Positions 1-64,000 of a stretch of DNA of 64,000 nt are shown one piece after another (within the stretch, counting starts at the first letter, position 1; each line of letters opens with the position of its first letter). Origin of the DNA: an uncultured Pseudomonadota bacterium (GTDB lineage Bacteria; Babelota; Babeliae; Babelales; CAIQNR01); contig CAYSQM010000001.1 of assembly GCA_964433415.1 (NCBI GenBank), positions 11,468-75,467 of the forward strand, given 5' to 3'. The position numbers were made by a program, and so were the translations under genes. Below the pieces are notes generated by a model that worked only from the letters and a program-made list of their open reading frames with translations, was not told the origin of the DNA and searched no databases.

Positions 1-85
1 ACAAAATAAGGAAGAACATGCTATTCTTTTGAAAGAAACTTTTTTATTTTTATATAGTACTTTTATTAAAATAAGAACTATAAAA

Positions 86-1555
86 ATGATGAAAGATTTT
101 AATTTATCGTATGCTCCTTTAAATCTAAAAATTAATAAAATGACTTCTTTTATTGATTTATTTATTAAGAAACAACACAGTTGTTCAACTCTTGAAGTTG
201 TCTTATTTGGGAAACTAGAAAAGATTGTGAGTGAATTGTTACCTTTAATTGATAACGACAAACTAAAAGAATATTTTGCATTAACATCGCCAAATAACTA
301 TTTAAGTTCTTTGTATAGACTAAAAGATAGTTGTAAGTTATTAAGGCCTGGTCAAGGAACGCAATTGGCCTCTTTATTGCCAGAACTATTAGATACAATA
401 GCCTATTTAGTAGTAAATTATAGCACTGTTTTTTTAACTGAAGTTGAATCATTTTGTGTGATAGAAAAAAAACCTAAAAAAGTTAATTTTTCTTCATCTA
501 TGATCAAATTATTACAATATGTTTTACTTTGTCAGGCATATGCATTTACTAATCAAGACGCTTTAGAAGAGCATGAAAATGCTTTAATTGCAATTTACCA
601 ATTATTTTATGAGTATGCAGAGAAAAATAATTTAATTCCAACTATTACGCTATTGGAAGATCAAGTTTTTAAATTTCCATCTCAATGGAATATGCCTTTA
701 GTTGCAGTCAAGAGTATTGATACATTTAAAGATAGGTCAATTTCAGAATTATTAGCAGATATTGGTGAGCTTGAAGCTCAAGGAATTTTTGTAAAAAAGC
801 AACCTATTAAAACTAAAAAAAAGAAAAAACAAGCACAAGATGTTGTAGAAAAAGTTGAAGCTTTAGTTGATTTAGAAGAGTCGTCGCCTGCCGCTTATCT
901 TGAAGTGGATACTAATATTTATAGTGCTCATAAAAAGATGCCTATTGCATATAATGCACGAGTAAATGATTGGTTTGTTGATCAAGAAAGGGCTTTGACT
1001 GTGCAAGGTTATAAGCAAGGTGAAGACTTTTTTAAACAAGGATTATTAAGCAAGTTTGGTGAAAGAGTAATTGTTTTTAATCATAGATTTCCAAGAATTA
1101 TCGATCAGATTATTTTAAGAGATGTAAAAATTATTCCTATTGTACAAGATGATGGCTCATATTTAGTAAAAATTCCTGGTTATTATACTGATGGAAATGA
1201 ATTACGCCATTTCGGATTTTTTGAAGTAGCGTATTCAATTAAAGAATCTAGTGTGATATCTACTAAAAAGAAAAAAAATGGATCATTGGCTACTAATATT
1301 GAAATTTTTCATAGATTTTTTAGACCAGTAGATGAATTCTCTGATTTATTTTCTAATGCGGGTAATGAACCACCCCATTTTTTAGTTGAAAATGAGCTTG
1401 AAAAGTATGAAATTGAAGCTGTAGAAGCAGTAAATTCAGCGTGGACTGTTGATGAAGAACAAGAAGGGTGGAAGGCTCAATTAGAAAACGAAGAAAATGG
1501 ATTTATATTAATCAATCATCCTGAAAAATTACTTAATTATGTTTTGTTGATTTAA
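86..1555 (+). CDS. hypothetical protein, no signal peptide, no recognised domain
   Basis: Long ORF. The track start at 29 is a TTG; the first ATG pair (MMKDFNLSY) at 86 is more plausible. Internal Lys tracts KTKKKKKQ and STKKKKNG. No motif recognised. Confidence 0.55.
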   Translation: MMKDFNLSYAPLNLKINKMTSFIDLFIKKQHSCSTLEVVLFGKLEKIVSELLPLIDNDKLKEYFALTSPNNYLSSLYRLKDSCKLLRPGQGTQLASLLPELLDTIAYLVVNYSTVFLTEVESFCVIEKKPKKVNFSSSMIKLLQYVLLCQAYAFTNQDALEEHENALIAIYQLFYEYAEKNNLIPTITLLEDQVFKFPSQWNMPLVAVKSIDTFKDRSISELLADIGELEAQGIFVKKQPIKTKKKKKQAQDVVEKVEALVDLEESSPAAYLEVDTNIYSAHKKMPIAYNARVNDWFVDQERALTVQGYKQGEDFFKQGLLSKFGERVIVFNHRFPRIIDQIILRDVKIIPIVQDDGSYLVKIPGYYTDGNELRHFGFFEVAYSIKESSVISTKKKKNGSLATNIEIFHRFFRPVDEFSDLFSNAGNEPPHFLVENELEKYEIEAVEAVNSAWTVDEEQEGWKAQLENEENGFILINHPEKLLNYVLLI

Positions 1556-1566
1556 TATTTAACTAA

Positions 1567-3018
1567 TTAAAATGCGCCACCTAACGTAAGCCATAATCCC
1601 CATTGTTCAAAGCTTTTAGTTGGGTTATGAGGAATTTCAATAAATGCGCCAATGCCTAAAAATCCATCAGCTTTTTTGCCACGAATATGAGTGCCTAAAG
1701 AAGTATGTACTCTATAATTAACCGTTGGTACTGTTTCTCCAGAATTTAAATTAATATCATTTTGAAGGATCGGGGTAAAGGTAGCATCATTAGTAGCTTG
1801 TTCACGAATGGTACTAGTGCTTGCAGTCGTATTAATGGCTGTTCCTGCAATGCCATAAATTTCTTGCCACTGAGCAATAAGTTTTGCTCGTTCTCCGCCA
1901 TGACCCCATACGCCAAATCCAATTTCTGCCATTACTTTATTAACATCCAAGCGCAGGCCAGTAGAAAATTCAACAATACTATAAGGTGATAAGCGTACTT
2001 TTTGAGTTAATATATTAATGGCAGGGATAGTTTGATCAATTATTTGATTTTTTTTCCTTAATAATAAGTATCTGCTCCATTCTTTGTTTTTGAGATCAAA
2101 AGTACGGTACTGATGATTACGTATAAGCCAGGTATTTTCTAGATCAAGAAAAAATGTGCAGGAAGTAAAGCTTTCTTTGCTCGTTAAAGGTGCTTGTAGG
2201 TGGGCTCCCCATAAAAATCCAATATGACCATTATTTCCAATTTGTGGTGTAAAAATATATTCATTTTTTTGTGGCCCAGTCATTGGCAGAGAAATACCAG
2301 AATAAGAAACTAGTAATGCTCGTTCATTAGAAATAAAAGTTTTTCCAAGTTCTAAGCGTAATTCGCCAGGACGTACTGTTGTTTTGTTGCTGGTTGATAT
2401 TTTTTGATAGTTCCAGGTAGGGTTTGTAAATGCACTGACAATATCAAAAACGGTGTTTGTGGTTGGCCCAGCATTGGTAATACGTGATTGGCTAAAATTA
2501 AGATTATTTTTAACAAGTAGAATTGGCATACTGGCAGCAACATACATTGAACTTAAAAAACCTGTTTTAAAGAATGATTTTAATGAATGACGTGCTTGAA
2601 TTTCAAAACATCCTTGGCTTTGTTCAGGTGTTATATTTAAGGTTCCCCCAAAATTGTTAGGTAGACCAAGCCATTCTGGTCGAATATCGCGATTTGCATC
2701 AGTGTTACTTATTACGATTGAATCATGATTTTGCATTAAAAAATATTGCTTTAAAAGTGGAGAAGTTGTGGTGCTTTGAAAACTACCAGTAACTCTAAAG
2801 CCAGTATTTTTTGTTTCATCAAATCCAGCATCATGCCATAAAGTAGTTCGAGTCGCAATGTTTTGGAACAGAGGCCGAGTGAATAAAAAAGTTTGACTGC
2901 TTATTTGAGTTAAGCCTGAATAAAGAGTTGTATCAGCATAAAGAGTTATTTTTACAAAACTTAAAGTTAAGCTTGTAAGTATGAAAGGCAATAATGGGCG
3001 ACTTATATGTTTTTTCAT
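1567..3018 (-). CDS. outer-membrane beta-barrel protein (porin-like), family not recognised
   Basis: Signal peptide MKKHISRPLLPFILTSLTLSFVKITLYA. Gly/aromatic-rich alternating pattern. C-terminus WLTLGGAF ends in Phe, as in BAM substrates. Confidence 0.55.
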   Translation of the reverse strand: MKKHISRPLLPFILTSLTLSFVKITLYADTTLYSGLTQISSQTFLFTRPLFQNIATRTTLWHDAGFDETKNTGFRVTGSFQSTTTSPLLKQYFLMQNHDSIVISNTDANRDIRPEWLGLPNNFGGTLNITPEQSQGCFEIQARHSLKSFFKTGFLSSMYVAASMPILLVKNNLNFSQSRITNAGPTTNTVFDIVSAFTNPTWNYQKISTSNKTTVRPGELRLELGKTFISNERALLVSYSGISLPMTGPQKNEYIFTPQIGNNGHIGFLWGAHLQAPLTSKESFTSCTFFLDLENTWLIRNHQYRTFDLKNKEWSRYLLLRKKNQIIDQTIPAINILTQKVRLSPYSIVEFSTGLRLDVNKVMAEIGFGVWGHGGERAKLIAQWQEIYGIAGTAINTTASTSTIREQATNDATFTPILQNDINLNSGETVPTVNYRVHTSLGTHIRGKKADGFLGIGAFIEIPHNPTKSFEQWGLWLTLGGAF

Positions 3019-3229
3019 GACAATCCTTAAAGGCCTAGTAACAATAAATAATGATCATGAGCTTAAAAAAGCTTAGCAATAAATACAAGAACTTAATAAA
3101 GTTTTTCAGAAAGGAATTAATTTGGCGTTCTCGTTGATCTATTTTTTAAAGTGGCTATCCTTATCCATAAATGATTGCGCTTGAGTCTTAATTCAATTAG
3201 TACTTTATTAAAAAAGGTTTAAAGATTAT

Positions 3230-4837
3230 ATGAAAAAAGTAGTATTAATGATATTAACAATTTTTTTATCAATAAATTTATCAGTATCCTGTTCTGAGAA
3301 AAATTTAATAGAACCTTTTTATATGCAAACTATTTCTACTCCGTTAGGATCTAAAGAATTTAATTTTATACGCCCTATGAGTTCTTTAATGGGAGGGGCT
3401 GTTTCTGCAGTTGATCTTTATACTTCGGCTCAAAATAGTCAAGGAGCTGTAATTATTGCTGCAGCTAAAGCAAGAAAAGAAATTCCTGAAATAATATTGG
3501 TACCACTTGCTTTTTTGCTTCCTCATAATCTAGAAAATATTTTTGATTCTTCATCTACTTATTACTATCAAGTTGTTGGAGATGAGCGATCATTGCAATT
3601 AATAGATGTTACCTTGCCGGTTATTCATTTTTTAAAAATGAATTCATTCTATTTATCTAATGGTATAGGGCATGACCTTTTAATAGGTCATAAGCAAGCA
3701 TTGGAATCATATAATTTATGTCTAAACTTATATCGTCAGCACTATGGCACTATAGAGGGGCAGTATAAAGAGGAAGAATTGCCTGAAAACATCGCTTTTC
3801 AAGGAGTTCCTAATGATGTTGAGGAGGAAGCTAAGAAATTTAAAGAAGATCGTGCGGTATTAAAAAAAATAAGAATAAATTTAGTAGATCAGATTATTTC
3901 TGAATATATTGATGGTGAAGCAAAAGAAATACTTGAAGAAGTTTGTGAAGAAGAAAGAGCTGCAAAAAAAGAATTTTTTTTAGAGCAAAATTTAGAAGCA
4001 AGAAAAAATCAGTCTTTAGAAGTCGATAGTTCTTTAGAAATCGATAGTCCTTTTGCGGTGGGCAACCAGAGTAATAAAAAGAAAAAGCGCAAGTATAAAA
4101 AAAGTTTAGGTGCATCTAGCCAAAATTATGACGAAGATGATTTAGATTCTTTATTGGAAGAAGCTAAAAAAAGTGGTCAAGGGGCGTTTAATCAAAATGC
4201 AAAACCAGAAATAGTTAGACCAAGAGTTTCATTAAGATTTTTGAAGTCTCTTTTGAGTCGTTCTTTGCAAGAAGATAAAAGCGAAAATCAATTTAATTGT
4301 TTATATCTTACCGATGAACAGATGCAAGATATTTTGAAAGCCTATGAAATTATACAATTAGCGTCAGGTATCGATTCAAGGCTTAGAGAAATTGAAGAAG
4401 ATGTAAAATTGTCCGAAATAAATGAAAAAGAAAAAGTAAGTTTTTGTGATGATATTACTTTTAAAAGGGCATTTTTTAATGTTTATAAGGAATATTCTTT
4501 GTATGTTATTAAGTTTAATTATTATATTGAATCTAAAAAAATATTACATTTAATGCCACAAAATCTTAATGTTCTTATTAATAAGACTACTGATTGCTTT
4601 ACAAATCTTTCTGATAAAATGCTTTTAAAAAAGAAAGATAAAGCTTTTGATTTAAACTTAGAAATTATAAATTTTTTTATGAATATTGAGTCAATAAGAA
4701 AAGAATTATATAGCTTTCCGCTCTTTGATAAAGAGTCTTTAGGCTTAGAAGATACAGTAGAAACATTTAATTCAATAAGAAAAATGATGTCTTTGATATT
4801 AAACTTGTCTTTTGATTTAAGGTCGTTGATTCTATAA
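3230..4837 (+). CDS. secreted/lipoprotein candidate, acidic coiled-coil protein with basic NLS-like cluster
   Basis: Signal peptide with lipobox-like LSVSC. E/K-rich central region and a KKKKRKYKK cluster. Contains an 18-bp x2 tandem repeat encoding SLEVDS/SLEIDS. Confidence 0.6.
   Translation: MKKVVLMILTIFLSINLSVSCSEKNLIEPFYMQTISTPLGSKEFNFIRPMSSLMGGAVSAVDLYTSAQNSQGAVIIAAAKARKEIPEIILVPLAFLLPHNLENIFDSSSTYYYQVVGDERSLQLIDVTLPVIHFLKMNSFYLSNGIGHDLLIGHKQALESYNLCLNLYRQHYGTIEGQYKEEELPENIAFQGVPNDVEEEAKKFKEDRAVLKKIRINLVDQIISEYIDGEAKEILEEVCEEERAAKKEFFLEQNLEARKNQSLEVDSSLEIDSPFAVGNQSNKKKKRKYKKSLGASSQNYDEDDLDSLLEEAKKSGQGAFNQNAKPEIVRPRVSLRFLKSLLSRSLQEDKSENQFNCLYLTDEQMQDILKAYEIIQLASGIDSRLREIEEDVKLSEINEKEKVSFCDDITFKRAFFNVYKEYSLYVIKFNYYIESKKILHLMPQNLNVLINKTTDCFTNLSDKMLLKKKDKAFDLNLEIINFFMNIESIRKELYSFPLFDKESLGLEDTVETFNSIRKMMSLILNLSFDLRSLIL
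4013..4048 (+). repeat. 18-bp direct tandem repeat, 2 copies, 1 mismatch, in-frame
   Basis: tctttagaagtcgatagt / tctttagaaatcgatagt, read directly from the sequence. Confidence 0.8.
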
Positions 4838-4961
4838 GAAACTATTTTAAGCTTGATTGTGTGGTTATTCCTATCTGATTGATTATTTGTGTGGTTCCTG
4901 TATTGTAAAAAGTATGGAATTTAATGGACTAATATTTAATAAAATAATAAGAAGTTACTAT

Positions 4962-5972
4962 ATGAAATATATAAAATTTTTAATTATAGCTATATTTGGT
5001 TTTTGTTTTGGGTTAGACCTTAAAGCAAGTCAGCAGCATCCTAAAAAACAAACTTTTACTTCCTCTTTGGCGCAGTGTGAGAAAGCTTATAAAGCTAGAG
5101 TAAAGACAGAAGAAGAAAGAAGAGAAAAAAAATCAAAAAAAAAGCTGGAAAAGAAAGCTAAAGCTAAGGAAAAAAAATATCAAGAAACAGCAGAAGTAGA
5201 AGAGTTTTTTTATGCATTAGACATTCAATATGAAGAAAGTGGAAGTTCTCTTAAAGTTTCTCAAGAATTATCTCAAGAAAAAGTCCTTAATAATATGCAA
5301 ATTGTCCCTTCCCATCAAGATTATAATTTTTCTGGTGCATTAGATGGTGCCAATAATATGCAAATTCTTCCTTATTATCGTCATGATCAATCTATAATTG
5401 ATCATATTTCTAAATATGTTCATGATTCATTGAGAAATGAAACTTCTTCACAATCTGCTGAAAGTGTCCATTCTGTTGCAGCCATTGATGAAGCGGCTGT
5501 GTCTTGCGATGTTCAATTAAGTGGCTCAAAAAAAACAAGTAAATATTCTTCTCAAAGTTCTTCGGGAGCAAGACCATCATTGCCATTATTCGCTTTACCA
5601 CACAGCGCATCAAGATCCTCAGGCCAACCTTCATATTCTAATGATTCCAAAATAGCCTCTAGTAGTTTTCTAAGTAGAAATAAAGTTGCAATAGTAGCGG
5701 TAAGTGCTTTAGTTGGTGGTGTTGCGTATTACGCAGCTACTCGTGGATTAAGGCCAGAAACTATTGTTAAAGATTTGAAAGCAGCTAAAAATTTTTGTGT
5801 GGACAATGCTGGTAAGGCTAAAGAAAAGACTATTGAGTTGGTTGGTGCTGTAAAAGAAAAAACTCCTGAATTAAAATCTAAATTTAATTTTGGATTAGCT
5901 GCTATTGGGAGTTATGCAATAAGTGGTCTTAATAATTTAAAATGGATTTTAGAAAATCCAGAATTAGAATAA
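4962..5972 (+). CDS. secreted/membrane hypothetical protein with Lys-rich tract and C-terminal TM segments
   Basis: The track ORF starts at 4857 on a non-ATG codon. The ATG at 4962 gives MKYIKFLIIAIFGFCFGLDLKA, a signal peptide. Contains RREKKSKKKLEKKAKAKEKK, a Ser-rich middle, and hydrophobic VAIVAVSALVGGVAYYAA and GLAAIGSYAISGL. Confidence 0.6.
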   Translation: MKYIKFLIIAIFGFCFGLDLKASQQHPKKQTFTSSLAQCEKAYKARVKTEEERREKKSKKKLEKKAKAKEKKYQETAEVEEFFYALDIQYEESGSSLKVSQELSQEKVLNNMQIVPSHQDYNFSGALDGANNMQILPYYRHDQSIIDHISKYVHDSLRNETSSQSAESVHSVAAIDEAAVSCDVQLSGSKKTSKYSSQSSSGARPSLPLFALPHSASRSSGQPSYSNDSKIASSSFLSRNKVAIVAVSALVGGVAYYAATRGLRPETIVKDLKAAKNFCVDNAGKAKEKTIELVGAVKEKTPELKSKFNFGLAAIGSYAISGLNNLKWILENPELE

Positions 5973-6018
5973 AAAATTATTTTTTTAATAACATCTTTAA
6001 CTTATAAATGGAGTTTAT

Positions 6019-6822
6019 ATGAAAAAGAAATTAATAACGCTTGGCTTGTTGGTCGGCATTTGCGGAGTTGTTTTTGCAAGTGAATTTGAAAGCGATGATG
6101 ATGGTTTATCATCTGAATTTAAATTATCAAAGGCATCTCTGAAATCAGAAATAATGGACCTTTGTGAAAAGAAGAAAATAGAACGTTCTTTGTTTCTTAA
6201 ATTGGTGAATGAGCCAGCAGAAGTTGATAAAGCAAGAAAAATGTTATTGCGTGCGGCACCTTTATTGCTTAAGACTCTTCCAATATTTTCTAAGGGTGTA
6301 TTTATAACAAAACTTTCTGAATCAAAAATTAAAAATTTTTCTGGTTTATTTTTTCAAGAAAGCGATTCTCTTTCTGGAGATGCTACCCAAGTAGAAAGAG
6401 ACAAAAAATATCTTTCTCAACAAGATCAAGTAAAAAAAACTTTATTGTTATTGTTTCTTTTGACTAAAGATAATCCTTCTATAAAGGTAACTATTAAAAA
6501 TTCTGCAAGGGATGTATATGAGTCATTGCCGGCAGAAGCAAAAGAATTAGTGAGTTATGAAGGTGATTCTTTTTATCAAAATCATAAGAAGAAAATACAG
6601 TTTATTGCCCTGTGTTCATTGGCTTTTTTTCTTTTTAAATATAAAGATTTATTTTTTAAAGATGGCCTTTTGAAAACTCAACTTTTTGCTTTAATAGAAA
6701 AAATAATTTCTGCTTTTAAAACTTATACTATTTCTAAAATGGTTATAGCTTCTGTTGTCTTGCAAAACGCGGGTCTTTATCTTTATCAGACAAGATTTAT
6801 TTCAGCATTAATGAAGGAATAA
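6019..6822 (+). CDS. secreted hypothetical protein with C-terminal hydrophobic segments
   Basis: Signal peptide MKKKLITLGLLVGICGVVFA. The C-terminal region has TM-like stretches (FIALCSLAFFLF, MVIASVVLQNAGLYLY). Confidence 0.6.
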   Translation: MKKKLITLGLLVGICGVVFASEFESDDDGLSSEFKLSKASLKSEIMDLCEKKKIERSLFLKLVNEPAEVDKARKMLLRAAPLLLKTLPIFSKGVFITKLSESKIKNFSGLFFQESDSLSGDATQVERDKKYLSQQDQVKKTLLLLFLLTKDNPSIKVTIKNSARDVYESLPAEAKELVSYEGDSFYQNHKKKIQFIALCSLAFFLFKYKDLFFKDGLLKTQLFALIEKIISAFKTYTISKMVIASVVLQNAGLYLYQTRFISALMKE

Positions 6823-6962
6823 ATCTTAGATAAAAATCAATGGTTTTTATTTCTATAATTTGACGGTTTAAGCGTAAGAGAGTATTATTTCAAACAGTAT
6901 GTTTTATTAAAAAATAAAATATAAGTAATCTATTTTTAACCAATTATTATGGGGATTTTATT

Positions 6963-7178
6963 ATGAAGAAAAATCTATTTTTTGCTGTTCTTTTGGTATC
7001 AGCTTTTGGTTCAGTTTGTGCTAATGAAGTTGTAGATTCTGTAGAAACAACTGAACAAGTAGTACCCGTTGTTGTTATTAAAAAAGAAATAACTCCTGCT
7101 GTAGAAGTAACTGAAGAAGTTGCAGTAGCAGCAGAAGAAGCTGTTGTAGTTGCAGAAGAAGCACAAGCAGCTGCTTAA
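6963..7178 (+). CDS. small secreted acidic Val/Glu/Ala-rich protein
   Basis: 71 aa with signal peptide MKKNLFFAVLLVSAFGSVCA, followed by V/E/A/T low-complexity sequence. Lies directly upstream of the P-type ATPase. Confidence 0.45.
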   Translation: MKKNLFFAVLLVSAFGSVCANEVVDSVETTEQVVPVVVIKKEITPAVEVTEEVAVAAEEAVVVAEEAQAAA

Positions 7179-7320
7179 GCTAAATTTAAATGGGGGTTAT
7201 TCTTTTTTTCTTTCTTTTCTATTTTGCATTTTTATTTCATCTAGTGGTATTCTTATTCTCTAGCTTATCTTTATTTTATTTATGATATAAAGATTTTATG
7301 TGGACTTTAAGGGGAACGTT

Positions 7321-10014
7321 ATGATGAAGAATTGTTATCAACAGGTTTTAAGTTTGCTTGTTGAACAGTATGATACTAATATTTTGACTGGTTTATCTTA
7401 TGCGCAAGTTAAAAAAAGGCTTGCACAGCAAGGATTAAATAAAACACCAAAGATAGCCAGTAGTTCACTCCTTTCTATTTTTATTGATCAATATAAAAAT
7501 TACTTAAGTTATATTTTGTTTGGAGCAGCTGGAATAATTTTTGTATCAGGTGCTTATTATGACGCCTTTATTATTATTGGCATTCTTCTTTTAAATGGAA
7601 TAGTAGGAACCATTCAAGAAGAAAGAATTAGTGCTATTTTTAAAAGGATGGAATCTCTTAAAAAAAATGATTCGATTGTTTTGCGAGCGGGTAAAAAACA
7701 GGTTGTTTTAGATGAACAATTAGTTGAAGGAGATATTGTCTTTTTAAGTGAAGGCAATCAGGTTCCTGCGGATGCTCGAATTATTGAAGCCTATGATTTT
7801 TGCGTAGATGAATCTATTCTTACTGGCGAATCTCATCCTATTCAAAAAATTGCTGTTGAACTTTATCAAGAGTTGCCCTTGTATCAACAAGTGAATATGG
7901 TTTTTGCTGAATCAGTGGTAACTTCTGGTATTGCAAAAGTATTAATTGTTGCTACAGGTAAGAGAACAGAACGCGGTCTTACTTATGCAATGATAGAAAC
8001 TTTATCAGTAGAAGTTCCATTGCAAAAAGATATTGAACGTGTTCTTAAAATATTATTAATAATTATTGCAATTATTTGTTTTGGGTTGCTTGGTGTTGGG
8101 TTATTGACCGGCAAGCCATTTGGACAATTATTAGCTTCCATTACAGCTCTTTTTATTTGTATTGTTCCTCAAGGTCTTCCTGTTATTATGACAGTAGTAT
8201 TGGTTTCTGGAGCTTATACTGTTTCACGTCGAAATATTTTTATAAAAAAATTACAATCATTAGAAACTTTTGGCCGCACAGAAGTTATTATTTTTGATAA
8301 AACAGGGACTTTAACTCTTAATGAGTTAATGGTTACTTCTTTTTTAGCAGGTTCTGTAGAATATAGAGTTACTGGTTCTGGTTATTTTCCTGAAGGAGAT
8401 ATTTTAGATTCTTCTACAGAAAAAAAAGTAACTATTATTTCAGATGATTTAGAATTAATGGCAGGGGCTTCTTTATTATTAAATGGTGCTGATATTTATT
8501 TTAATAAAGAAAAAGGAATATATACGGTTAAAGGAAGTTCTATTGAAGCAGCATTACAAGTGTGTGCTCAGAAATTAGGAATTGATGAAGCTAAGTTAAT
8601 AAGCACTTATACGCAACATTATGAGATTCCTTTTCATGCCGATACCCAGTTCCATTCTGGCTTTTATGAAAAAGATGGAAAAGGAATTGGGTTTACTATA
8701 GGGTCTCCAGAAAAATTATTTGAGTATGCTCGTCCAAGTAAAATTCAACAAGATTTTTTTGAAAAATTGGTACATTCAGGGTTACGTGCAGTTGCCGTTA
8801 TTAAGACCGAGTATGAGGTAACAGCTATTCCTCAAGAATTAGAAAAACAAAAAGAGTTTTTCTTAAATACACTAAATTTTAATACAACAGCGCTTGGTGT
8901 ATTTGGTATTACCGATTCACTGCGTAAAGAGTCTGCCTCTATTATTGATCAATTACATGCTGCTGGTATTAAAGTAGTGATGGCGACAGGTGATCATGCA
9001 ACCACTGCATTTTATTTAGCTAAAACAGCTCATATTGCATCAGAAGAAAATGAACTTATGGAAGGTCCTTTTTTGCGTAGTTTATCAGATGAGGAATTAC
9101 TACCTTATTTAGAAAAAATTACAGTTTTTTCCCGCACTGTGCCAACTGATAAGTTACGCTTAGTCAAATTGTTTCAGAAAAAAGGGTTTATTGTTACCAT
9201 GATTGGTGATGGGGTTAATGATGCTCCTGCTTTAAAAGCTGCTCATATTGGAATTGCTATGGGTGATACTGGTAGCGAAATTACCAAGCAGGTTTCTAGT
9301 ATTATTTTATTGGATAACTCCTTTGGAAATATTTTGATGGGCATAAGAGAAGGAAGGCATAGTTTTTTATCTTTTAAACGAGTTATTTTGTATTATTTTA
9401 CTATTAATTTTGCTGAATTATTAGTTATGTCGTTTATGATTGCATGCGCTTTTCCATTACCATTAATTGCAGCACAGATTTTATGGTTAAATCTTATGAC
9501 AGATGGCTTTCTTGATTATGCATTGGCATTAGAAAAAGAAGAGCCACATTTGCTTGATAAATCATGGTTTTCTTATAATGCTGCATTAATCACCAAAGAA
9601 CTTATTTATAGAATTTTTTATCAAGCTATTGTTACGACCAGCGCTGTTTTATTGGTTTTCTTTTTTTATTATAAAATTAATCTTATTCTTGCGCGTACCA
9701 TGGCAATGGCAACATTTACCGTATGTCATGCAATTACTGCATTAAATTGTCGTTCATTGCATCTTTCATTATTTTCACTTTCCTTATGGTCTAATAAGTG
9801 GCTAGTAGCTTCTTTTGTGGCAATTATTATTATTTTTTTAGCAATCATTTATTCACCATTTGGACAACGATTGTTTGAGGTGGTTCCTCTTACTGGTGAA
9901 CATTGGCTCTTATTGGGGATGATTGGCGGTGGATTGATGTGCCTTGAAGAATTACGTAAATTTTTAGTAAGACGCTTAACTTTTTTCGTTGACGACTTTT
10001 TTAAATCAGAGTAG
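7321..10014 (+). CDS. P-type (E1-E2) cation-transporting ATPase, type II-like
   Basis: Motifs LTGESHP, FDKTGTLT (phospho-Asp), TGDHATTA and GDGVNDAPALK, with multiple TM helices. The ATG at 7321, preceded by AAGGGG, is preferred over the track GTG at 7300. The TM4 motif reads PQGLP rather than PEGLP. Confidence 0.9.
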   Translation: MMKNCYQQVLSLLVEQYDTNILTGLSYAQVKKRLAQQGLNKTPKIASSSLLSIFIDQYKNYLSYILFGAAGIIFVSGAYYDAFIIIGILLLNGIVGTIQEERISAIFKRMESLKKNDSIVLRAGKKQVVLDEQLVEGDIVFLSEGNQVPADARIIEAYDFCVDESILTGESHPIQKIAVELYQELPLYQQVNMVFAESVVTSGIAKVLIVATGKRTERGLTYAMIETLSVEVPLQKDIERVLKILLIIIAIICFGLLGVGLLTGKPFGQLLASITALFICIVPQGLPVIMTVVLVSGAYTVSRRNIFIKKLQSLETFGRTEVIIFDKTGTLTLNELMVTSFLAGSVEYRVTGSGYFPEGDILDSSTEKKVTIISDDLELMAGASLLLNGADIYFNKEKGIYTVKGSSIEAALQVCAQKLGIDEAKLISTYTQHYEIPFHADTQFHSGFYEKDGKGIGFTIGSPEKLFEYARPSKIQQDFFEKLVHSGLRAVAVIKTEYEVTAIPQELEKQKEFFLNTLNFNTTALGVFGITDSLRKESASIIDQLHAAGIKVVMATGDHATTAFYLAKTAHIASEENELMEGPFLRSLSDEELLPYLEKITVFSRTVPTDKLRLVKLFQKKGFIVTMIGDGVNDAPALKAAHIGIAMGDTGSEITKQVSSIILLDNSFGNILMGIREGRHSFLSFKRVILYYFTINFAELLVMSFMIACAFPLPLIAAQILWLNLMTDGFLDYALALEKEEPHLLDKSWFSYNAALITKELIYRIFYQAIVTTSAVLLVFFFYYKINLILARTMAMATFTVCHAITALNCRSLHLSLFSLSLWSNKWLVASFVAIIIIFLAIIYSPFGQRLFEVVPLTGEHWLLLGMIGGGLMCLEELRKFLVRRLTFFVDDFFKSE

Positions 10015-10067
10015 ATTCAACGGAGAAAAAGAGTAAAGGGTTTAACTATTTAGATAAAAGGTTATTT

Positions 10068-10736
10068 ATGAAAGCTAAGAAAGTTTTTAGTTTATTGTTA
10101 TTAGTTCTTAATGTTTCAGCATTTGTTAATGCATCAGAAATCGGTAAAAAAGTAGGCGCTTCTGCTCCTGTAACTACAGAAGCAAAACAAGCAGTTGTAG
10201 TATCTGTTGATGTTGACAAAATTGTTGAAAAAGCTGAAGAGTTCATTTCTAAAAGAAAAGAAGTAGAAGAAAAGCTTAAAGTGCATGCAAAACCTTTAGA
10301 AGATCTTCAAAAAAAGGTGCAAGAAAAACAGGCTGCTATAGAAAAAAATAATACAAAATTAGCAACTGGCGCTAAAGATATGAATGAAGCAGCTAAAAAA
10401 GCAGTTCAAGATGAAAACAATGGGCATCAAACTGAAATCATGAAGGCTTCTCAAGAACATCAAGTAAAAGCTCAAGAATTTCAAGGTAAAGCAGAAACTG
10501 CACGTCAAGAGTTCATCAAATTTGTTCAAGACCGTATCAAGCAAGTAGCAAGAAAATTGGGTATTGATATTGTTGTGTTTCCAGGAGTTTCATTAGTAGT
10601 TAATGAATCATTTGATCATACTCATAAGATTCTTGAAGCATTGAATGCTGAACATGAAAAAAAGCATGAAGCTAAGAAATCAGCTATGGCTTCAGCAGCA
10701 AAACCTGCTCAACCAACAAAGCCTGCAGGCAAATAA
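10068..10736 (+). CDS. skp: Skp/OmpH-like periplasmic chaperone
   Basis: Signal peptide, long K/E/Q coiled-coil core, and an OmpH-like segment FVQDRIKQVARKLGIDIVVF. Has a C-terminal A/K/P-rich tail. Confidence 0.5.
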   Translation: MKAKKVFSLLLLVLNVSAFVNASEIGKKVGASAPVTTEAKQAVVVSVDVDKIVEKAEEFISKRKEVEEKLKVHAKPLEDLQKKVQEKQAAIEKNNTKLATGAKDMNEAAKKAVQDENNGHQTEIMKASQEHQVKAQEFQGKAETARQEFIKFVQDRIKQVARKLGIDIVVFPGVSLVVNESFDHTHKILEALNAEHEKKHEAKKSAMASAAKPAQPTKPAGK

Positions 10737-10769
10737 ATAACCTGATAATATTACAGAATAGTAAGTTTT

Positions 10770-10801
10770 GAGGCTGGATTATTCCAGCCTCATTTTTTTT
10801 T
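10770..10801 (+). terminator. rho-independent terminator
   Basis: Hairpin gaggctgga-ttat-tccagcctc followed by a T9 run. Confidence 0.85.
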
Positions 10802-10810
10802 AAGGGTATT

Positions 10811-11347
10811 ATGAATACAACAGTAGAAAAGCCAATTATCAAAGTTATTATTGGGCTTGGTAATCCAGGATCACAGTATAAATTTACACGTCATAATATA
10901 GGGTTCCAGGTAGTTGATGCTTTAGTTGAAACGCAGAGCGGTGCGTGGCAAAAAAAGGATCAGATGCTTATTGCTTCAATAACTATTAATGATAAACAAG
11001 TTTTGGTTATTAAGCCTCAAACTTTTATGAACTCTTCTGGTGACATTGTTCCCGGTTTGCTTAAAAAAGGGATAAAGCCAGAAGCTATTTTAGTGGTGCA
11101 TGATGAGCTAGAAAAACCATTTGGTTCTCTAATAGTTAAGCAAGGTGGTAGTCATAAGGGTCACAATGGGCTTCGTTCAATTATTGCAGCTTGTGGTTCT
11201 GAATTTTGGCGATTGAAATTTGGTATTGGGCGCCCTGAAAATAAAGATGAAGTACCGTATTATGTCTTGGCTAATTTTAAAGAATCAGGGTCTGAAATTT
11301 CATTGCTTATTTCTCAATCATTGAGCCTAATAGAAAATCTTATTTAG
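10811..11347 (+). CDS. pth: peptidyl-tRNA hydrolase
   Basis: Motifs IIGLGNPGSQYKFTRHNIGF, VVHDELEKPFG and GGSHKGHNGLRS. Confidence 0.92.
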   Translation: MNTTVEKPIIKVIIGLGNPGSQYKFTRHNIGFQVVDALVETQSGAWQKKDQMLIASITINDKQVLVIKPQTFMNSSGDIVPGLLKKGIKPEAILVVHDELEKPFGSLIVKQGGSHKGHNGLRSIIAACGSEFWRLKFGIGRPENKDEVPYYVLANFKESGSEISLLISQSLSLIENLI

Positions 11348-11434
11348 TAAACTATTGAAAGCAAGCCTCTTTTAATACTAAACTTATTTTTAATAGAAAT
11401 TTATTTTAAGAGCTGTATTCTGGAGGTTGTGCTT

Positions 11435-13267
11435 GTGAAGAAATTTTATAGTATTTTTTTAATGATAATTGTGAGTGCTTTAAATGCTTCTCAGCCATCA
11501 GTCACTTTGCGTCCTTCTGGTGGTCCTTTAACTCAAATTCAAGAAAATCAAGGTGGGGTAGCAAAAGGAATTAATGACCTTGTGAGTTTAGCAGCTGTTC
11601 CCAATTTATCATTGTTATGGCAAAATAATTTATCAAGTTTAAATCCTTCTAATATAAAATATTACAGAACATTTTTGACTGAGGTTTTTTCTGCAAAATT
11701 AAGTCTTTTGATGGGGTCTGCAGTATGTGTTGCAGATCAAAGTGCTCCACTTGCTTTATCTTTAGTTCAAAATTTACAGTTGTCTCGTTATATTAGATCT
11801 TTTAGTCAAGGATTTAATCCAACTACTTCAGCACCAGCGTCTGGACAGTATGCAGGTCAAGCGCTCTCTCCAGCAGATACGTTTGCCGGTGTTATTGTTA
11901 TAAATAATTTTTCATCTCAGTATAAAAATATTGGATTTCAGGCCGCTTTTGTAGATCAAGGCTCAGATGTTAATGGAAATACTTTATATTCTCCAAATAC
12001 AATTACTCTTTTGCCAGATTATCAACAAAATTCAGCTTATGATGGAGCGGTTTTTTCTCAAAGTACAGAAACAAACAACGGCTTTGTTTTTCCTGGAGAT
12101 GTTAAATTTATTCCGGCATTAGATTTTACAGATTCTTGGTATGATCATGACAATGAGTTATGGCAAGACACTACTCCTATTCGATCTGTATGGTATAGAA
12201 CTGCAGATCTTAATCAGGATAATGCAGATTATCAGGCTTTAACTTTAAATGGTACCGCACAAACGCCAGTTTATGGTGCATGGACAGGTGTTCTTATTTC
12301 TCAAAAAAATGGTGTTCCTTTTGTTCAACTTTTTCAAAATGATTATAGTGGAATTATTTATAAAGGAACAGATACTACTAATGCAGATGTTCAGAATTTT
12401 TTTAATAATGACCCTGGTGTTCAATGGGCGCCTGTTTTATTAATAAGTGATAATGGATTGGGTAATGGAACAGGAACAATTGATATTATTGGGTTAGTAA
12501 AATTGAATCCTTATTATTTTCCATTATATTACAGTGGTTTTATAGTGCCTGAATCAACAAAGTTTACTTATGATGCAAATAATAATCCAAATGCAATAAC
12601 CTCTTATGTTAATCCAGCAACTAATTTAACTTATTTCTCAGAAAGAAAAATTTTTGATTCTATTGTTACTATTTTTAATAATGCTTCTGCGTTGGGTGAA
12701 ATGCCTCAAGCAAATTATGCAGTTAATCCAAGCTTACTCTATATGCCAACTTTACTCACTACTAAAAACGTTCCAATTACAGAAGATAGTAGTAAGAATT
12801 TTCTTCCCACTTCATGGGTAGCTATTGCTCCAAAGTTTTTGCCATCAGGTGTTGGAGTTTCTCTTGTTTTATCTCAGCCTCTTGTTAATCCAAAAACTCC
12901 TTATCTATGGGATGCAGGGACAGTATATGCTAACGGACAGCAACTTTCAGCTTATGGGCACTTGCAAAATTTTGCACTTGCAAAAATGGTAGGATTGTTG
13001 CAAATGGATACAATTCCTGGTGATTCTTCAAATGCTACGTATGAATCTCTCTTTAAGCAATCGATTGCTGAGCTTAAAAAATATTATATATTGCCAGGCT
13101 TTTTAACCAATATAAAAGATGGTACTGGGTTATCTGCAATAGAAAGATTGCTTAATGCCCCTAGCTCTAGTCAATCAATTGTATGGGCTGGGCAGACTGA
13201 TACTTTTATGCCAGCTAATGGTAGTTATGTTCCTGCAGTAAAAGTATCAACAATTATTCAACAATAA
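11435..13267 (+). CDS. secreted low-charge N/Q/S/T/G/Y-rich protein (surface-structure candidate)
   Basis: The track starts at GTG 11429. The GGAGG at 11423-11427 is better spaced for GTG 11435, giving MKKFYSIFLMIIVSALNA (signal peptide). Its composition is strikingly poor in K/E compared with its neighbours. No motif recognised. Confidence 0.65.
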   Translation: MKKFYSIFLMIIVSALNASQPSVTLRPSGGPLTQIQENQGGVAKGINDLVSLAAVPNLSLLWQNNLSSLNPSNIKYYRTFLTEVFSAKLSLLMGSAVCVADQSAPLALSLVQNLQLSRYIRSFSQGFNPTTSAPASGQYAGQALSPADTFAGVIVINNFSSQYKNIGFQAAFVDQGSDVNGNTLYSPNTITLLPDYQQNSAYDGAVFSQSTETNNGFVFPGDVKFIPALDFTDSWYDHDNELWQDTTPIRSVWYRTADLNQDNADYQALTLNGTAQTPVYGAWTGVLISQKNGVPFVQLFQNDYSGIIYKGTDTTNADVQNFFNNDPGVQWAPVLLISDNGLGNGTGTIDIIGLVKLNPYYFPLYYSGFIVPESTKFTYDANNNPNAITSYVNPATNLTYFSERKIFDSIVTIFNNASALGEMPQANYAVNPSLLYMPTLLTTKNVPITEDSSKNFLPTSWVAIAPKFLPSGVGVSLVLSQPLVNPKTPYLWDAGTVYANGQQLSAYGHLQNFALAKMVGLLQMDTIPGDSSNATYESLFKQSIAELKKYYILPGFLTNIKDGTGLSAIERLLNAPSSSQSIVWAGQTDTFMPANGSYVPAVKVSTIIQQ

Positions 13268-13268
13268 A

Positions 13269-14039
13269 ATGAAGGATTTTCTTATGAATAAAAAAAATAT
13301 ATTTATTGTTTTAACTATGATTAATGGATTATTTTTAATAAATCATATTAATGGTGCAACAAAGTTTTTCACTAATACAGCCCTTAATTATAGCATTAAT
13401 CAAGAACAGGTAAATTACTATTGGAACGATAGATTATGGGGTGTTCGTATTAATGTCTCTTCAGATCTTACTAAAGATCCAATAACAGAGCTTCCTAAGA
13501 TGGTGAGCTCTGGCAGCACTCTTACTGTAACTCCTTCTTCAACTATTACTATAGTAAAAACAAATGCTTACAATTTAACCCCTGTTGCAGCTGATTATGC
13601 AAATATTGTTAATTTTGTTATTCCGTCTCAATATAAAATAGAAGTTCTTAAAGGGCAGACTTCTTATATTTCATTATGTCCTACTAATATGACTAATTTT
13701 GTAAATAATAATGAGCAGAATGATGATTTTAATATGGGTCTTCCTAGTTTTTCAATGACTCTTTTAAATGGTCTTACTGCTTGGGAATCAAAAACTAAAT
13801 TTAATAATAAAGAAGATTTTAATGTTGCAGAATCAAAGGTCTATAATGTGTTAAATTATTGTTCACTTTTTAAACCAATTTCTGGGGTAAGTCTTGATGC
13901 ATTAATTGATCAATTATACACACCATTAGCAGTTGATGTGACTCAATATTATAAGAACAATCAATCAAATTTTCCTTTTAATATGACACTTAATTTAAAT
14001 AGTCAGACGTACCCAACTTATCAATTGGGTTCTCTTTAG
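13269..14039 (+). CDS. secreted low-charge N/T/S-rich protein, coupled to the upstream gene
   Basis: Starts 1 nt after the stop of the upstream ORF. Hydrophobic leader NIFIVLTMINGLFLINHINGA. Same compositional style as the upstream ORF. The 3-prime end overlaps the convergent alaS stop by 4 nt. Confidence 0.6.
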   Translation: MKDFLMNKKNIFIVLTMINGLFLINHINGATKFFTNTALNYSINQEQVNYYWNDRLWGVRINVSSDLTKDPITELPKMVSSGSTLTVTPSSTITIVKTNAYNLTPVAADYANIVNFVIPSQYKIEVLKGQTSYISLCPTNMTNFVNNNEQNDDFNMGLPSFSMTLLNGLTAWESKTKFNNKEDFNVAESKVYNVLNYCSLFKPISGVSLDALIDQLYTPLAVDVTQYYKNNQSNFPFNMTLNLNSQTYPTYQLGSL

Positions 14040-16648
14040 ATTTTTATTTTAAGCATCCAGCCTTGAATTTCTTTTTCAAGATCTTTTGGAATTTTTCCGC
14101 CACTACCTTGTAAGGTGCCAGGTTTTCCACCACCTTTAAGCCCAGCATTTTGATGAAGCCATGAGCTAAAAACTTTAAGATCTATTTGTTGAGCGTATTC
14201 AGAAGAAAGAGCTGCATAGAATGATGATTTTTCTATGATGTCTTGGTTTATAAAAATATAAAATCCAGGGATTTTATTTTGTAAATAGTTAACAGCATCA
14301 CGCAATTCATCAAGGATATAATTAGTTGTTGTCATGTATAAAAATGGTATACCATTTACTTGCGTAATAAGTGATAGCCATTGGACTAATTGAGCATGCA
14401 GAGCCTGCTTTTTTATTGATTTCAGACTGAGTTCTGTAATATGTAGTAGTTCTTCTTGTTTATCAATAGCATTACCAACTTCTTCTGGTTTAACAGAAAA
14501 TTTTTGGCTTAATGTTTTGATTGTATTAAAATTTTCTTGCATTAATTCAAGGGCTCTAATACCTGTTAAAGCGACTATTCGTCTATTGCCAGCAGATAAG
14601 GCACTCATTTCAGTGATTTTAAATATGCCAATTGCGCCTGTTGCAGAGACATGAGTTCCTCCACAAAGTTCTGCAGAAAAATTTGGAATATCTACAACAC
14701 GAACATTTTCTGGATTATATTTTTCTCCAAAAATTGCAATAACACCACGTTCAAGAGCATTTTTATAGGTTGTTTCAAAAATTTCTAAGGCTATATTTTC
14801 ACGAATTTTTTCATTAACTTTCTCTTCTATTTGTTTTATCTCGTGAGTAGTTAAATTTTGATGATAGGTAAAATCAAAGCGTAAATAATCAGCATTGACT
14901 ACAGAACCAGATTGTTTAATTTGTTTGCCAAAAAGTTCAATTAACGCAGCTTGTAACATATGGGTTGCAGTGTGATTGTTCATTGTCATTGTGCGGAGGT
15001 TGGTTTCTACTTTTTGGTCAACTATTTCTCCTATTTCAAAGTCAATTGGTGCAGTAATTTCAATGCCAATAGCATTTTTATTATTGAGTTTTTGAAGTGC
15101 TTTAACAGGTACTGTATGTCCTTTAATAATTATTACACCTGCATCATCAACTTGGCCGCCAGTTGCAACAAAAAACGGACAAACTTTAGTAATTATCCAG
15201 CATTTTTGACCAGATTTAACTGTAGTTGTTGGTTTGTTGTCTACTAAAATAAACACAATTTCAGATTGAATATGAGTAGTTGTATAGCCAACAAAATCAG
15301 TTTTTAAATGATCTGGAAGTGCTAGTTCTTGTTGTGCACTTTTCATTTTTTTTCCAGAAAGGCGTCGTTGTTCTTCCATATAGTGTTCAAAGCCTTGACT
15401 GTCAACAGAGTAGCCACGTTCTTGTGCTGCAAGAATAGTAACTTCTAATGGAAATCCATAGGTATCATATAATTTAAATGCATGTTGCCCTGTTATAATC
15501 TTTGTAGTACTTACTTCTTTAAAATAAGCTTCAAGAATCTGTTGGCCCCTAATTAAATTATTAGAGAATTGGTCGATTTCATTAGTTAATAAATTTACAA
15601 TCATAGTTTGATTAACAGCTAGTTCAGGATAAATAGTACTCATTTCTTCAATGAATTTTTTTGCTAAATCAGGAAAAATATTTTGAGTGGTTAATTTTTG
15701 AGTGAATAATGCTGCTCGTCTAATAATTTTGCGTAATACGTAGCCACGACCTTCATTTGAAGGAGAACCGCCGTCTGCAATAATTAATGAAGAAGAACGA
15801 ATATGATCAGCAAGTACATGAAAAGCAGCTTTAATTTCTGATGTTGATTTTTGGTAGCTTATTCCAGTTAAATTTTCTGTTTCTTTAATTAAATATGTAA
15901 AAAGGTCTGTTTCATACACAGAGTCAACATTTTGTATAACGCATGCCAAACGTTCTAATCCCATACCGGTATCAACACCAGTTTGTTTTAGAGGAACTAA
16001 GGTTCCATCATCTTGACGATCAAATTGCATAAAAACATTATTCCATATTTCTAAAATAATACCGCTATCAAAATCTTCTTGGGTTGCCAGAGTAGCCCGT
16101 TCATTTATTGGGCGCAGGTCTAAAAATATTTCGGTGCAAGGGCCGCAAGGGCCAGTATCACCCATTTGCCAGAAATTATCTTTTTTACCAAATCGGTAAA
16201 TTCGTTGGGCAGGCACACCCATTTCTTTTTCCCAAATATCAAATGATTCATTGTCTTCTTCATAGACAGAAACAAACATATTTTGAGGGTCTAAGCCCAT
16301 ATCTTTAGTTAAAAATTCCCATGCGTAGGCGATAGCTTCTTTTTTAAAGTAATCGCCAAATGAAAAATTTCCCATCATTTCAAAAAAAGTAAGATGTCTT
16401 TTGGTAAAACCAACATTATCAAGATCGTTATGTTTTCCGCCAGCGCGAACACATTTTTGAATAGTAGTAGCTCTCTTGTAGCTTCTTGTTTCATTTCCTA
16501 AAAAAAGATCCTTAAATTGGTTCATTCCTGCATTAGTGAAAAGTAATGTGGGATCTTGTGCAGGAATAAGTGAAGAGCTTTCTATTTTTTCATGATTTTT
16601 TTTCATAAAAAAATCAAAGAATTTTTTGCGAATTTCAAGGGAATTCAT
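14036..16648 (-). CDS. alaS: alanine--tRNA ligase
   Basis: 870 aa. Motifs FTNAGMNQFK, editing-site HTATHMLQ and CGGTH, and a C-terminal GGGKPG (DHHA1-like). Confidence 0.95.
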   Translation of the reverse strand: MNSLEIRKKFFDFFMKKNHEKIESSSLIPAQDPTLLFTNAGMNQFKDLFLGNETRSYKRATTIQKCVRAGGKHNDLDNVGFTKRHLTFFEMMGNFSFGDYFKKEAIAYAWEFLTKDMGLDPQNMFVSVYEEDNESFDIWEKEMGVPAQRIYRFGKKDNFWQMGDTGPCGPCTEIFLDLRPINERATLATQEDFDSGIILEIWNNVFMQFDRQDDGTLVPLKQTGVDTGMGLERLACVIQNVDSVYETDLFTYLIKETENLTGISYQKSTSEIKAAFHVLADHIRSSSLIIADGGSPSNEGRGYVLRKIIRRAALFTQKLTTQNIFPDLAKKFIEEMSTIYPELAVNQTMIVNLLTNEIDQFSNNLIRGQQILEAYFKEVSTTKIITGQHAFKLYDTYGFPLEVTILAAQERGYSVDSQGFEHYMEEQRRLSGKKMKSAQQELALPDHLKTDFVGYTTTHIQSEIVFILVDNKPTTTVKSGQKCWIITKVCPFFVATGGQVDDAGVIIIKGHTVPVKALQKLNNKNAIGIEITAPIDFEIGEIVDQKVETNLRTMTMNNHTATHMLQAALIELFGKQIKQSGSVVNADYLRFDFTYHQNLTTHEIKQIEEKVNEKIRENIALEIFETTYKNALERGVIAIFGEKYNPENVRVVDIPNFSAELCGGTHVSATGAIGIFKITEMSALSAGNRRIVALTGIRALELMQENFNTIKTLSQKFSVKPEEVGNAIDKQEELLHITELSLKSIKKQALHAQLVQWLSLITQVNGIPFLYMTTTNYILDELRDAVNYLQNKIPGFYIFINQDIIEKSSFYAALSSEYAQQIDLKVFSSWLHQNAGLKGGGKPGTLQGSGGKIPKDLEKEIQGWMLKIKI

Positions 16649-16730
16649 ATATATGCCTATCTTTATTTTTAATAATTAATCCATCGGATTTAGTTATAGG
16701 ATATCTCAAAATAAATATACTTTAAATGCT

Positions 16731-19472
16731 TTATTTAGTTTCTTGCCAATTTTTTCCAAGAGCAGTATTTGCTTTAAGGGCAATATTCCATCGAACAACG
16801 GACTCGAGCTCATCTTTTACTAATTGTTGTACTATTTCAGCCTGATCTTGTGCAACTGTTATTAAAAGTTCATCATGAATTTGCAAAAGAAGTTTGGCTT
16901 GATAGTTATTTTTTTTGAGAGCAGCTTCAACGCGTAGCATGCCAATTTTCATAATTTCGGCAGCAGTGCCTTGAACAACAGTATTAATAGCTATTCTACA
17001 GGCAAGTTCATAAAGGTTTTTATTTTTTTCATAGATTCCAGGTACTGCACGTCTTCTTCCATGGACTGTGGTTACGTAGCCATTCTTTTTTGCTTCTTCG
17101 ATAATTTTATCCATCCAAATACGTACTTTTGGATATTGTTCAAAGTAAGTATCAATATAAAGTTTTGCATCTTTAAGTGATATATTTAAATCTTTTGAAA
17201 GGCCGTAAGGTGTAAGGCCATATAAAATACTAAAATTAATTCGTTTGCCAATTGAGCGTTGATGTTTAGTTACTTCAGAAAGTGGTACATTGAAAATTTT
17301 TGAAGCTGATTCTGAATGAATATCATGACCAGCTAAAAAAGCATTTACTAAATGAGTATCTTTAGAAAGATGTGCAAGTACACGTAGTTCAATTTGTGAG
17401 TAATCGGCTGATAAAAATAGTTGTCCAGATGTTGGTTTAAATGCAGCACGGATATTACTACCAAATCCTTCTACGGGGATATTTTGTAAATTTGGTTCTG
17501 AGCTAGAAAGTCGACCAGTAGCTGTTCTAATTTGACTAAAGCTTGTATGTATTTTGCCACTTTTTTGATTGATGTATTCAGGAAGTGAATCAATATAAGT
17601 ACTTTTTAATTTGAATAACTCACGATATTGGGCAATATATCCAGGTATTGGATGAATTTTTGCAAGTTCAATGAGTACTTCATTGTCAGTTGAATAACTA
17701 CCACTTTTTGAACTTTTTCTTTGAACAGGAAGTTTTAAATGGGTAAATAATAAATCTTCAATTTGCTTTGGTGAATTCAAATTAATTTCTGCAAAATCTG
17801 GTCCTAGTAAGTCTAGGATTGGCTTTTTTATATCTTCAAGTTGTTTACTAACAATCAGGCCAAGTTCTTTTAGATTATTTATATCGCAATAGATTCCACG
17901 TTTTTCCATTGAGTAGAGTACCTGTATAAGTGGTAGCTCAATATCATAATAGATGCGTGTCATAGATTTTTCTTCTAATAATCTTTCTAGGATAGGGTAA
18001 AGTCTAAAGGTCTGATGAGCATCTGCAGCAGCATATTCAGTTGCTTCGTAAAGAGGTACTTGTGCAATTGATTTATATTTTTTTTGGGTAACTACTTCAT
18101 CAAAAGTAAGCATAGGTTCTTGTAAATAATGAGTTGAAAGTTCTTTTAACGAAGCTCGTTGCCATTCATCTTTTACTAAACTTGCTGCTATCATGGTATC
18201 AAAAACAAGTCCTGTTGTTTCTACGCCTTCTTGAGCAATAACGTGTTGATCAAATTTTGCATGATGGGCAATTTTTTTGATTGAAGAATCTTCAAATAAT
18301 GGTTTTAACATTTTTATTACAAAAGCTTTTTCAAGTTGTTCATGTTTTTCATGGGGGTTTATATTTGTGTGGCCAATTGGTATATAAAAGGCCTGTTTTT
18401 CTTGTACGCAGATCGAAATTCCCATGATATTCATGGTAAGGGGGTCAAGGCCATCACCTTCTGTGTCGTAAGCAAATATTTTTTTTTCTTTGAGCAACGC
18501 GCAAAGTTCGTCAAGTTGTTTTTCTGTAGTGACTGTAATAAATGTGTAATTTTTTTCATGTGACGATAAAACATTACGTGTTTTTTCTGTTGGGATAATT
18601 GTTCCCTGGGTTATGTTAATTTCTTTCAAAAAGCTTTTAAATAAAAGTTTTTCAAATAATGGCTTGGCATATGCCCAATTATTTTTATTAAATGCTAATT
18701 GGTTGTTGGTTAAGTGGGTTTTGTAATAATAAAATAAAAAAAGTTTTTCACTTAAAAAAGCATCTGATTTATATTGTTGTAATGCAGCAATTGCACGATT
18801 TGAACCTATTTTGTCAAGATTTTTATAAGCATCTTCTAATGAGCTAAATTGGTTACAAAGATCTTGAGCACCTTTTTTGCCAATTCCTTTAACGCCAGGA
18901 ATATTGTCTGATGCATCACCAAGAAGTGCAAAATAAAAAGGAATACGTTCAACAGGAAAACCCATTTTTTCTTCAAAGCTTTTTTTGGTTATCATTTCTT
19001 CTTTGAATGCATCATACATTTGTACTTGGTCAGACAGCATCTGCCCCATGTCTTTATCAGATGATATTACAATTACATTATTTCCAGCGATAGAGGTCCA
19101 GTCTTTTGAAAGGGAATAAATTAAATCATCAGCCTCTATGCCAATTTGAGCAATTTGTTTGAGTTTAATAAGGTCTGCAAATTCAATAATTAACTCTTTT
19201 TGTTCAAAGATATCGCTTGGCGGTGCTTGGCGTGTAGCTTTATAGGCTTCAAATATTTCATGACGAGTCGTTTTTCCTTTACTGTCCCAGACTAAAATAA
19301 AATGCTCTGGATTAAAAAGATCAATTAATTTTTTAATCATACGACAGAATCCGTATACAGCTTGAACTGGTTTTCCATCGGCGGTGTGCAATGGTTTTAA
19401 ACCATAATAAGCACGATAAAGAAATGAAGATCCATCAATAATAAATAATGTTTTTGTTGTATCGTTATGCAT
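16731..19472 (-). CDS. polA: DNA polymerase I
   Basis: N-terminal 5-prime nuclease region (FIIDGSSFLYRAYY), 3-5 exo motif YDTEGDGLD, and polymerase motifs DYSQIELRVLAH, KRINFSILYG and QIHDEL. The start is moved to MHNDTTK (ATG at 19472, AAGGA upstream); the track extension is hydrophobic junk. Confidence 0.93.
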   Translation of the reverse strand: MHNDTTKTLFIIDGSSFLYRAYYGLKPLHTADGKPVQAVYGFCRMIKKLIDLFNPEHFILVWDSKGKTTRHEIFEAYKATRQAPPSDIFEQKELIIEFADLIKLKQIAQIGIEADDLIYSLSKDWTSIAGNNVIVISSDKDMGQMLSDQVQMYDAFKEEMITKKSFEEKMGFPVERIPFYFALLGDASDNIPGVKGIGKKGAQDLCNQFSSLEDAYKNLDKIGSNRAIAALQQYKSDAFLSEKLFLFYYYKTHLTNNQLAFNKNNWAYAKPLFEKLLFKSFLKEINITQGTIIPTEKTRNVLSSHEKNYTFITVTTEKQLDELCALLKEKKIFAYDTEGDGLDPLTMNIMGISICVQEKQAFYIPIGHTNINPHEKHEQLEKAFVIKMLKPLFEDSSIKKIAHHAKFDQHVIAQEGVETTGLVFDTMIAASLVKDEWQRASLKELSTHYLQEPMLTFDEVVTQKKYKSIAQVPLYEATEYAAADAHQTFRLYPILERLLEEKSMTRIYYDIELPLIQVLYSMEKRGIYCDINNLKELGLIVSKQLEDIKKPILDLLGPDFAEINLNSPKQIEDLLFTHLKLPVQRKSSKSGSYSTDNEVLIELAKIHPIPGYIAQYRELFKLKSTYIDSLPEYINQKSGKIHTSFSQIRTATGRLSSSEPNLQNIPVEGFGSNIRAAFKPTSGQLFLSADYSQIELRVLAHLSKDTHLVNAFLAGHDIHSESASKIFNVPLSEVTKHQRSIGKRINFSILYGLTPYGLSKDLNISLKDAKLYIDTYFEQYPKVRIWMDKIIEEAKKNGYVTTVHGRRRAVPGIYEKNKNLYELACRIAINTVVQGTAAEIMKIGMLRVEAALKKNNYQAKLLLQIHDELLITVAQDQAEIVQQLVKDELESVVRWNIALKANTALGKNWQETK

Positions 19473-19585
19473 TCTATGGTCCTTGTTTTTTCTTCTTGAG
19501 TATTCATGGTACACTGATAAAAAAATTATCAAGTAAAGTAAATGCATAATAGTATAAGCATAATAATATAAGAATATAGGGTATC

Positions 19586-21535
19586 ATGTTTGTAAGGGTA
19601 AAACTTCTTAATGGTTTTCCAGAACCGCTTTTGTATAAAATTCCTGATTCATGGGAAATAAAACCTACGCAAGGTTCATTACTTTCTGTGCCATTACGTG
19701 ATGTATTAGTCCCAGGATTTGTTTTAGATTGGACAGAGACTGCGCCATTTACTACCTTTGATATTCGTCCAGCTCACTCATTAGAGGCATTTCCTCGTGA
19801 TCCTTATTATTTTGAATTTGTTAAATTAATTAGCGCTTATTATCGTACCGATTGTGTCTATACTATTAAGCGATTACAAAATTTTTTATCAAAAAAAACT
19901 GAACAATTAGTTATTGAACCGCATGTACCGTTGGGTGATCAACAAGAAGTTAATTTAACTGAAGAACAGCAAGCAGTAGTTGATTTTTTGACTCCATGCA
20001 TAAGTGTACCAGTTTATCAACCTACAGTGCTTCATGGAGTTACTGGTTCTGGGAAAACAGAGGTTTATAAAAAATTAATTTTACATGCTTTGACTCAAAA
20101 AAAATCGGTTTTATTATTGTTGCCAGAAGTTACTTTAGCAGTACAATTTGAAAAACTTTTAAAGCGTCAATTGCCCTTAAATATGCCAATTTTTAGTTTT
20201 CATTGTGCAACAAGCGCTAGGGATCGTAAGCAGCTTTGGGCAAATCTATTGCAAGAAAAACCGCAATTAATTATTGGGGTTCATTTGCCTATTTTATTGC
20301 CACTGCCAAATCTTGGATTAATTATTATTGACGAAGAACATGAAGTTGGATTTCAGGAAAAAAAACATCCTAAATTTAATACAAAAGATATAGCGCTAAT
20401 GTGTGCATCTAGTCATAAGATTCCTATTTTATTAGGTTCAGCAACGCCATCATTGCAAACATTACATAATGTGCAAACGCGTCAATGGAAATTTTTTCAA
20501 TTAAAAAAACGATTTGCAGGCGCTTTTCCTTTGATAGAATTTGTGCAGTTAGCTGATAAAAAACAGCGTAAAAGTTTTTGGATAAGTACTCAATTGCACG
20601 CAGCATTAAAAGAGAATATACAAAAAAAAGAGCAATCTATTATTTTTTTAAATAGGCGTGGAATGGGTTTTTTTGTGCAATGTAAAGCATGTTCATTTGT
20701 TTTTATGTGTCGATCTTGTTCAGTTAGTTTGACGCCTCATAAAGATAATTTACTCAAATGTCATTATTGTTCTTATCAACAAAAGAAACCAGAAACTTGC
20801 ACTAAATGTTTAAGTGCTGAATTGATTTCTAAAGGTATTGGCACGCAACAGGTAGTGACTATTCTTGAACGGATGTTTCCTAATGCATCTATTGCACGAG
20901 CAGATATGGATTCAACGGTGGATCGAAAATTGTGGACTCATGTGATGGATGGGTTTGAGCGTGGAGATATTGATATTTTAGTGGGTACTCAGACAATTAC
21001 TAAGGGTTATCATTTTCCCAATGTCACTTTAGTAGGCGTTTTGTGGGCGGATGTTAATTTGAATTTTCCATTATATAATGCTCAAGAAACAACTTTGCAG
21101 CAAATTATTCAAGTAGCAGGTAGGGCAGGAAGACAGCATTTAGGAAGTAAGGTTATTGTTCAGTCGCTTGCAGATCATACACTTTTTAAATTTGTAAACG
21201 AAACCGATTATCCGGCTTATTATAAGTACGAAATTGAAAAGCGCAAAGAGCTTGGTTATCCTCCAACAAAGCGCCTTGCTGAAATTGAAGTTAAACATAA
21301 AAATGAACAAATTTTAGAAAAAGATGCAGCACGTTTAGCATTTGAATTAATGAGTTGTTCTGATATTAAGGTTCTAGGACCCGCGCAACCACCAGTTGCA
21401 AAAATTAAAGAATTATTTAGTAGAAAAATTTATATAAAATCAGATAATTTTACAGCGATAAATAATGCACTTAATAAAATTAATATAAAATATTACAAAG
21501 TAAAAATTTATTTTACACCTAATCCACAAGTTTGA
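19586..21535 (+). CDS. priA: primosomal replication protein N-prime (PriA helicase)
   Basis: Walker A GVTGSGKTEVY, DEEH box, and Cys-rich zinc region CKACS..CRSCS..CHYCS..CTKC. Confidence 0.9.
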   Translation: MFVRVKLLNGFPEPLLYKIPDSWEIKPTQGSLLSVPLRDVLVPGFVLDWTETAPFTTFDIRPAHSLEAFPRDPYYFEFVKLISAYYRTDCVYTIKRLQNFLSKKTEQLVIEPHVPLGDQQEVNLTEEQQAVVDFLTPCISVPVYQPTVLHGVTGSGKTEVYKKLILHALTQKKSVLLLLPEVTLAVQFEKLLKRQLPLNMPIFSFHCATSARDRKQLWANLLQEKPQLIIGVHLPILLPLPNLGLIIIDEEHEVGFQEKKHPKFNTKDIALMCASSHKIPILLGSATPSLQTLHNVQTRQWKFFQLKKRFAGAFPLIEFVQLADKKQRKSFWISTQLHAALKENIQKKEQSIIFLNRRGMGFFVQCKACSFVFMCRSCSVSLTPHKDNLLKCHYCSYQQKKPETCTKCLSAELISKGIGTQQVVTILERMFPNASIARADMDSTVDRKLWTHVMDGFERGDIDILVGTQTITKGYHFPNVTLVGVLWADVNLNFPLYNAQETTLQQIIQVAGRAGRQHLGSKVIVQSLADHTLFKFVNETDYPAYYKYEIEKRKELGYPPTKRLAEIEVKHKNEQILEKDAARLAFELMSCSDIKVLGPAQPPVAKIKELFSRKIYIKSDNFTAINNALNKINIKYYKVKIYFTPNPQV

Positions 21536-21561
21536 AAATATGTATATTTTTACTTATTTTT

Positions 21562-22320
21562 TTATTCTTTATTCTCTTCTTGATCAAAAGCTTCGCTTGC
21601 TAAACGTTTTTGAGAACTTTGATCATTATGAATAAATTTTCCATGGGCTTTTAATTCAGATAGAATTTTGTATCCATGAGCGCAACCAGGATAAGTGCAT
21701 TTATATGGTTTTGTGTCGCCATGTAATGCAAGAGAGTGTGATTTCAAGGTGGAACTGCAGTTAAATGTCTTATTACAATGAAAACATTCAAAAGGTTTTA
21801 TGCCAGTATGAGAACATAAGTGTATCGTCAAATTAGACTGGCTAGTGTATGATTTATTACAATCAGGATAAGTGCATTTATACGGGGTTTCTTTAGTATG
21901 GACAGGCATATGACATTTAATGTGCTGTCTATAATCACTTGAATAGTCACATTCATTACATTTAAATTTTTCACCCTCATCTTTTTGTGCTCTTTCAATA
22001 GAATTAAAAGCTAAAGAAGCGATATGTGATTTAAACATTCCTCCTGTTTGCGGATTAAAGACTGGATTGGTTAATGGACCAGTCTTTTTATGCGCGTAAT
22101 TTTTAAGAAAGTTGTTAACTGAACCTTTTGTATCATCTTCATTTTTGCAAGTTCTTAAATGAACTTGTAGCTCAGAAGCTTCAGCATAAGTGAATTCACA
22201 CTCAGCGTTATGGCATTTTTTAACATCTTTTAAATTAGTTCTATTGACAGAGGCATCATCTTGTTGACTGCTATATAAACAACTTGTAAATAAAAAGGTA
22301 GTTAATAATATTTTTTTCAT
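21562..22320 (-). CDS. secreted protein with four tandem eukaryote-type C2H2 zinc fingers
   Basis: The ATG at 22320 gives signal peptide MKKILLTTFLFTSCLYSS. Fingers: FKCNECDYSSDYRQHIKCHMPVH, YKCTYPDCNKSYTSQSNLTIHLCSH, FECFHCNKTFNCSSTLKSHSLALH, YKCTYPGCAHGYKILSELKAHGKFIH. TGEKP-like linkers: HTKETPYKC, HTGIKPFEC, HGDTKPYKC. Confidence 0.8.
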   Translation of the reverse strand: MKKILLTTFLFTSCLYSSQQDDASVNRTNLKDVKKCHNAECEFTYAEASELQVHLRTCKNEDDTKGSVNNFLKNYAHKKTGPLTNPVFNPQTGGMFKSHIASLAFNSIERAQKDEGEKFKCNECDYSSDYRQHIKCHMPVHTKETPYKCTYPDCNKSYTSQSNLTIHLCSHTGIKPFECFHCNKTFNCSSTLKSHSLALHGDTKPYKCTYPGCAHGYKILSELKAHGKFIHNDQSSQKRLASEAFDQEENKE

Positions 22321-22476
22321 TTGTTCTCTGTTTTTAATAAATATAAATAATCTCAATGTTTTTAGTATGCGCTAATTGAAATTAACTTCAATTATAATGT
22401 TTGAAATTATTTATATTTATTAAAACAATTATTTTTGAATGAAAAATTTTAAAAATAAAATGAATTAAAAATTAGT

Positions 22477-23067
22477 CTATTCTGAATCATTGACTTGTTT
22501 TTTTACCATTTTTTCTGTTTCAATTTTTTTCTTAGGTTCTTTTATTGAGATGATTTTAATTGATTTAAGTGCCTGGAAATGAATCTCTTTTTCTTCTAGG
22601 GTTTCTCCTTGAATTTTTCCGCAAGTAATAGTTCTGTTTGCTTCAATTAAGTATGTATCAGATTCGCCTTTAGTGGGGGTAAAAGTAACAGCGATATAAT
22701 CACGGCCTTTGAAGGTTTCTAATTTTCCTGGATTTTTCACTTCGATAGAATTTTTAAAATCATCTTTTAAGTGCATTAATTCAATTAAATCGATGTATGT
22801 TTTATTAATAGTTGGATCGATATCGGGAGCTGTAGGACGAGAGTACACAGAAATTTTATTATATTTTCTTGATATGCAAATATTGTGAGCTTCAAATTCA
22901 TTTCCTGATGTATCAAGAACTATTCCATAAAAATTAACATCTGGTTCGCTACCTGTACCATCAATATTAGTATTATTTGTGGTGTCTCCCATATTTATAC
23001 AAAAAATAATGGCAATTAATGTTGAAGCAAGTCTTAACGAATTATTTTTTAAAAATGTTTTTTTCAT
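22477..23067 (-). CDS. secreted hypothetical protein
   Basis: The ATG at 23067 is preceded by GAGGG with 7-nt spacing. Leader MKKTFLKNNSLRLASTLIAIIFCINMG. No motif recognised. Confidence 0.6.
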   Translation of the reverse strand: MKKTFLKNNSLRLASTLIAIIFCINMGDTTNNTNIDGTGSEPDVNFYGIVLDTSGNEFEAHNICISRKYNKISVYSRPTAPDIDPTINKTYIDLIELMHLKDDFKNSIEVKNPGKLETFKGRDYIAVTFTPTKGESDTYLIEANRTITCGKIQGETLEEKEIHFQALKSIKIISIKEPKKKIETEKMVKKQVNDSE

Positions 23068-23301
23068 AAAAATGCCCTCAATCAAGGTTTTTAAAAATTT
23101 ATTAATTTTCTTAAAAAGATTCTACTCTTAATTGGCACTTTACTATAAATTTTTTTTAAAAGACAAGCTTAGCTTTGGTTCTGTTTGCCCAAAAAATCTA
23201 AAAAGAGTAAACTAAGATTAAATTACATTCGTTTTCATTCTACTATGACGTAATCTTTTGTGGATTATGGGGTATACATTTACTAAAGAAAGGGACTTGT
23301 T

Positions 23302-23988
23302 ATGTTGAATAGAGAATCTAGTGGGGTGCAAGCATCTCAAGGATTTATGTCTAAAGTATATGGGTTAATGGGAATTGCTCTTGCAATTACTGCAGCGGTT
23401 GCATTTTTTGTGGCATCAACTCCAGAAGTTTTTAAAGTTGTGGTTAATTCGCCTTTAGTGTTTGTGCTTATGTTAGCGCAAGTTGGTCTTGTTTTATTTT
23501 TATCATGGAAAATTAAAGAGTTAAGTTATGCTTCAGCGGTGACCGCTTTTTTAGCATATTCAGCGCTTTCTGGTATTACTTTTTCTGTCTTTTTTCATAT
23601 TTATACCATTGAATCAATTTATTTAGTTTTTGCAGTTACTGCAGGAATGTTTGTTTCCATGGCTCTTTATGGTTATTTTACTAAATCTGATTTAACGGCA
23701 ATGGGTAGTTTTTTAGTAATGGGTCTTTTTGGAATTATTATTGCAATGTTTGCAAATATGTTTTTTAAAAGCCCAGTTGTTGATTACTACATTTCATTAA
23801 TTGGTGTTGGTCTTTTTACTTTATTGACTGCTTATGATGTTCAAAAAATTAAAAATATGGGCCAATATGGTATCTTGAGCCAGGAAGATAAAAATAAGGT
23901 AGCAATACTCGGAGCTTTAACCTTATATCTAGATTTTATTAATTTGTTTATTTATTTATTACGTCTTTTAGGTAAAAAGAAAGACTAA
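23302..23988 (+). CDS. BAX inhibitor-1/YccA family membrane protein
   Basis: About 7 TM helices. N-terminal GFMSKVYGLMGIALAITA and a basic C-terminal tail, typical of the BI-1/YccA family. Confidence 0.75.
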   Translation: MLNRESSGVQASQGFMSKVYGLMGIALAITAAVAFFVASTPEVFKVVVNSPLVFVLMLAQVGLVLFLSWKIKELSYASAVTAFLAYSALSGITFSVFFHIYTIESIYLVFAVTAGMFVSMALYGYFTKSDLTAMGSFLVMGLFGIIIAMFANMFFKSPVVDYYISLIGVGLFTLLTAYDVQKIKNMGQYGILSQEDKNKVAILGALTLYLDFINLFIYLLRLLGKKKD

Positions 23989-24014
23989 CTAAATTTTATT
24001 TTACAAAAAGTATT

Positions 24015-24060
24015 AAGAGCCTTGATTAGTTTTAATTGAACTAAAAAAGGCTCTTTTTTT
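24015..24060 (+). terminator. rho-independent terminator candidate
   Basis: aagagcc ... ggctctt outer stem with an inner ttagtt/aactaa stem, followed by a T-run. Confidence 0.6.
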
Positions 24061-24226
24061 ATGTCTGTTTGACCTTTTTTCTCACTATGGTACTCTTAAC
24101 TTACACTAAGTTACTTATCTTAATCTGCCACAAAAGGCATCTTTTTATTCTTACTTTAAGTAGAGAATAATCTTATTATTGTGAAGTTTTTAACAAGATA
24201 TTGAGTAAATTTTATAAAGGTAAAGC

Positions 24227-26137
24227 ATGATACAGTTACAGGATATACAACTTTTTTTTGGAACGCAGGCAGTTTTTGATGATATTTCTGCAATTATACA
24301 AAATTATGACCGTATAGGGTTAGTGGGCAGAAATGGTTCAGGAAAAACCACACTACTTAAAGCAATTGTTGGAATACAAAAACTTGATGGTGGCGTTGTT
24401 ACTATTAGTGGTGGTTGTAAAGTCGCTTATCTTCCACAGGAAGTGGTAATGAGTAGTACTCGTTCTATTATAGAAGAAGTTCTTGCTGGTCATGAAGAGA
24501 TTGGGAAATTGCGTGATAGCATGTTTGTTCTCGAGCCATTGGTTGAAGCTGGCGATGCTGAAGCAGTAAATGAGTATGGTTCAGTTATTCAACGTCTTGC
24601 TGAATTAGAAGTTGATTCAGTTATTTTACAAGTTAAAGATATGTTGCGTGGACTTGGGTTTAAAGAAGAGCAGTTTAATGATGGCGTAATGACGTTTAGT
24701 GTTGGTTGGCAGATGCGTGTTGTTCTTGCAAAAATGTTGCTTTCTAATGCAGATTTTTATCTTTTTGATGAACCTACTAACCATTTAGATATTGTTGCTA
24801 AAGATTGGTTTTTAAATTTTGTTAAACATTCTTCGTTTGGCTTCTTGTTAGTATGTCATGAAAAATATTTTATGAATCAGTTATGCACCGAAATTTATGA
24901 CCTTGAGCGTGGAAAAGCCACTATTTATAGCGGGAATTATGATGCTTTTGAAGAACAAAAAGAACATAATTTAAATACATTGCTACAAGCATATACTTTG
25001 CAACAAAAAGAGATTAAGAAAAAAGAAGAATTGATTGCTAAATTTAAAGCAAAAGCAAGTAAAGCAACCATGGCAAAGAGCATGGAAAAGGCTTTAGATA
25101 GGATGGATGTTATTGAAATTCCTCCAAAACCTCGTAATGTTAATTTTAACTTTGGTGATGTGCAACGAGCTGGAAAAATTGTTTTTACCGCAGAAAATAT
25201 TGGATATTCATTTGAAGAAAAACAGATTTTTAATAATGTTAGTTTCCAAATTGAGCGTGGTGAAAAAGTAGCTTTAATTGCAGCAAATGGTGTTGGTAAA
25301 ACAACATTATTTAATGTTTTGTCTGGTAAGTATAAGTTGCAAACTGGGACTATGGAATTAGGGTACAATGTTATAACAGCAGTTTTTGAGCAAGAACAAC
25401 ATAAGGTTCTTGATCCTAATAAAACAGTTCTTGAGGAAGTATTTAAGAATGTAACTAAAAAATCTGAAGAAATGATTAGATCCTTCTTAGGAGCATTTTT
25501 ATTTGGTCGCCAAGAGATTGTAAAAAAAACAAAAGTATTAAGTGGTGGTGAGAAAAATCGTTTAAGTATGGTTAAAGTTTTGTTGCAAGATGCTAACTTC
25601 TTGTTGCTTGATGAACCTACTAACCATTTGGATATTCCTTCAAAAGAAATTTTATTACGAGCATTAGATCAGTTTCAGGGAACTGTGCTTTTTGTGTCGC
25701 ATGATCAGGACTTTGTAAATACATTGGCAACGCGTGTTTTTGAGCTGACGCCACATGGTATTAATAGTTATCATGGTAACTATGAATCATATTTGCAACA
25801 AAAAGCAGAAGCAGAACAGTATGAAAAACGCCAAGCTAAAGCAGCTGCACTTGTTGGTCCTAAAGGTGCTCCTGTTGTCTCTAAGGTCCGTTCAACTGAA
25901 CTTGATATCTTATTAAATAATGCTAATGAATATGACATTAGAAAAGCATTACAAAAAATTGAACGTAAAGTTGCCAATTTAGAACGTGATTTAACCAAGA
26001 TTCAAGCAAGCTTTGCAGATATTGAATATGGTACGTCAGAATTTACCACTCAACAAGCAAAATTAAGTCAGGTTGAAGCAGATCTTAAAGAGTGTAATCT
26101 TGATTGGGAGCAACTGTTTGCTCAATTAAAGAGTTAA
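24227..26137 (+). CDS. ABC-F family ATPase (Uup/YheS-like, no TM domain)
   Basis: Two cassettes: Walker A GRNGSGKTT and ANGVGKTT, signature LSGGEKNRL, and two DEPTNHLD Walker B motifs. C-terminal coiled coil. Confidence 0.88.
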   Translation: MIQLQDIQLFFGTQAVFDDISAIIQNYDRIGLVGRNGSGKTTLLKAIVGIQKLDGGVVTISGGCKVAYLPQEVVMSSTRSIIEEVLAGHEEIGKLRDSMFVLEPLVEAGDAEAVNEYGSVIQRLAELEVDSVILQVKDMLRGLGFKEEQFNDGVMTFSVGWQMRVVLAKMLLSNADFYLFDEPTNHLDIVAKDWFLNFVKHSSFGFLLVCHEKYFMNQLCTEIYDLERGKATIYSGNYDAFEEQKEHNLNTLLQAYTLQQKEIKKKEELIAKFKAKASKATMAKSMEKALDRMDVIEIPPKPRNVNFNFGDVQRAGKIVFTAENIGYSFEEKQIFNNVSFQIERGEKVALIAANGVGKTTLFNVLSGKYKLQTGTMELGYNVITAVFEQEQHKVLDPNKTVLEEVFKNVTKKSEEMIRSFLGAFLFGRQEIVKKTKVLSGGEKNRLSMVKVLLQDANFLLLDEPTNHLDIPSKEILLRALDQFQGTVLFVSHDQDFVNTLATRVFELTPHGINSYHGNYESYLQQKAEAEQYEKRQAKAAALVGPKGAPVVSKVRSTELDILLNNANEYDIRKALQKIERKVANLERDLTKIQASFADIEYGTSEFTTQQAKLSQVEADLKECNLDWEQLFAQLKS

Positions 26138-26188
26138 ATTAACGGGCATCCATTCTTTGGTATCTAGTAAATAAATAGTTTAAAATTT

Positions 26189-26213
26189 AAAGGGTGTGAA
26201 AACACCCTTTTTT
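26189..26213 (+). terminator. rho-independent terminator between convergent genes
   Basis: aaagggtgt-gaaa-acacccttt followed by a T run. May serve both convergent genes. Confidence 0.75.
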
Positions 26214-26218
26214 AGTCT

Positions 26219-27532
26219 TTATAATTTAAATGATATTTCATGTCGTAATTTAAAAATGCCATACATATTAATAATTAATAAAGCAGCACCAATTACAGAC
26301 ATAATAGTTAAGATATGTGATTCATTTCCAACAAATGAAAAAAATAAAAAAGAAAAAATTCCATAGATAATATAAAGTTTCTCGCCATAACGAGGACTTA
26401 AATAAAGGGCTGATTTTTTGCCAGCTGCAAAGAAAGCAATCAATGATGAATAGCCAAGGAGCGCTATAAAAAATGGCCAAATGATATTCATGTAAGGTAC
26501 ATGGTTGCCAAGAGCAACTGCAACAATTTCAGCTTCATGAATCGGTTGATTCCAAAGATCTGTTGAAATGATTAACAAAACGCTTAACGATGAAACTACA
26601 AATGTATCTAAAAATACACCAAAAATTCCTAAGGATGCTTGTTTTTCTGCATTTTGCTCTTGAGATTCAGCATGAATAATTGATGCATAGCCAACACCAA
26701 TGTCTCCTGAATAACAGGCCCGTTTTACTCCTTGAGAAATAGTTAAAAGCAATCCACTTCCTGCAAAGGCTCCCCAAGCAGCTTGACCAGTAAATGCTGA
26801 ACTGAAAATTAGATTGAGTGCATTAATAAAAGCAGTAGTATTTTGAGTGAATGACCAGAAACTAATTAATAGGTAACCGGTAATAAATAATGGTACAATA
26901 TAAAGACTTATTTTTCCAACAGTATCAAGACCGCCTTTTTCAGCTATTAAGATTGCAGCAAGTAGAAAAAAAACAGAAAAAGAATAGTTCATTCCCCAAC
27001 CAACAGTAACGCTATGGGTGACAATTCTGAACATATAAATTTCGATACCATAGACACATAATAAAATACAAAATAATGTTGAAAGAATGCCTGATTGATC
27101 AACCTTTTTAAGGTAGTACATGGGGCCGCCATCATAGCTATTATCTTTATTGGGAACTCGGTAAAGCATGCCTAAATAGATTTCTGAATATTTTACAATC
27201 ATACCAATGAGTGCGGTAAGCCACATCCAAAAAACTGCTCCTGGGCCACCAATTTGAACCGCTGTGCAGACACCAACAACATTTCCAATACCAATACATC
27301 CGCCAATAGAAGCAAAAAATGCGCGCAATCTTCCAATGCCTCGATATTCTTCAGGTTCTTTTTTTTCAAGAAATGATAAAAACAGTGTGCTTACTCTTTT
27401 AAATTTAAAGATTTGCACCCATCCAGATTTAAAAGAAAGGTAAACTCCCACAAGAACAACTATTGGAACGCTTAAATAGCTCCAGGTGATATTGTCTGCA
27501 AAATCAAGAAGGCTAAAAAATCGTTCAATCAT
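26219..27532 (-). CDS. alanine/glycine:cation symporter (AGCS) family transporter
   Basis: Polytopic membrane protein with the AGCS-like motif QIGGPGAVFWMWLTALIGM. Confidence 0.8.
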   Translation of the reverse strand: MIERFFSLLDFADNITWSYLSVPIVVLVGVYLSFKSGWVQIFKFKRVSTLFLSFLEKKEPEEYRGIGRLRAFFASIGGCIGIGNVVGVCTAVQIGGPGAVFWMWLTALIGMIVKYSEIYLGMLYRVPNKDNSYDGGPMYYLKKVDQSGILSTLFCILLCVYGIEIYMFRIVTHSVTVGWGMNYSFSVFFLLAAILIAEKGGLDTVGKISLYIVPLFITGYLLISFWSFTQNTTAFINALNLIFSSAFTGQAAWGAFAGSGLLLTISQGVKRACYSGDIGVGYASIIHAESQEQNAEKQASLGIFGVFLDTFVVSSLSVLLIISTDLWNQPIHEAEIVAVALGNHVPYMNIIWPFFIALLGYSSLIAFFAAGKKSALYLSPRYGEKLYIIYGIFSFLFFSFVGNESHILTIMSVIGAALLIINMYGIFKLRHEISFKL

Positions 27533-27550
27533 TACACTTACTCCTTGTAA

Positions 27551-28009
27551 TTATTCGTTGTCCTCATCATCAAACTCTATTTCGCTTAAATCAAAATCTT
27601 CTTCGCCTTCAATGGCTTCTGGATATTTATCAGGGTTAGCTTCGCAATACGCATACATATCACAGGTTTCAGGAATTTCAGCATATTCAACATAGAGACG
27701 TTTTTCAAAACCACCGCGTTCACTATTTTTTTGTTTCTTAGCCGCTGCTATTTCTTCTGGGCTTACTTTAATCAGTTTTTTGAATACATCAAATATATCT
27801 TCTAAATCGGCAAGCTCTGATATAAGTTCTTCTTTGGTTTCTGACTGGAAAACTTCATCTAATTCTTCAACTATTTTTTGACTTACTGCTTCAAGAAAGT
27901 CTTTATCTTTTTTGAGACTCTTTAAGTGAACGATTGCTCCTTGATCTTCCAGTTTTTTTATACTTTTATCGCGTACTAATTTGTCGAACAAAAAAGATTT
28001 CATTTTCAT
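27551..28009 (-). CDS. MazG-like nucleotide pyrophosphohydrolase family protein with acidic tail
   Basis: The ATG at 28009 is preceded by AAGGA. KLVRDK opening and EELDEV / ELADLEDIF helices are typical of small all-alpha NTP-PPase (MazG/PRA-PH-like) proteins. C-terminus is EGEEDFDLSEIEFDDEDNE. Confidence 0.45.
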   Translation of the reverse strand: MKMKSFLFDKLVRDKSIKKLEDQGAIVHLKSLKKDKDFLEAVSQKIVEELDEVFQSETKEELISELADLEDIFDVFKKLIKVSPEEIAAAKKQKNSERGGFEKRLYVEYAEIPETCDMYAYCEANPDKYPEAIEGEEDFDLSEIEFDDEDNE

Positions 28010-28202
28010 AAAGTTCCTTGCAAGAGACCAGTAATATTTACTTAGAAAGTGTACCATGGAAAACTAAAGGACCGAAACAATTTTTTAATAGAGCTTTATT
28101 TTAACGATCGGCTACGTTATATTTAAACTTTACTACAATGTGGCTTCTTTTTGGAATATTAATCAATTAATGGAATTGTAGCTTTCTAAAGCTGCATAGA
28201 AA

Positions 28203-28293
28203 TGGAGGAGAGAGTGGGATTCGAACCCACGATCCGCTATTAACGGATAACGGTTTTCAAGACCGTCGCTATCGACCACTCAGCCATCTCTCC
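28203..28293 (-). tRNA. tRNA-Ser (anticodon UGA), CCA encoded
   Basis: The reverse complement GGAGAGATGGCTGAGTGGTCGATAGCGACGGTCTTGAAAACCGT...GGTTCGAATCCCACTCTCTCCTCCA folds as a cloverleaf with a long variable arm. Anticodon loop is CTTGAAA. Confidence 0.9.
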
Positions 28294-28475
28294 AGCAATA
28301 ATTAACACTTTTAAATTCAGAACAAATTCAAAAGTGTTAATTATTATAGTAGATAATTATAAAACACGCAACTCCATTATGCCAAATTATTGATTTAATA
28401 TTAATCATTATGGCATTTTATTACTGTGTTTTTAAAAAATAGGGCGAATTTTTATTTTTAATAAAAGGGAAATTA

Positions 28476-29450
28476 ATGAATAGAAAAATTTCTATAGGGG
28501 CGTTATCTTTTGGACTGATTGTTTTTTCTAGTTATGCTACGAATATTTTTACTGATATATGTGCAGAATTAAGGCGTGATGCTTTGATGATGGGTATTGC
28601 ACCAGACTTAGTTGATAATGTTATTAGTTCATTGAAATTTAAAAAAGATATTGTAAAGAAAGATTCTAATCAGCCAGCAATAATAGAAACAACTGAATCT
28701 TATGTAGCCCAACGTGTAAGGCCTAGTCGTATTGAATTTGGTAAAAATTTTTTATATCAAGAAAAACATAAATTTAATGAAATTTGTAAGAAATTTGGAG
28801 TTGATTTTGAACTACTTATTAGTTTGTGGGCAGTAGAAACAGACTTTGGTACTAATATGGGTAAGTTTGAAAGCTTTTCTGCCATGGCTACTTTAATGAC
28901 AACTCGTCGTTCTTCATTTTTTAAAAAAGAATTTTTAAGCTTATTGCAATTAGTACACCAAGGATTAGTAAATATTGGTAATTTAGTAGGTGAATGGGCA
29001 GGGGCTCATGGGCATTTTCAATTCATGCCAACGACTATTGCAAAATACGGAGTAGATTATGATGGCGATGGAGTGATTGATTTAAAAGGGTCTTTACAAG
29101 ATGCATTTGCTTCTGCAGCAAATTATATGAAAGTGCTTGGTTGGAAATATGGACAACCATGGGGTTACAAAGTGAGTATTTTAGAGCCATTGTCTGACAA
29201 TTTGGTGTCAGTAAGTAGCAGACAATTAAAAGCAAAAATGCCATTAAAGGATTGGTTAGCTTTAGGGATTATTCCTTATAATACTGAATATGTAAATTAT
29301 CAAGAATTACCAGCATGGTTAATGGTAGTAGATGGTGAAGTTAATAAATATTATCTAATATTTGATAACTTTAAATCGGTCTTGCGTTGGAATAATTCAT
29401 TTAAATATGGCTTAATGGTATGTTCTTTAATGGATATGATTAAAAATTAA
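28476..29450 (+). CDS. mltB: lytic murein transglycosylase (MltB family)
   Basis: Signal peptide, plus SLWAVETDFGTNMG and EWAGAHGHFQFMPTT motifs matching the MltB/Slt2 family. Confidence 0.8.
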   Translation: MNRKISIGALSFGLIVFSSYATNIFTDICAELRRDALMMGIAPDLVDNVISSLKFKKDIVKKDSNQPAIIETTESYVAQRVRPSRIEFGKNFLYQEKHKFNEICKKFGVDFELLISLWAVETDFGTNMGKFESFSAMATLMTTRRSSFFKKEFLSLLQLVHQGLVNIGNLVGEWAGAHGHFQFMPTTIAKYGVDYDGDGVIDLKGSLQDAFASAANYMKVLGWKYGQPWGYKVSILEPLSDNLVSVSSRQLKAKMPLKDWLALGIIPYNTEYVNYQELPAWLMVVDGEVNKYYLIFDNFKSVLRWNNSFKYGLMVCSLMDMIKN

Positions 29451-29456
29451 GTTAAA

Positions 29457-29492
29457 AGTAGGAGATTATTATTTTATTATTAATCTCCTACT
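29457..29492. terminator. 12-bp stem hairpin between convergent genes
   Basis: agtaggagatta - 12 nt loop - taatctcctact. Short T runs lie on both sides. Confidence 0.5.
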
Positions 29493-29519
29493 GAATTTTA
29501 ATAATAAAATAATAATTTA

Positions 29520-37910: not shown

Positions 37911-39023
37911 ATGAAGAAGCAGTTGCTCATAATGGTGATATGTGTATCGGGATTAGGTGATATAAGTGCCTCTCGTATAAAAATATTTTCTGAACAAAAA
38001 GAGGACAATCATCAAAATGGGGATCATCATAAAAATTTAGTACCTCTTTATGAAAATCCAGCAAAAAAAGAACGTTTAAATAAAAAAAGAGTAATGAAAT
38101 CTCAATTATTGCTAAAAAAGCATGTTGAAACACAGCAGGCTCCACATGATATTCCAGCTTTAGTATTGCACAGAAATCAATTGATGTCAGAAATTGATGA
38201 AACAAAATCTGATATACATAATCAATTAAAAGATGCAAAAAAAATTAATAAAGAAGCTAATTTAGTTGCAAGAAAAGAGTATCGGTCTGATAAAAAAAGC
38301 GTTAATGTTGAATTAAATAAGTTACGTCTTGAAGCACGTATAGCAGGCTCTCAACAGAGAAGTGAAGATGCGAAAAATCTTCATACTCAGATTGAAAATT
38401 TGCAAGGTTTTGGAGTGACGCCAGAAGCGCAAGTTAAGTATGATGATATAGTAAGTTTAAGGGATCAATTAAGTACTTTGAAAAAAGACCAAAGAGATAC
38501 CATTAGTGCATTAAGAGAAAAATGTGCTAAGGCTCATGTTAAATATCAACCAGCAATGCGTGTAAAAAAATGCAAAGAAAAAGTAGTCAAAGAAAAAAAA
38601 GTTAAAGAAGTAATTGTTAAAAAGCCAAAAATTAAAAAGCCAAAAATTAAAAAGCCAAAAATTAAAAAGCCAAAAATTAAAAAGTCAAAAGTTAAAATGG
38701 CTAAAGTTAAAAAAGAAAAAGTAATCAAAGAAAAAGTAGTTAAACCTGCAAAAATAAAAAAAGAAAAATTACCTAAAAAAGAACAACAAAAGAAAGCTCC
38801 AAAAGTTAAAAAAGAGTTGAATGAAAAATCTTATTCACCTAAAAGCATGCATCAAGAAGAAAATGGTCAAACTCCTATGAAAAGAAAAAGAATGTCTAGC
38901 GCAAAAGAAGAAGATGGTTCTATGAGTTCAAAAAGATCATTAAAAAGAGCAACAGTGGTTCAAAAAGAATCAGTAAAAATGAAAAAAGAAAAAGTAGCTA
39001 AAACATCAAAAATAGCTTCTTAG
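37911..39023 (+). CDS. secreted polylysine protein with KKPKI pentapeptide repeats
   Basis: Signal peptide MKKQLLIMVICVSGLGDISA, coiled-coil middle, and a C-terminal half made almost entirely of K/V/P/E, including (KKPKI)x4. Confidence 0.7.
   Translation: MKKQLLIMVICVSGLGDISASRIKIFSEQKEDNHQNGDHHKNLVPLYENPAKKERLNKKRVMKSQLLLKKHVETQQAPHDIPALVLHRNQLMSEIDETKSDIHNQLKDAKKINKEANLVARKEYRSDKKSVNVELNKLRLEARIAGSQQRSEDAKNLHTQIENLQGFGVTPEAQVKYDDIVSLRDQLSTLKKDQRDTISALREKCAKAHVKYQPAMRVKKCKEKVVKEKKVKEVIVKKPKIKKPKIKKPKIKKPKIKKSKVKMAKVKKEKVIKEKVVKPAKIKKEKLPKKEQQKKAPKVKKELNEKSYSPKSMHQEENGQTPMKRKRMSSAKEEDGSMSSKRSLKRATVVQKESVKMKKEKVAKTSKIAS
38619..38693 (+). repeat. 15-bp tandem repeat, 4 perfect copies plus 1 degenerate copy
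   Basis: aaaaagccaaaaatt x4, then aaaaagtcaaaagtt. In-frame, encoding KKPKI. Confidence 0.9.
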
Positions 39024-39071
39024 AAAAAATAAGCATTATCGCATAGATAAAATTCTTAGATTTTAATAAAT

Positions 39072-39111
39072 AAAAAAGACCTTGTAAGATAAAAGCTACA
39101 AGGTCTTTTTT
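39072..39111. terminator. bidirectional rho-independent terminator
   Basis: A6-gaccttgta-loop-tacaaggtc-T6, between convergent genes. Confidence 0.85.
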
Positions 39112-39135
39112 ATTTATAGGATTTAGTATCGATTT

Positions 39136-41634
39136 TTAAAAATCAAAATATGAAGAGAAGCTGACTTCTCCAGCTTTTTCGCCAGTTTGTTTATCCAACT
39201 TAAAGCCCCAATCTATACGGATTGGTTGAGGATTTAACATGCGTAATCCAATACCAATAGAGTGACGGTATTTAAATGAGTTATTCTTTAAATGAGCAGG
39301 GTCTATTGTTGATGCGTGTGGAGTATTCCATCCTGTTCCACCATCGTAAAACACTACTCCTTTGAAGCTTAAATCTTGCGTGAGAGGAAAGACTAATTCT
39401 GCATTAAAGAATAATCCACGTTTTGCGCCAATAGAATCACCTTGCCATCCTTCATCTTCTAAAAGATCTGGGTGAAACCACATTGGTCCAATTTGGCCAA
39501 ATGTCCAGCCACGTACGCTTGCTTGTCCGCCAATATGATAAAGTTCACGGTAAGGGATTGAATGATCCCCTAAGGCATTTACTGACCCAAGGTGTCCACG
39601 CAAATGAAGTACTAAAGTTTTTTCATCAATAATAGGAGTGTACCAGTGGCCATCAAATTGTATTTTGAAAAAGCTAAAATTATCACCAAACATAGGAAGT
39701 CCAAGTTTAGACGTAATTGACCATTGGTGACCACGACTAATATGAACATTATGATTTCTGGTATCTTGGCCACAATCAAGTTGTAAGAAGGTGAATTTGC
39801 CAGTTTCAAAGCGTTGATCGAAAATTGCTTGAAGCTCATTTTTTGCATTAACATCACCAACAATTGAAGCAGTCACTTTTGTTTTTTGCCCATTTGTTGA
39901 ACTATATAATGCTAATGAATTAATACCTGTTTGAAAAATAAATGAGGTATCAGAAAGTTTACGTGAAATAAAACCGATATGGCCGGATCCTCCAAAACGT
40001 TCTTCTTGTACAGAATCAACTACTTTGCGAACTTCATCATAAGAAGAGCGTGAAAAGTAACCATCAAAACCAACACGAATAGGTTTGTCAAAAAGCCATG
40101 GTTGAGCAACGCCAATATTTAATCCTCTATCTTCTTGACCAAGACGAGCCATAAAATTACCGGTAAGTCCTTTTCCTGCAATGTTACGATCAGATAAATG
40201 AAATTCTGCAGCAATCCCAGAATGCATAGAAAGTTCTCCAGGCGCACCACCATAGGTTAATTTTAGTTCTCCACGACCAGTAGGGACTTCTTTAACAATA
40301 AGATCAAGATCTGCTAAATCTTCGCTTAATCTATTGAGTTTCCAGTTGACACCATCGCGAGGATCAAAATAACTTAAAGCTCCCACGCGATCTTTTGAAG
40401 CATCCATTCGAGTACTGGTGAGTGTATCGCCTTCATTAAATAATAGTTGGCGACGAATAATTTTATCACGTGTTTTTTCGTTTCCAAAAATACTAATTCT
40501 ATTAAGGCGTACTTTACTTCCTAATTCAATATGAAAACCAATAGAAACTTTTTTAGTTTTGTCATCAGGTTGAATCATTGGTTCAATGTCTGCATAAATA
40601 TATCCAAAGTCACCACATATTGTACGTAATTGATCCATAGAGATACGTATTAATTCTCGTGAATAAAGTTGGCCTTTTCTAATAGGAATCAAGCTCAGTA
40701 ATTGTTCTTCTGTAAAAAGATCATTTCCTGGGGCAGTTACTTCATCAATAACGTACTTATCTCCTTCGTGAATAACAAAAGTGATAGTCATTTCTTTTTT
40801 GTTATTGCTAAATTTAAGATTAGCATCAATAACACGCGCATTCATGTAGCCATTACTTTGATAAAAACCTTCTAGGGTAAATTTATCCGACTCAACAGCT
40901 TGTGGATGATAGGTTCCAGATTTATCCATTGGCCCTAAAATCCAATCTTCACGAGTAAATAAAAGACTGCGTAATTTTTTTTCATTAAAAACTGTGTTTC
41001 CTTTAAAACGAACACGTTTTACTAATGATTGCGGTCCTTCTTTGATAGTGAAAATTACTTTATTGCTATCTTTTTCAGTAACCATTTTTACGGTTACTTC
41101 AGCAAAATGATAATTTTTTTCTGCGTATGCTTTTTTAATTACTCGTACTAATTTTTTTAGTTCTTGTAATTCAGCTGCAGGTATTTTGGTAAAATCTAAC
41201 TTTTTACTAATATCTTTTTCTGGAAGATGAGTGTTTCCTTTAAAAATAATTTCTTTAATTAGTGGTTTTTCTGTGACGTTAATATGTAAATTTATTTTAT
41301 TTTCCGGTAGTTTTTCGGTGCTGATTTCTACTTGTTTAAAATAACCTAATTTATGGATGTTTTTAATTGTGCTATTAGTTTTCTCATTAGAAAATTCTTC
41401 ATCTTCATGATAAGGAATTTTACTTCTAATAGTATCAATAGGAAGTGTTTTTGACCCATTAATTATAATCTTATTAATAAGTGGGGATCTATCATAAGTA
41501 TGGTTATTGTTTGGTAAAATAGTGTCATCTTGAGTTTCGTTCTGTGCATTAATTATTTTACTATGTAATAAAGGAAATGCGACAATAAAAAACGCAAATA
41601 ATATAAACTTATTAATCTTTTTCTTATGCTTCAT
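39136..41634 (-). CDS. bamA: outer membrane protein assembly factor BamA
   Basis: 832 aa with signal peptide, repeated POTRA-like modules and an Omp85 barrel. C-terminus SFSSYFDF ends in Phe. Confidence 0.88.
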   Translation of the reverse strand: MKHKKKINKFILFAFFIVAFPLLHSKIINAQNETQDDTILPNNNHTYDRSPLINKIIINGSKTLPIDTIRSKIPYHEDEEFSNEKTNSTIKNIHKLGYFKQVEISTEKLPENKINLHINVTEKPLIKEIIFKGNTHLPEKDISKKLDFTKIPAAELQELKKLVRVIKKAYAEKNYHFAEVTVKMVTEKDSNKVIFTIKEGPQSLVKRVRFKGNTVFNEKKLRSLLFTREDWILGPMDKSGTYHPQAVESDKFTLEGFYQSNGYMNARVIDANLKFSNNKKEMTITFVIHEGDKYVIDEVTAPGNDLFTEEQLLSLIPIRKGQLYSRELIRISMDQLRTICGDFGYIYADIEPMIQPDDKTKKVSIGFHIELGSKVRLNRISIFGNEKTRDKIIRRQLLFNEGDTLTSTRMDASKDRVGALSYFDPRDGVNWKLNRLSEDLADLDLIVKEVPTGRGELKLTYGGAPGELSMHSGIAAEFHLSDRNIAGKGLTGNFMARLGQEDRGLNIGVAQPWLFDKPIRVGFDGYFSRSSYDEVRKVVDSVQEERFGGSGHIGFISRKLSDTSFIFQTGINSLALYSSTNGQKTKVTASIVGDVNAKNELQAIFDQRFETGKFTFLQLDCGQDTRNHNVHISRGHQWSITSKLGLPMFGDNFSFFKIQFDGHWYTPIIDEKTLVLHLRGHLGSVNALGDHSIPYRELYHIGGQASVRGWTFGQIGPMWFHPDLLEDEGWQGDSIGAKRGLFFNAELVFPLTQDLSFKGVVFYDGGTGWNTPHASTIDPAHLKNNSFKYRHSIGIGLRMLNPQPIRIDWGFKLDKQTGEKAGEVSFSSYFDF

Positions 41635-41748
41635 GTATAACTCCTGGACTCTCTCGTATCCTAGTAACTTTTATGATCTCATGTTAGAATAAAGTCTCAT
41701 GATACTATTTTTGAAAAAATTAGCCAGTTCTCTCATAGGATACTAACC

Positions 41749-43071
41749 ATGATTACGTTAACTAATACGGTAACCGGGAAAAAAGAGAAATTAACCACGT
41801 TAAAAGATGGTTCTATTAATTTATATGCATGCGGCATTACACCGTACGATTACGCACATCTTGGCCATGGTCGTTGTTACATCATCTTTGATGTATTAGT
41901 GCGATTTTTAAAATTAAATAATTATAGTGTTAATTATTGCCGAAACTTTACTGATATTGATGATAAGTTGATAGCTCGTGCAGAAAAAGAATTAGGTGAT
42001 CCATTAAAATATAAAGAAGTAGCAGATAAATATATTTCTTATTATTTAGAAGATATGGAAGCGTTAAATTGTCAATTTCCTCAAAATCAACCAAGAGTGA
42101 CTGAAGTTATCCCAGAAATTATAAGTTTAATTGAACGTTTAGTAGCAAAGGGAAACGCTTATTCAGTTGATGGCGACGTTTATTATGAAGTTAAGAGTTT
42201 TCCTGCATATGGCGCCCTTTCAAAGCGTAGTTTAGAAGATTTACATGCAGGATCGCGTATTGAAATTAATCAGAAGAAAAAAAATCCTTTAGATTTTGCA
42301 TTATGGAAGCATGAAAAAGCAGGATTTTGGGATAGTCCGTGGGGGCATGGCAGGCCAGGGTGGCATATTGAATGTTCTGCAATGGCTATGAAATATTTTG
42401 GTGATTCAATGGATATTCATGCAGGGGGGCAAGATCTTATTTTTCCTCATCATGAAAATGAAATTGCACAATCTGAAGGGGCTACTGGAAAACCATTTGT
42501 ACATCATTGGATGCATGTAGCATTTGTAAGAATTAATCAAGAAAAAATGTCTAAATCATTAGGTAATTTCTTTACTTTACGTGATTTATTTAATCTTTTT
42601 GATCCTATGGTTATTCGTTTTTATATTTTGAATCATCATTACAGATCACCATTAGATTTTGCTTTAAGTGATCTTGAATCTTCAGAAAAAGCATATCGTA
42701 AATTATGTAAAGCATTTTCAGTGCGTGCTTGTTTGGTTAATTTATCAGGTCATGACGGGGCCACTCCGCTGCTTGATTCTATAAAAAAGTTTGTAGCAGA
42801 TGATTTAAATACAGTTGGATTGTGGGGAGTTGTTTTTGAAAATCTTGATACCTTTGGTGATGAATTTTGTTTGATTAAGTCTTTTATTCAAAATGTTCTT
42901 GGTCTTACTTTAGAAAATTTGCCACAAAAAATTGTATGTATTACGCCAGAAATTCAAAAGTTGCTTAATGCTCGCGATCAAGCTCGTACAGCTAAAGATT
43001 GGACTGAGTCTGACAGGTTAAGAGATCAACTTAAAGAGCTTGGGGTTGAAGTTCAAGATCGGAAATTATAA
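41749..43071 (+). CDS. cysS: cysteine--tRNA ligase
   Basis: HLGHGR (HIGH motif), KMSKS, and WHIECS zinc-site context. Confidence 0.93.
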   Translation: MITLTNTVTGKKEKLTTLKDGSINLYACGITPYDYAHLGHGRCYIIFDVLVRFLKLNNYSVNYCRNFTDIDDKLIARAEKELGDPLKYKEVADKYISYYLEDMEALNCQFPQNQPRVTEVIPEIISLIERLVAKGNAYSVDGDVYYEVKSFPAYGALSKRSLEDLHAGSRIEINQKKKNPLDFALWKHEKAGFWDSPWGHGRPGWHIECSAMAMKYFGDSMDIHAGGQDLIFPHHENEIAQSEGATGKPFVHHWMHVAFVRINQEKMSKSLGNFFTLRDLFNLFDPMVIRFYILNHHYRSPLDFALSDLESSEKAYRKLCKAFSVRACLVNLSGHDGATPLLDSIKKFVADDLNTVGLWGVVFENLDTFGDEFCLIKSFIQNVLGLTLENLPQKIVCITPEIQKLLNARDQARTAKDWTESDRLRDQLKELGVEVQDRKL

Positions 43072-43493
43072 AATCGAATTCTTGAATTTCTTCTTTTAAA
43101 GATTGAGTAGCTTCTTCTCTGTATTGTTTTGTTTTTATGCTTAGACTAGTAATGTCGATTGTTTTAAACGAACCATCTATTGGGTTGAATTCTTTCTTTT
43201 GTTTTGTTTCAAATGTTAAGAATTTGCCTTCTATTGAATTTAATAGAAGATTAGTTGTGTTATCATATATTTCTGTATGAACATAATTATGTTGTTTTAG
43301 CGCAGAACAAAATGTTATTTGGATAGCTTTTAATTTTTTATTATCACTTATAAATGTTTGGCATTCTTCTGTATGTCCATCATGGATTATTCTCCTGGTC
43401 GGTTTTTGGGAATAATAATAAGAAACAGAATGCTTTAAAATTTCTCCTAAAAGAACCTCTGATTCATCGTCTTCTTGAGAAGAAAAATTCCAT
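43031..43493 (-). pseudogene. frameshift-interrupted ORF (about 155 codons), absent from the ORF track
   Basis: The ATG at 43493 reads MEFFFSRRR then stop. The +1 frame is stop-free for 153 codons (WNFSSQEDDESEVLLGEILKHS...EFDFIISDLELQPQAL) down to the TAA at 43031-43033. Deleting one T from the T5 run (43483-43487) fuses the two frames. There is no ATG/GTG/TTG inside the open frame. Confidence 0.5.
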
Positions 43494-43592
43494 CAGTAAG
43501 AGAATAGAGAGTTATTTTGTTTTGATGCTGATCTTGTTTTCTATTAAATGTTGATTGTGTTTTTATTTTTATTAAATTTTCTTTGGAAAAAC

Positions 43593-43898
43593 TTATAAAC
43601 TCCCCTTTGACAAAAGGGCAATGGTGGTATTGGTAGGGACATGAATAATTGAAGTATGAGCTTGTAAACGTTCAATATTTGATAATTTTCCATCAGTGAC
43701 TTCTAAAGCTAAAAGTGTACCGTCAGTATTTAAGAAATGGGACTCTTTATGATAATAATCTTTAAAATTAATAGCATCATAACTTCTAATTCTGCTTTGT
43801 TCAAATTTATTTAATTCTAGTGCTTCTAGGGTAATAAGATTAAACAAAAATAAACTTGTATATAAAAAATAGAATATTTTTTTGTAAGCTTGCTTCAT
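43593..43898 (-). CDS. small secreted hypothetical protein
   Basis: 101 aa with leader MKQAYKKIFYFLYTSLFLFNLITLEA. Confidence 0.5.
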   Translation of the reverse strand: MKQAYKKIFYFLYTSLFLFNLITLEALELNKFEQSRIRSYDAINFKDYYHKESHFLNTDGTLLALEVTDGKLSNIERLQAHTSIIHVPTNTTIALLSKGSL

Positions 43899-43922
43899 CG
43901 CTACCCCTTAAAATCCAGCTTA

Positions 43923-44522
43923 TTATAGGTGAGCTAGAATTTTTGTTTTGAAAAGTTCTTTGTCATAAGTTCCTTCAATTTGTTCCTGAACTTTATTATC
44001 TTTAAGAACAAGAATGGTAGGAATACAATTAATAGAAACATTATAGTTTGTTTTTAAAAATTGTATTGTTTCATCAGAGTCTTCAAATGAATCAACTTCA
44101 ATTTCTGCACAGACTATTTTTTTTTGTAATTCTCCAGCAACTGTTTTAAAAGATGCAGCCATTGCATTATAAGTAGTGCACCAATCAGCTTTTATATTCA
44201 ATAAAACAGGAACCTTAACAGTACGTAAAATATCATGATTTTTTGGATTAATAGTAAAAAAAAGTGGAAAGTTTTGTGTTGTTGTTTTTTCTTGAATAGG
44301 TTCTTTTTTTGTAACGATAGATTTTTTTGATGAACTAAGAGAAGAATCTTTGGCCAAATTATCTTCGGCTTTAACAGATTCTTTTAAGAAATTATGAGAA
44401 TTTATTCTATTTCTTTTGCTCTTTAAATTAGAACGTGCAGCAGCGATATTATGCGTGAAAAAAGAAAAATAAGCACTAATAACAAGTACTAGTGCTTTAT
44501 ATAAATGGCTTTGCATATGCAT
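43923..44522 (-). CDS. membrane-anchored thioredoxin-fold protein with monothiol WCTTY motif
   Basis: N-terminal anchor LYKALVLVISAYFSFF. Trx-like core with WCTTYNAM in place of WCGPC, and a cis-Pro loop IPTILV. The start overlaps the trxA stop (TAATG). Confidence 0.6.
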   Translation of the reverse strand: MHMQSHLYKALVLVISAYFSFFTHNIAAARSNLKSKRNRINSHNFLKESVKAEDNLAKDSSLSSSKKSIVTKKEPIQEKTTTQNFPLFFTINPKNHDILRTVKVPVLLNIKADWCTTYNAMAASFKTVAGELQKKIVCAEIEVDSFEDSDETIQFLKTNYNVSINCIPTILVLKDNKVQEQIEGTYDKELFKTKILAHL

Positions 44523-44842
44523 TAGCCTATAAAATCTTCAATTATATTCTTAAGATCATTTTTATTGATATAACCGGTTTCTTTATGCTTAATTTCATTA
44601 TTTTTAATAAATACAAAAGTAGGCACAGAAGTTACACCATAATGGATAGAAAGTTCACGAGCTTCATCAACATTTAGCTTAGCAAATTTGATTTTGCTAT
44701 TTAATTCTTTTTCTAGTTCTTCAAAAACAGGCGCCATTTGTTGACATGGTCCACACCAAGTTGCGTATACATCAATGATTATTGGTAATTGAGATTGTGC
44801 AATTTCTTGTTCGATATTTTCTTTTGTTATGGTAATAGCCAT
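44522..44842 (-). CDS. trxA: thioredoxin
   Basis: 106 aa with WCGPCQQ active site and SVPTFVF cis-Pro loop. Confidence 0.92.
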   Translation of the reverse strand: MAITITKENIEQEIAQSQLPIIIDVYATWCGPCQQMAPVFEELEKELNSKIKFAKLNVDEARELSIHYGVTSVPTFVFIKNNEIKHKETGYINKNDLKNIIEDFIG

Positions 44843-44998
44843 GATACTCCTTATAGAGGTCTACATTTGCCAAGATACTAATTAACATCATTATTATAGC
44901 TACAAGAAAAATTATTATTCTCATTTCTATAATAGTAGAATCTACACGTTTGAATAAAAAGAGGCAATAGAGAAATTTTAAGATACTTACGCTCCTCA

Positions 44999-45526
44999 TC
45001 AAGACGCGTAACGTAGTGAAGCCGTCGGATCCATTTTAACGGCGCCAGCATAAGAAGAAACAAGTGTATGCATTGTTGAAGATATTTTTTTACTTAATAT
45101 TAATGGGGTTATGCCATTAATATTTTTTATTGTTGGGTTAGCATTTAACTTAAGAAGTGTTTCTGTTCTTTGGTAATTATTGTGGCTAATTGTATAGTGA
45201 AGTGCAGTGTGTAGTGTAGGTTTGTTTTGCTTATTAACCATAAGCGCAATCGATTCTTTTTTGAAAACAATTAAAAATTCAAATAAAGGGCATTCATTAT
45301 GTTGGGCTGCATAATGAAGAATAGTATTGCCTGCAAGAGAGCTGTTTAAATGAGCATCATGAGCTAATGCTAATTTAGCAAAATAGAGTGCGCCAAATCT
45401 ATTGTCGCATCCAGAAAAAATTTTTGTATGTAGAAATATTTTTGAATTGCTTAAAATTTCTTTTTCAGAACTTGTTAATGATAAAAAAGTAAAAAAAATA
45501 ATGAATTGTAAGAAAATATTTTTCAT
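44999..45526 (-). CDS. secreted ankyrin-repeat protein
   Basis: Signal peptide MKNIFLQFIIFFTFLSLTSS. ANK units: GNTILHYAAQHNECPLFEFLI, TALHYTISHNNYQRTETLLKLNANP, GITPLILS. Confidence 0.8.
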   Translation of the reverse strand: MKNIFLQFIIFFTFLSLTSSEKEILSNSKIFLHTKIFSGCDNRFGALYFAKLALAHDAHLNSSLAGNTILHYAAQHNECPLFEFLIVFKKESIALMVNKQNKPTLHTALHYTISHNNYQRTETLLKLNANPTIKNINGITPLILSKKISSTMHTLVSSYAGAVKMDPTASLRYAS

Positions 45527-45803
45527 TTTAATCCATATTTTTGCTTATTATTTTTTTAATTTAACCTTATTAAATCTTAATAATAAGCAAATTTTTAATA
45601 GTTAATCAAGCTTGAACAAACTTATGACCTGTGTAGAGGTTAAAAAGGAAAGCATGATCTGCTTTTTTTTAAATTATTTTTTATATAGCCAGAAAACCGT
45701 AGCCTTTCAAGGCCGGGGGTGAATAGTCATCCAAGTAAGCATTGATAGCAAGAGAAGTTTGTGAGAAAATAGAAATGTGATTAGGGGTAGGAAAATTTTT
45801 TAA

Positions 45804-46019
45804 ATAACTTACATGCTTATTTATCAGTTGGCATGGATTCCAAAATATAGAAAAAAAATATTAACATTAAAAGTGGTAGAAGTGTTGCTCTATCTTGCGC
45901 AGATAGATATTTTTCTGAAACATCTTGCCAAGCAAATGAAATTGAAATTTGTGAGCATATTAAAAATCAATGATAGTCATGAGCAAGAGATATGCGAGTC
46001 GCTTTTAATTCATCTGTAA
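45804..46019 (+). mobile_element. decayed IS200/IS605-family TnpA (Y1 transposase) remnant
   Basis: ITYMLIYQLAWIPKYRKKILTLKV matches the yyHlVfvtKYRrkvL region of IS200 TnpA. The HUH position reads NDSHEQE (degenerate). The ORF stops at about half normal length, before the catalytic Tyr. No TnpB. Confidence 0.5.
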
Positions 46020-46177
46020 ATTACTTTTTAATAAGCTTAAAATTGCTATAAATTTAAGTATTTAAAAAATAAAAAAGTAAATTTCAAAATAAATGTGATA
46101 CCATCAGCTTTTGATTATTGGTGAAATTTATGTATTAAAATCTGATCTTGTTTTTTAAAAAAAATAATAGGTGAATT

Positions 46178-48625
46178 ATGATTTATGATATTCAGGCCGT
46201 TGAAAAAAAATGGCAAAAACAATGGGAAAAAGAACCAGACGGTAAAGCACAAGCGATCGGTTCTGGTAAAAAATATTATTGTTTAGATATGTTCCCTTAT
46301 CCTTCTGGAGAAGGGCTGCATGTTGGTCATTGGCGTGGATATGTACTCTCTGATGTCTATACCCGTGCAAAATGGTTGGCAGGCTTTAATGTGCTTCATC
46401 CAATGGGGTGGGATGCATTTGGCTTGCCTGCAGAAAATGATGCGATTAAAAAAAAGATTCATCCAAAAATTGGTACTGCTAAAAATGTTGCAGTCTTTAA
46501 AGGTCAATTAAAAGAAGTTGGCGCTTTGTACGATTGGGAAAAGGAATTAGATACCACAGATCCTGAATATTATCGCTGGACACAATGGATATTTTTGCAA
46601 ATGTACAATGCCGGTCTTGCTTACGAATCTAATATGCCTATTAATTGGTGTGGGTCATGCAAAACAGGCTTGGCAAATGAAGAAGTGGTACAAGGTGCGT
46701 GTGACCGCTGTGGTGCACAGGTTACGCAGCGTCAAATTCGTCAGTGGGTATTAAAGATTACTGACTATGCAGAGAAATTACTTGAAGGCCTCGATCGTTT
46801 AGAGTGGCCAGAAAAAGTAAAGACTATGCAACGCAATTGGATTGGTAAGTCTGAAGGACTTATTTTTACGGCACCTGTTAAAGACATGGATCTTTCAATC
46901 CAAACATTTTCAGCACATTTTGAAGCGTGCTATGCTGATACTTTTGTGGCTATTGCACCAGATCATGAGCTTCTTAAAACGTTGGTAGAAGGGGTAAGTA
47001 ATAGAGATGAAATTCTTGAGTATGCTCAAAAAATAGTTGATAAACGTGCCACTTCTAAAGAAGATGATGGTGAGCCGGACGGTATTTTTACCGGACGTTA
47101 TATTGTAGACCCATTAGGTAATGGTGATTTGCCTATTTGGGTTGCAAGTTTTGCGTTAGCCAACTATGGGACAGGAATTGTAAAATGTTCAGCACATGAT
47201 GAACGTGATTTTGCATTTGCCAAAAAATATAATATTCCCTTAAAAGTTGTATTAGTGCCGGCAGATAAGCAACAGGCGCAAAAAGTAAAAGCATTAGAGG
47301 TTTGTTACATCGACATGCAAAATGGCATATTGCTTGAACCGACCCCATTTGCGGGAAAAGTTGCTGGTTTAGTGCGTCAAGAAATGATTGAATATTTAGA
47401 AAAAGGTGGCTTTGCGCAAAGAAAAACTTCTTACCGTTTGCGTGATTGGATTTTTAGCCGCCAACGTTATTGGGGGGAGCCCATACCATTAATTCATTGT
47501 GCCACTTGCGGTGTAGTGCCAGTTCCAGAAGATCAGTTGCCAATTAAACTTCCAGAAGTGGAAAATTATGAACCAACAGGCACTGGAGAATCACCACTTG
47601 CTGGTATAGATTCATGGGTTAATACAACGTGTCCCCGTTGCAATGGTACTGCAAAACGAGAAACTAATACTATGCCTCAATGGGCTGGTTCATGTTGGTA
47701 TTTCTTGCGTTACCCAATGGTCAATACACCAGAAGCGGATCAAACAGCATTTAGCAAAGAATCTATGAATTACTGGTTACCGGTAGATTTATATGTTGGT
47801 GGAATAGAACATGCTATTTTGCATTTATTGTACGCACGTTTTTATGTCAAAGTTTTATACGATTTAGGGCATTTATCTTTTGATGAACCGTTTAAGCAAT
47901 TGTTTAACCAGGGCATGGTCTGTAAGCGTTCAGAAAAAAGTGGTTTAGTAGAAAAGATGTCAAAGTCAAAAGGTAATGTGGTTAACCCAGATGAAATTGT
48001 GCGTAAGTATGGGTCGGACGTTTTGCGCATGTACATTTTATTTATGGGTCCACCAGAACTTGATTGTGAATGGCAAGATGCTGGTCTTGAAGGGATTAAA
48101 CGTTTTGCGCAAAAAATCTGGAACTATTTTAGTGATCCTGCAATGGTTGTTGATGATAGCAAAGAATCAGTTGAAACTACGGCACTGTTTCATAAGTTTT
48201 TAAAAGCGTATCAAGAACGGCTAGATGCCTTTAAACCGAACACGGCAATTTCTGCATGTATGGAATTTCTAAATGAGTTAACTGCACAAAAAATTGTGTT
48301 AAGTAAAACTACAGCAAAACAGTTTATTACCGTTTATTCTGCAATGGCGCCTCATATGGGGAGCGAGTTGTTGAAACTATTATTTGGTTTGAATTTACAT
48401 GATTGTGTGTGGCCTGTTTATAATCCAGCGCTTGTGGTGGAAAATCAGGTAACGCTGGTGGTGCAGATTAATGGTAAATTGCGTGCTTCGCTGGTGGTGC
48501 CTATTAATGCTACACAGGTTGAAATTGAGCCGCTTGCTTTAAAGTTAGCTGAAAAATGGCTTGCTGGTGCTACACCAAAGAAAATTATCTTTGTAGCAAA
48601 TCGTCTTATTAATATAGTCATTTAA
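46178..48625 (+). CDS. leuS: leucine--tRNA ligase
   Basis: 815 aa with HVGH (HIGH motif), KMSKSKGN, a Cys cluster CGSC..CDRC and a CP1 editing insertion. Confidence 0.95.
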
Positions 48626-48663
48626 AAATGAGCTTATTCTAAATATAATCTTGACCTTGAAAC

Positions 48664-48874
48664 TTAATGTTGACCAATTGAAGTTATAACTTTCAATTGG
48701 TCAACATTATTCAAAGAGACTGCTTTAATTAATATAGATTCAAAAGAATTTTGATATTCTTTTATGTTTTGTTCTATTTGTCTAACACCTTGTGACTCTT
48801 TGTTCAGTGCTTAATAGAGTATTAGAAAAAAATGTCATTAAGAGCAAAGATAAAAATAATTTATTTATGTTCAT
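48664..48874 (-). pseudogene. frameshifted remnant of a secreted (possibly ankyrin-type) gene
   Basis: Strong RBS: GGAGG 7 nt before the ATG at 48874. It reads MNINKLFLSLLLMTFFSNTLLSTEQRVTRC then stop. The +1 frame continues ALNKESQGVRQIEQNIKEYQNSFESILIKAVSLNNVDQLKVITSIGQH and ends inside the palindrome. Confidence 0.35.
48666..48708. repeat. 43-bp near-perfect palindrome (17-bp arms around a palindromic 8-mer, one bulged T)
   Basis: aatgttgaccaattgaa-gttataac-t-ttcaattggtcaacatt, 41 nt downstream of the leuS stop. Confidence 0.85.
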
Positions 48875-49169
48875 AGTATAACCTCCGAAGTGTGAACTAA
48901 TTCAAAAGTTAAGTATGCTACGCAGCATGATTTAATTACTACTAGCGTGAATGAATCGTTTTTTTTCTAAAACGGTTTTTAATAGAGCTTGTTGGTAGTT
49001 TCAGGTAAAAAAGATGAGCCTATTTCTTTAAGTTTTACTGTTGAGTATTTTTGATCTTGCCATATTCATATACTTGCTGAAAGCGAAAGATTGCTAAAAT
49101 GATGAACTTTTCTGATTACCACAAAACTCAAAGAAATTGAGCAATAAAAAAGGGCTATTAAAAAGATTT

Positions 49170-49198
49170 TTGATGCTTTTGCGCAAAAGAGTTATGAT
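49170..49198 (+). promoter_or_regulatory. sigma70-like promoter with a 14-bp perfect palindrome in the spacer
   Basis: TTGATG (49170-49175), a 17-nt spacer, then TATGAT (49193-49198). The spacer contains cttttgcgcaaaag (49176-49189). Lies about 55 nt upstream of the trhO ATG. Confidence 0.4.
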
Positions 49199-49251
49199 AT
49201 CTCTAGGCTGTTTTTAGCTAGTTTTTTAAGTTTTTATCAGGGAATAATGAA

Positions 49252-50220
49252 ATGGGAAGAATTTTACTCTTTTATAAGTATGTGTCAGTGGAAGATCCGG
49301 TAGCTATTCAAACATGGCAATTAAGGTTATGTAAACGTTTGGGCTTAACAGGGCGCGTAATCATAGCAACTGAAGGTATCAACGGAACGCTCGGTGGTAC
49401 CATGGAAGCGACAGAAGCTTATAAAGAGGCGATGGCGGAACATCCATTATTTGGAGAAATCGATTTCAAACAAGCTCCTGGGGACGCATCATTTTTCCCG
49501 CGTACTCGTATTATGATCAGAAAAGAGATTGTTGCTCTTGGTATTGATCCTGAACTACTTACGGTTAAAGATGGCGGCAAACATTTGACTCCAGAAGAGA
49601 CTCATGCTCTTTTAAATAATCCGCCTGCAGATTTGGTTATTTTAGATACGCGTAATAATTATGAATCTCGTATTGGTACTTTTAGAAATTCAATTATCCC
49701 TGATATTGATACATTTAGAGAATTCCCTGAATTTATTGATGAAACGCTTGATCTCTATAAAGATAAAACTGTTTTGATGCATTGTACTGGTGGGGTACGT
49801 TGTGAACGCGCAACTGCTTACTTACAACAAAAGGGTGTTGCAAAAGAGATTTATCAAATTCAAGGTGGCATTCAACGTTATATAGAAAAATACCCAGAAG
49901 GACATTTTAGAGGTTCAAACTATGTGTTTGATGGCCGTGTTTCTGAACGCATTAATGATGACATTTTAAGTGAATGTGATTTGTGTGCTATTCCTTGTGA
50001 TGAATATAATAATTGTATGAATGCACTTTGTAATAAACAATATTTGGCATGTGCAGATTGTGTGATCGGGTTTAAAGAGTGTTGTAGTAAAGCATGTCTT
50101 GAATTGTTAGAACAAGGGTTAGTAAAACGTCGTCCAGCGCAAAAGAAAATTCCAGCGCTTGGTCTTTCTTATCATAAAAGTTGTTCTTTAAAAGATGACT
50201 TTGAAAGTTCTGCTGAATGA
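49252..50220 (+). CDS. trhO: rhodanese-domain tRNA uridine(34) hydroxylase (TrhO/YceA family)
   Basis: N-terminal ILLFYKYVSVEDP...GRVIIATEGINGTLGG, rhodanese loop CTGGVRCE and a C-terminal Cys-rich tail. Confidence 0.8.
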   Translation: MGRILLFYKYVSVEDPVAIQTWQLRLCKRLGLTGRVIIATEGINGTLGGTMEATEAYKEAMAEHPLFGEIDFKQAPGDASFFPRTRIMIRKEIVALGIDPELLTVKDGGKHLTPEETHALLNNPPADLVILDTRNNYESRIGTFRNSIIPDIDTFREFPEFIDETLDLYKDKTVLMHCTGGVRCERATAYLQQKGVAKEIYQIQGGIQRYIEKYPEGHFRGSNYVFDGRVSERINDDILSECDLCAIPCDEYNNCMNALCNKQYLACADCVIGFKECCSKACLELLEQGLVKRRPAQKKIPALGLSYHKSCSLKDDFESSAE

Positions 50221-51164
50221 TTATTTTAGAAAATATTTCACTTGCTGATAAAAATTGGTTTTTAACGGGTGGTGATGCGCGTTATTTTTGTGAACCAACA
50301 AATGTTGCTGAATTTCAAGAAGCATTACGTTTTGCTGCAGATAATAGATTAGAAATTTTTGTACTTGGTCAAGGTGCTAATGTTTTAATAAGCGATGATG
50401 GTTTTGATGGGCTTGTTATTCGTCCTCAAACAATATATTTAATAGAACCAAAAATAGAACAGGAAACAGATCAAACAGCATTGGTGACTGCATCAGCTGG
50501 TTGCACCATTAATGATCTTATTGAGTTTTGTTTAGCCCATAATTTAAGTGGTCTTGAAGAATTTAGTGGAATTCCTGGTACGGTAGGCGGCTCTGTTTTT
50601 ATTAATTTACATTATTTTCAGTTTTTCTTGAGTCATTTTTTAGTGAGTGCACAGGTTATAGAACATGTGACTGGCGAAGTCAAAATGGTCGATCTTGATT
50701 GGTTTCACTTTGGCTACGATGAATCCCGTTTAATGAAGCGTGATTATTATTTAGTAAGTGCAACGTTTCGTGTTAAGAGAGTCTCTGATATTGAAACTGC
50801 TTATGCTCAAGGGCGTCGTGTTGAAATTATTCGTCATCGCAATTCTCGTTATCCTTCTGTAAGAACCTGTGGAAGTTTTTTTAGAAACTTTCATGATGAT
50901 GAAGTGACCATTATAAGTAATGGAAAAAAAATGATTTATGTTGCTTATTACCTTGATAAAATTGGGGTTAAAGGACAACTTGCAGTGGGTGATGCGGTAG
51001 TTTCTTATCAGCATGCAAATATGTTGGTCAATAGCGATAAAGCAACATCATCAGATATCATTCAGTTAGTGCGTACTATGCAACAGATGGTCAAAGATGT
51101 TTATGGCATTACGCCGCAGCCTGAATGTTTATTAATAGGTTTTAAACAATATCCATTATTGTAA
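50217..51164 (+). CDS. murB: UDP-N-acetylenolpyruvoylglucosamine reductase
   Basis: FAD-binding N-terminus (GGDARYFCEP, FVLGQGANVLISDDGFDGLVI), GIPGTVGG and a GSFFRN substrate loop. Overlaps trhO by ATGA. Confidence 0.88.
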   Translation: MIILENISLADKNWFLTGGDARYFCEPTNVAEFQEALRFAADNRLEIFVLGQGANVLISDDGFDGLVIRPQTIYLIEPKIEQETDQTALVTASAGCTINDLIEFCLAHNLSGLEEFSGIPGTVGGSVFINLHYFQFFLSHFLVSAQVIEHVTGEVKMVDLDWFHFGYDESRLMKRDYYLVSATFRVKRVSDIETAYAQGRRVEIIRHRNSRYPSVRTCGSFFRNFHDDEVTIISNGKKMIYVAYYLDKIGVKGQLAVGDAVVSYQHANMLVNSDKATSSDIIQLVRTMQQMVKDVYGITPQPECLLIGFKQYPLL

Positions 51165-51165
51165 A

Positions 51166-52182
51166 TTATTTATGACCGTCTGGCGTGCCGCTTTCTAATA
51201 AATGTAAGATTGATTGATCAAAATCAGCGATCGATTTTGCATAATCTAATGCTGATTTATTAAAAGTATCACGCAATGTTAAATTTCTAGTAAACAGACG
51301 TAAAGACATACCATAACGGCCACGTTCTAGTTTTACTGGTTCTGGGGCATGCCATAATAATTGGGTGATGATTGGATAATTTTTTGCAATAACTGCATCT
51401 ATAATAGGTGTTCTTTGTTGTGCGCCGCGGGCATTTATTTCTGCTCCCATAGAGAGTGCTCGAATGCATGCTACTTCTTCTTGAGATGTTTGTGCTGCAG
51501 TAGTTGTAACCGGTTTTTTTGGAATGACAAAATTTGGTTTAGGTTTTTGTTTAGCAGATAAAAGAGCAAGTTGTTTTAAATCAACTACAGGTTTTATAGC
51601 TAATTTTTTCATTTTTTCAGCAAGCATTAAAATTGGCGAAAGCTCATTTTTTGCTATGATATTTAAAAAGCTATTTCCAAGATGATTTTTATAATTTATT
51701 TCTGCGCCTTTTTCTTGCAGTATCTGAGCAATTCTATTGTACCCAAGGATAAGTGCTAGAAATAAAGGAGTTAATCCATTTTGATCTTCTATATCAAGTG
51801 AAACAATTTCCGCAGTAGCTTTTGGTTTTTGTCCTAAAAAAACACCAATTCTTCCAAAAACAGCTTCTCGAGTTGCTGCTTTAGTTTGTTCAGCAATAAA
51901 GTCGGTTATACGGTCAACCATTAAGATAGTTTCTTGTGTATCTTTTTCATCAGAATGTTGTAATAAATAATTATGCAAAGGAGTTTCTCCTGAATCATCA
52001 AGAGCAAGAGGATTAGCGCCAGCTTTTAGAGCTTCAATTGCTTGGGCAGCATTATTTTTAGCCAAGGCCGCGATTAAATGATCTTGTGCTCTTGCATCAA
52101 CATTAGAGCATAAAGCTTCTTTTGAGCTTATCATAAGGCTCATAAAGAAAAATATAACGATACTGATTTTACGAGTGTTCAT
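51166..52182 (-). CDS. secreted ankyrin-repeat protein
   Basis: GGAG lies 8 nt before the ATG at 52182. Signal peptide MNTRKISIVIFFFMSLMISS. ANK units: GETPLHNYLLQH, GLTPLFLALILGYNRIAQILQEKGAEIN, RTPIIDAVIAKNYPIITQLL. Confidence 0.8.
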   Translation of the reverse strand: MNTRKISIVIFFFMSLMISSKEALCSNVDARAQDHLIAALAKNNAAQAIEALKAGANPLALDDSGETPLHNYLLQHSDEKDTQETILMVDRITDFIAEQTKAATREAVFGRIGVFLGQKPKATAEIVSLDIEDQNGLTPLFLALILGYNRIAQILQEKGAEINYKNHLGNSFLNIIAKNELSPILMLAEKMKKLAIKPVVDLKQLALLSAKQKPKPNFVIPKKPVTTTAAQTSQEEVACIRALSMGAEINARGAQQRTPIIDAVIAKNYPIITQLLWHAPEPVKLERGRYGMSLRLFTRNLTLRDTFNKSALDYAKSIADFDQSILHLLESGTPDGHK

Positions 52183-52444
52183 TTTAAACTCCATTTATTA
52201 TTTTATGTTTATTCATATGAATAATCTCTTAATCATACATATTAAATTTAAACAAATTTACCCATTAAATACTATAAAAAGCTGCATCACTGCTTATTTT
52301 TTGTAAGGTTACTCTTATCACTTTTAAACTCTAGAAGGGAGTTTTTTAGGAAATTGAAGATTTTATTGTTTTAAATTATGCTGTGAATCTTAGAAAGAGG
52401 GGATATACATTAAAAATAGCATAATATAGAAAAAGGGTATAAGC

Positions 52445-54808
52445 ATGAAACTTTCGCTACGGTGGATTTTTGACCATCTTAATACCAATTGGAAAGACTA
52501 CCCAGTTGCTGATATTGTATCAAAATTTAATATGAGTGTTGCCGAAATTGAGCATGTAGAAAAAATTGAACTTAATCTTGATAGTTATGCGTTAGTTACT
52601 GTGCTTACTATTGGCCAAGAAACTATCGAAATTAAGTGCCCTGAATGGCAGATAACTGAGCAGATGCCTTTGCGTACAGATGCGGTAAAAGGTGGGGTTT
52701 ATGTTATTAAAAAAAATAATAATAAGTATGCATGGGCTACTTTAGCTGATTGGCATAGTAATACTCGCGAAGGATTAATCCCCGCTGTACATTGTCCAAC
52801 TAATGAATTATTAAATGGTGAGTGGAAAAAAGATTTTGAATCTGAAGATTATGTGATTGATGTTGACAATAAATCAATAACAAACCGTCCAGATTTATGG
52901 GGGCATCGTGGTATTGCACGTGAAATTGCAGCACTTTATGATCTTGAATTAAAATCTGAAAAAGAACTTTTTGCTTCTCTACCTGTAGTTAAAGTTGCAA
53001 TTCAAGACACCCAAAAAATGGAACATTTTAAAGCAAGCCAACATACGCCAGCTTCAGTAAATCTTAGTACGCATAACTGCTCACGTGTTTCAATAAGTGC
53101 CATAACTTCTATTGAATTTCAGGCATCTTCATTATGGATGGCAGCGCGTTTAGCGCGCATTGATTCACGGCCAATAAATTTTTTAGTTGATGCTACTAAT
53201 TATGTGATGTTTGATATTGGGCAGCCGATGCATGCATTTGATGCAGCACATTTTAAAACGAACATTTTAGAGGTACGCATGGCGCATCAGGGTGAAAAAT
53301 TGGTTTCCCTTGATGGGGTTGATCTTGAACTTACTGATCAAGATTTGGTTATTACTGATGGTAAAACTCCCGCATCACTTGCAGGTATTAAGGGAGGTAT
53401 TGCATCAGGTGTCTCACATGATACAAATTCCCTTATTGTTGAAGCAGCCTGTTTTGATCCAGGGATAATTCGTTTGAGTGCTGCGCGTCATAAATTGCGC
53501 ACTGAAGCTTCTACTCGTTTTGAAAAAACATTAGATCCACAACAAACTATTAATGCACTTTTACGTTATGTACATTTATTACAGCAAGAAAAAATAGCTT
53601 TTAAAGGAGCTCTTGAGCTGATATCAGTTGGTGAATTTCTTGATCCAATTGTTATTACAATAAAGCATGAGTTTATTGAATCTCGTCTTGGTATTAATAT
53701 AGCGCAAGAAGTAATCGTAAAATTATTACAAAGTATTGCCTGTGAAGTTTATGTTGAAACAATAAATACTCAAAATGAGTTATTATATCATGTAACAGTT
53801 CCTTCATTTAGAAGTAGCAAAGATATTAAAATTCAAGAAGACCTTGTTGAAGAAATAGGCCGTTTGTATGGGTATAATAAGATTCCTGCATTATTGCCAT
53901 TAATGTCTTTAAAGCCCTTAGTGCAGGAAGAAGAAAATCGCGTTTTATTAATAAAAAAATATTTATCATCAGGTATTGTAGCAATGCAAGAAGTTCAGCA
54001 GTATGCATTGTTTGATAATGATTTTATGCAAAAAATAGGTTGGCCGGTAGTTAATGGTTTAAAATTGCGTAATCCATTAACTGTGCAGTCTGATACGATG
54101 GTTACTTCTTTGGTGCCAAATCTTTTAAAAACTGTTCAGCAAAATGCTCCTAATGCATCAGAATTACGTTTTTTTGAAGTTGCTAAAATTTTTCATAAGG
54201 ATGGTCAAAAAGTAAAAGAAAGAAATTCTTTGGCAGGAATATTTTTTAAAAAATCTAGTCTTGATTTTTATTACTATAAAACTTATTTAGAAGGTCTATT
54301 TGATGCACTTGGCATTATTGTCACCTGGAAAAAAAGTGATAAGAATTTGCCATGGGCAAGTAAATATCAGACAGCTGATTTACATGTAGGCTCTGATTAT
54401 TTAGGTTCTGCTGGTGTTGCATCATTGCATCTTATGGCACAGCTAACTCAAGGTAGTGCCTTTGTTTTTGAATGTGACGGAGATCTATTATTATCTTATA
54501 AGGTGAAAGATGCTCTATTTAAAGAATTGCCATTGTATCAAGCAACACATCTTGATATAAGTGTAATGGTGCCAGTAAGCGTCACCGTTTCTGAACTTAT
54601 AAAAGCTATAAGTTCAGCTGATATACGTATTTTTGAAGTAGAGTTTGTTGATCAATTTCAAAAGCCTGAGTGGCTTTCAGAAAAATCGATTACCATGCGG
54701 TTTGGCTTGCGTGATGAACATAAATCACTTTCTAAAGAAGATATTGATGCAGGATTTATTGCAGTTACTCAAGCATTAAAAACTGTTGATGCTCAGGTGC
54801 GTTCATGA
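52445..54808 (+). CDS. pheT: phenylalanine--tRNA ligase beta subunit
   Basis: 787 aa. B3/4 region (ITNRPDLWGHRGIAREIA), B5 domain, and a C-terminal FDX-ACB-like domain. No pheS adjacent. Confidence 0.9.
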   Translation: MKLSLRWIFDHLNTNWKDYPVADIVSKFNMSVAEIEHVEKIELNLDSYALVTVLTIGQETIEIKCPEWQITEQMPLRTDAVKGGVYVIKKNNNKYAWATLADWHSNTREGLIPAVHCPTNELLNGEWKKDFESEDYVIDVDNKSITNRPDLWGHRGIAREIAALYDLELKSEKELFASLPVVKVAIQDTQKMEHFKASQHTPASVNLSTHNCSRVSISAITSIEFQASSLWMAARLARIDSRPINFLVDATNYVMFDIGQPMHAFDAAHFKTNILEVRMAHQGEKLVSLDGVDLELTDQDLVITDGKTPASLAGIKGGIASGVSHDTNSLIVEAACFDPGIIRLSAARHKLRTEASTRFEKTLDPQQTINALLRYVHLLQQEKIAFKGALELISVGEFLDPIVITIKHEFIESRLGINIAQEVIVKLLQSIACEVYVETINTQNELLYHVTVPSFRSSKDIKIQEDLVEEIGRLYGYNKIPALLPLMSLKPLVQEEENRVLLIKKYLSSGIVAMQEVQQYALFDNDFMQKIGWPVVNGLKLRNPLTVQSDTMVTSLVPNLLKTVQQNAPNASELRFFEVAKIFHKDGQKVKERNSLAGIFFKKSSLDFYYYKTYLEGLFDALGIIVTWKKSDKNLPWASKYQTADLHVGSDYLGSAGVASLHLMAQLTQGSAFVFECDGDLLLSYKVKDALFKELPLYQATHLDISVMVPVSVTVSELIKAISSADIRIFEVEFVDQFQKPEWLSEKSITMRFGLRDEHKSLSKEDIDAGFIAVTQALKTVDAQVRS

Positions 54809-55272
54809 GAAATTATAGACCGTGGTATGTTGACCACTTATTTTGGGGAATTTTTTTTATTGATATGGTTGCCAAACAAGCTGTGCTTTCTTTTTGTACT
54901 GTGCCGGTAGTGATTATTAAAAATATTTTAGTTTTCACTATAAGTTTTAATCGTGGAATTTCTTTGGCTTTTTTTCATAGCAATAATCAGTGGGTATTTT
55001 ATGCAGTTTCATTGATGGTATTTGGGGTTTTATGTTTTTTAGCAAAATATACTCTTGACCGTCAAAAAGAAGGTAAAGATATTTTTGGAGAATTATTGGT
55101 GTTGGCCGGCGGATTTGCAAATTTTACTGACAGAATTCATTCAGGTGGTGTGATAGATTTTATTCAACTTTCGTATCGAAACTATTATTTTCCTGTGTTT
55201 AATTTAGCTGATGTTGCTATTACTTTAGGGGCTTGCATTATTGGTTATTCTTTATTGCAAGGTGATGACTAG
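54805..55272 (+). CDS. lspA: lipoprotein signal peptidase (signal peptidase II)
   Basis: 4 TM helices. GGFANFTDRI and FNLADVAITLGA motifs carry the catalytic Asp residues. Confidence 0.88.
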   Translation: MRNYRPWYVDHLFWGIFFIDMVAKQAVLSFCTVPVVIIKNILVFTISFNRGISLAFFHSNNQWVFYAVSLMVFGVLCFLAKYTLDRQKEGKDIFGELLVLAGGFANFTDRIHSGGVIDFIQLSYRNYYFPVFNLADVAITLGACIIGYSLLQGDD

Positions 55273-55721
55273 TGAGTAATAGTATTTTATCAAAAATTAT
55301 TACTTTAGGCCCTATTGGGTATTGGCCTGCTTCAGGCACCTGGGCAAGCTTTTGTACACTTATTATTATAGGATTACTTGATCTTGGGCATTTATCTTAT
55401 GCTGTAACTATATTTATAGCAGTACAAGGTATTTTTGCTGCGCTGTCTGCTTTGCCAGTTGATTTGCTCAAGAGTGACGCAGCTGAAATAGTGGTTGATG
55501 AAGTAGCTGGTATGTGTATGACCTTTATTTTTATAGTGTTGTCACCAGCAAGATTGCTTATTGGATTTTTAATATTTAGATTTTTTGATATTACTAAATG
55601 GTTTGGAATTAGATATTTAGAACGAATTTCAGGAGCGTACGGTGTTTTAGCCGATGATATTATAGCAGGATTATTAAGTAATATAATTTTGCAGGGGTTG
55701 ATTTTTTATGGAATTATATAA
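55272..55721 (+). CDS. pgpA: phosphatidylglycerophosphatase A
   Basis: GTG start overlapping the lspA stop (TAGTG). Motifs GTWAS, VVDEVAGM, FRFFDITKW and VLADDIIAG. Confidence 0.82.
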   Translation: MSNSILSKIITLGPIGYWPASGTWASFCTLIIIGLLDLGHLSYAVTIFIAVQGIFAALSALPVDLLKSDAAEIVVDEVAGMCMTFIFIVLSPARLLIGFLIFRFFDITKWFGIRYLERISGAYGVLADDIIAGLLSNIILQGLIFYGII

Positions 55722-56388
55722 AAAATTGTCTTGGTGCTTTCCAATTTTAGTAAAGTTTGTAAAACAGGTTATAACGCCATCGTTTTGTGTTCAGTGTGCT
55801 TACTATTTAAATGATCCAGATCAATTTTTTTGTAGAGCATGTTTAGATTTAATAAAGCCTTTATCAACTATAATGCTTAAAATAACTGATGCTTATGATG
55901 TAGTAGTCTATGCGGTGACGGATTATAAAGATCCTTTACGTTCATTAATTTTGGCAAAACATAATAGGCAACGATTGGCTGCTCATTATCTAGGTCAACT
56001 ATTATGGGAAAAAACTGATTTGCATTATGCAGATTTTGATTATATTGTACCAGTTCCGTTGCATTGGAGCCGTTATGCATGGCGTTGGTTTAATCAGTCA
56101 GATACTATTGCGCAATTTATTTCTGAAAAAAGTGGAAAACCGGTTATTCATTTAGTAGAGCGTGTAATGAAAACATCATCACAAGCAGGCCTTACGCGTT
56201 TTGAGCGAATAAAAAATGTACAGCAAGCATTTGTTCTTTCAGGCGATGCACAGAGGTATGTTGGTGCTAAATTATTATTCATTGATGATGTGATGACAAC
56301 AGGTACAACTATTCAGGCTGTTATTAAAAAAACTCTCATTCTTAAGCCAAAAGCTATCATTATAGCAGTTCCTTGTAGAGTGGTTTAA
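55708..56388 (+). CDS. comF: ComF family phosphoribosyltransferase-fold protein
   Basis: N-terminal CxxC...CxxC zinc ribbon (CVQCAYY, CRACLD) and PRTase motif LLFIDDVMTTGTT. Confidence 0.7.
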   Translation: MELYKKLSWCFPILVKFVKQVITPSFCVQCAYYLNDPDQFFCRACLDLIKPLSTIMLKITDAYDVVVYAVTDYKDPLRSLILAKHNRQRLAAHYLGQLLWEKTDLHYADFDYIVPVPLHWSRYAWRWFNQSDTIAQFISEKSGKPVIHLVERVMKTSSQAGLTRFERIKNVQQAFVLSGDAQRYVGAKLLFIDDVMTTGTTIQAVIKKTLILKPKAIIIAVPCRVV

Positions 56389-56474
56389 TAGAATTTCACA
56401 ACTTATTTTTTCTATGGTACAGTGTACCCTGTTTCTTAAAAGTGGTACCGTTGGTTTAGTATAAAGGAGTTCTG

Positions 56475-64000: not shown

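Follow-up and report, generated by a model that had tools for sequence, protein, structure and literature searches.

Tandem C2H2 zinc fingers behind an export-like N-terminus: a fast-diverging candidate host-directed protein of a Dependentiae bacterium

Introduction

Few bacterial effectors are known that read host DNA directly, the chief example being the TAL effectors of Xanthomonas and Ralstonia. These are built from helical repeats of 33–35 aa with variable di-residues, depend on type III secretion for delivery, and contain explicit nuclear localisation signals. Ros/MucR proteins are cytoplasmic bacterial regulators with a single finger of different spacing inside a larger globular domain. 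The phylum Dependentiae is widespread and almost uncultured, and host manipulation by its members is known only in the form of lists of ankyrin proteins; to our knowledge, they are known solely as intracellular parasites of protists.

In Chromulinavorax destructans, signal peptides were reported on 44% of the CDS and on 78% of the ankyrin proteins, and the ankyrin proteins of Dependentiae were proposed to be secreted host-manipulation factors (PMC6561590). Sec and type II secretion belong to the core of TM6/Dependentiae (PMC4776705). Putative effectors of this phylum usually bear a Sec signal. Secreted C2H2 zinc-finger nuclear effectors have been described for the rice blast fungus, namely MoHTR1 and MoHTR2; the latter, described as a nuclear effector, was found in rice nuclei in protoplast assays (PMC12488382). 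Our literature search revealed no paper linking Dependentiae to zinc-finger proteins, both terms occurring only in a review on bacterial methyltransferases, and a search for C2H2 together with Legionella, nucleomodulin, Dependentiae, or Cardinium resulted in no described bacterial tandem C2H2 effector. A functionally characterised bacterial C2H2-array protein was likewise not found in the searchable literature.

In this study, we analysed a gene in a stretch of bacterial DNA of 64,000 nt, here called the window, for which a sequence-only reading had suggested a secreted protein with a eukaryote-type array of tandem C2H2 fingers, acquired from a eukaryote and directed at host DNA.

Host organism, genomic context, and gene organization

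Among the best 120 relatives of the LeuRS, the named ones were mostly assigned to Candidatus Babeliales, Babeliaceae, Chromulinivorax, and Dependentiae with 67–68% identity, and this single marker places the organism in the Dependentiae (Babeliales). These affinities overturned a reading as a member of the Legionellales with a Dot/Icm system, which had been based on a 'Gammaproteobacteria' label and a Glu-rich C-terminus. About half of the ORFs of the window start with signal-like N-termini, among them two ankyrin proteins, which matches the pattern of C. destructans. The bacterium had been called host-associated from its sequence, and both the LeuRS affinities and the two signal-bearing ankyrin proteins agree with this.

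The finger gene is native bacterial DNA, since two further sequencing runs gave assemblies that matched the locus with 100% identity over 10.8 and 8.8 kb, its GC content (0.32), GC3 (0.21), and codon score lay within the distribution of the window, and it is flanked by priA at a distance of 26 nt and by a Bax1-I gene. It harbored no introns, and gene calling in independent assemblies recovered it as well. A weak purine-rich stretch (AGAGAA) was found 8 nt upstream of the ATG, with similar stretches preceding other genes of the window, while a scan for promoters and terminators gave no more sites than shuffled sequences. An alternative TTG start at 22356 would yield a protein of 264 aa. The residue numbers 131–243 previously given for the fingers fit this longer reading only; counted from the ATG, the fingers comprise residues 119–231.

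The encoded protein has a mass of 28.7 kDa (about 26.7 kDa after signal removal) and begins with an export-like segment and a degenerate C2HC finger; a spacer of 60 aa separates these from the four tandem C2H2 fingers, which are followed by an acidic tail (Table 1). The orphan gene upstream was syntenic in both strains compared below; its product had no Pfam or NCBIfam match, and its AlphaFold model (pLDDT 34) was unusable.

Table 1. Features of the finger gene and of genes considered with it (window positions; residues counted from the ATG)
Feature	Position	Strand	Description
Zinc-finger gene	21562..22320	(-)	252-aa protein plus stop codon; ATG start at 22320
Export-like N-terminus	22270..22320	(-)	Residues 1-17, MKKILLTTFLFTSCLYS; judged by sequence and by hydrophobicity relative to other window ORFs
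Degenerate fifth finger, C2HC	22147..22215	(-)	C36-x4-C41-x12-H54-x3-C58; Tyr at core position 4, Leu at position 10
Spacer	21967..22146	(-)	Residues 59-118; 80-113 predicted disordered, pLDDT <50
Finger 1	21898..21960	(-)	C121-x2-C124-x12-H137-x3-H141; aromatic at position 2, CTCF/REST-like subtype
Finger 2	21808..21876	(-)	C149-x4-C154-x12-H167-x3-H171; helix SQSNLTI; pLDDT 82-91
Finger 3	21721..21786	(-)	C179-x2-C182-x12-H195-x4-H200; helix CSSTLKS
Finger 4	21628..21699	(-)	C208-x4-C213-x12-H226-x4-H231; helix ILSELKA
Acidic C-terminal tail	21565..21624	(-)	Residues 233-252, NDQSSQKRLASEAFDQEENKE, pI 4.5; helical at low AlphaFold confidence
Divergence hotspot between strains	21900..22099	(-)	27 of the 44 nucleotide differences of the 3.6-kb alignment in 200 nt; Fisher p=6e-24
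Upstream same-strand neighbour	22477..23067	(-)	196-aa orphan, signal- or anchor-like N-terminus, 156 nt from the finger gene
LspA (signal peptidase II) gene	54805..55272

Zinc-finger array and its relatives

A six-frame search of the whole window for the pattern C-x2-4-C-x12-H-x3-5-[HC] resulted in five matches, all of them within the finger gene; fifty mononucleotide shuffles of the window gave 0.28 matches on average and at most 2. Four of the five were exact C2H2 fingers and one was the C2HC variant. Pfam zf-C2H2 (PF00096) matched in three stretches (E=9.9e-10; 38.8 bits vs. a gathering cut-off of 25.2), and AlphaFold modelled residues 120–232 as four beta-beta-alpha units with a pLDDT of 78–91. 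The profile search was significant, the predicted structure was confident, and the four fingers were recovered exactly with the ligand spacings that the sequence-only reading had claimed for them; its linkers HTKETPYKC, HTGIKPFEC, and HGDTKPYKC were also present to the letter. The extra C-x4-C-x12-H-x3-C element that it had noticed upstream does exist, though scanned by itself against zf-C2H2 it stayed under the cut-off (E=0.0039, 18 bits), and its AlphaFold confidence was just 57–69.

In all fingers, core position 10 is Leu or Ile, and Tyr or Phe occupies core position 4, or position 2 in the case of finger 1. Residues C121, H141, C149, C154, H167, H171, C179, C182, and H195 were invariant in an alignment with ten diverse finger proteins. 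The best Foldseek matches to the model were WT1, GLI, CTCF, and Aart (E of about 1e-8), and sequence matches in the PDB were DNA-bound arrays, namely ZFP568 (1e-44), Aart, CTCF, PRDM9, WT1, GLI, and TFIIIA. Judged by sequence and predicted fold, the eukaryote-type tandem C2H2 fingers of this protein are real, with zinc binding itself a predicted property. NCBIfam holds no family for it.

Compared with eukaryotic Krueppel/TFIIIA-type arrays such as WT1, GLI, CTCF, ZFP568, and TFIIIA, the protein shares the ligand spacing, the hydrophobic core positions, the predicted fold, seven-residue linkers (one of them TGIKP), and 30–40% identity over the array. It differs from them in its location on a bacterial chromosome, in its export-type N-terminus, and in the absence of KRAB, BTB, SCAN, or another eukaryotic partner domain, and no specific eukaryotic orthologue could be identified. 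A further difference concerns the residues expected to contact bases. The helix of finger 1 reads YRQHIKC at positions -1, 1, 2, 3, 4, 5, and 6, and the residues at -1/2/3/6 of fingers 1 to 4 are Y/Q/H/C, S/S/N/I, C/S/T/S, and I/S/E/A, so that no finger has Arg or Lys at positions -1, 3, or 6 (nor at 2). With a pI of 8.85 the array is mildly basic (9.05 for fingers 1–3 of TFIIIA, about 10 for Zif268 and WT1). The linker cores TKETP, TGIKP, and GDTKP have the right lengths, and one of the three, the near-canonical TGIKP after finger 2, comes near the TGEKP consensus. A classical nuclear localisation signal was not seen in the protein sequence. The acidic tail might serve in activation or recruitment.

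With the exception of a single ortholog from a closely related strain, the homologs found were all finger proteins of eukaryotic type. HMMER analysis of the full protein against 1.84 billion representatives gave 93,443 matches, of which the best 150 were inspected; these were long eukaryote-type multi-finger proteins aligned solely from residue 79 onward. As all of these 150 were of this kind, the result is uninformative on lower-scoring orthologues. Residues 15–117 used as a query revealed no homologue, and N-terminal patterns gave nothing in JGI metagenomes and IMG/VR. A collection scan with the finger region resulted only in finger ORFs of 30–40% identity, and a phage collection gave no match. 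In the searches made, full-length relatives were absent outside the own lineage. The eukaryotic type of the homologs found supports the earlier interpretation, which stands in part; as to an acquisition from a eukaryote, no donor could be traced and codon usage is fully native.

Tandem arrays, a eukaryotic hallmark in the earlier reading, are not confined to eukaryotes, since genes annotated as 'C2H2-type zinc finger protein' were found on plasmids of Candidatus Cardinium (CP101108), Burkholderia sp. MS455 (NZ_CP041780), and Salmonella (IncFII plasmid CP074271). They also encode tandem eukaryote-type fingers with TGEKP-type linkers on bacterial replicons, and the Cardinium gene, from an intracellular symbiont, lies two genes from an ankyrin protein. 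In contrast to the window protein, they are plasmid-borne, show no Sec-type N-terminus, and share 30–34% identity with it; the fingers are joined to a long N-terminal region in Burkholderia and to C-terminal repeats in Salmonella. Judging from these comparisons, the plasmid proteins and the window protein are not one orthologous family, and the plasmid genes are apparently uncharacterised. With Ros/MucR proteins, the window protein has Cys2His2 zinc coordination and a bacterial origin in common, but four tandem fingers with eukaryotic spacing set it apart, and no Ros/MucR family appeared among the Pfam matches at E up to 1.

Putative export signal

The N-terminus combines a basic n-region (MKK) with a 13-residue, moderately hydrophobic core (I4–Y16), the best 10-residue Kyte-Doolittle mean of which (1.86) was the lowest among the signal-like N-termini of the window. 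Putative cleavage sites are L-Y-S↓S for signal peptidase I or the lipobox-like L-F-T-S↓C14 for signal peptidase II, which is encoded in the window, while an A-x-A site is missing. Due to Phe at -3, the second site fits a looser lipobox pattern only and not [LVI][ASTVI][GAS]C. The 'classical signal peptide' of the earlier reading therefore holds with respect to the signal-like MKK and hydrophobic core, but neither the weak core, nor the lack of an A-x-A site, nor the lipobox-like LFTSC is classical. An N-terminal export signal is plausible, and it could be a lipoprotein signal. Some doubt on export arises because the chain would have to carry about 14 cysteines, or 13 after lipobox cleavage, across a periplasm that contains a signal-bearing thioredoxin-fold protein. 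Type II secretion genes were not found within the window.

As far as can be read from the sequences, the combination of an export-type N-terminus with a eukaryote-type domain is a design common to the finger protein and the two ankyrin proteins of the window. It also resembles the signal-bearing ankyrin proteins of the Dependentiae C. destructans and Babela massiliensis, which belong to the same phylum and join a Sec signal to a eukaryote-type interaction domain; these, however, contain a protein-binding repeat, whereas the window protein has a predicted nucleic-acid-binding finger array. By architecture, MoHTR1 and MoHTR2 are the closest functional precedent, being small pathogen proteins with a signal peptide followed by a C2H2 domain, though they are fungal, while the window protein is bacterial and has four plus one fingers.

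Divergence between two strains

The single ortholog, detected in SRR21713528, shared 89% protein identity, compared with 99–100% for the flanking genes. Of the 44 nucleotide differences in an alignment of 3,610 nt, 37 fall in the finger gene (p=4e-19), which diverges about 20 times more than its surroundings between the two strains. Most of the changes alter the protein: 27.5 non-synonymous and 6.5 synonymous differences were counted in the gene, and 21.5 and 2.5, respectively, in alignment columns 61–148, while the flanks (Bax1-I, the orphan, and the C-terminus of PriA) showed 2 non-synonymous differences in 1,339 sites (p=4e-12 vs. the finger gene). Divergence between the two strains is thus sharply concentrated in this gene, unusually fast, and for the most part non-synonymous. 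Residues 81–118 were most variable, with fourteen substitutions and one insertion, and the ortholog showed changes at helix positions -2, -1, 2, and 6 of finger 1 (D>Y, Y>H, Q>H, and C>Y). The ORF was intact in both strains, which conserve each of the 20 ligand residues, residues 1–60, and the tail, and the C2HC element was identical. Conservation of the zinc ligands among orthologs, on which the zinc-finger reading had been made to depend, hence applies to every ligand in the one ortholog known.

Overall dN/dS was about 1, and its excess over 1 was not significant by itself (binomial p=0.33), as just two alleles are known. In addition, the gene exceeded the flanks about fourfold in synonymous divergence (p=0.02); instead of positive selection in situ, recombination may therefore have brought in a diverged allele. 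The local neutral rate, as given by a flank dS of about 0.012 and by roughly 0.5% divergence of intergenic DNA, was exceeded more than 10-fold within the hotspot, where divergence reached about 13%.

Possible function

The protein is a credible candidate for a factor binding host DNA or RNA. Our preferred reading, which as a whole falls somewhat short of being probable, is that of a host-delivered zinc-finger factor acting on host DNA or RNA, with secretion, nuclear entry, and DNA binding as steps that we infer. The N-terminal signal would route the unfolded, zinc-free chain via Sec, and the protein would leave the bacterium via the conserved type II secretion system of the phylum or outer-membrane vesicles. 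In the reducing host cytosol the fingers would take up zinc and fold, and the mature protein of about 27 kDa would be small enough to enter the nucleus passively by diffusion through nuclear pores. There, the four-finger array might read about 12 bp of host DNA, or possibly structured RNA, and alter host gene expression, while host-driven selection would turn over the contact residues of finger 1 and the adjoining spacer. In concept, such a protein would be similar to TAL effectors, i.e., a host-delivered modular bacterial repeat protein that reads host DNA and has an acidic C-terminus, though here this is a candidate role only and the likeness is one of functional analogy: the fold is unrelated, and membership was rejected, as no matching Pfam family was found. 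Export-tagged and sharply different between strains that are otherwise nearly identical, the small array offers a concrete candidate means by which these parasites might reprogram their protist hosts. It might also provide compact DNA-binding modules from a new natural source.

Two alternatives deserve attention, though we consider each unlikely. The protein might reside in the envelope as a lipoprotein or periplasmic protein, its Cys/His modules binding zinc or a protein partner (metal capture, host-surface contact) and no host nucleic acid. Apart from the loose, PROSITE-type lipobox and the presence of signal peptidase II, this would be favored by Leu at +2, which in classical models directs sorting to the outer membrane, and by the basic-poor recognition helices of a mildly basic array; the status of a surface antigen would also account for fast non-synonymous evolution. 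Yet the site fails the strict lipobox pattern, a related signal-bearing paralog on metagenome contig L005 has Phe in place of the lipobox Cys, linker-joined C2H2 arrays have no known envelope role, the PDB relatives are all nucleic-acid binders, and thiolate-coordinated zinc sites suit an oxidising compartment poorly. If it proved to be an envelope protein nonetheless, the C2H2 fold would have an unexpected role beyond the cytoplasm.

To the same limited degree, the protein might be delivered to the host but bind RNA or proteins there instead of reading a DNA sequence. Precedents are TFIIIA, which binds 5S RNA, WT1, which binds RNA, and Ikaros/FOG-type fingers, which bind proteins. The helices are rich in Ser, Thr, Asn, and Gln with no Arg at contact positions, two linkers out of three depart from the canonical form, the pI lies nearer to TFIIIA fingers 1–3 than to Zif268, and TFIIIA and the WT1–RNA complex were among the sequence and fold matches. 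Against this, the allelic changes in finger 1 hit positions -1, 2, and 6, which are canonical sites of base contact, the nearest solved relatives are mostly DNA complexes, and Asn/Ser/Thr/Gln-rich helices could conceivably read an AT-rich protist genome.

That the protein regulates the bacterium's own genes from the cytoplasm or while tethered to the membrane, with a hydrophobic N-terminus that is no export signal, appears quite improbable. Bacteria do use C2H2-like Ros/MucR fingers as regulators (cited in PMC12491435), and a Salmonella conjugative plasmid encodes a signal-less six-finger C2H2 protein beside transcriptional regulators, but MKK followed by the 13-residue hydrophobic stretch would put the C-terminus outside the cytoplasm, a Ros/MucR match is lacking, and extreme strain divergence beside identical housekeeping genes is atypical of a housekeeping regulator. 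Even less credence is due to a functionless, decaying relic of a transfer from eukaryote to bacterium that evolves fast under relaxed constraint: a dN/dS of about 1 and the status of an orphan outside any wider bacterial family would fit, whereas the intact ORFs, the conserved ligands, N-terminal 60 residues, and tail, and the native codon usage do not, and a hotspot this far above the neutral rate goes beyond what relaxed constraint alone produces. Finally, contaminating eukaryotic DNA or an assembly chimera, which the eukaryotic look of all non-self homologs might suggest, is effectively refuted by the two independent identical assemblies, synteny in a third, and native GC and codon usage, along with the closeness to priA, the lack of introns, and a purine-rich stretch before the start as in other window genes.

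Turning to the preferred reading of a host-delivered finger factor, other compact metagenome contigs (L005 and L007) were found to encode signal-like N-termini joined to C2H2 arrays as well. Together with the window protein, these might be unrecognised poly-zinc-finger nucleomodulins of protist-infecting bacteria, delivered by Sec and type II secretion as a counterpart of TAL effectors made of eukaryotic finger modules, with contact residues that turn over rapidly in an arms race with the host, though we regard so broad a claim as doubtful. In both arrays, the fingers varied most among each other at helix positions -1 and 3, joined in one array by positions 5 and 6. One of the two proteins carries a basic tail resembling a nuclear localisation signal.

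Finger gene and domain identity

The finger gene lies at 21562..22320 on the minus strand and encodes, from an ATG start, a protein of 252 aa whose translation begins MKKILLTTFLFTSCLYSSQQDD. This start was also picked by gene callers in other assemblies and is preceded, 8 nt on its 5' side, by a weak purine-rich AGAGAA similar to that of other window genes. A six-frame search of the 64-kb window with the pattern C-x2-4-C-x12-H-x3-5-[H/C] resulted in five matches, all inside this gene (see table), while over 50 shuffles of the window the mean was 0.28 and the highest count 2. The linkers between the four C2H2 fingers (HTKETPYKC, HTGIKPFEC, and HGDTKPYKC) agree exactly with those of the sequence-only reading, whose residue numbers 131–243 hold for an alternative TTG start at 22356 and become 119–231 when counted from the ATG.

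Features of the window and of the compared plasmids and contigs
Feature	Location	Strand	Remarks
priA	19586-21535	+	ends 26 nt from the finger gene; polA and alaS farther out
finger 4	21628-21699	-	C-x4-C-x12-H-x4-H
finger 3	21721-21786	-	C-x2-C-x12-H-x4-H
finger 2	21808-21876	-	C-x4-C-x12-H-x3-H
finger 1	21898-21960	-	C-x2-C-x12-H-x3-H
C2HC element	22147-22215	-	C36-x4-C41-x12-H54-x3-C58
196-aa orphan	22477-23067	-	directly upstream of the finger gene; signal- or anchor-like N-terminus
tRNA-Ser	28203-28293		
tRNA-Arg	31197-31273	-	within ORF 31147-31530
tRNA-Ser	31416-31507	-	within ORF 31147-31530
tRNA-Leu	31954-32040		
ankyrin-repeat protein	44999-45526	-	signal-like N-terminus, MKNIFLQFIIFFTFLSLTSS
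ankyrin-repeat protein	51166-52194	-	signal-like N-terminus, RKISIVIFFFMSLMISS
Candidatus Cardinium plasmid CP101108	L015:3222-4049		three fingers; ankyrin protein two genes away
Burkholderia sp. MS455 plasmid NZ_CP041780	L016:1-8312		three huge tandem genes; long N-terminal region, then many TGEKP-linked fingers
Salmonella IncFII plasmid CP074271, conjugative	L017:2998-3780		six near-perfect fingers, then C-terminal tandem repeats
contig L005 (ENA ERZ27247313 k141_66602), 2.2 kb, GC 0.405	L005:24-1025 and L005:1070-2224		tandem paralogues
contig L007 (SDBV01390562.1), 1.2 kb, GC 0.336	L007:~70-1020		ORF with fingers

Pfam zf-C2H2 matched the protein in three stretches at 38.8 bits (curated cut-off 25.2, E=9.9e-10), while related finger families matched more weakly; a Ros/MucR identity was rejected, since the Pfam search revealed no match to that family. 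Scanned alone, the C2HC element scored below the cut-off (18 bits, E=0.0039); despite this, it is read as a putative degenerate fifth finger because it carries the core residues expected of one (Tyr at position 4, Leu at position 10). PDB sequence matches of the array were DNA-bound arrays, namely ZFP568 (1e-44), Aart, CTCF, PRDM9, WT1, ZBTB24, GLI, TFIIIA, and YY1. AlphaFold, using a 12-sequence alignment, predicted four beta-beta-alpha units at residues 120–232 (pLDDT 78–91), with pLDDT <50 at residues 1–43, 80–113, and 236–252, and a Foldseek comparison of this model with the PDB retrieved WT1, GLI, CTCF, and Aart, with E near 1e-8. Ligand columns C121, H141, C149, C154, H167, H171, C179, C182, and H195 were invariant when the protein was aligned with ten diverse homologues. 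By pattern, profile, and predicted fold, the protein belongs to the classical eukaryote-type C2H2 family, as the sequence-only reading had proposed.

Genomic neighbourhood and organism

Beyond the upstream orphan, which revealed no family match and gave an unusable AlphaFold model, follow genes for a Bax1-I/YccA-type membrane protein, an ABC-F ATPase, and a Na/Ala symporter. Two Logan assemblies, SRR13608705 and SRR13608733, were identical to the window (100.000% over 10,759 and 8,831 nt, respectively), and GC content, GC3, and codon-usage log-score of the finger gene (0.32, 0.206, and 0.229) fell within the spread of 48 other window ORFs (means of 0.325, 0.198, and 0.256). Based on these neighbours, identical independent assemblies, and native codon usage, the gene is native bacterial, and contamination, chimerism, or a very recent transfer could therefore be ruled out. 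The listed ORF 31147–31530 (plus strand) is spurious, with an atypical GC3 of 0.34, a negative codon score, and two tRNA genes on the opposite strand.

On a single marker, the LeuRS at 46178–48625, we conclude that the organism belongs to the Dependentiae (TM6), order Babeliales: named relatives (Candidatus Babeliales, Babeliaceae, Chromulinivorax, and Dependentiae) shared 67–68% identity, and the nearest proteins, unnamed metagenomic ones, up to 88%. The AT-richness of the window, its many ORFs without a Pfam domain, and the signal-like N-termini on about half of its ORFs, two ankyrin-repeat proteins among them, are consistent with this assignment. A PriA scan of GTDB representatives resulted in a single 1.3-kb contig, L003 (RGPR01000275.1), with a protein 89% identical to that of the window; its MAG carries the NCBI label 'Gammaproteobacteria bacterium WB8_3_061', probably a taxonomic mislabel, because the window LeuRS groups with Dependentiae/Babeliales.

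Relatives and other tandem arrays

A word-indexed search of 5.8 billion proteins revealed the own cluster of the finger protein, including its 253-aa ortholog P0017 from a second strain. All other matches were eukaryotic where named (frog, fungus, insects, newt, and mole-rat) and otherwise came from short unnamed metagenome contigs; they shared 27–46% identity over 21–63% of the protein, in its finger-bearing half. Among the best 150 of 93,443 matches in an exhaustive search, none but the protein itself covered residues 1–78, the N-terminal region as sole query found no homologue, and metagenome and viral scans revealed no orthologues. No donor lineage could be named from these searches; the proposed acquisition from a eukaryote, possibly via a giant virus, is plausible. 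A protein of 262 aa with two N-terminal C2H2 fingers (P0016) is encoded at L006:8001–8789 on an 83.5-kb contig (JGI 3300013010 Ga0129327_10000014) with mostly domain-less ORFs, a RING-finger protein, and a Peptidase_S74 protein, which we take to be giant-virus-like. Such elements could serve bacteria in the same host as an intermediate reservoir of finger genes.

Though the fingers are of eukaryote type, tandem arrays are not an exclusively eukaryotic hallmark: tblastn of PLSDB revealed genes annotated as 'C2H2-type zinc finger protein' on three bacterial plasmids, of Cardinium, Burkholderia, and Salmonella, which seem uncharacterised. Both L005 paralogues have an AAGGA upstream of the ATG, like bacterial ribosome-binding sites, and start with MKKQxNIxLIALFTILT[C/F]EY, followed by a spacer rich in Thr, Pro, and Glu and then by C2H2 fingers; the first paralogue (P0014) has three, the second seven with perfect TGEKPYKC linkers. 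In the L007 ORF, a hydrophobic N-terminus MPYITKTISIALVVYALTDC is followed by seven C2H2 fingers, with linkers of the type TGKKPHKCTYPNC, and by a basic tail, GAKRKRINTNKNQTSNKRKH, reminiscent of a bipartite nuclear localisation signal. In both arrays, entropy between fingers is highest at helix positions -1 and 3, and in L005 the variation is concentrated at -1, 3, 5, and 6. Taken together, these contigs hint that compact genomes contain a broader range of finger arrays tagged for export.

Divergence between strains

The contig of P0017 (3.6 kb, run SRR21713528) has the same gene order as the window. Over 3,610 aligned nt, 37 of 44 differences fell in the 759-nt finger gene (Fisher p=4e-19) and 27 within nt 21900–22099 (p=6e-24). 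Accordingly, protein identity was 89% for the finger protein, 99% for the syntenic orphan, and 100% for Bax1-I and the PriA C-terminus. Nei-Gojobori counts gave 27.5 non-synonymous and 6.5 synonymous differences for the gene (dN/dS about 1), 21.5 and 2.5 for alignment columns 61–148, and 5 and 4 for fingers 2–4, with one change in the first 60 residues and none in the acidic tail. Base contacts of a C2H2 helix are canonically made from positions including -1, 2, and 6; in finger 1, changed positions include -2, -1, 2, and 6 (D>Y, Y>H, Q>H, and C>Y), while all zinc ligands are kept in P0017.

Since hotspot divergence (about 13%) is more than ten times as high as the local neutral estimate (flank dS about 0.012), relaxed constraint alone was rejected as cause. 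With two alleles, dN/dS above 1 was not significant (p=0.33) and synonymous divergence in the gene was also raised about fourfold (p=0.02), so that, as an alternative to positive selection in situ, a diverged allele may have been imported by recombination. Under both readings the locus is hypervariable, a frequent property of genes for host interaction.

Putative export signal and exported proteome

In residues 1–17, a basic n-region (MKK) precedes a Thr/Ser-rich core of 13 residues. The term 'classical' signal peptide used before claims too much for this segment: hydrophobicity is weak (best 10-residue Kyte-Doolittle mean 1.86 vs 2.2–3.4 for most other signal-like window N-termini), there is no A-x-A cleavage site, and the best signal peptidase I candidate is L-Y-S|S. 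The stretch L-F-T-S-C14 is lipobox-like, but with Phe at -3. The protein is probably exported, in soluble or lipid-anchored form. One main rival reading, that it resides in the envelope as a lipoprotein or periplasmic protein, which the lipobox-like stretch would favour, we consider rather unlikely. About 14 cysteines (13 with lipobox cleavage) would have to cross the periplasm, possibly in an unfolded zinc-free chain that would fold only in the reducing host cytosol.

Many window ORFs lack a Pfam domain, and about half of all, including BamA, Skp, and LspA, carry signal-like N-termini (MKK plus hydrophobic segment), which resembles a large exported proteome of orphans, with examples at 29–6822, 11429–14039, 29520–31100, 32566–34793, and 55708–60849. 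In Chromulinavorax destructans, a relative in culture, signal peptides were described on 44% of CDS and 78% of 98 ankyrin proteins, the same design of signal and ankyrin as in the two window proteins, and its authors propose Sec-dependent secretion and vesicles for host-manipulation factors (PMC6561590). TM6 genomes have Sec and type II secretion components in common, with two gspD copies (PMC4776705). A signal-bearing thioredoxin-fold protein (43923–44522, minus strand), overlapping by one base a cytoplasmic-type thioredoxin (44522–44842, minus strand), may be a periplasmic thiol-redox partner, which bears on the handling of Cys-rich exported proteins.

Proposed nucleic-acid binding and function

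The array architecture, linker lengths, near-canonical TGIKP linker, mostly DNA-complex relatives, and allele changes at contact positions would favour DNA binding. Against it speak recognition helices (YRQHIKC, SQSNLTI, CSSTLKS, and ILSELKA) without Arg/Lys at -1, 3, and 6, two non-canonical linkers, and a moderate array pI of 8.85 (TFIIIA fingers 1–3 9.05, Zif268 and WT1 about 10). The helices, rich in Asn/Ser/Thr/Gln, might, speculatively, be matched to protist DNA of high AT content, or to RNA. The other main rival reading, that the protein is delivered to the host but binds RNA or protein instead of DNA, has, in our estimate, a low probability. Our best explanation, quite possibly correct, is that the finger protein, exported via Sec by a parasite of protists, would act as a eukaryote-like zinc-finger effector on host nucleic acid. 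The observation of the sequence-only reading is confirmed, and its interpretation as a host-DNA-targeting effector is supported in part.

As a candidate nucleomodulin, the protein represents a domain type for which we found no functionally characterised bacterial example: the literature searched (outside subscription journals) revealed no characterised tandem C2H2 effector of bacteria and nothing that connects Dependentiae with zinc fingers. In function, MoHTR1/MoHTR2, fungal secreted C2H2 nuclear effectors (PMC12488382), come closest as precedents, while TAL effectors are an analogue and no more. No classical nuclear localisation signal was found in the protein; its mature form of 26.7 kDa could enter nuclei passively. 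The acidic tail (pI 4.5), invariant between the two alleles, might be likened to a short activation or recruitment motif.
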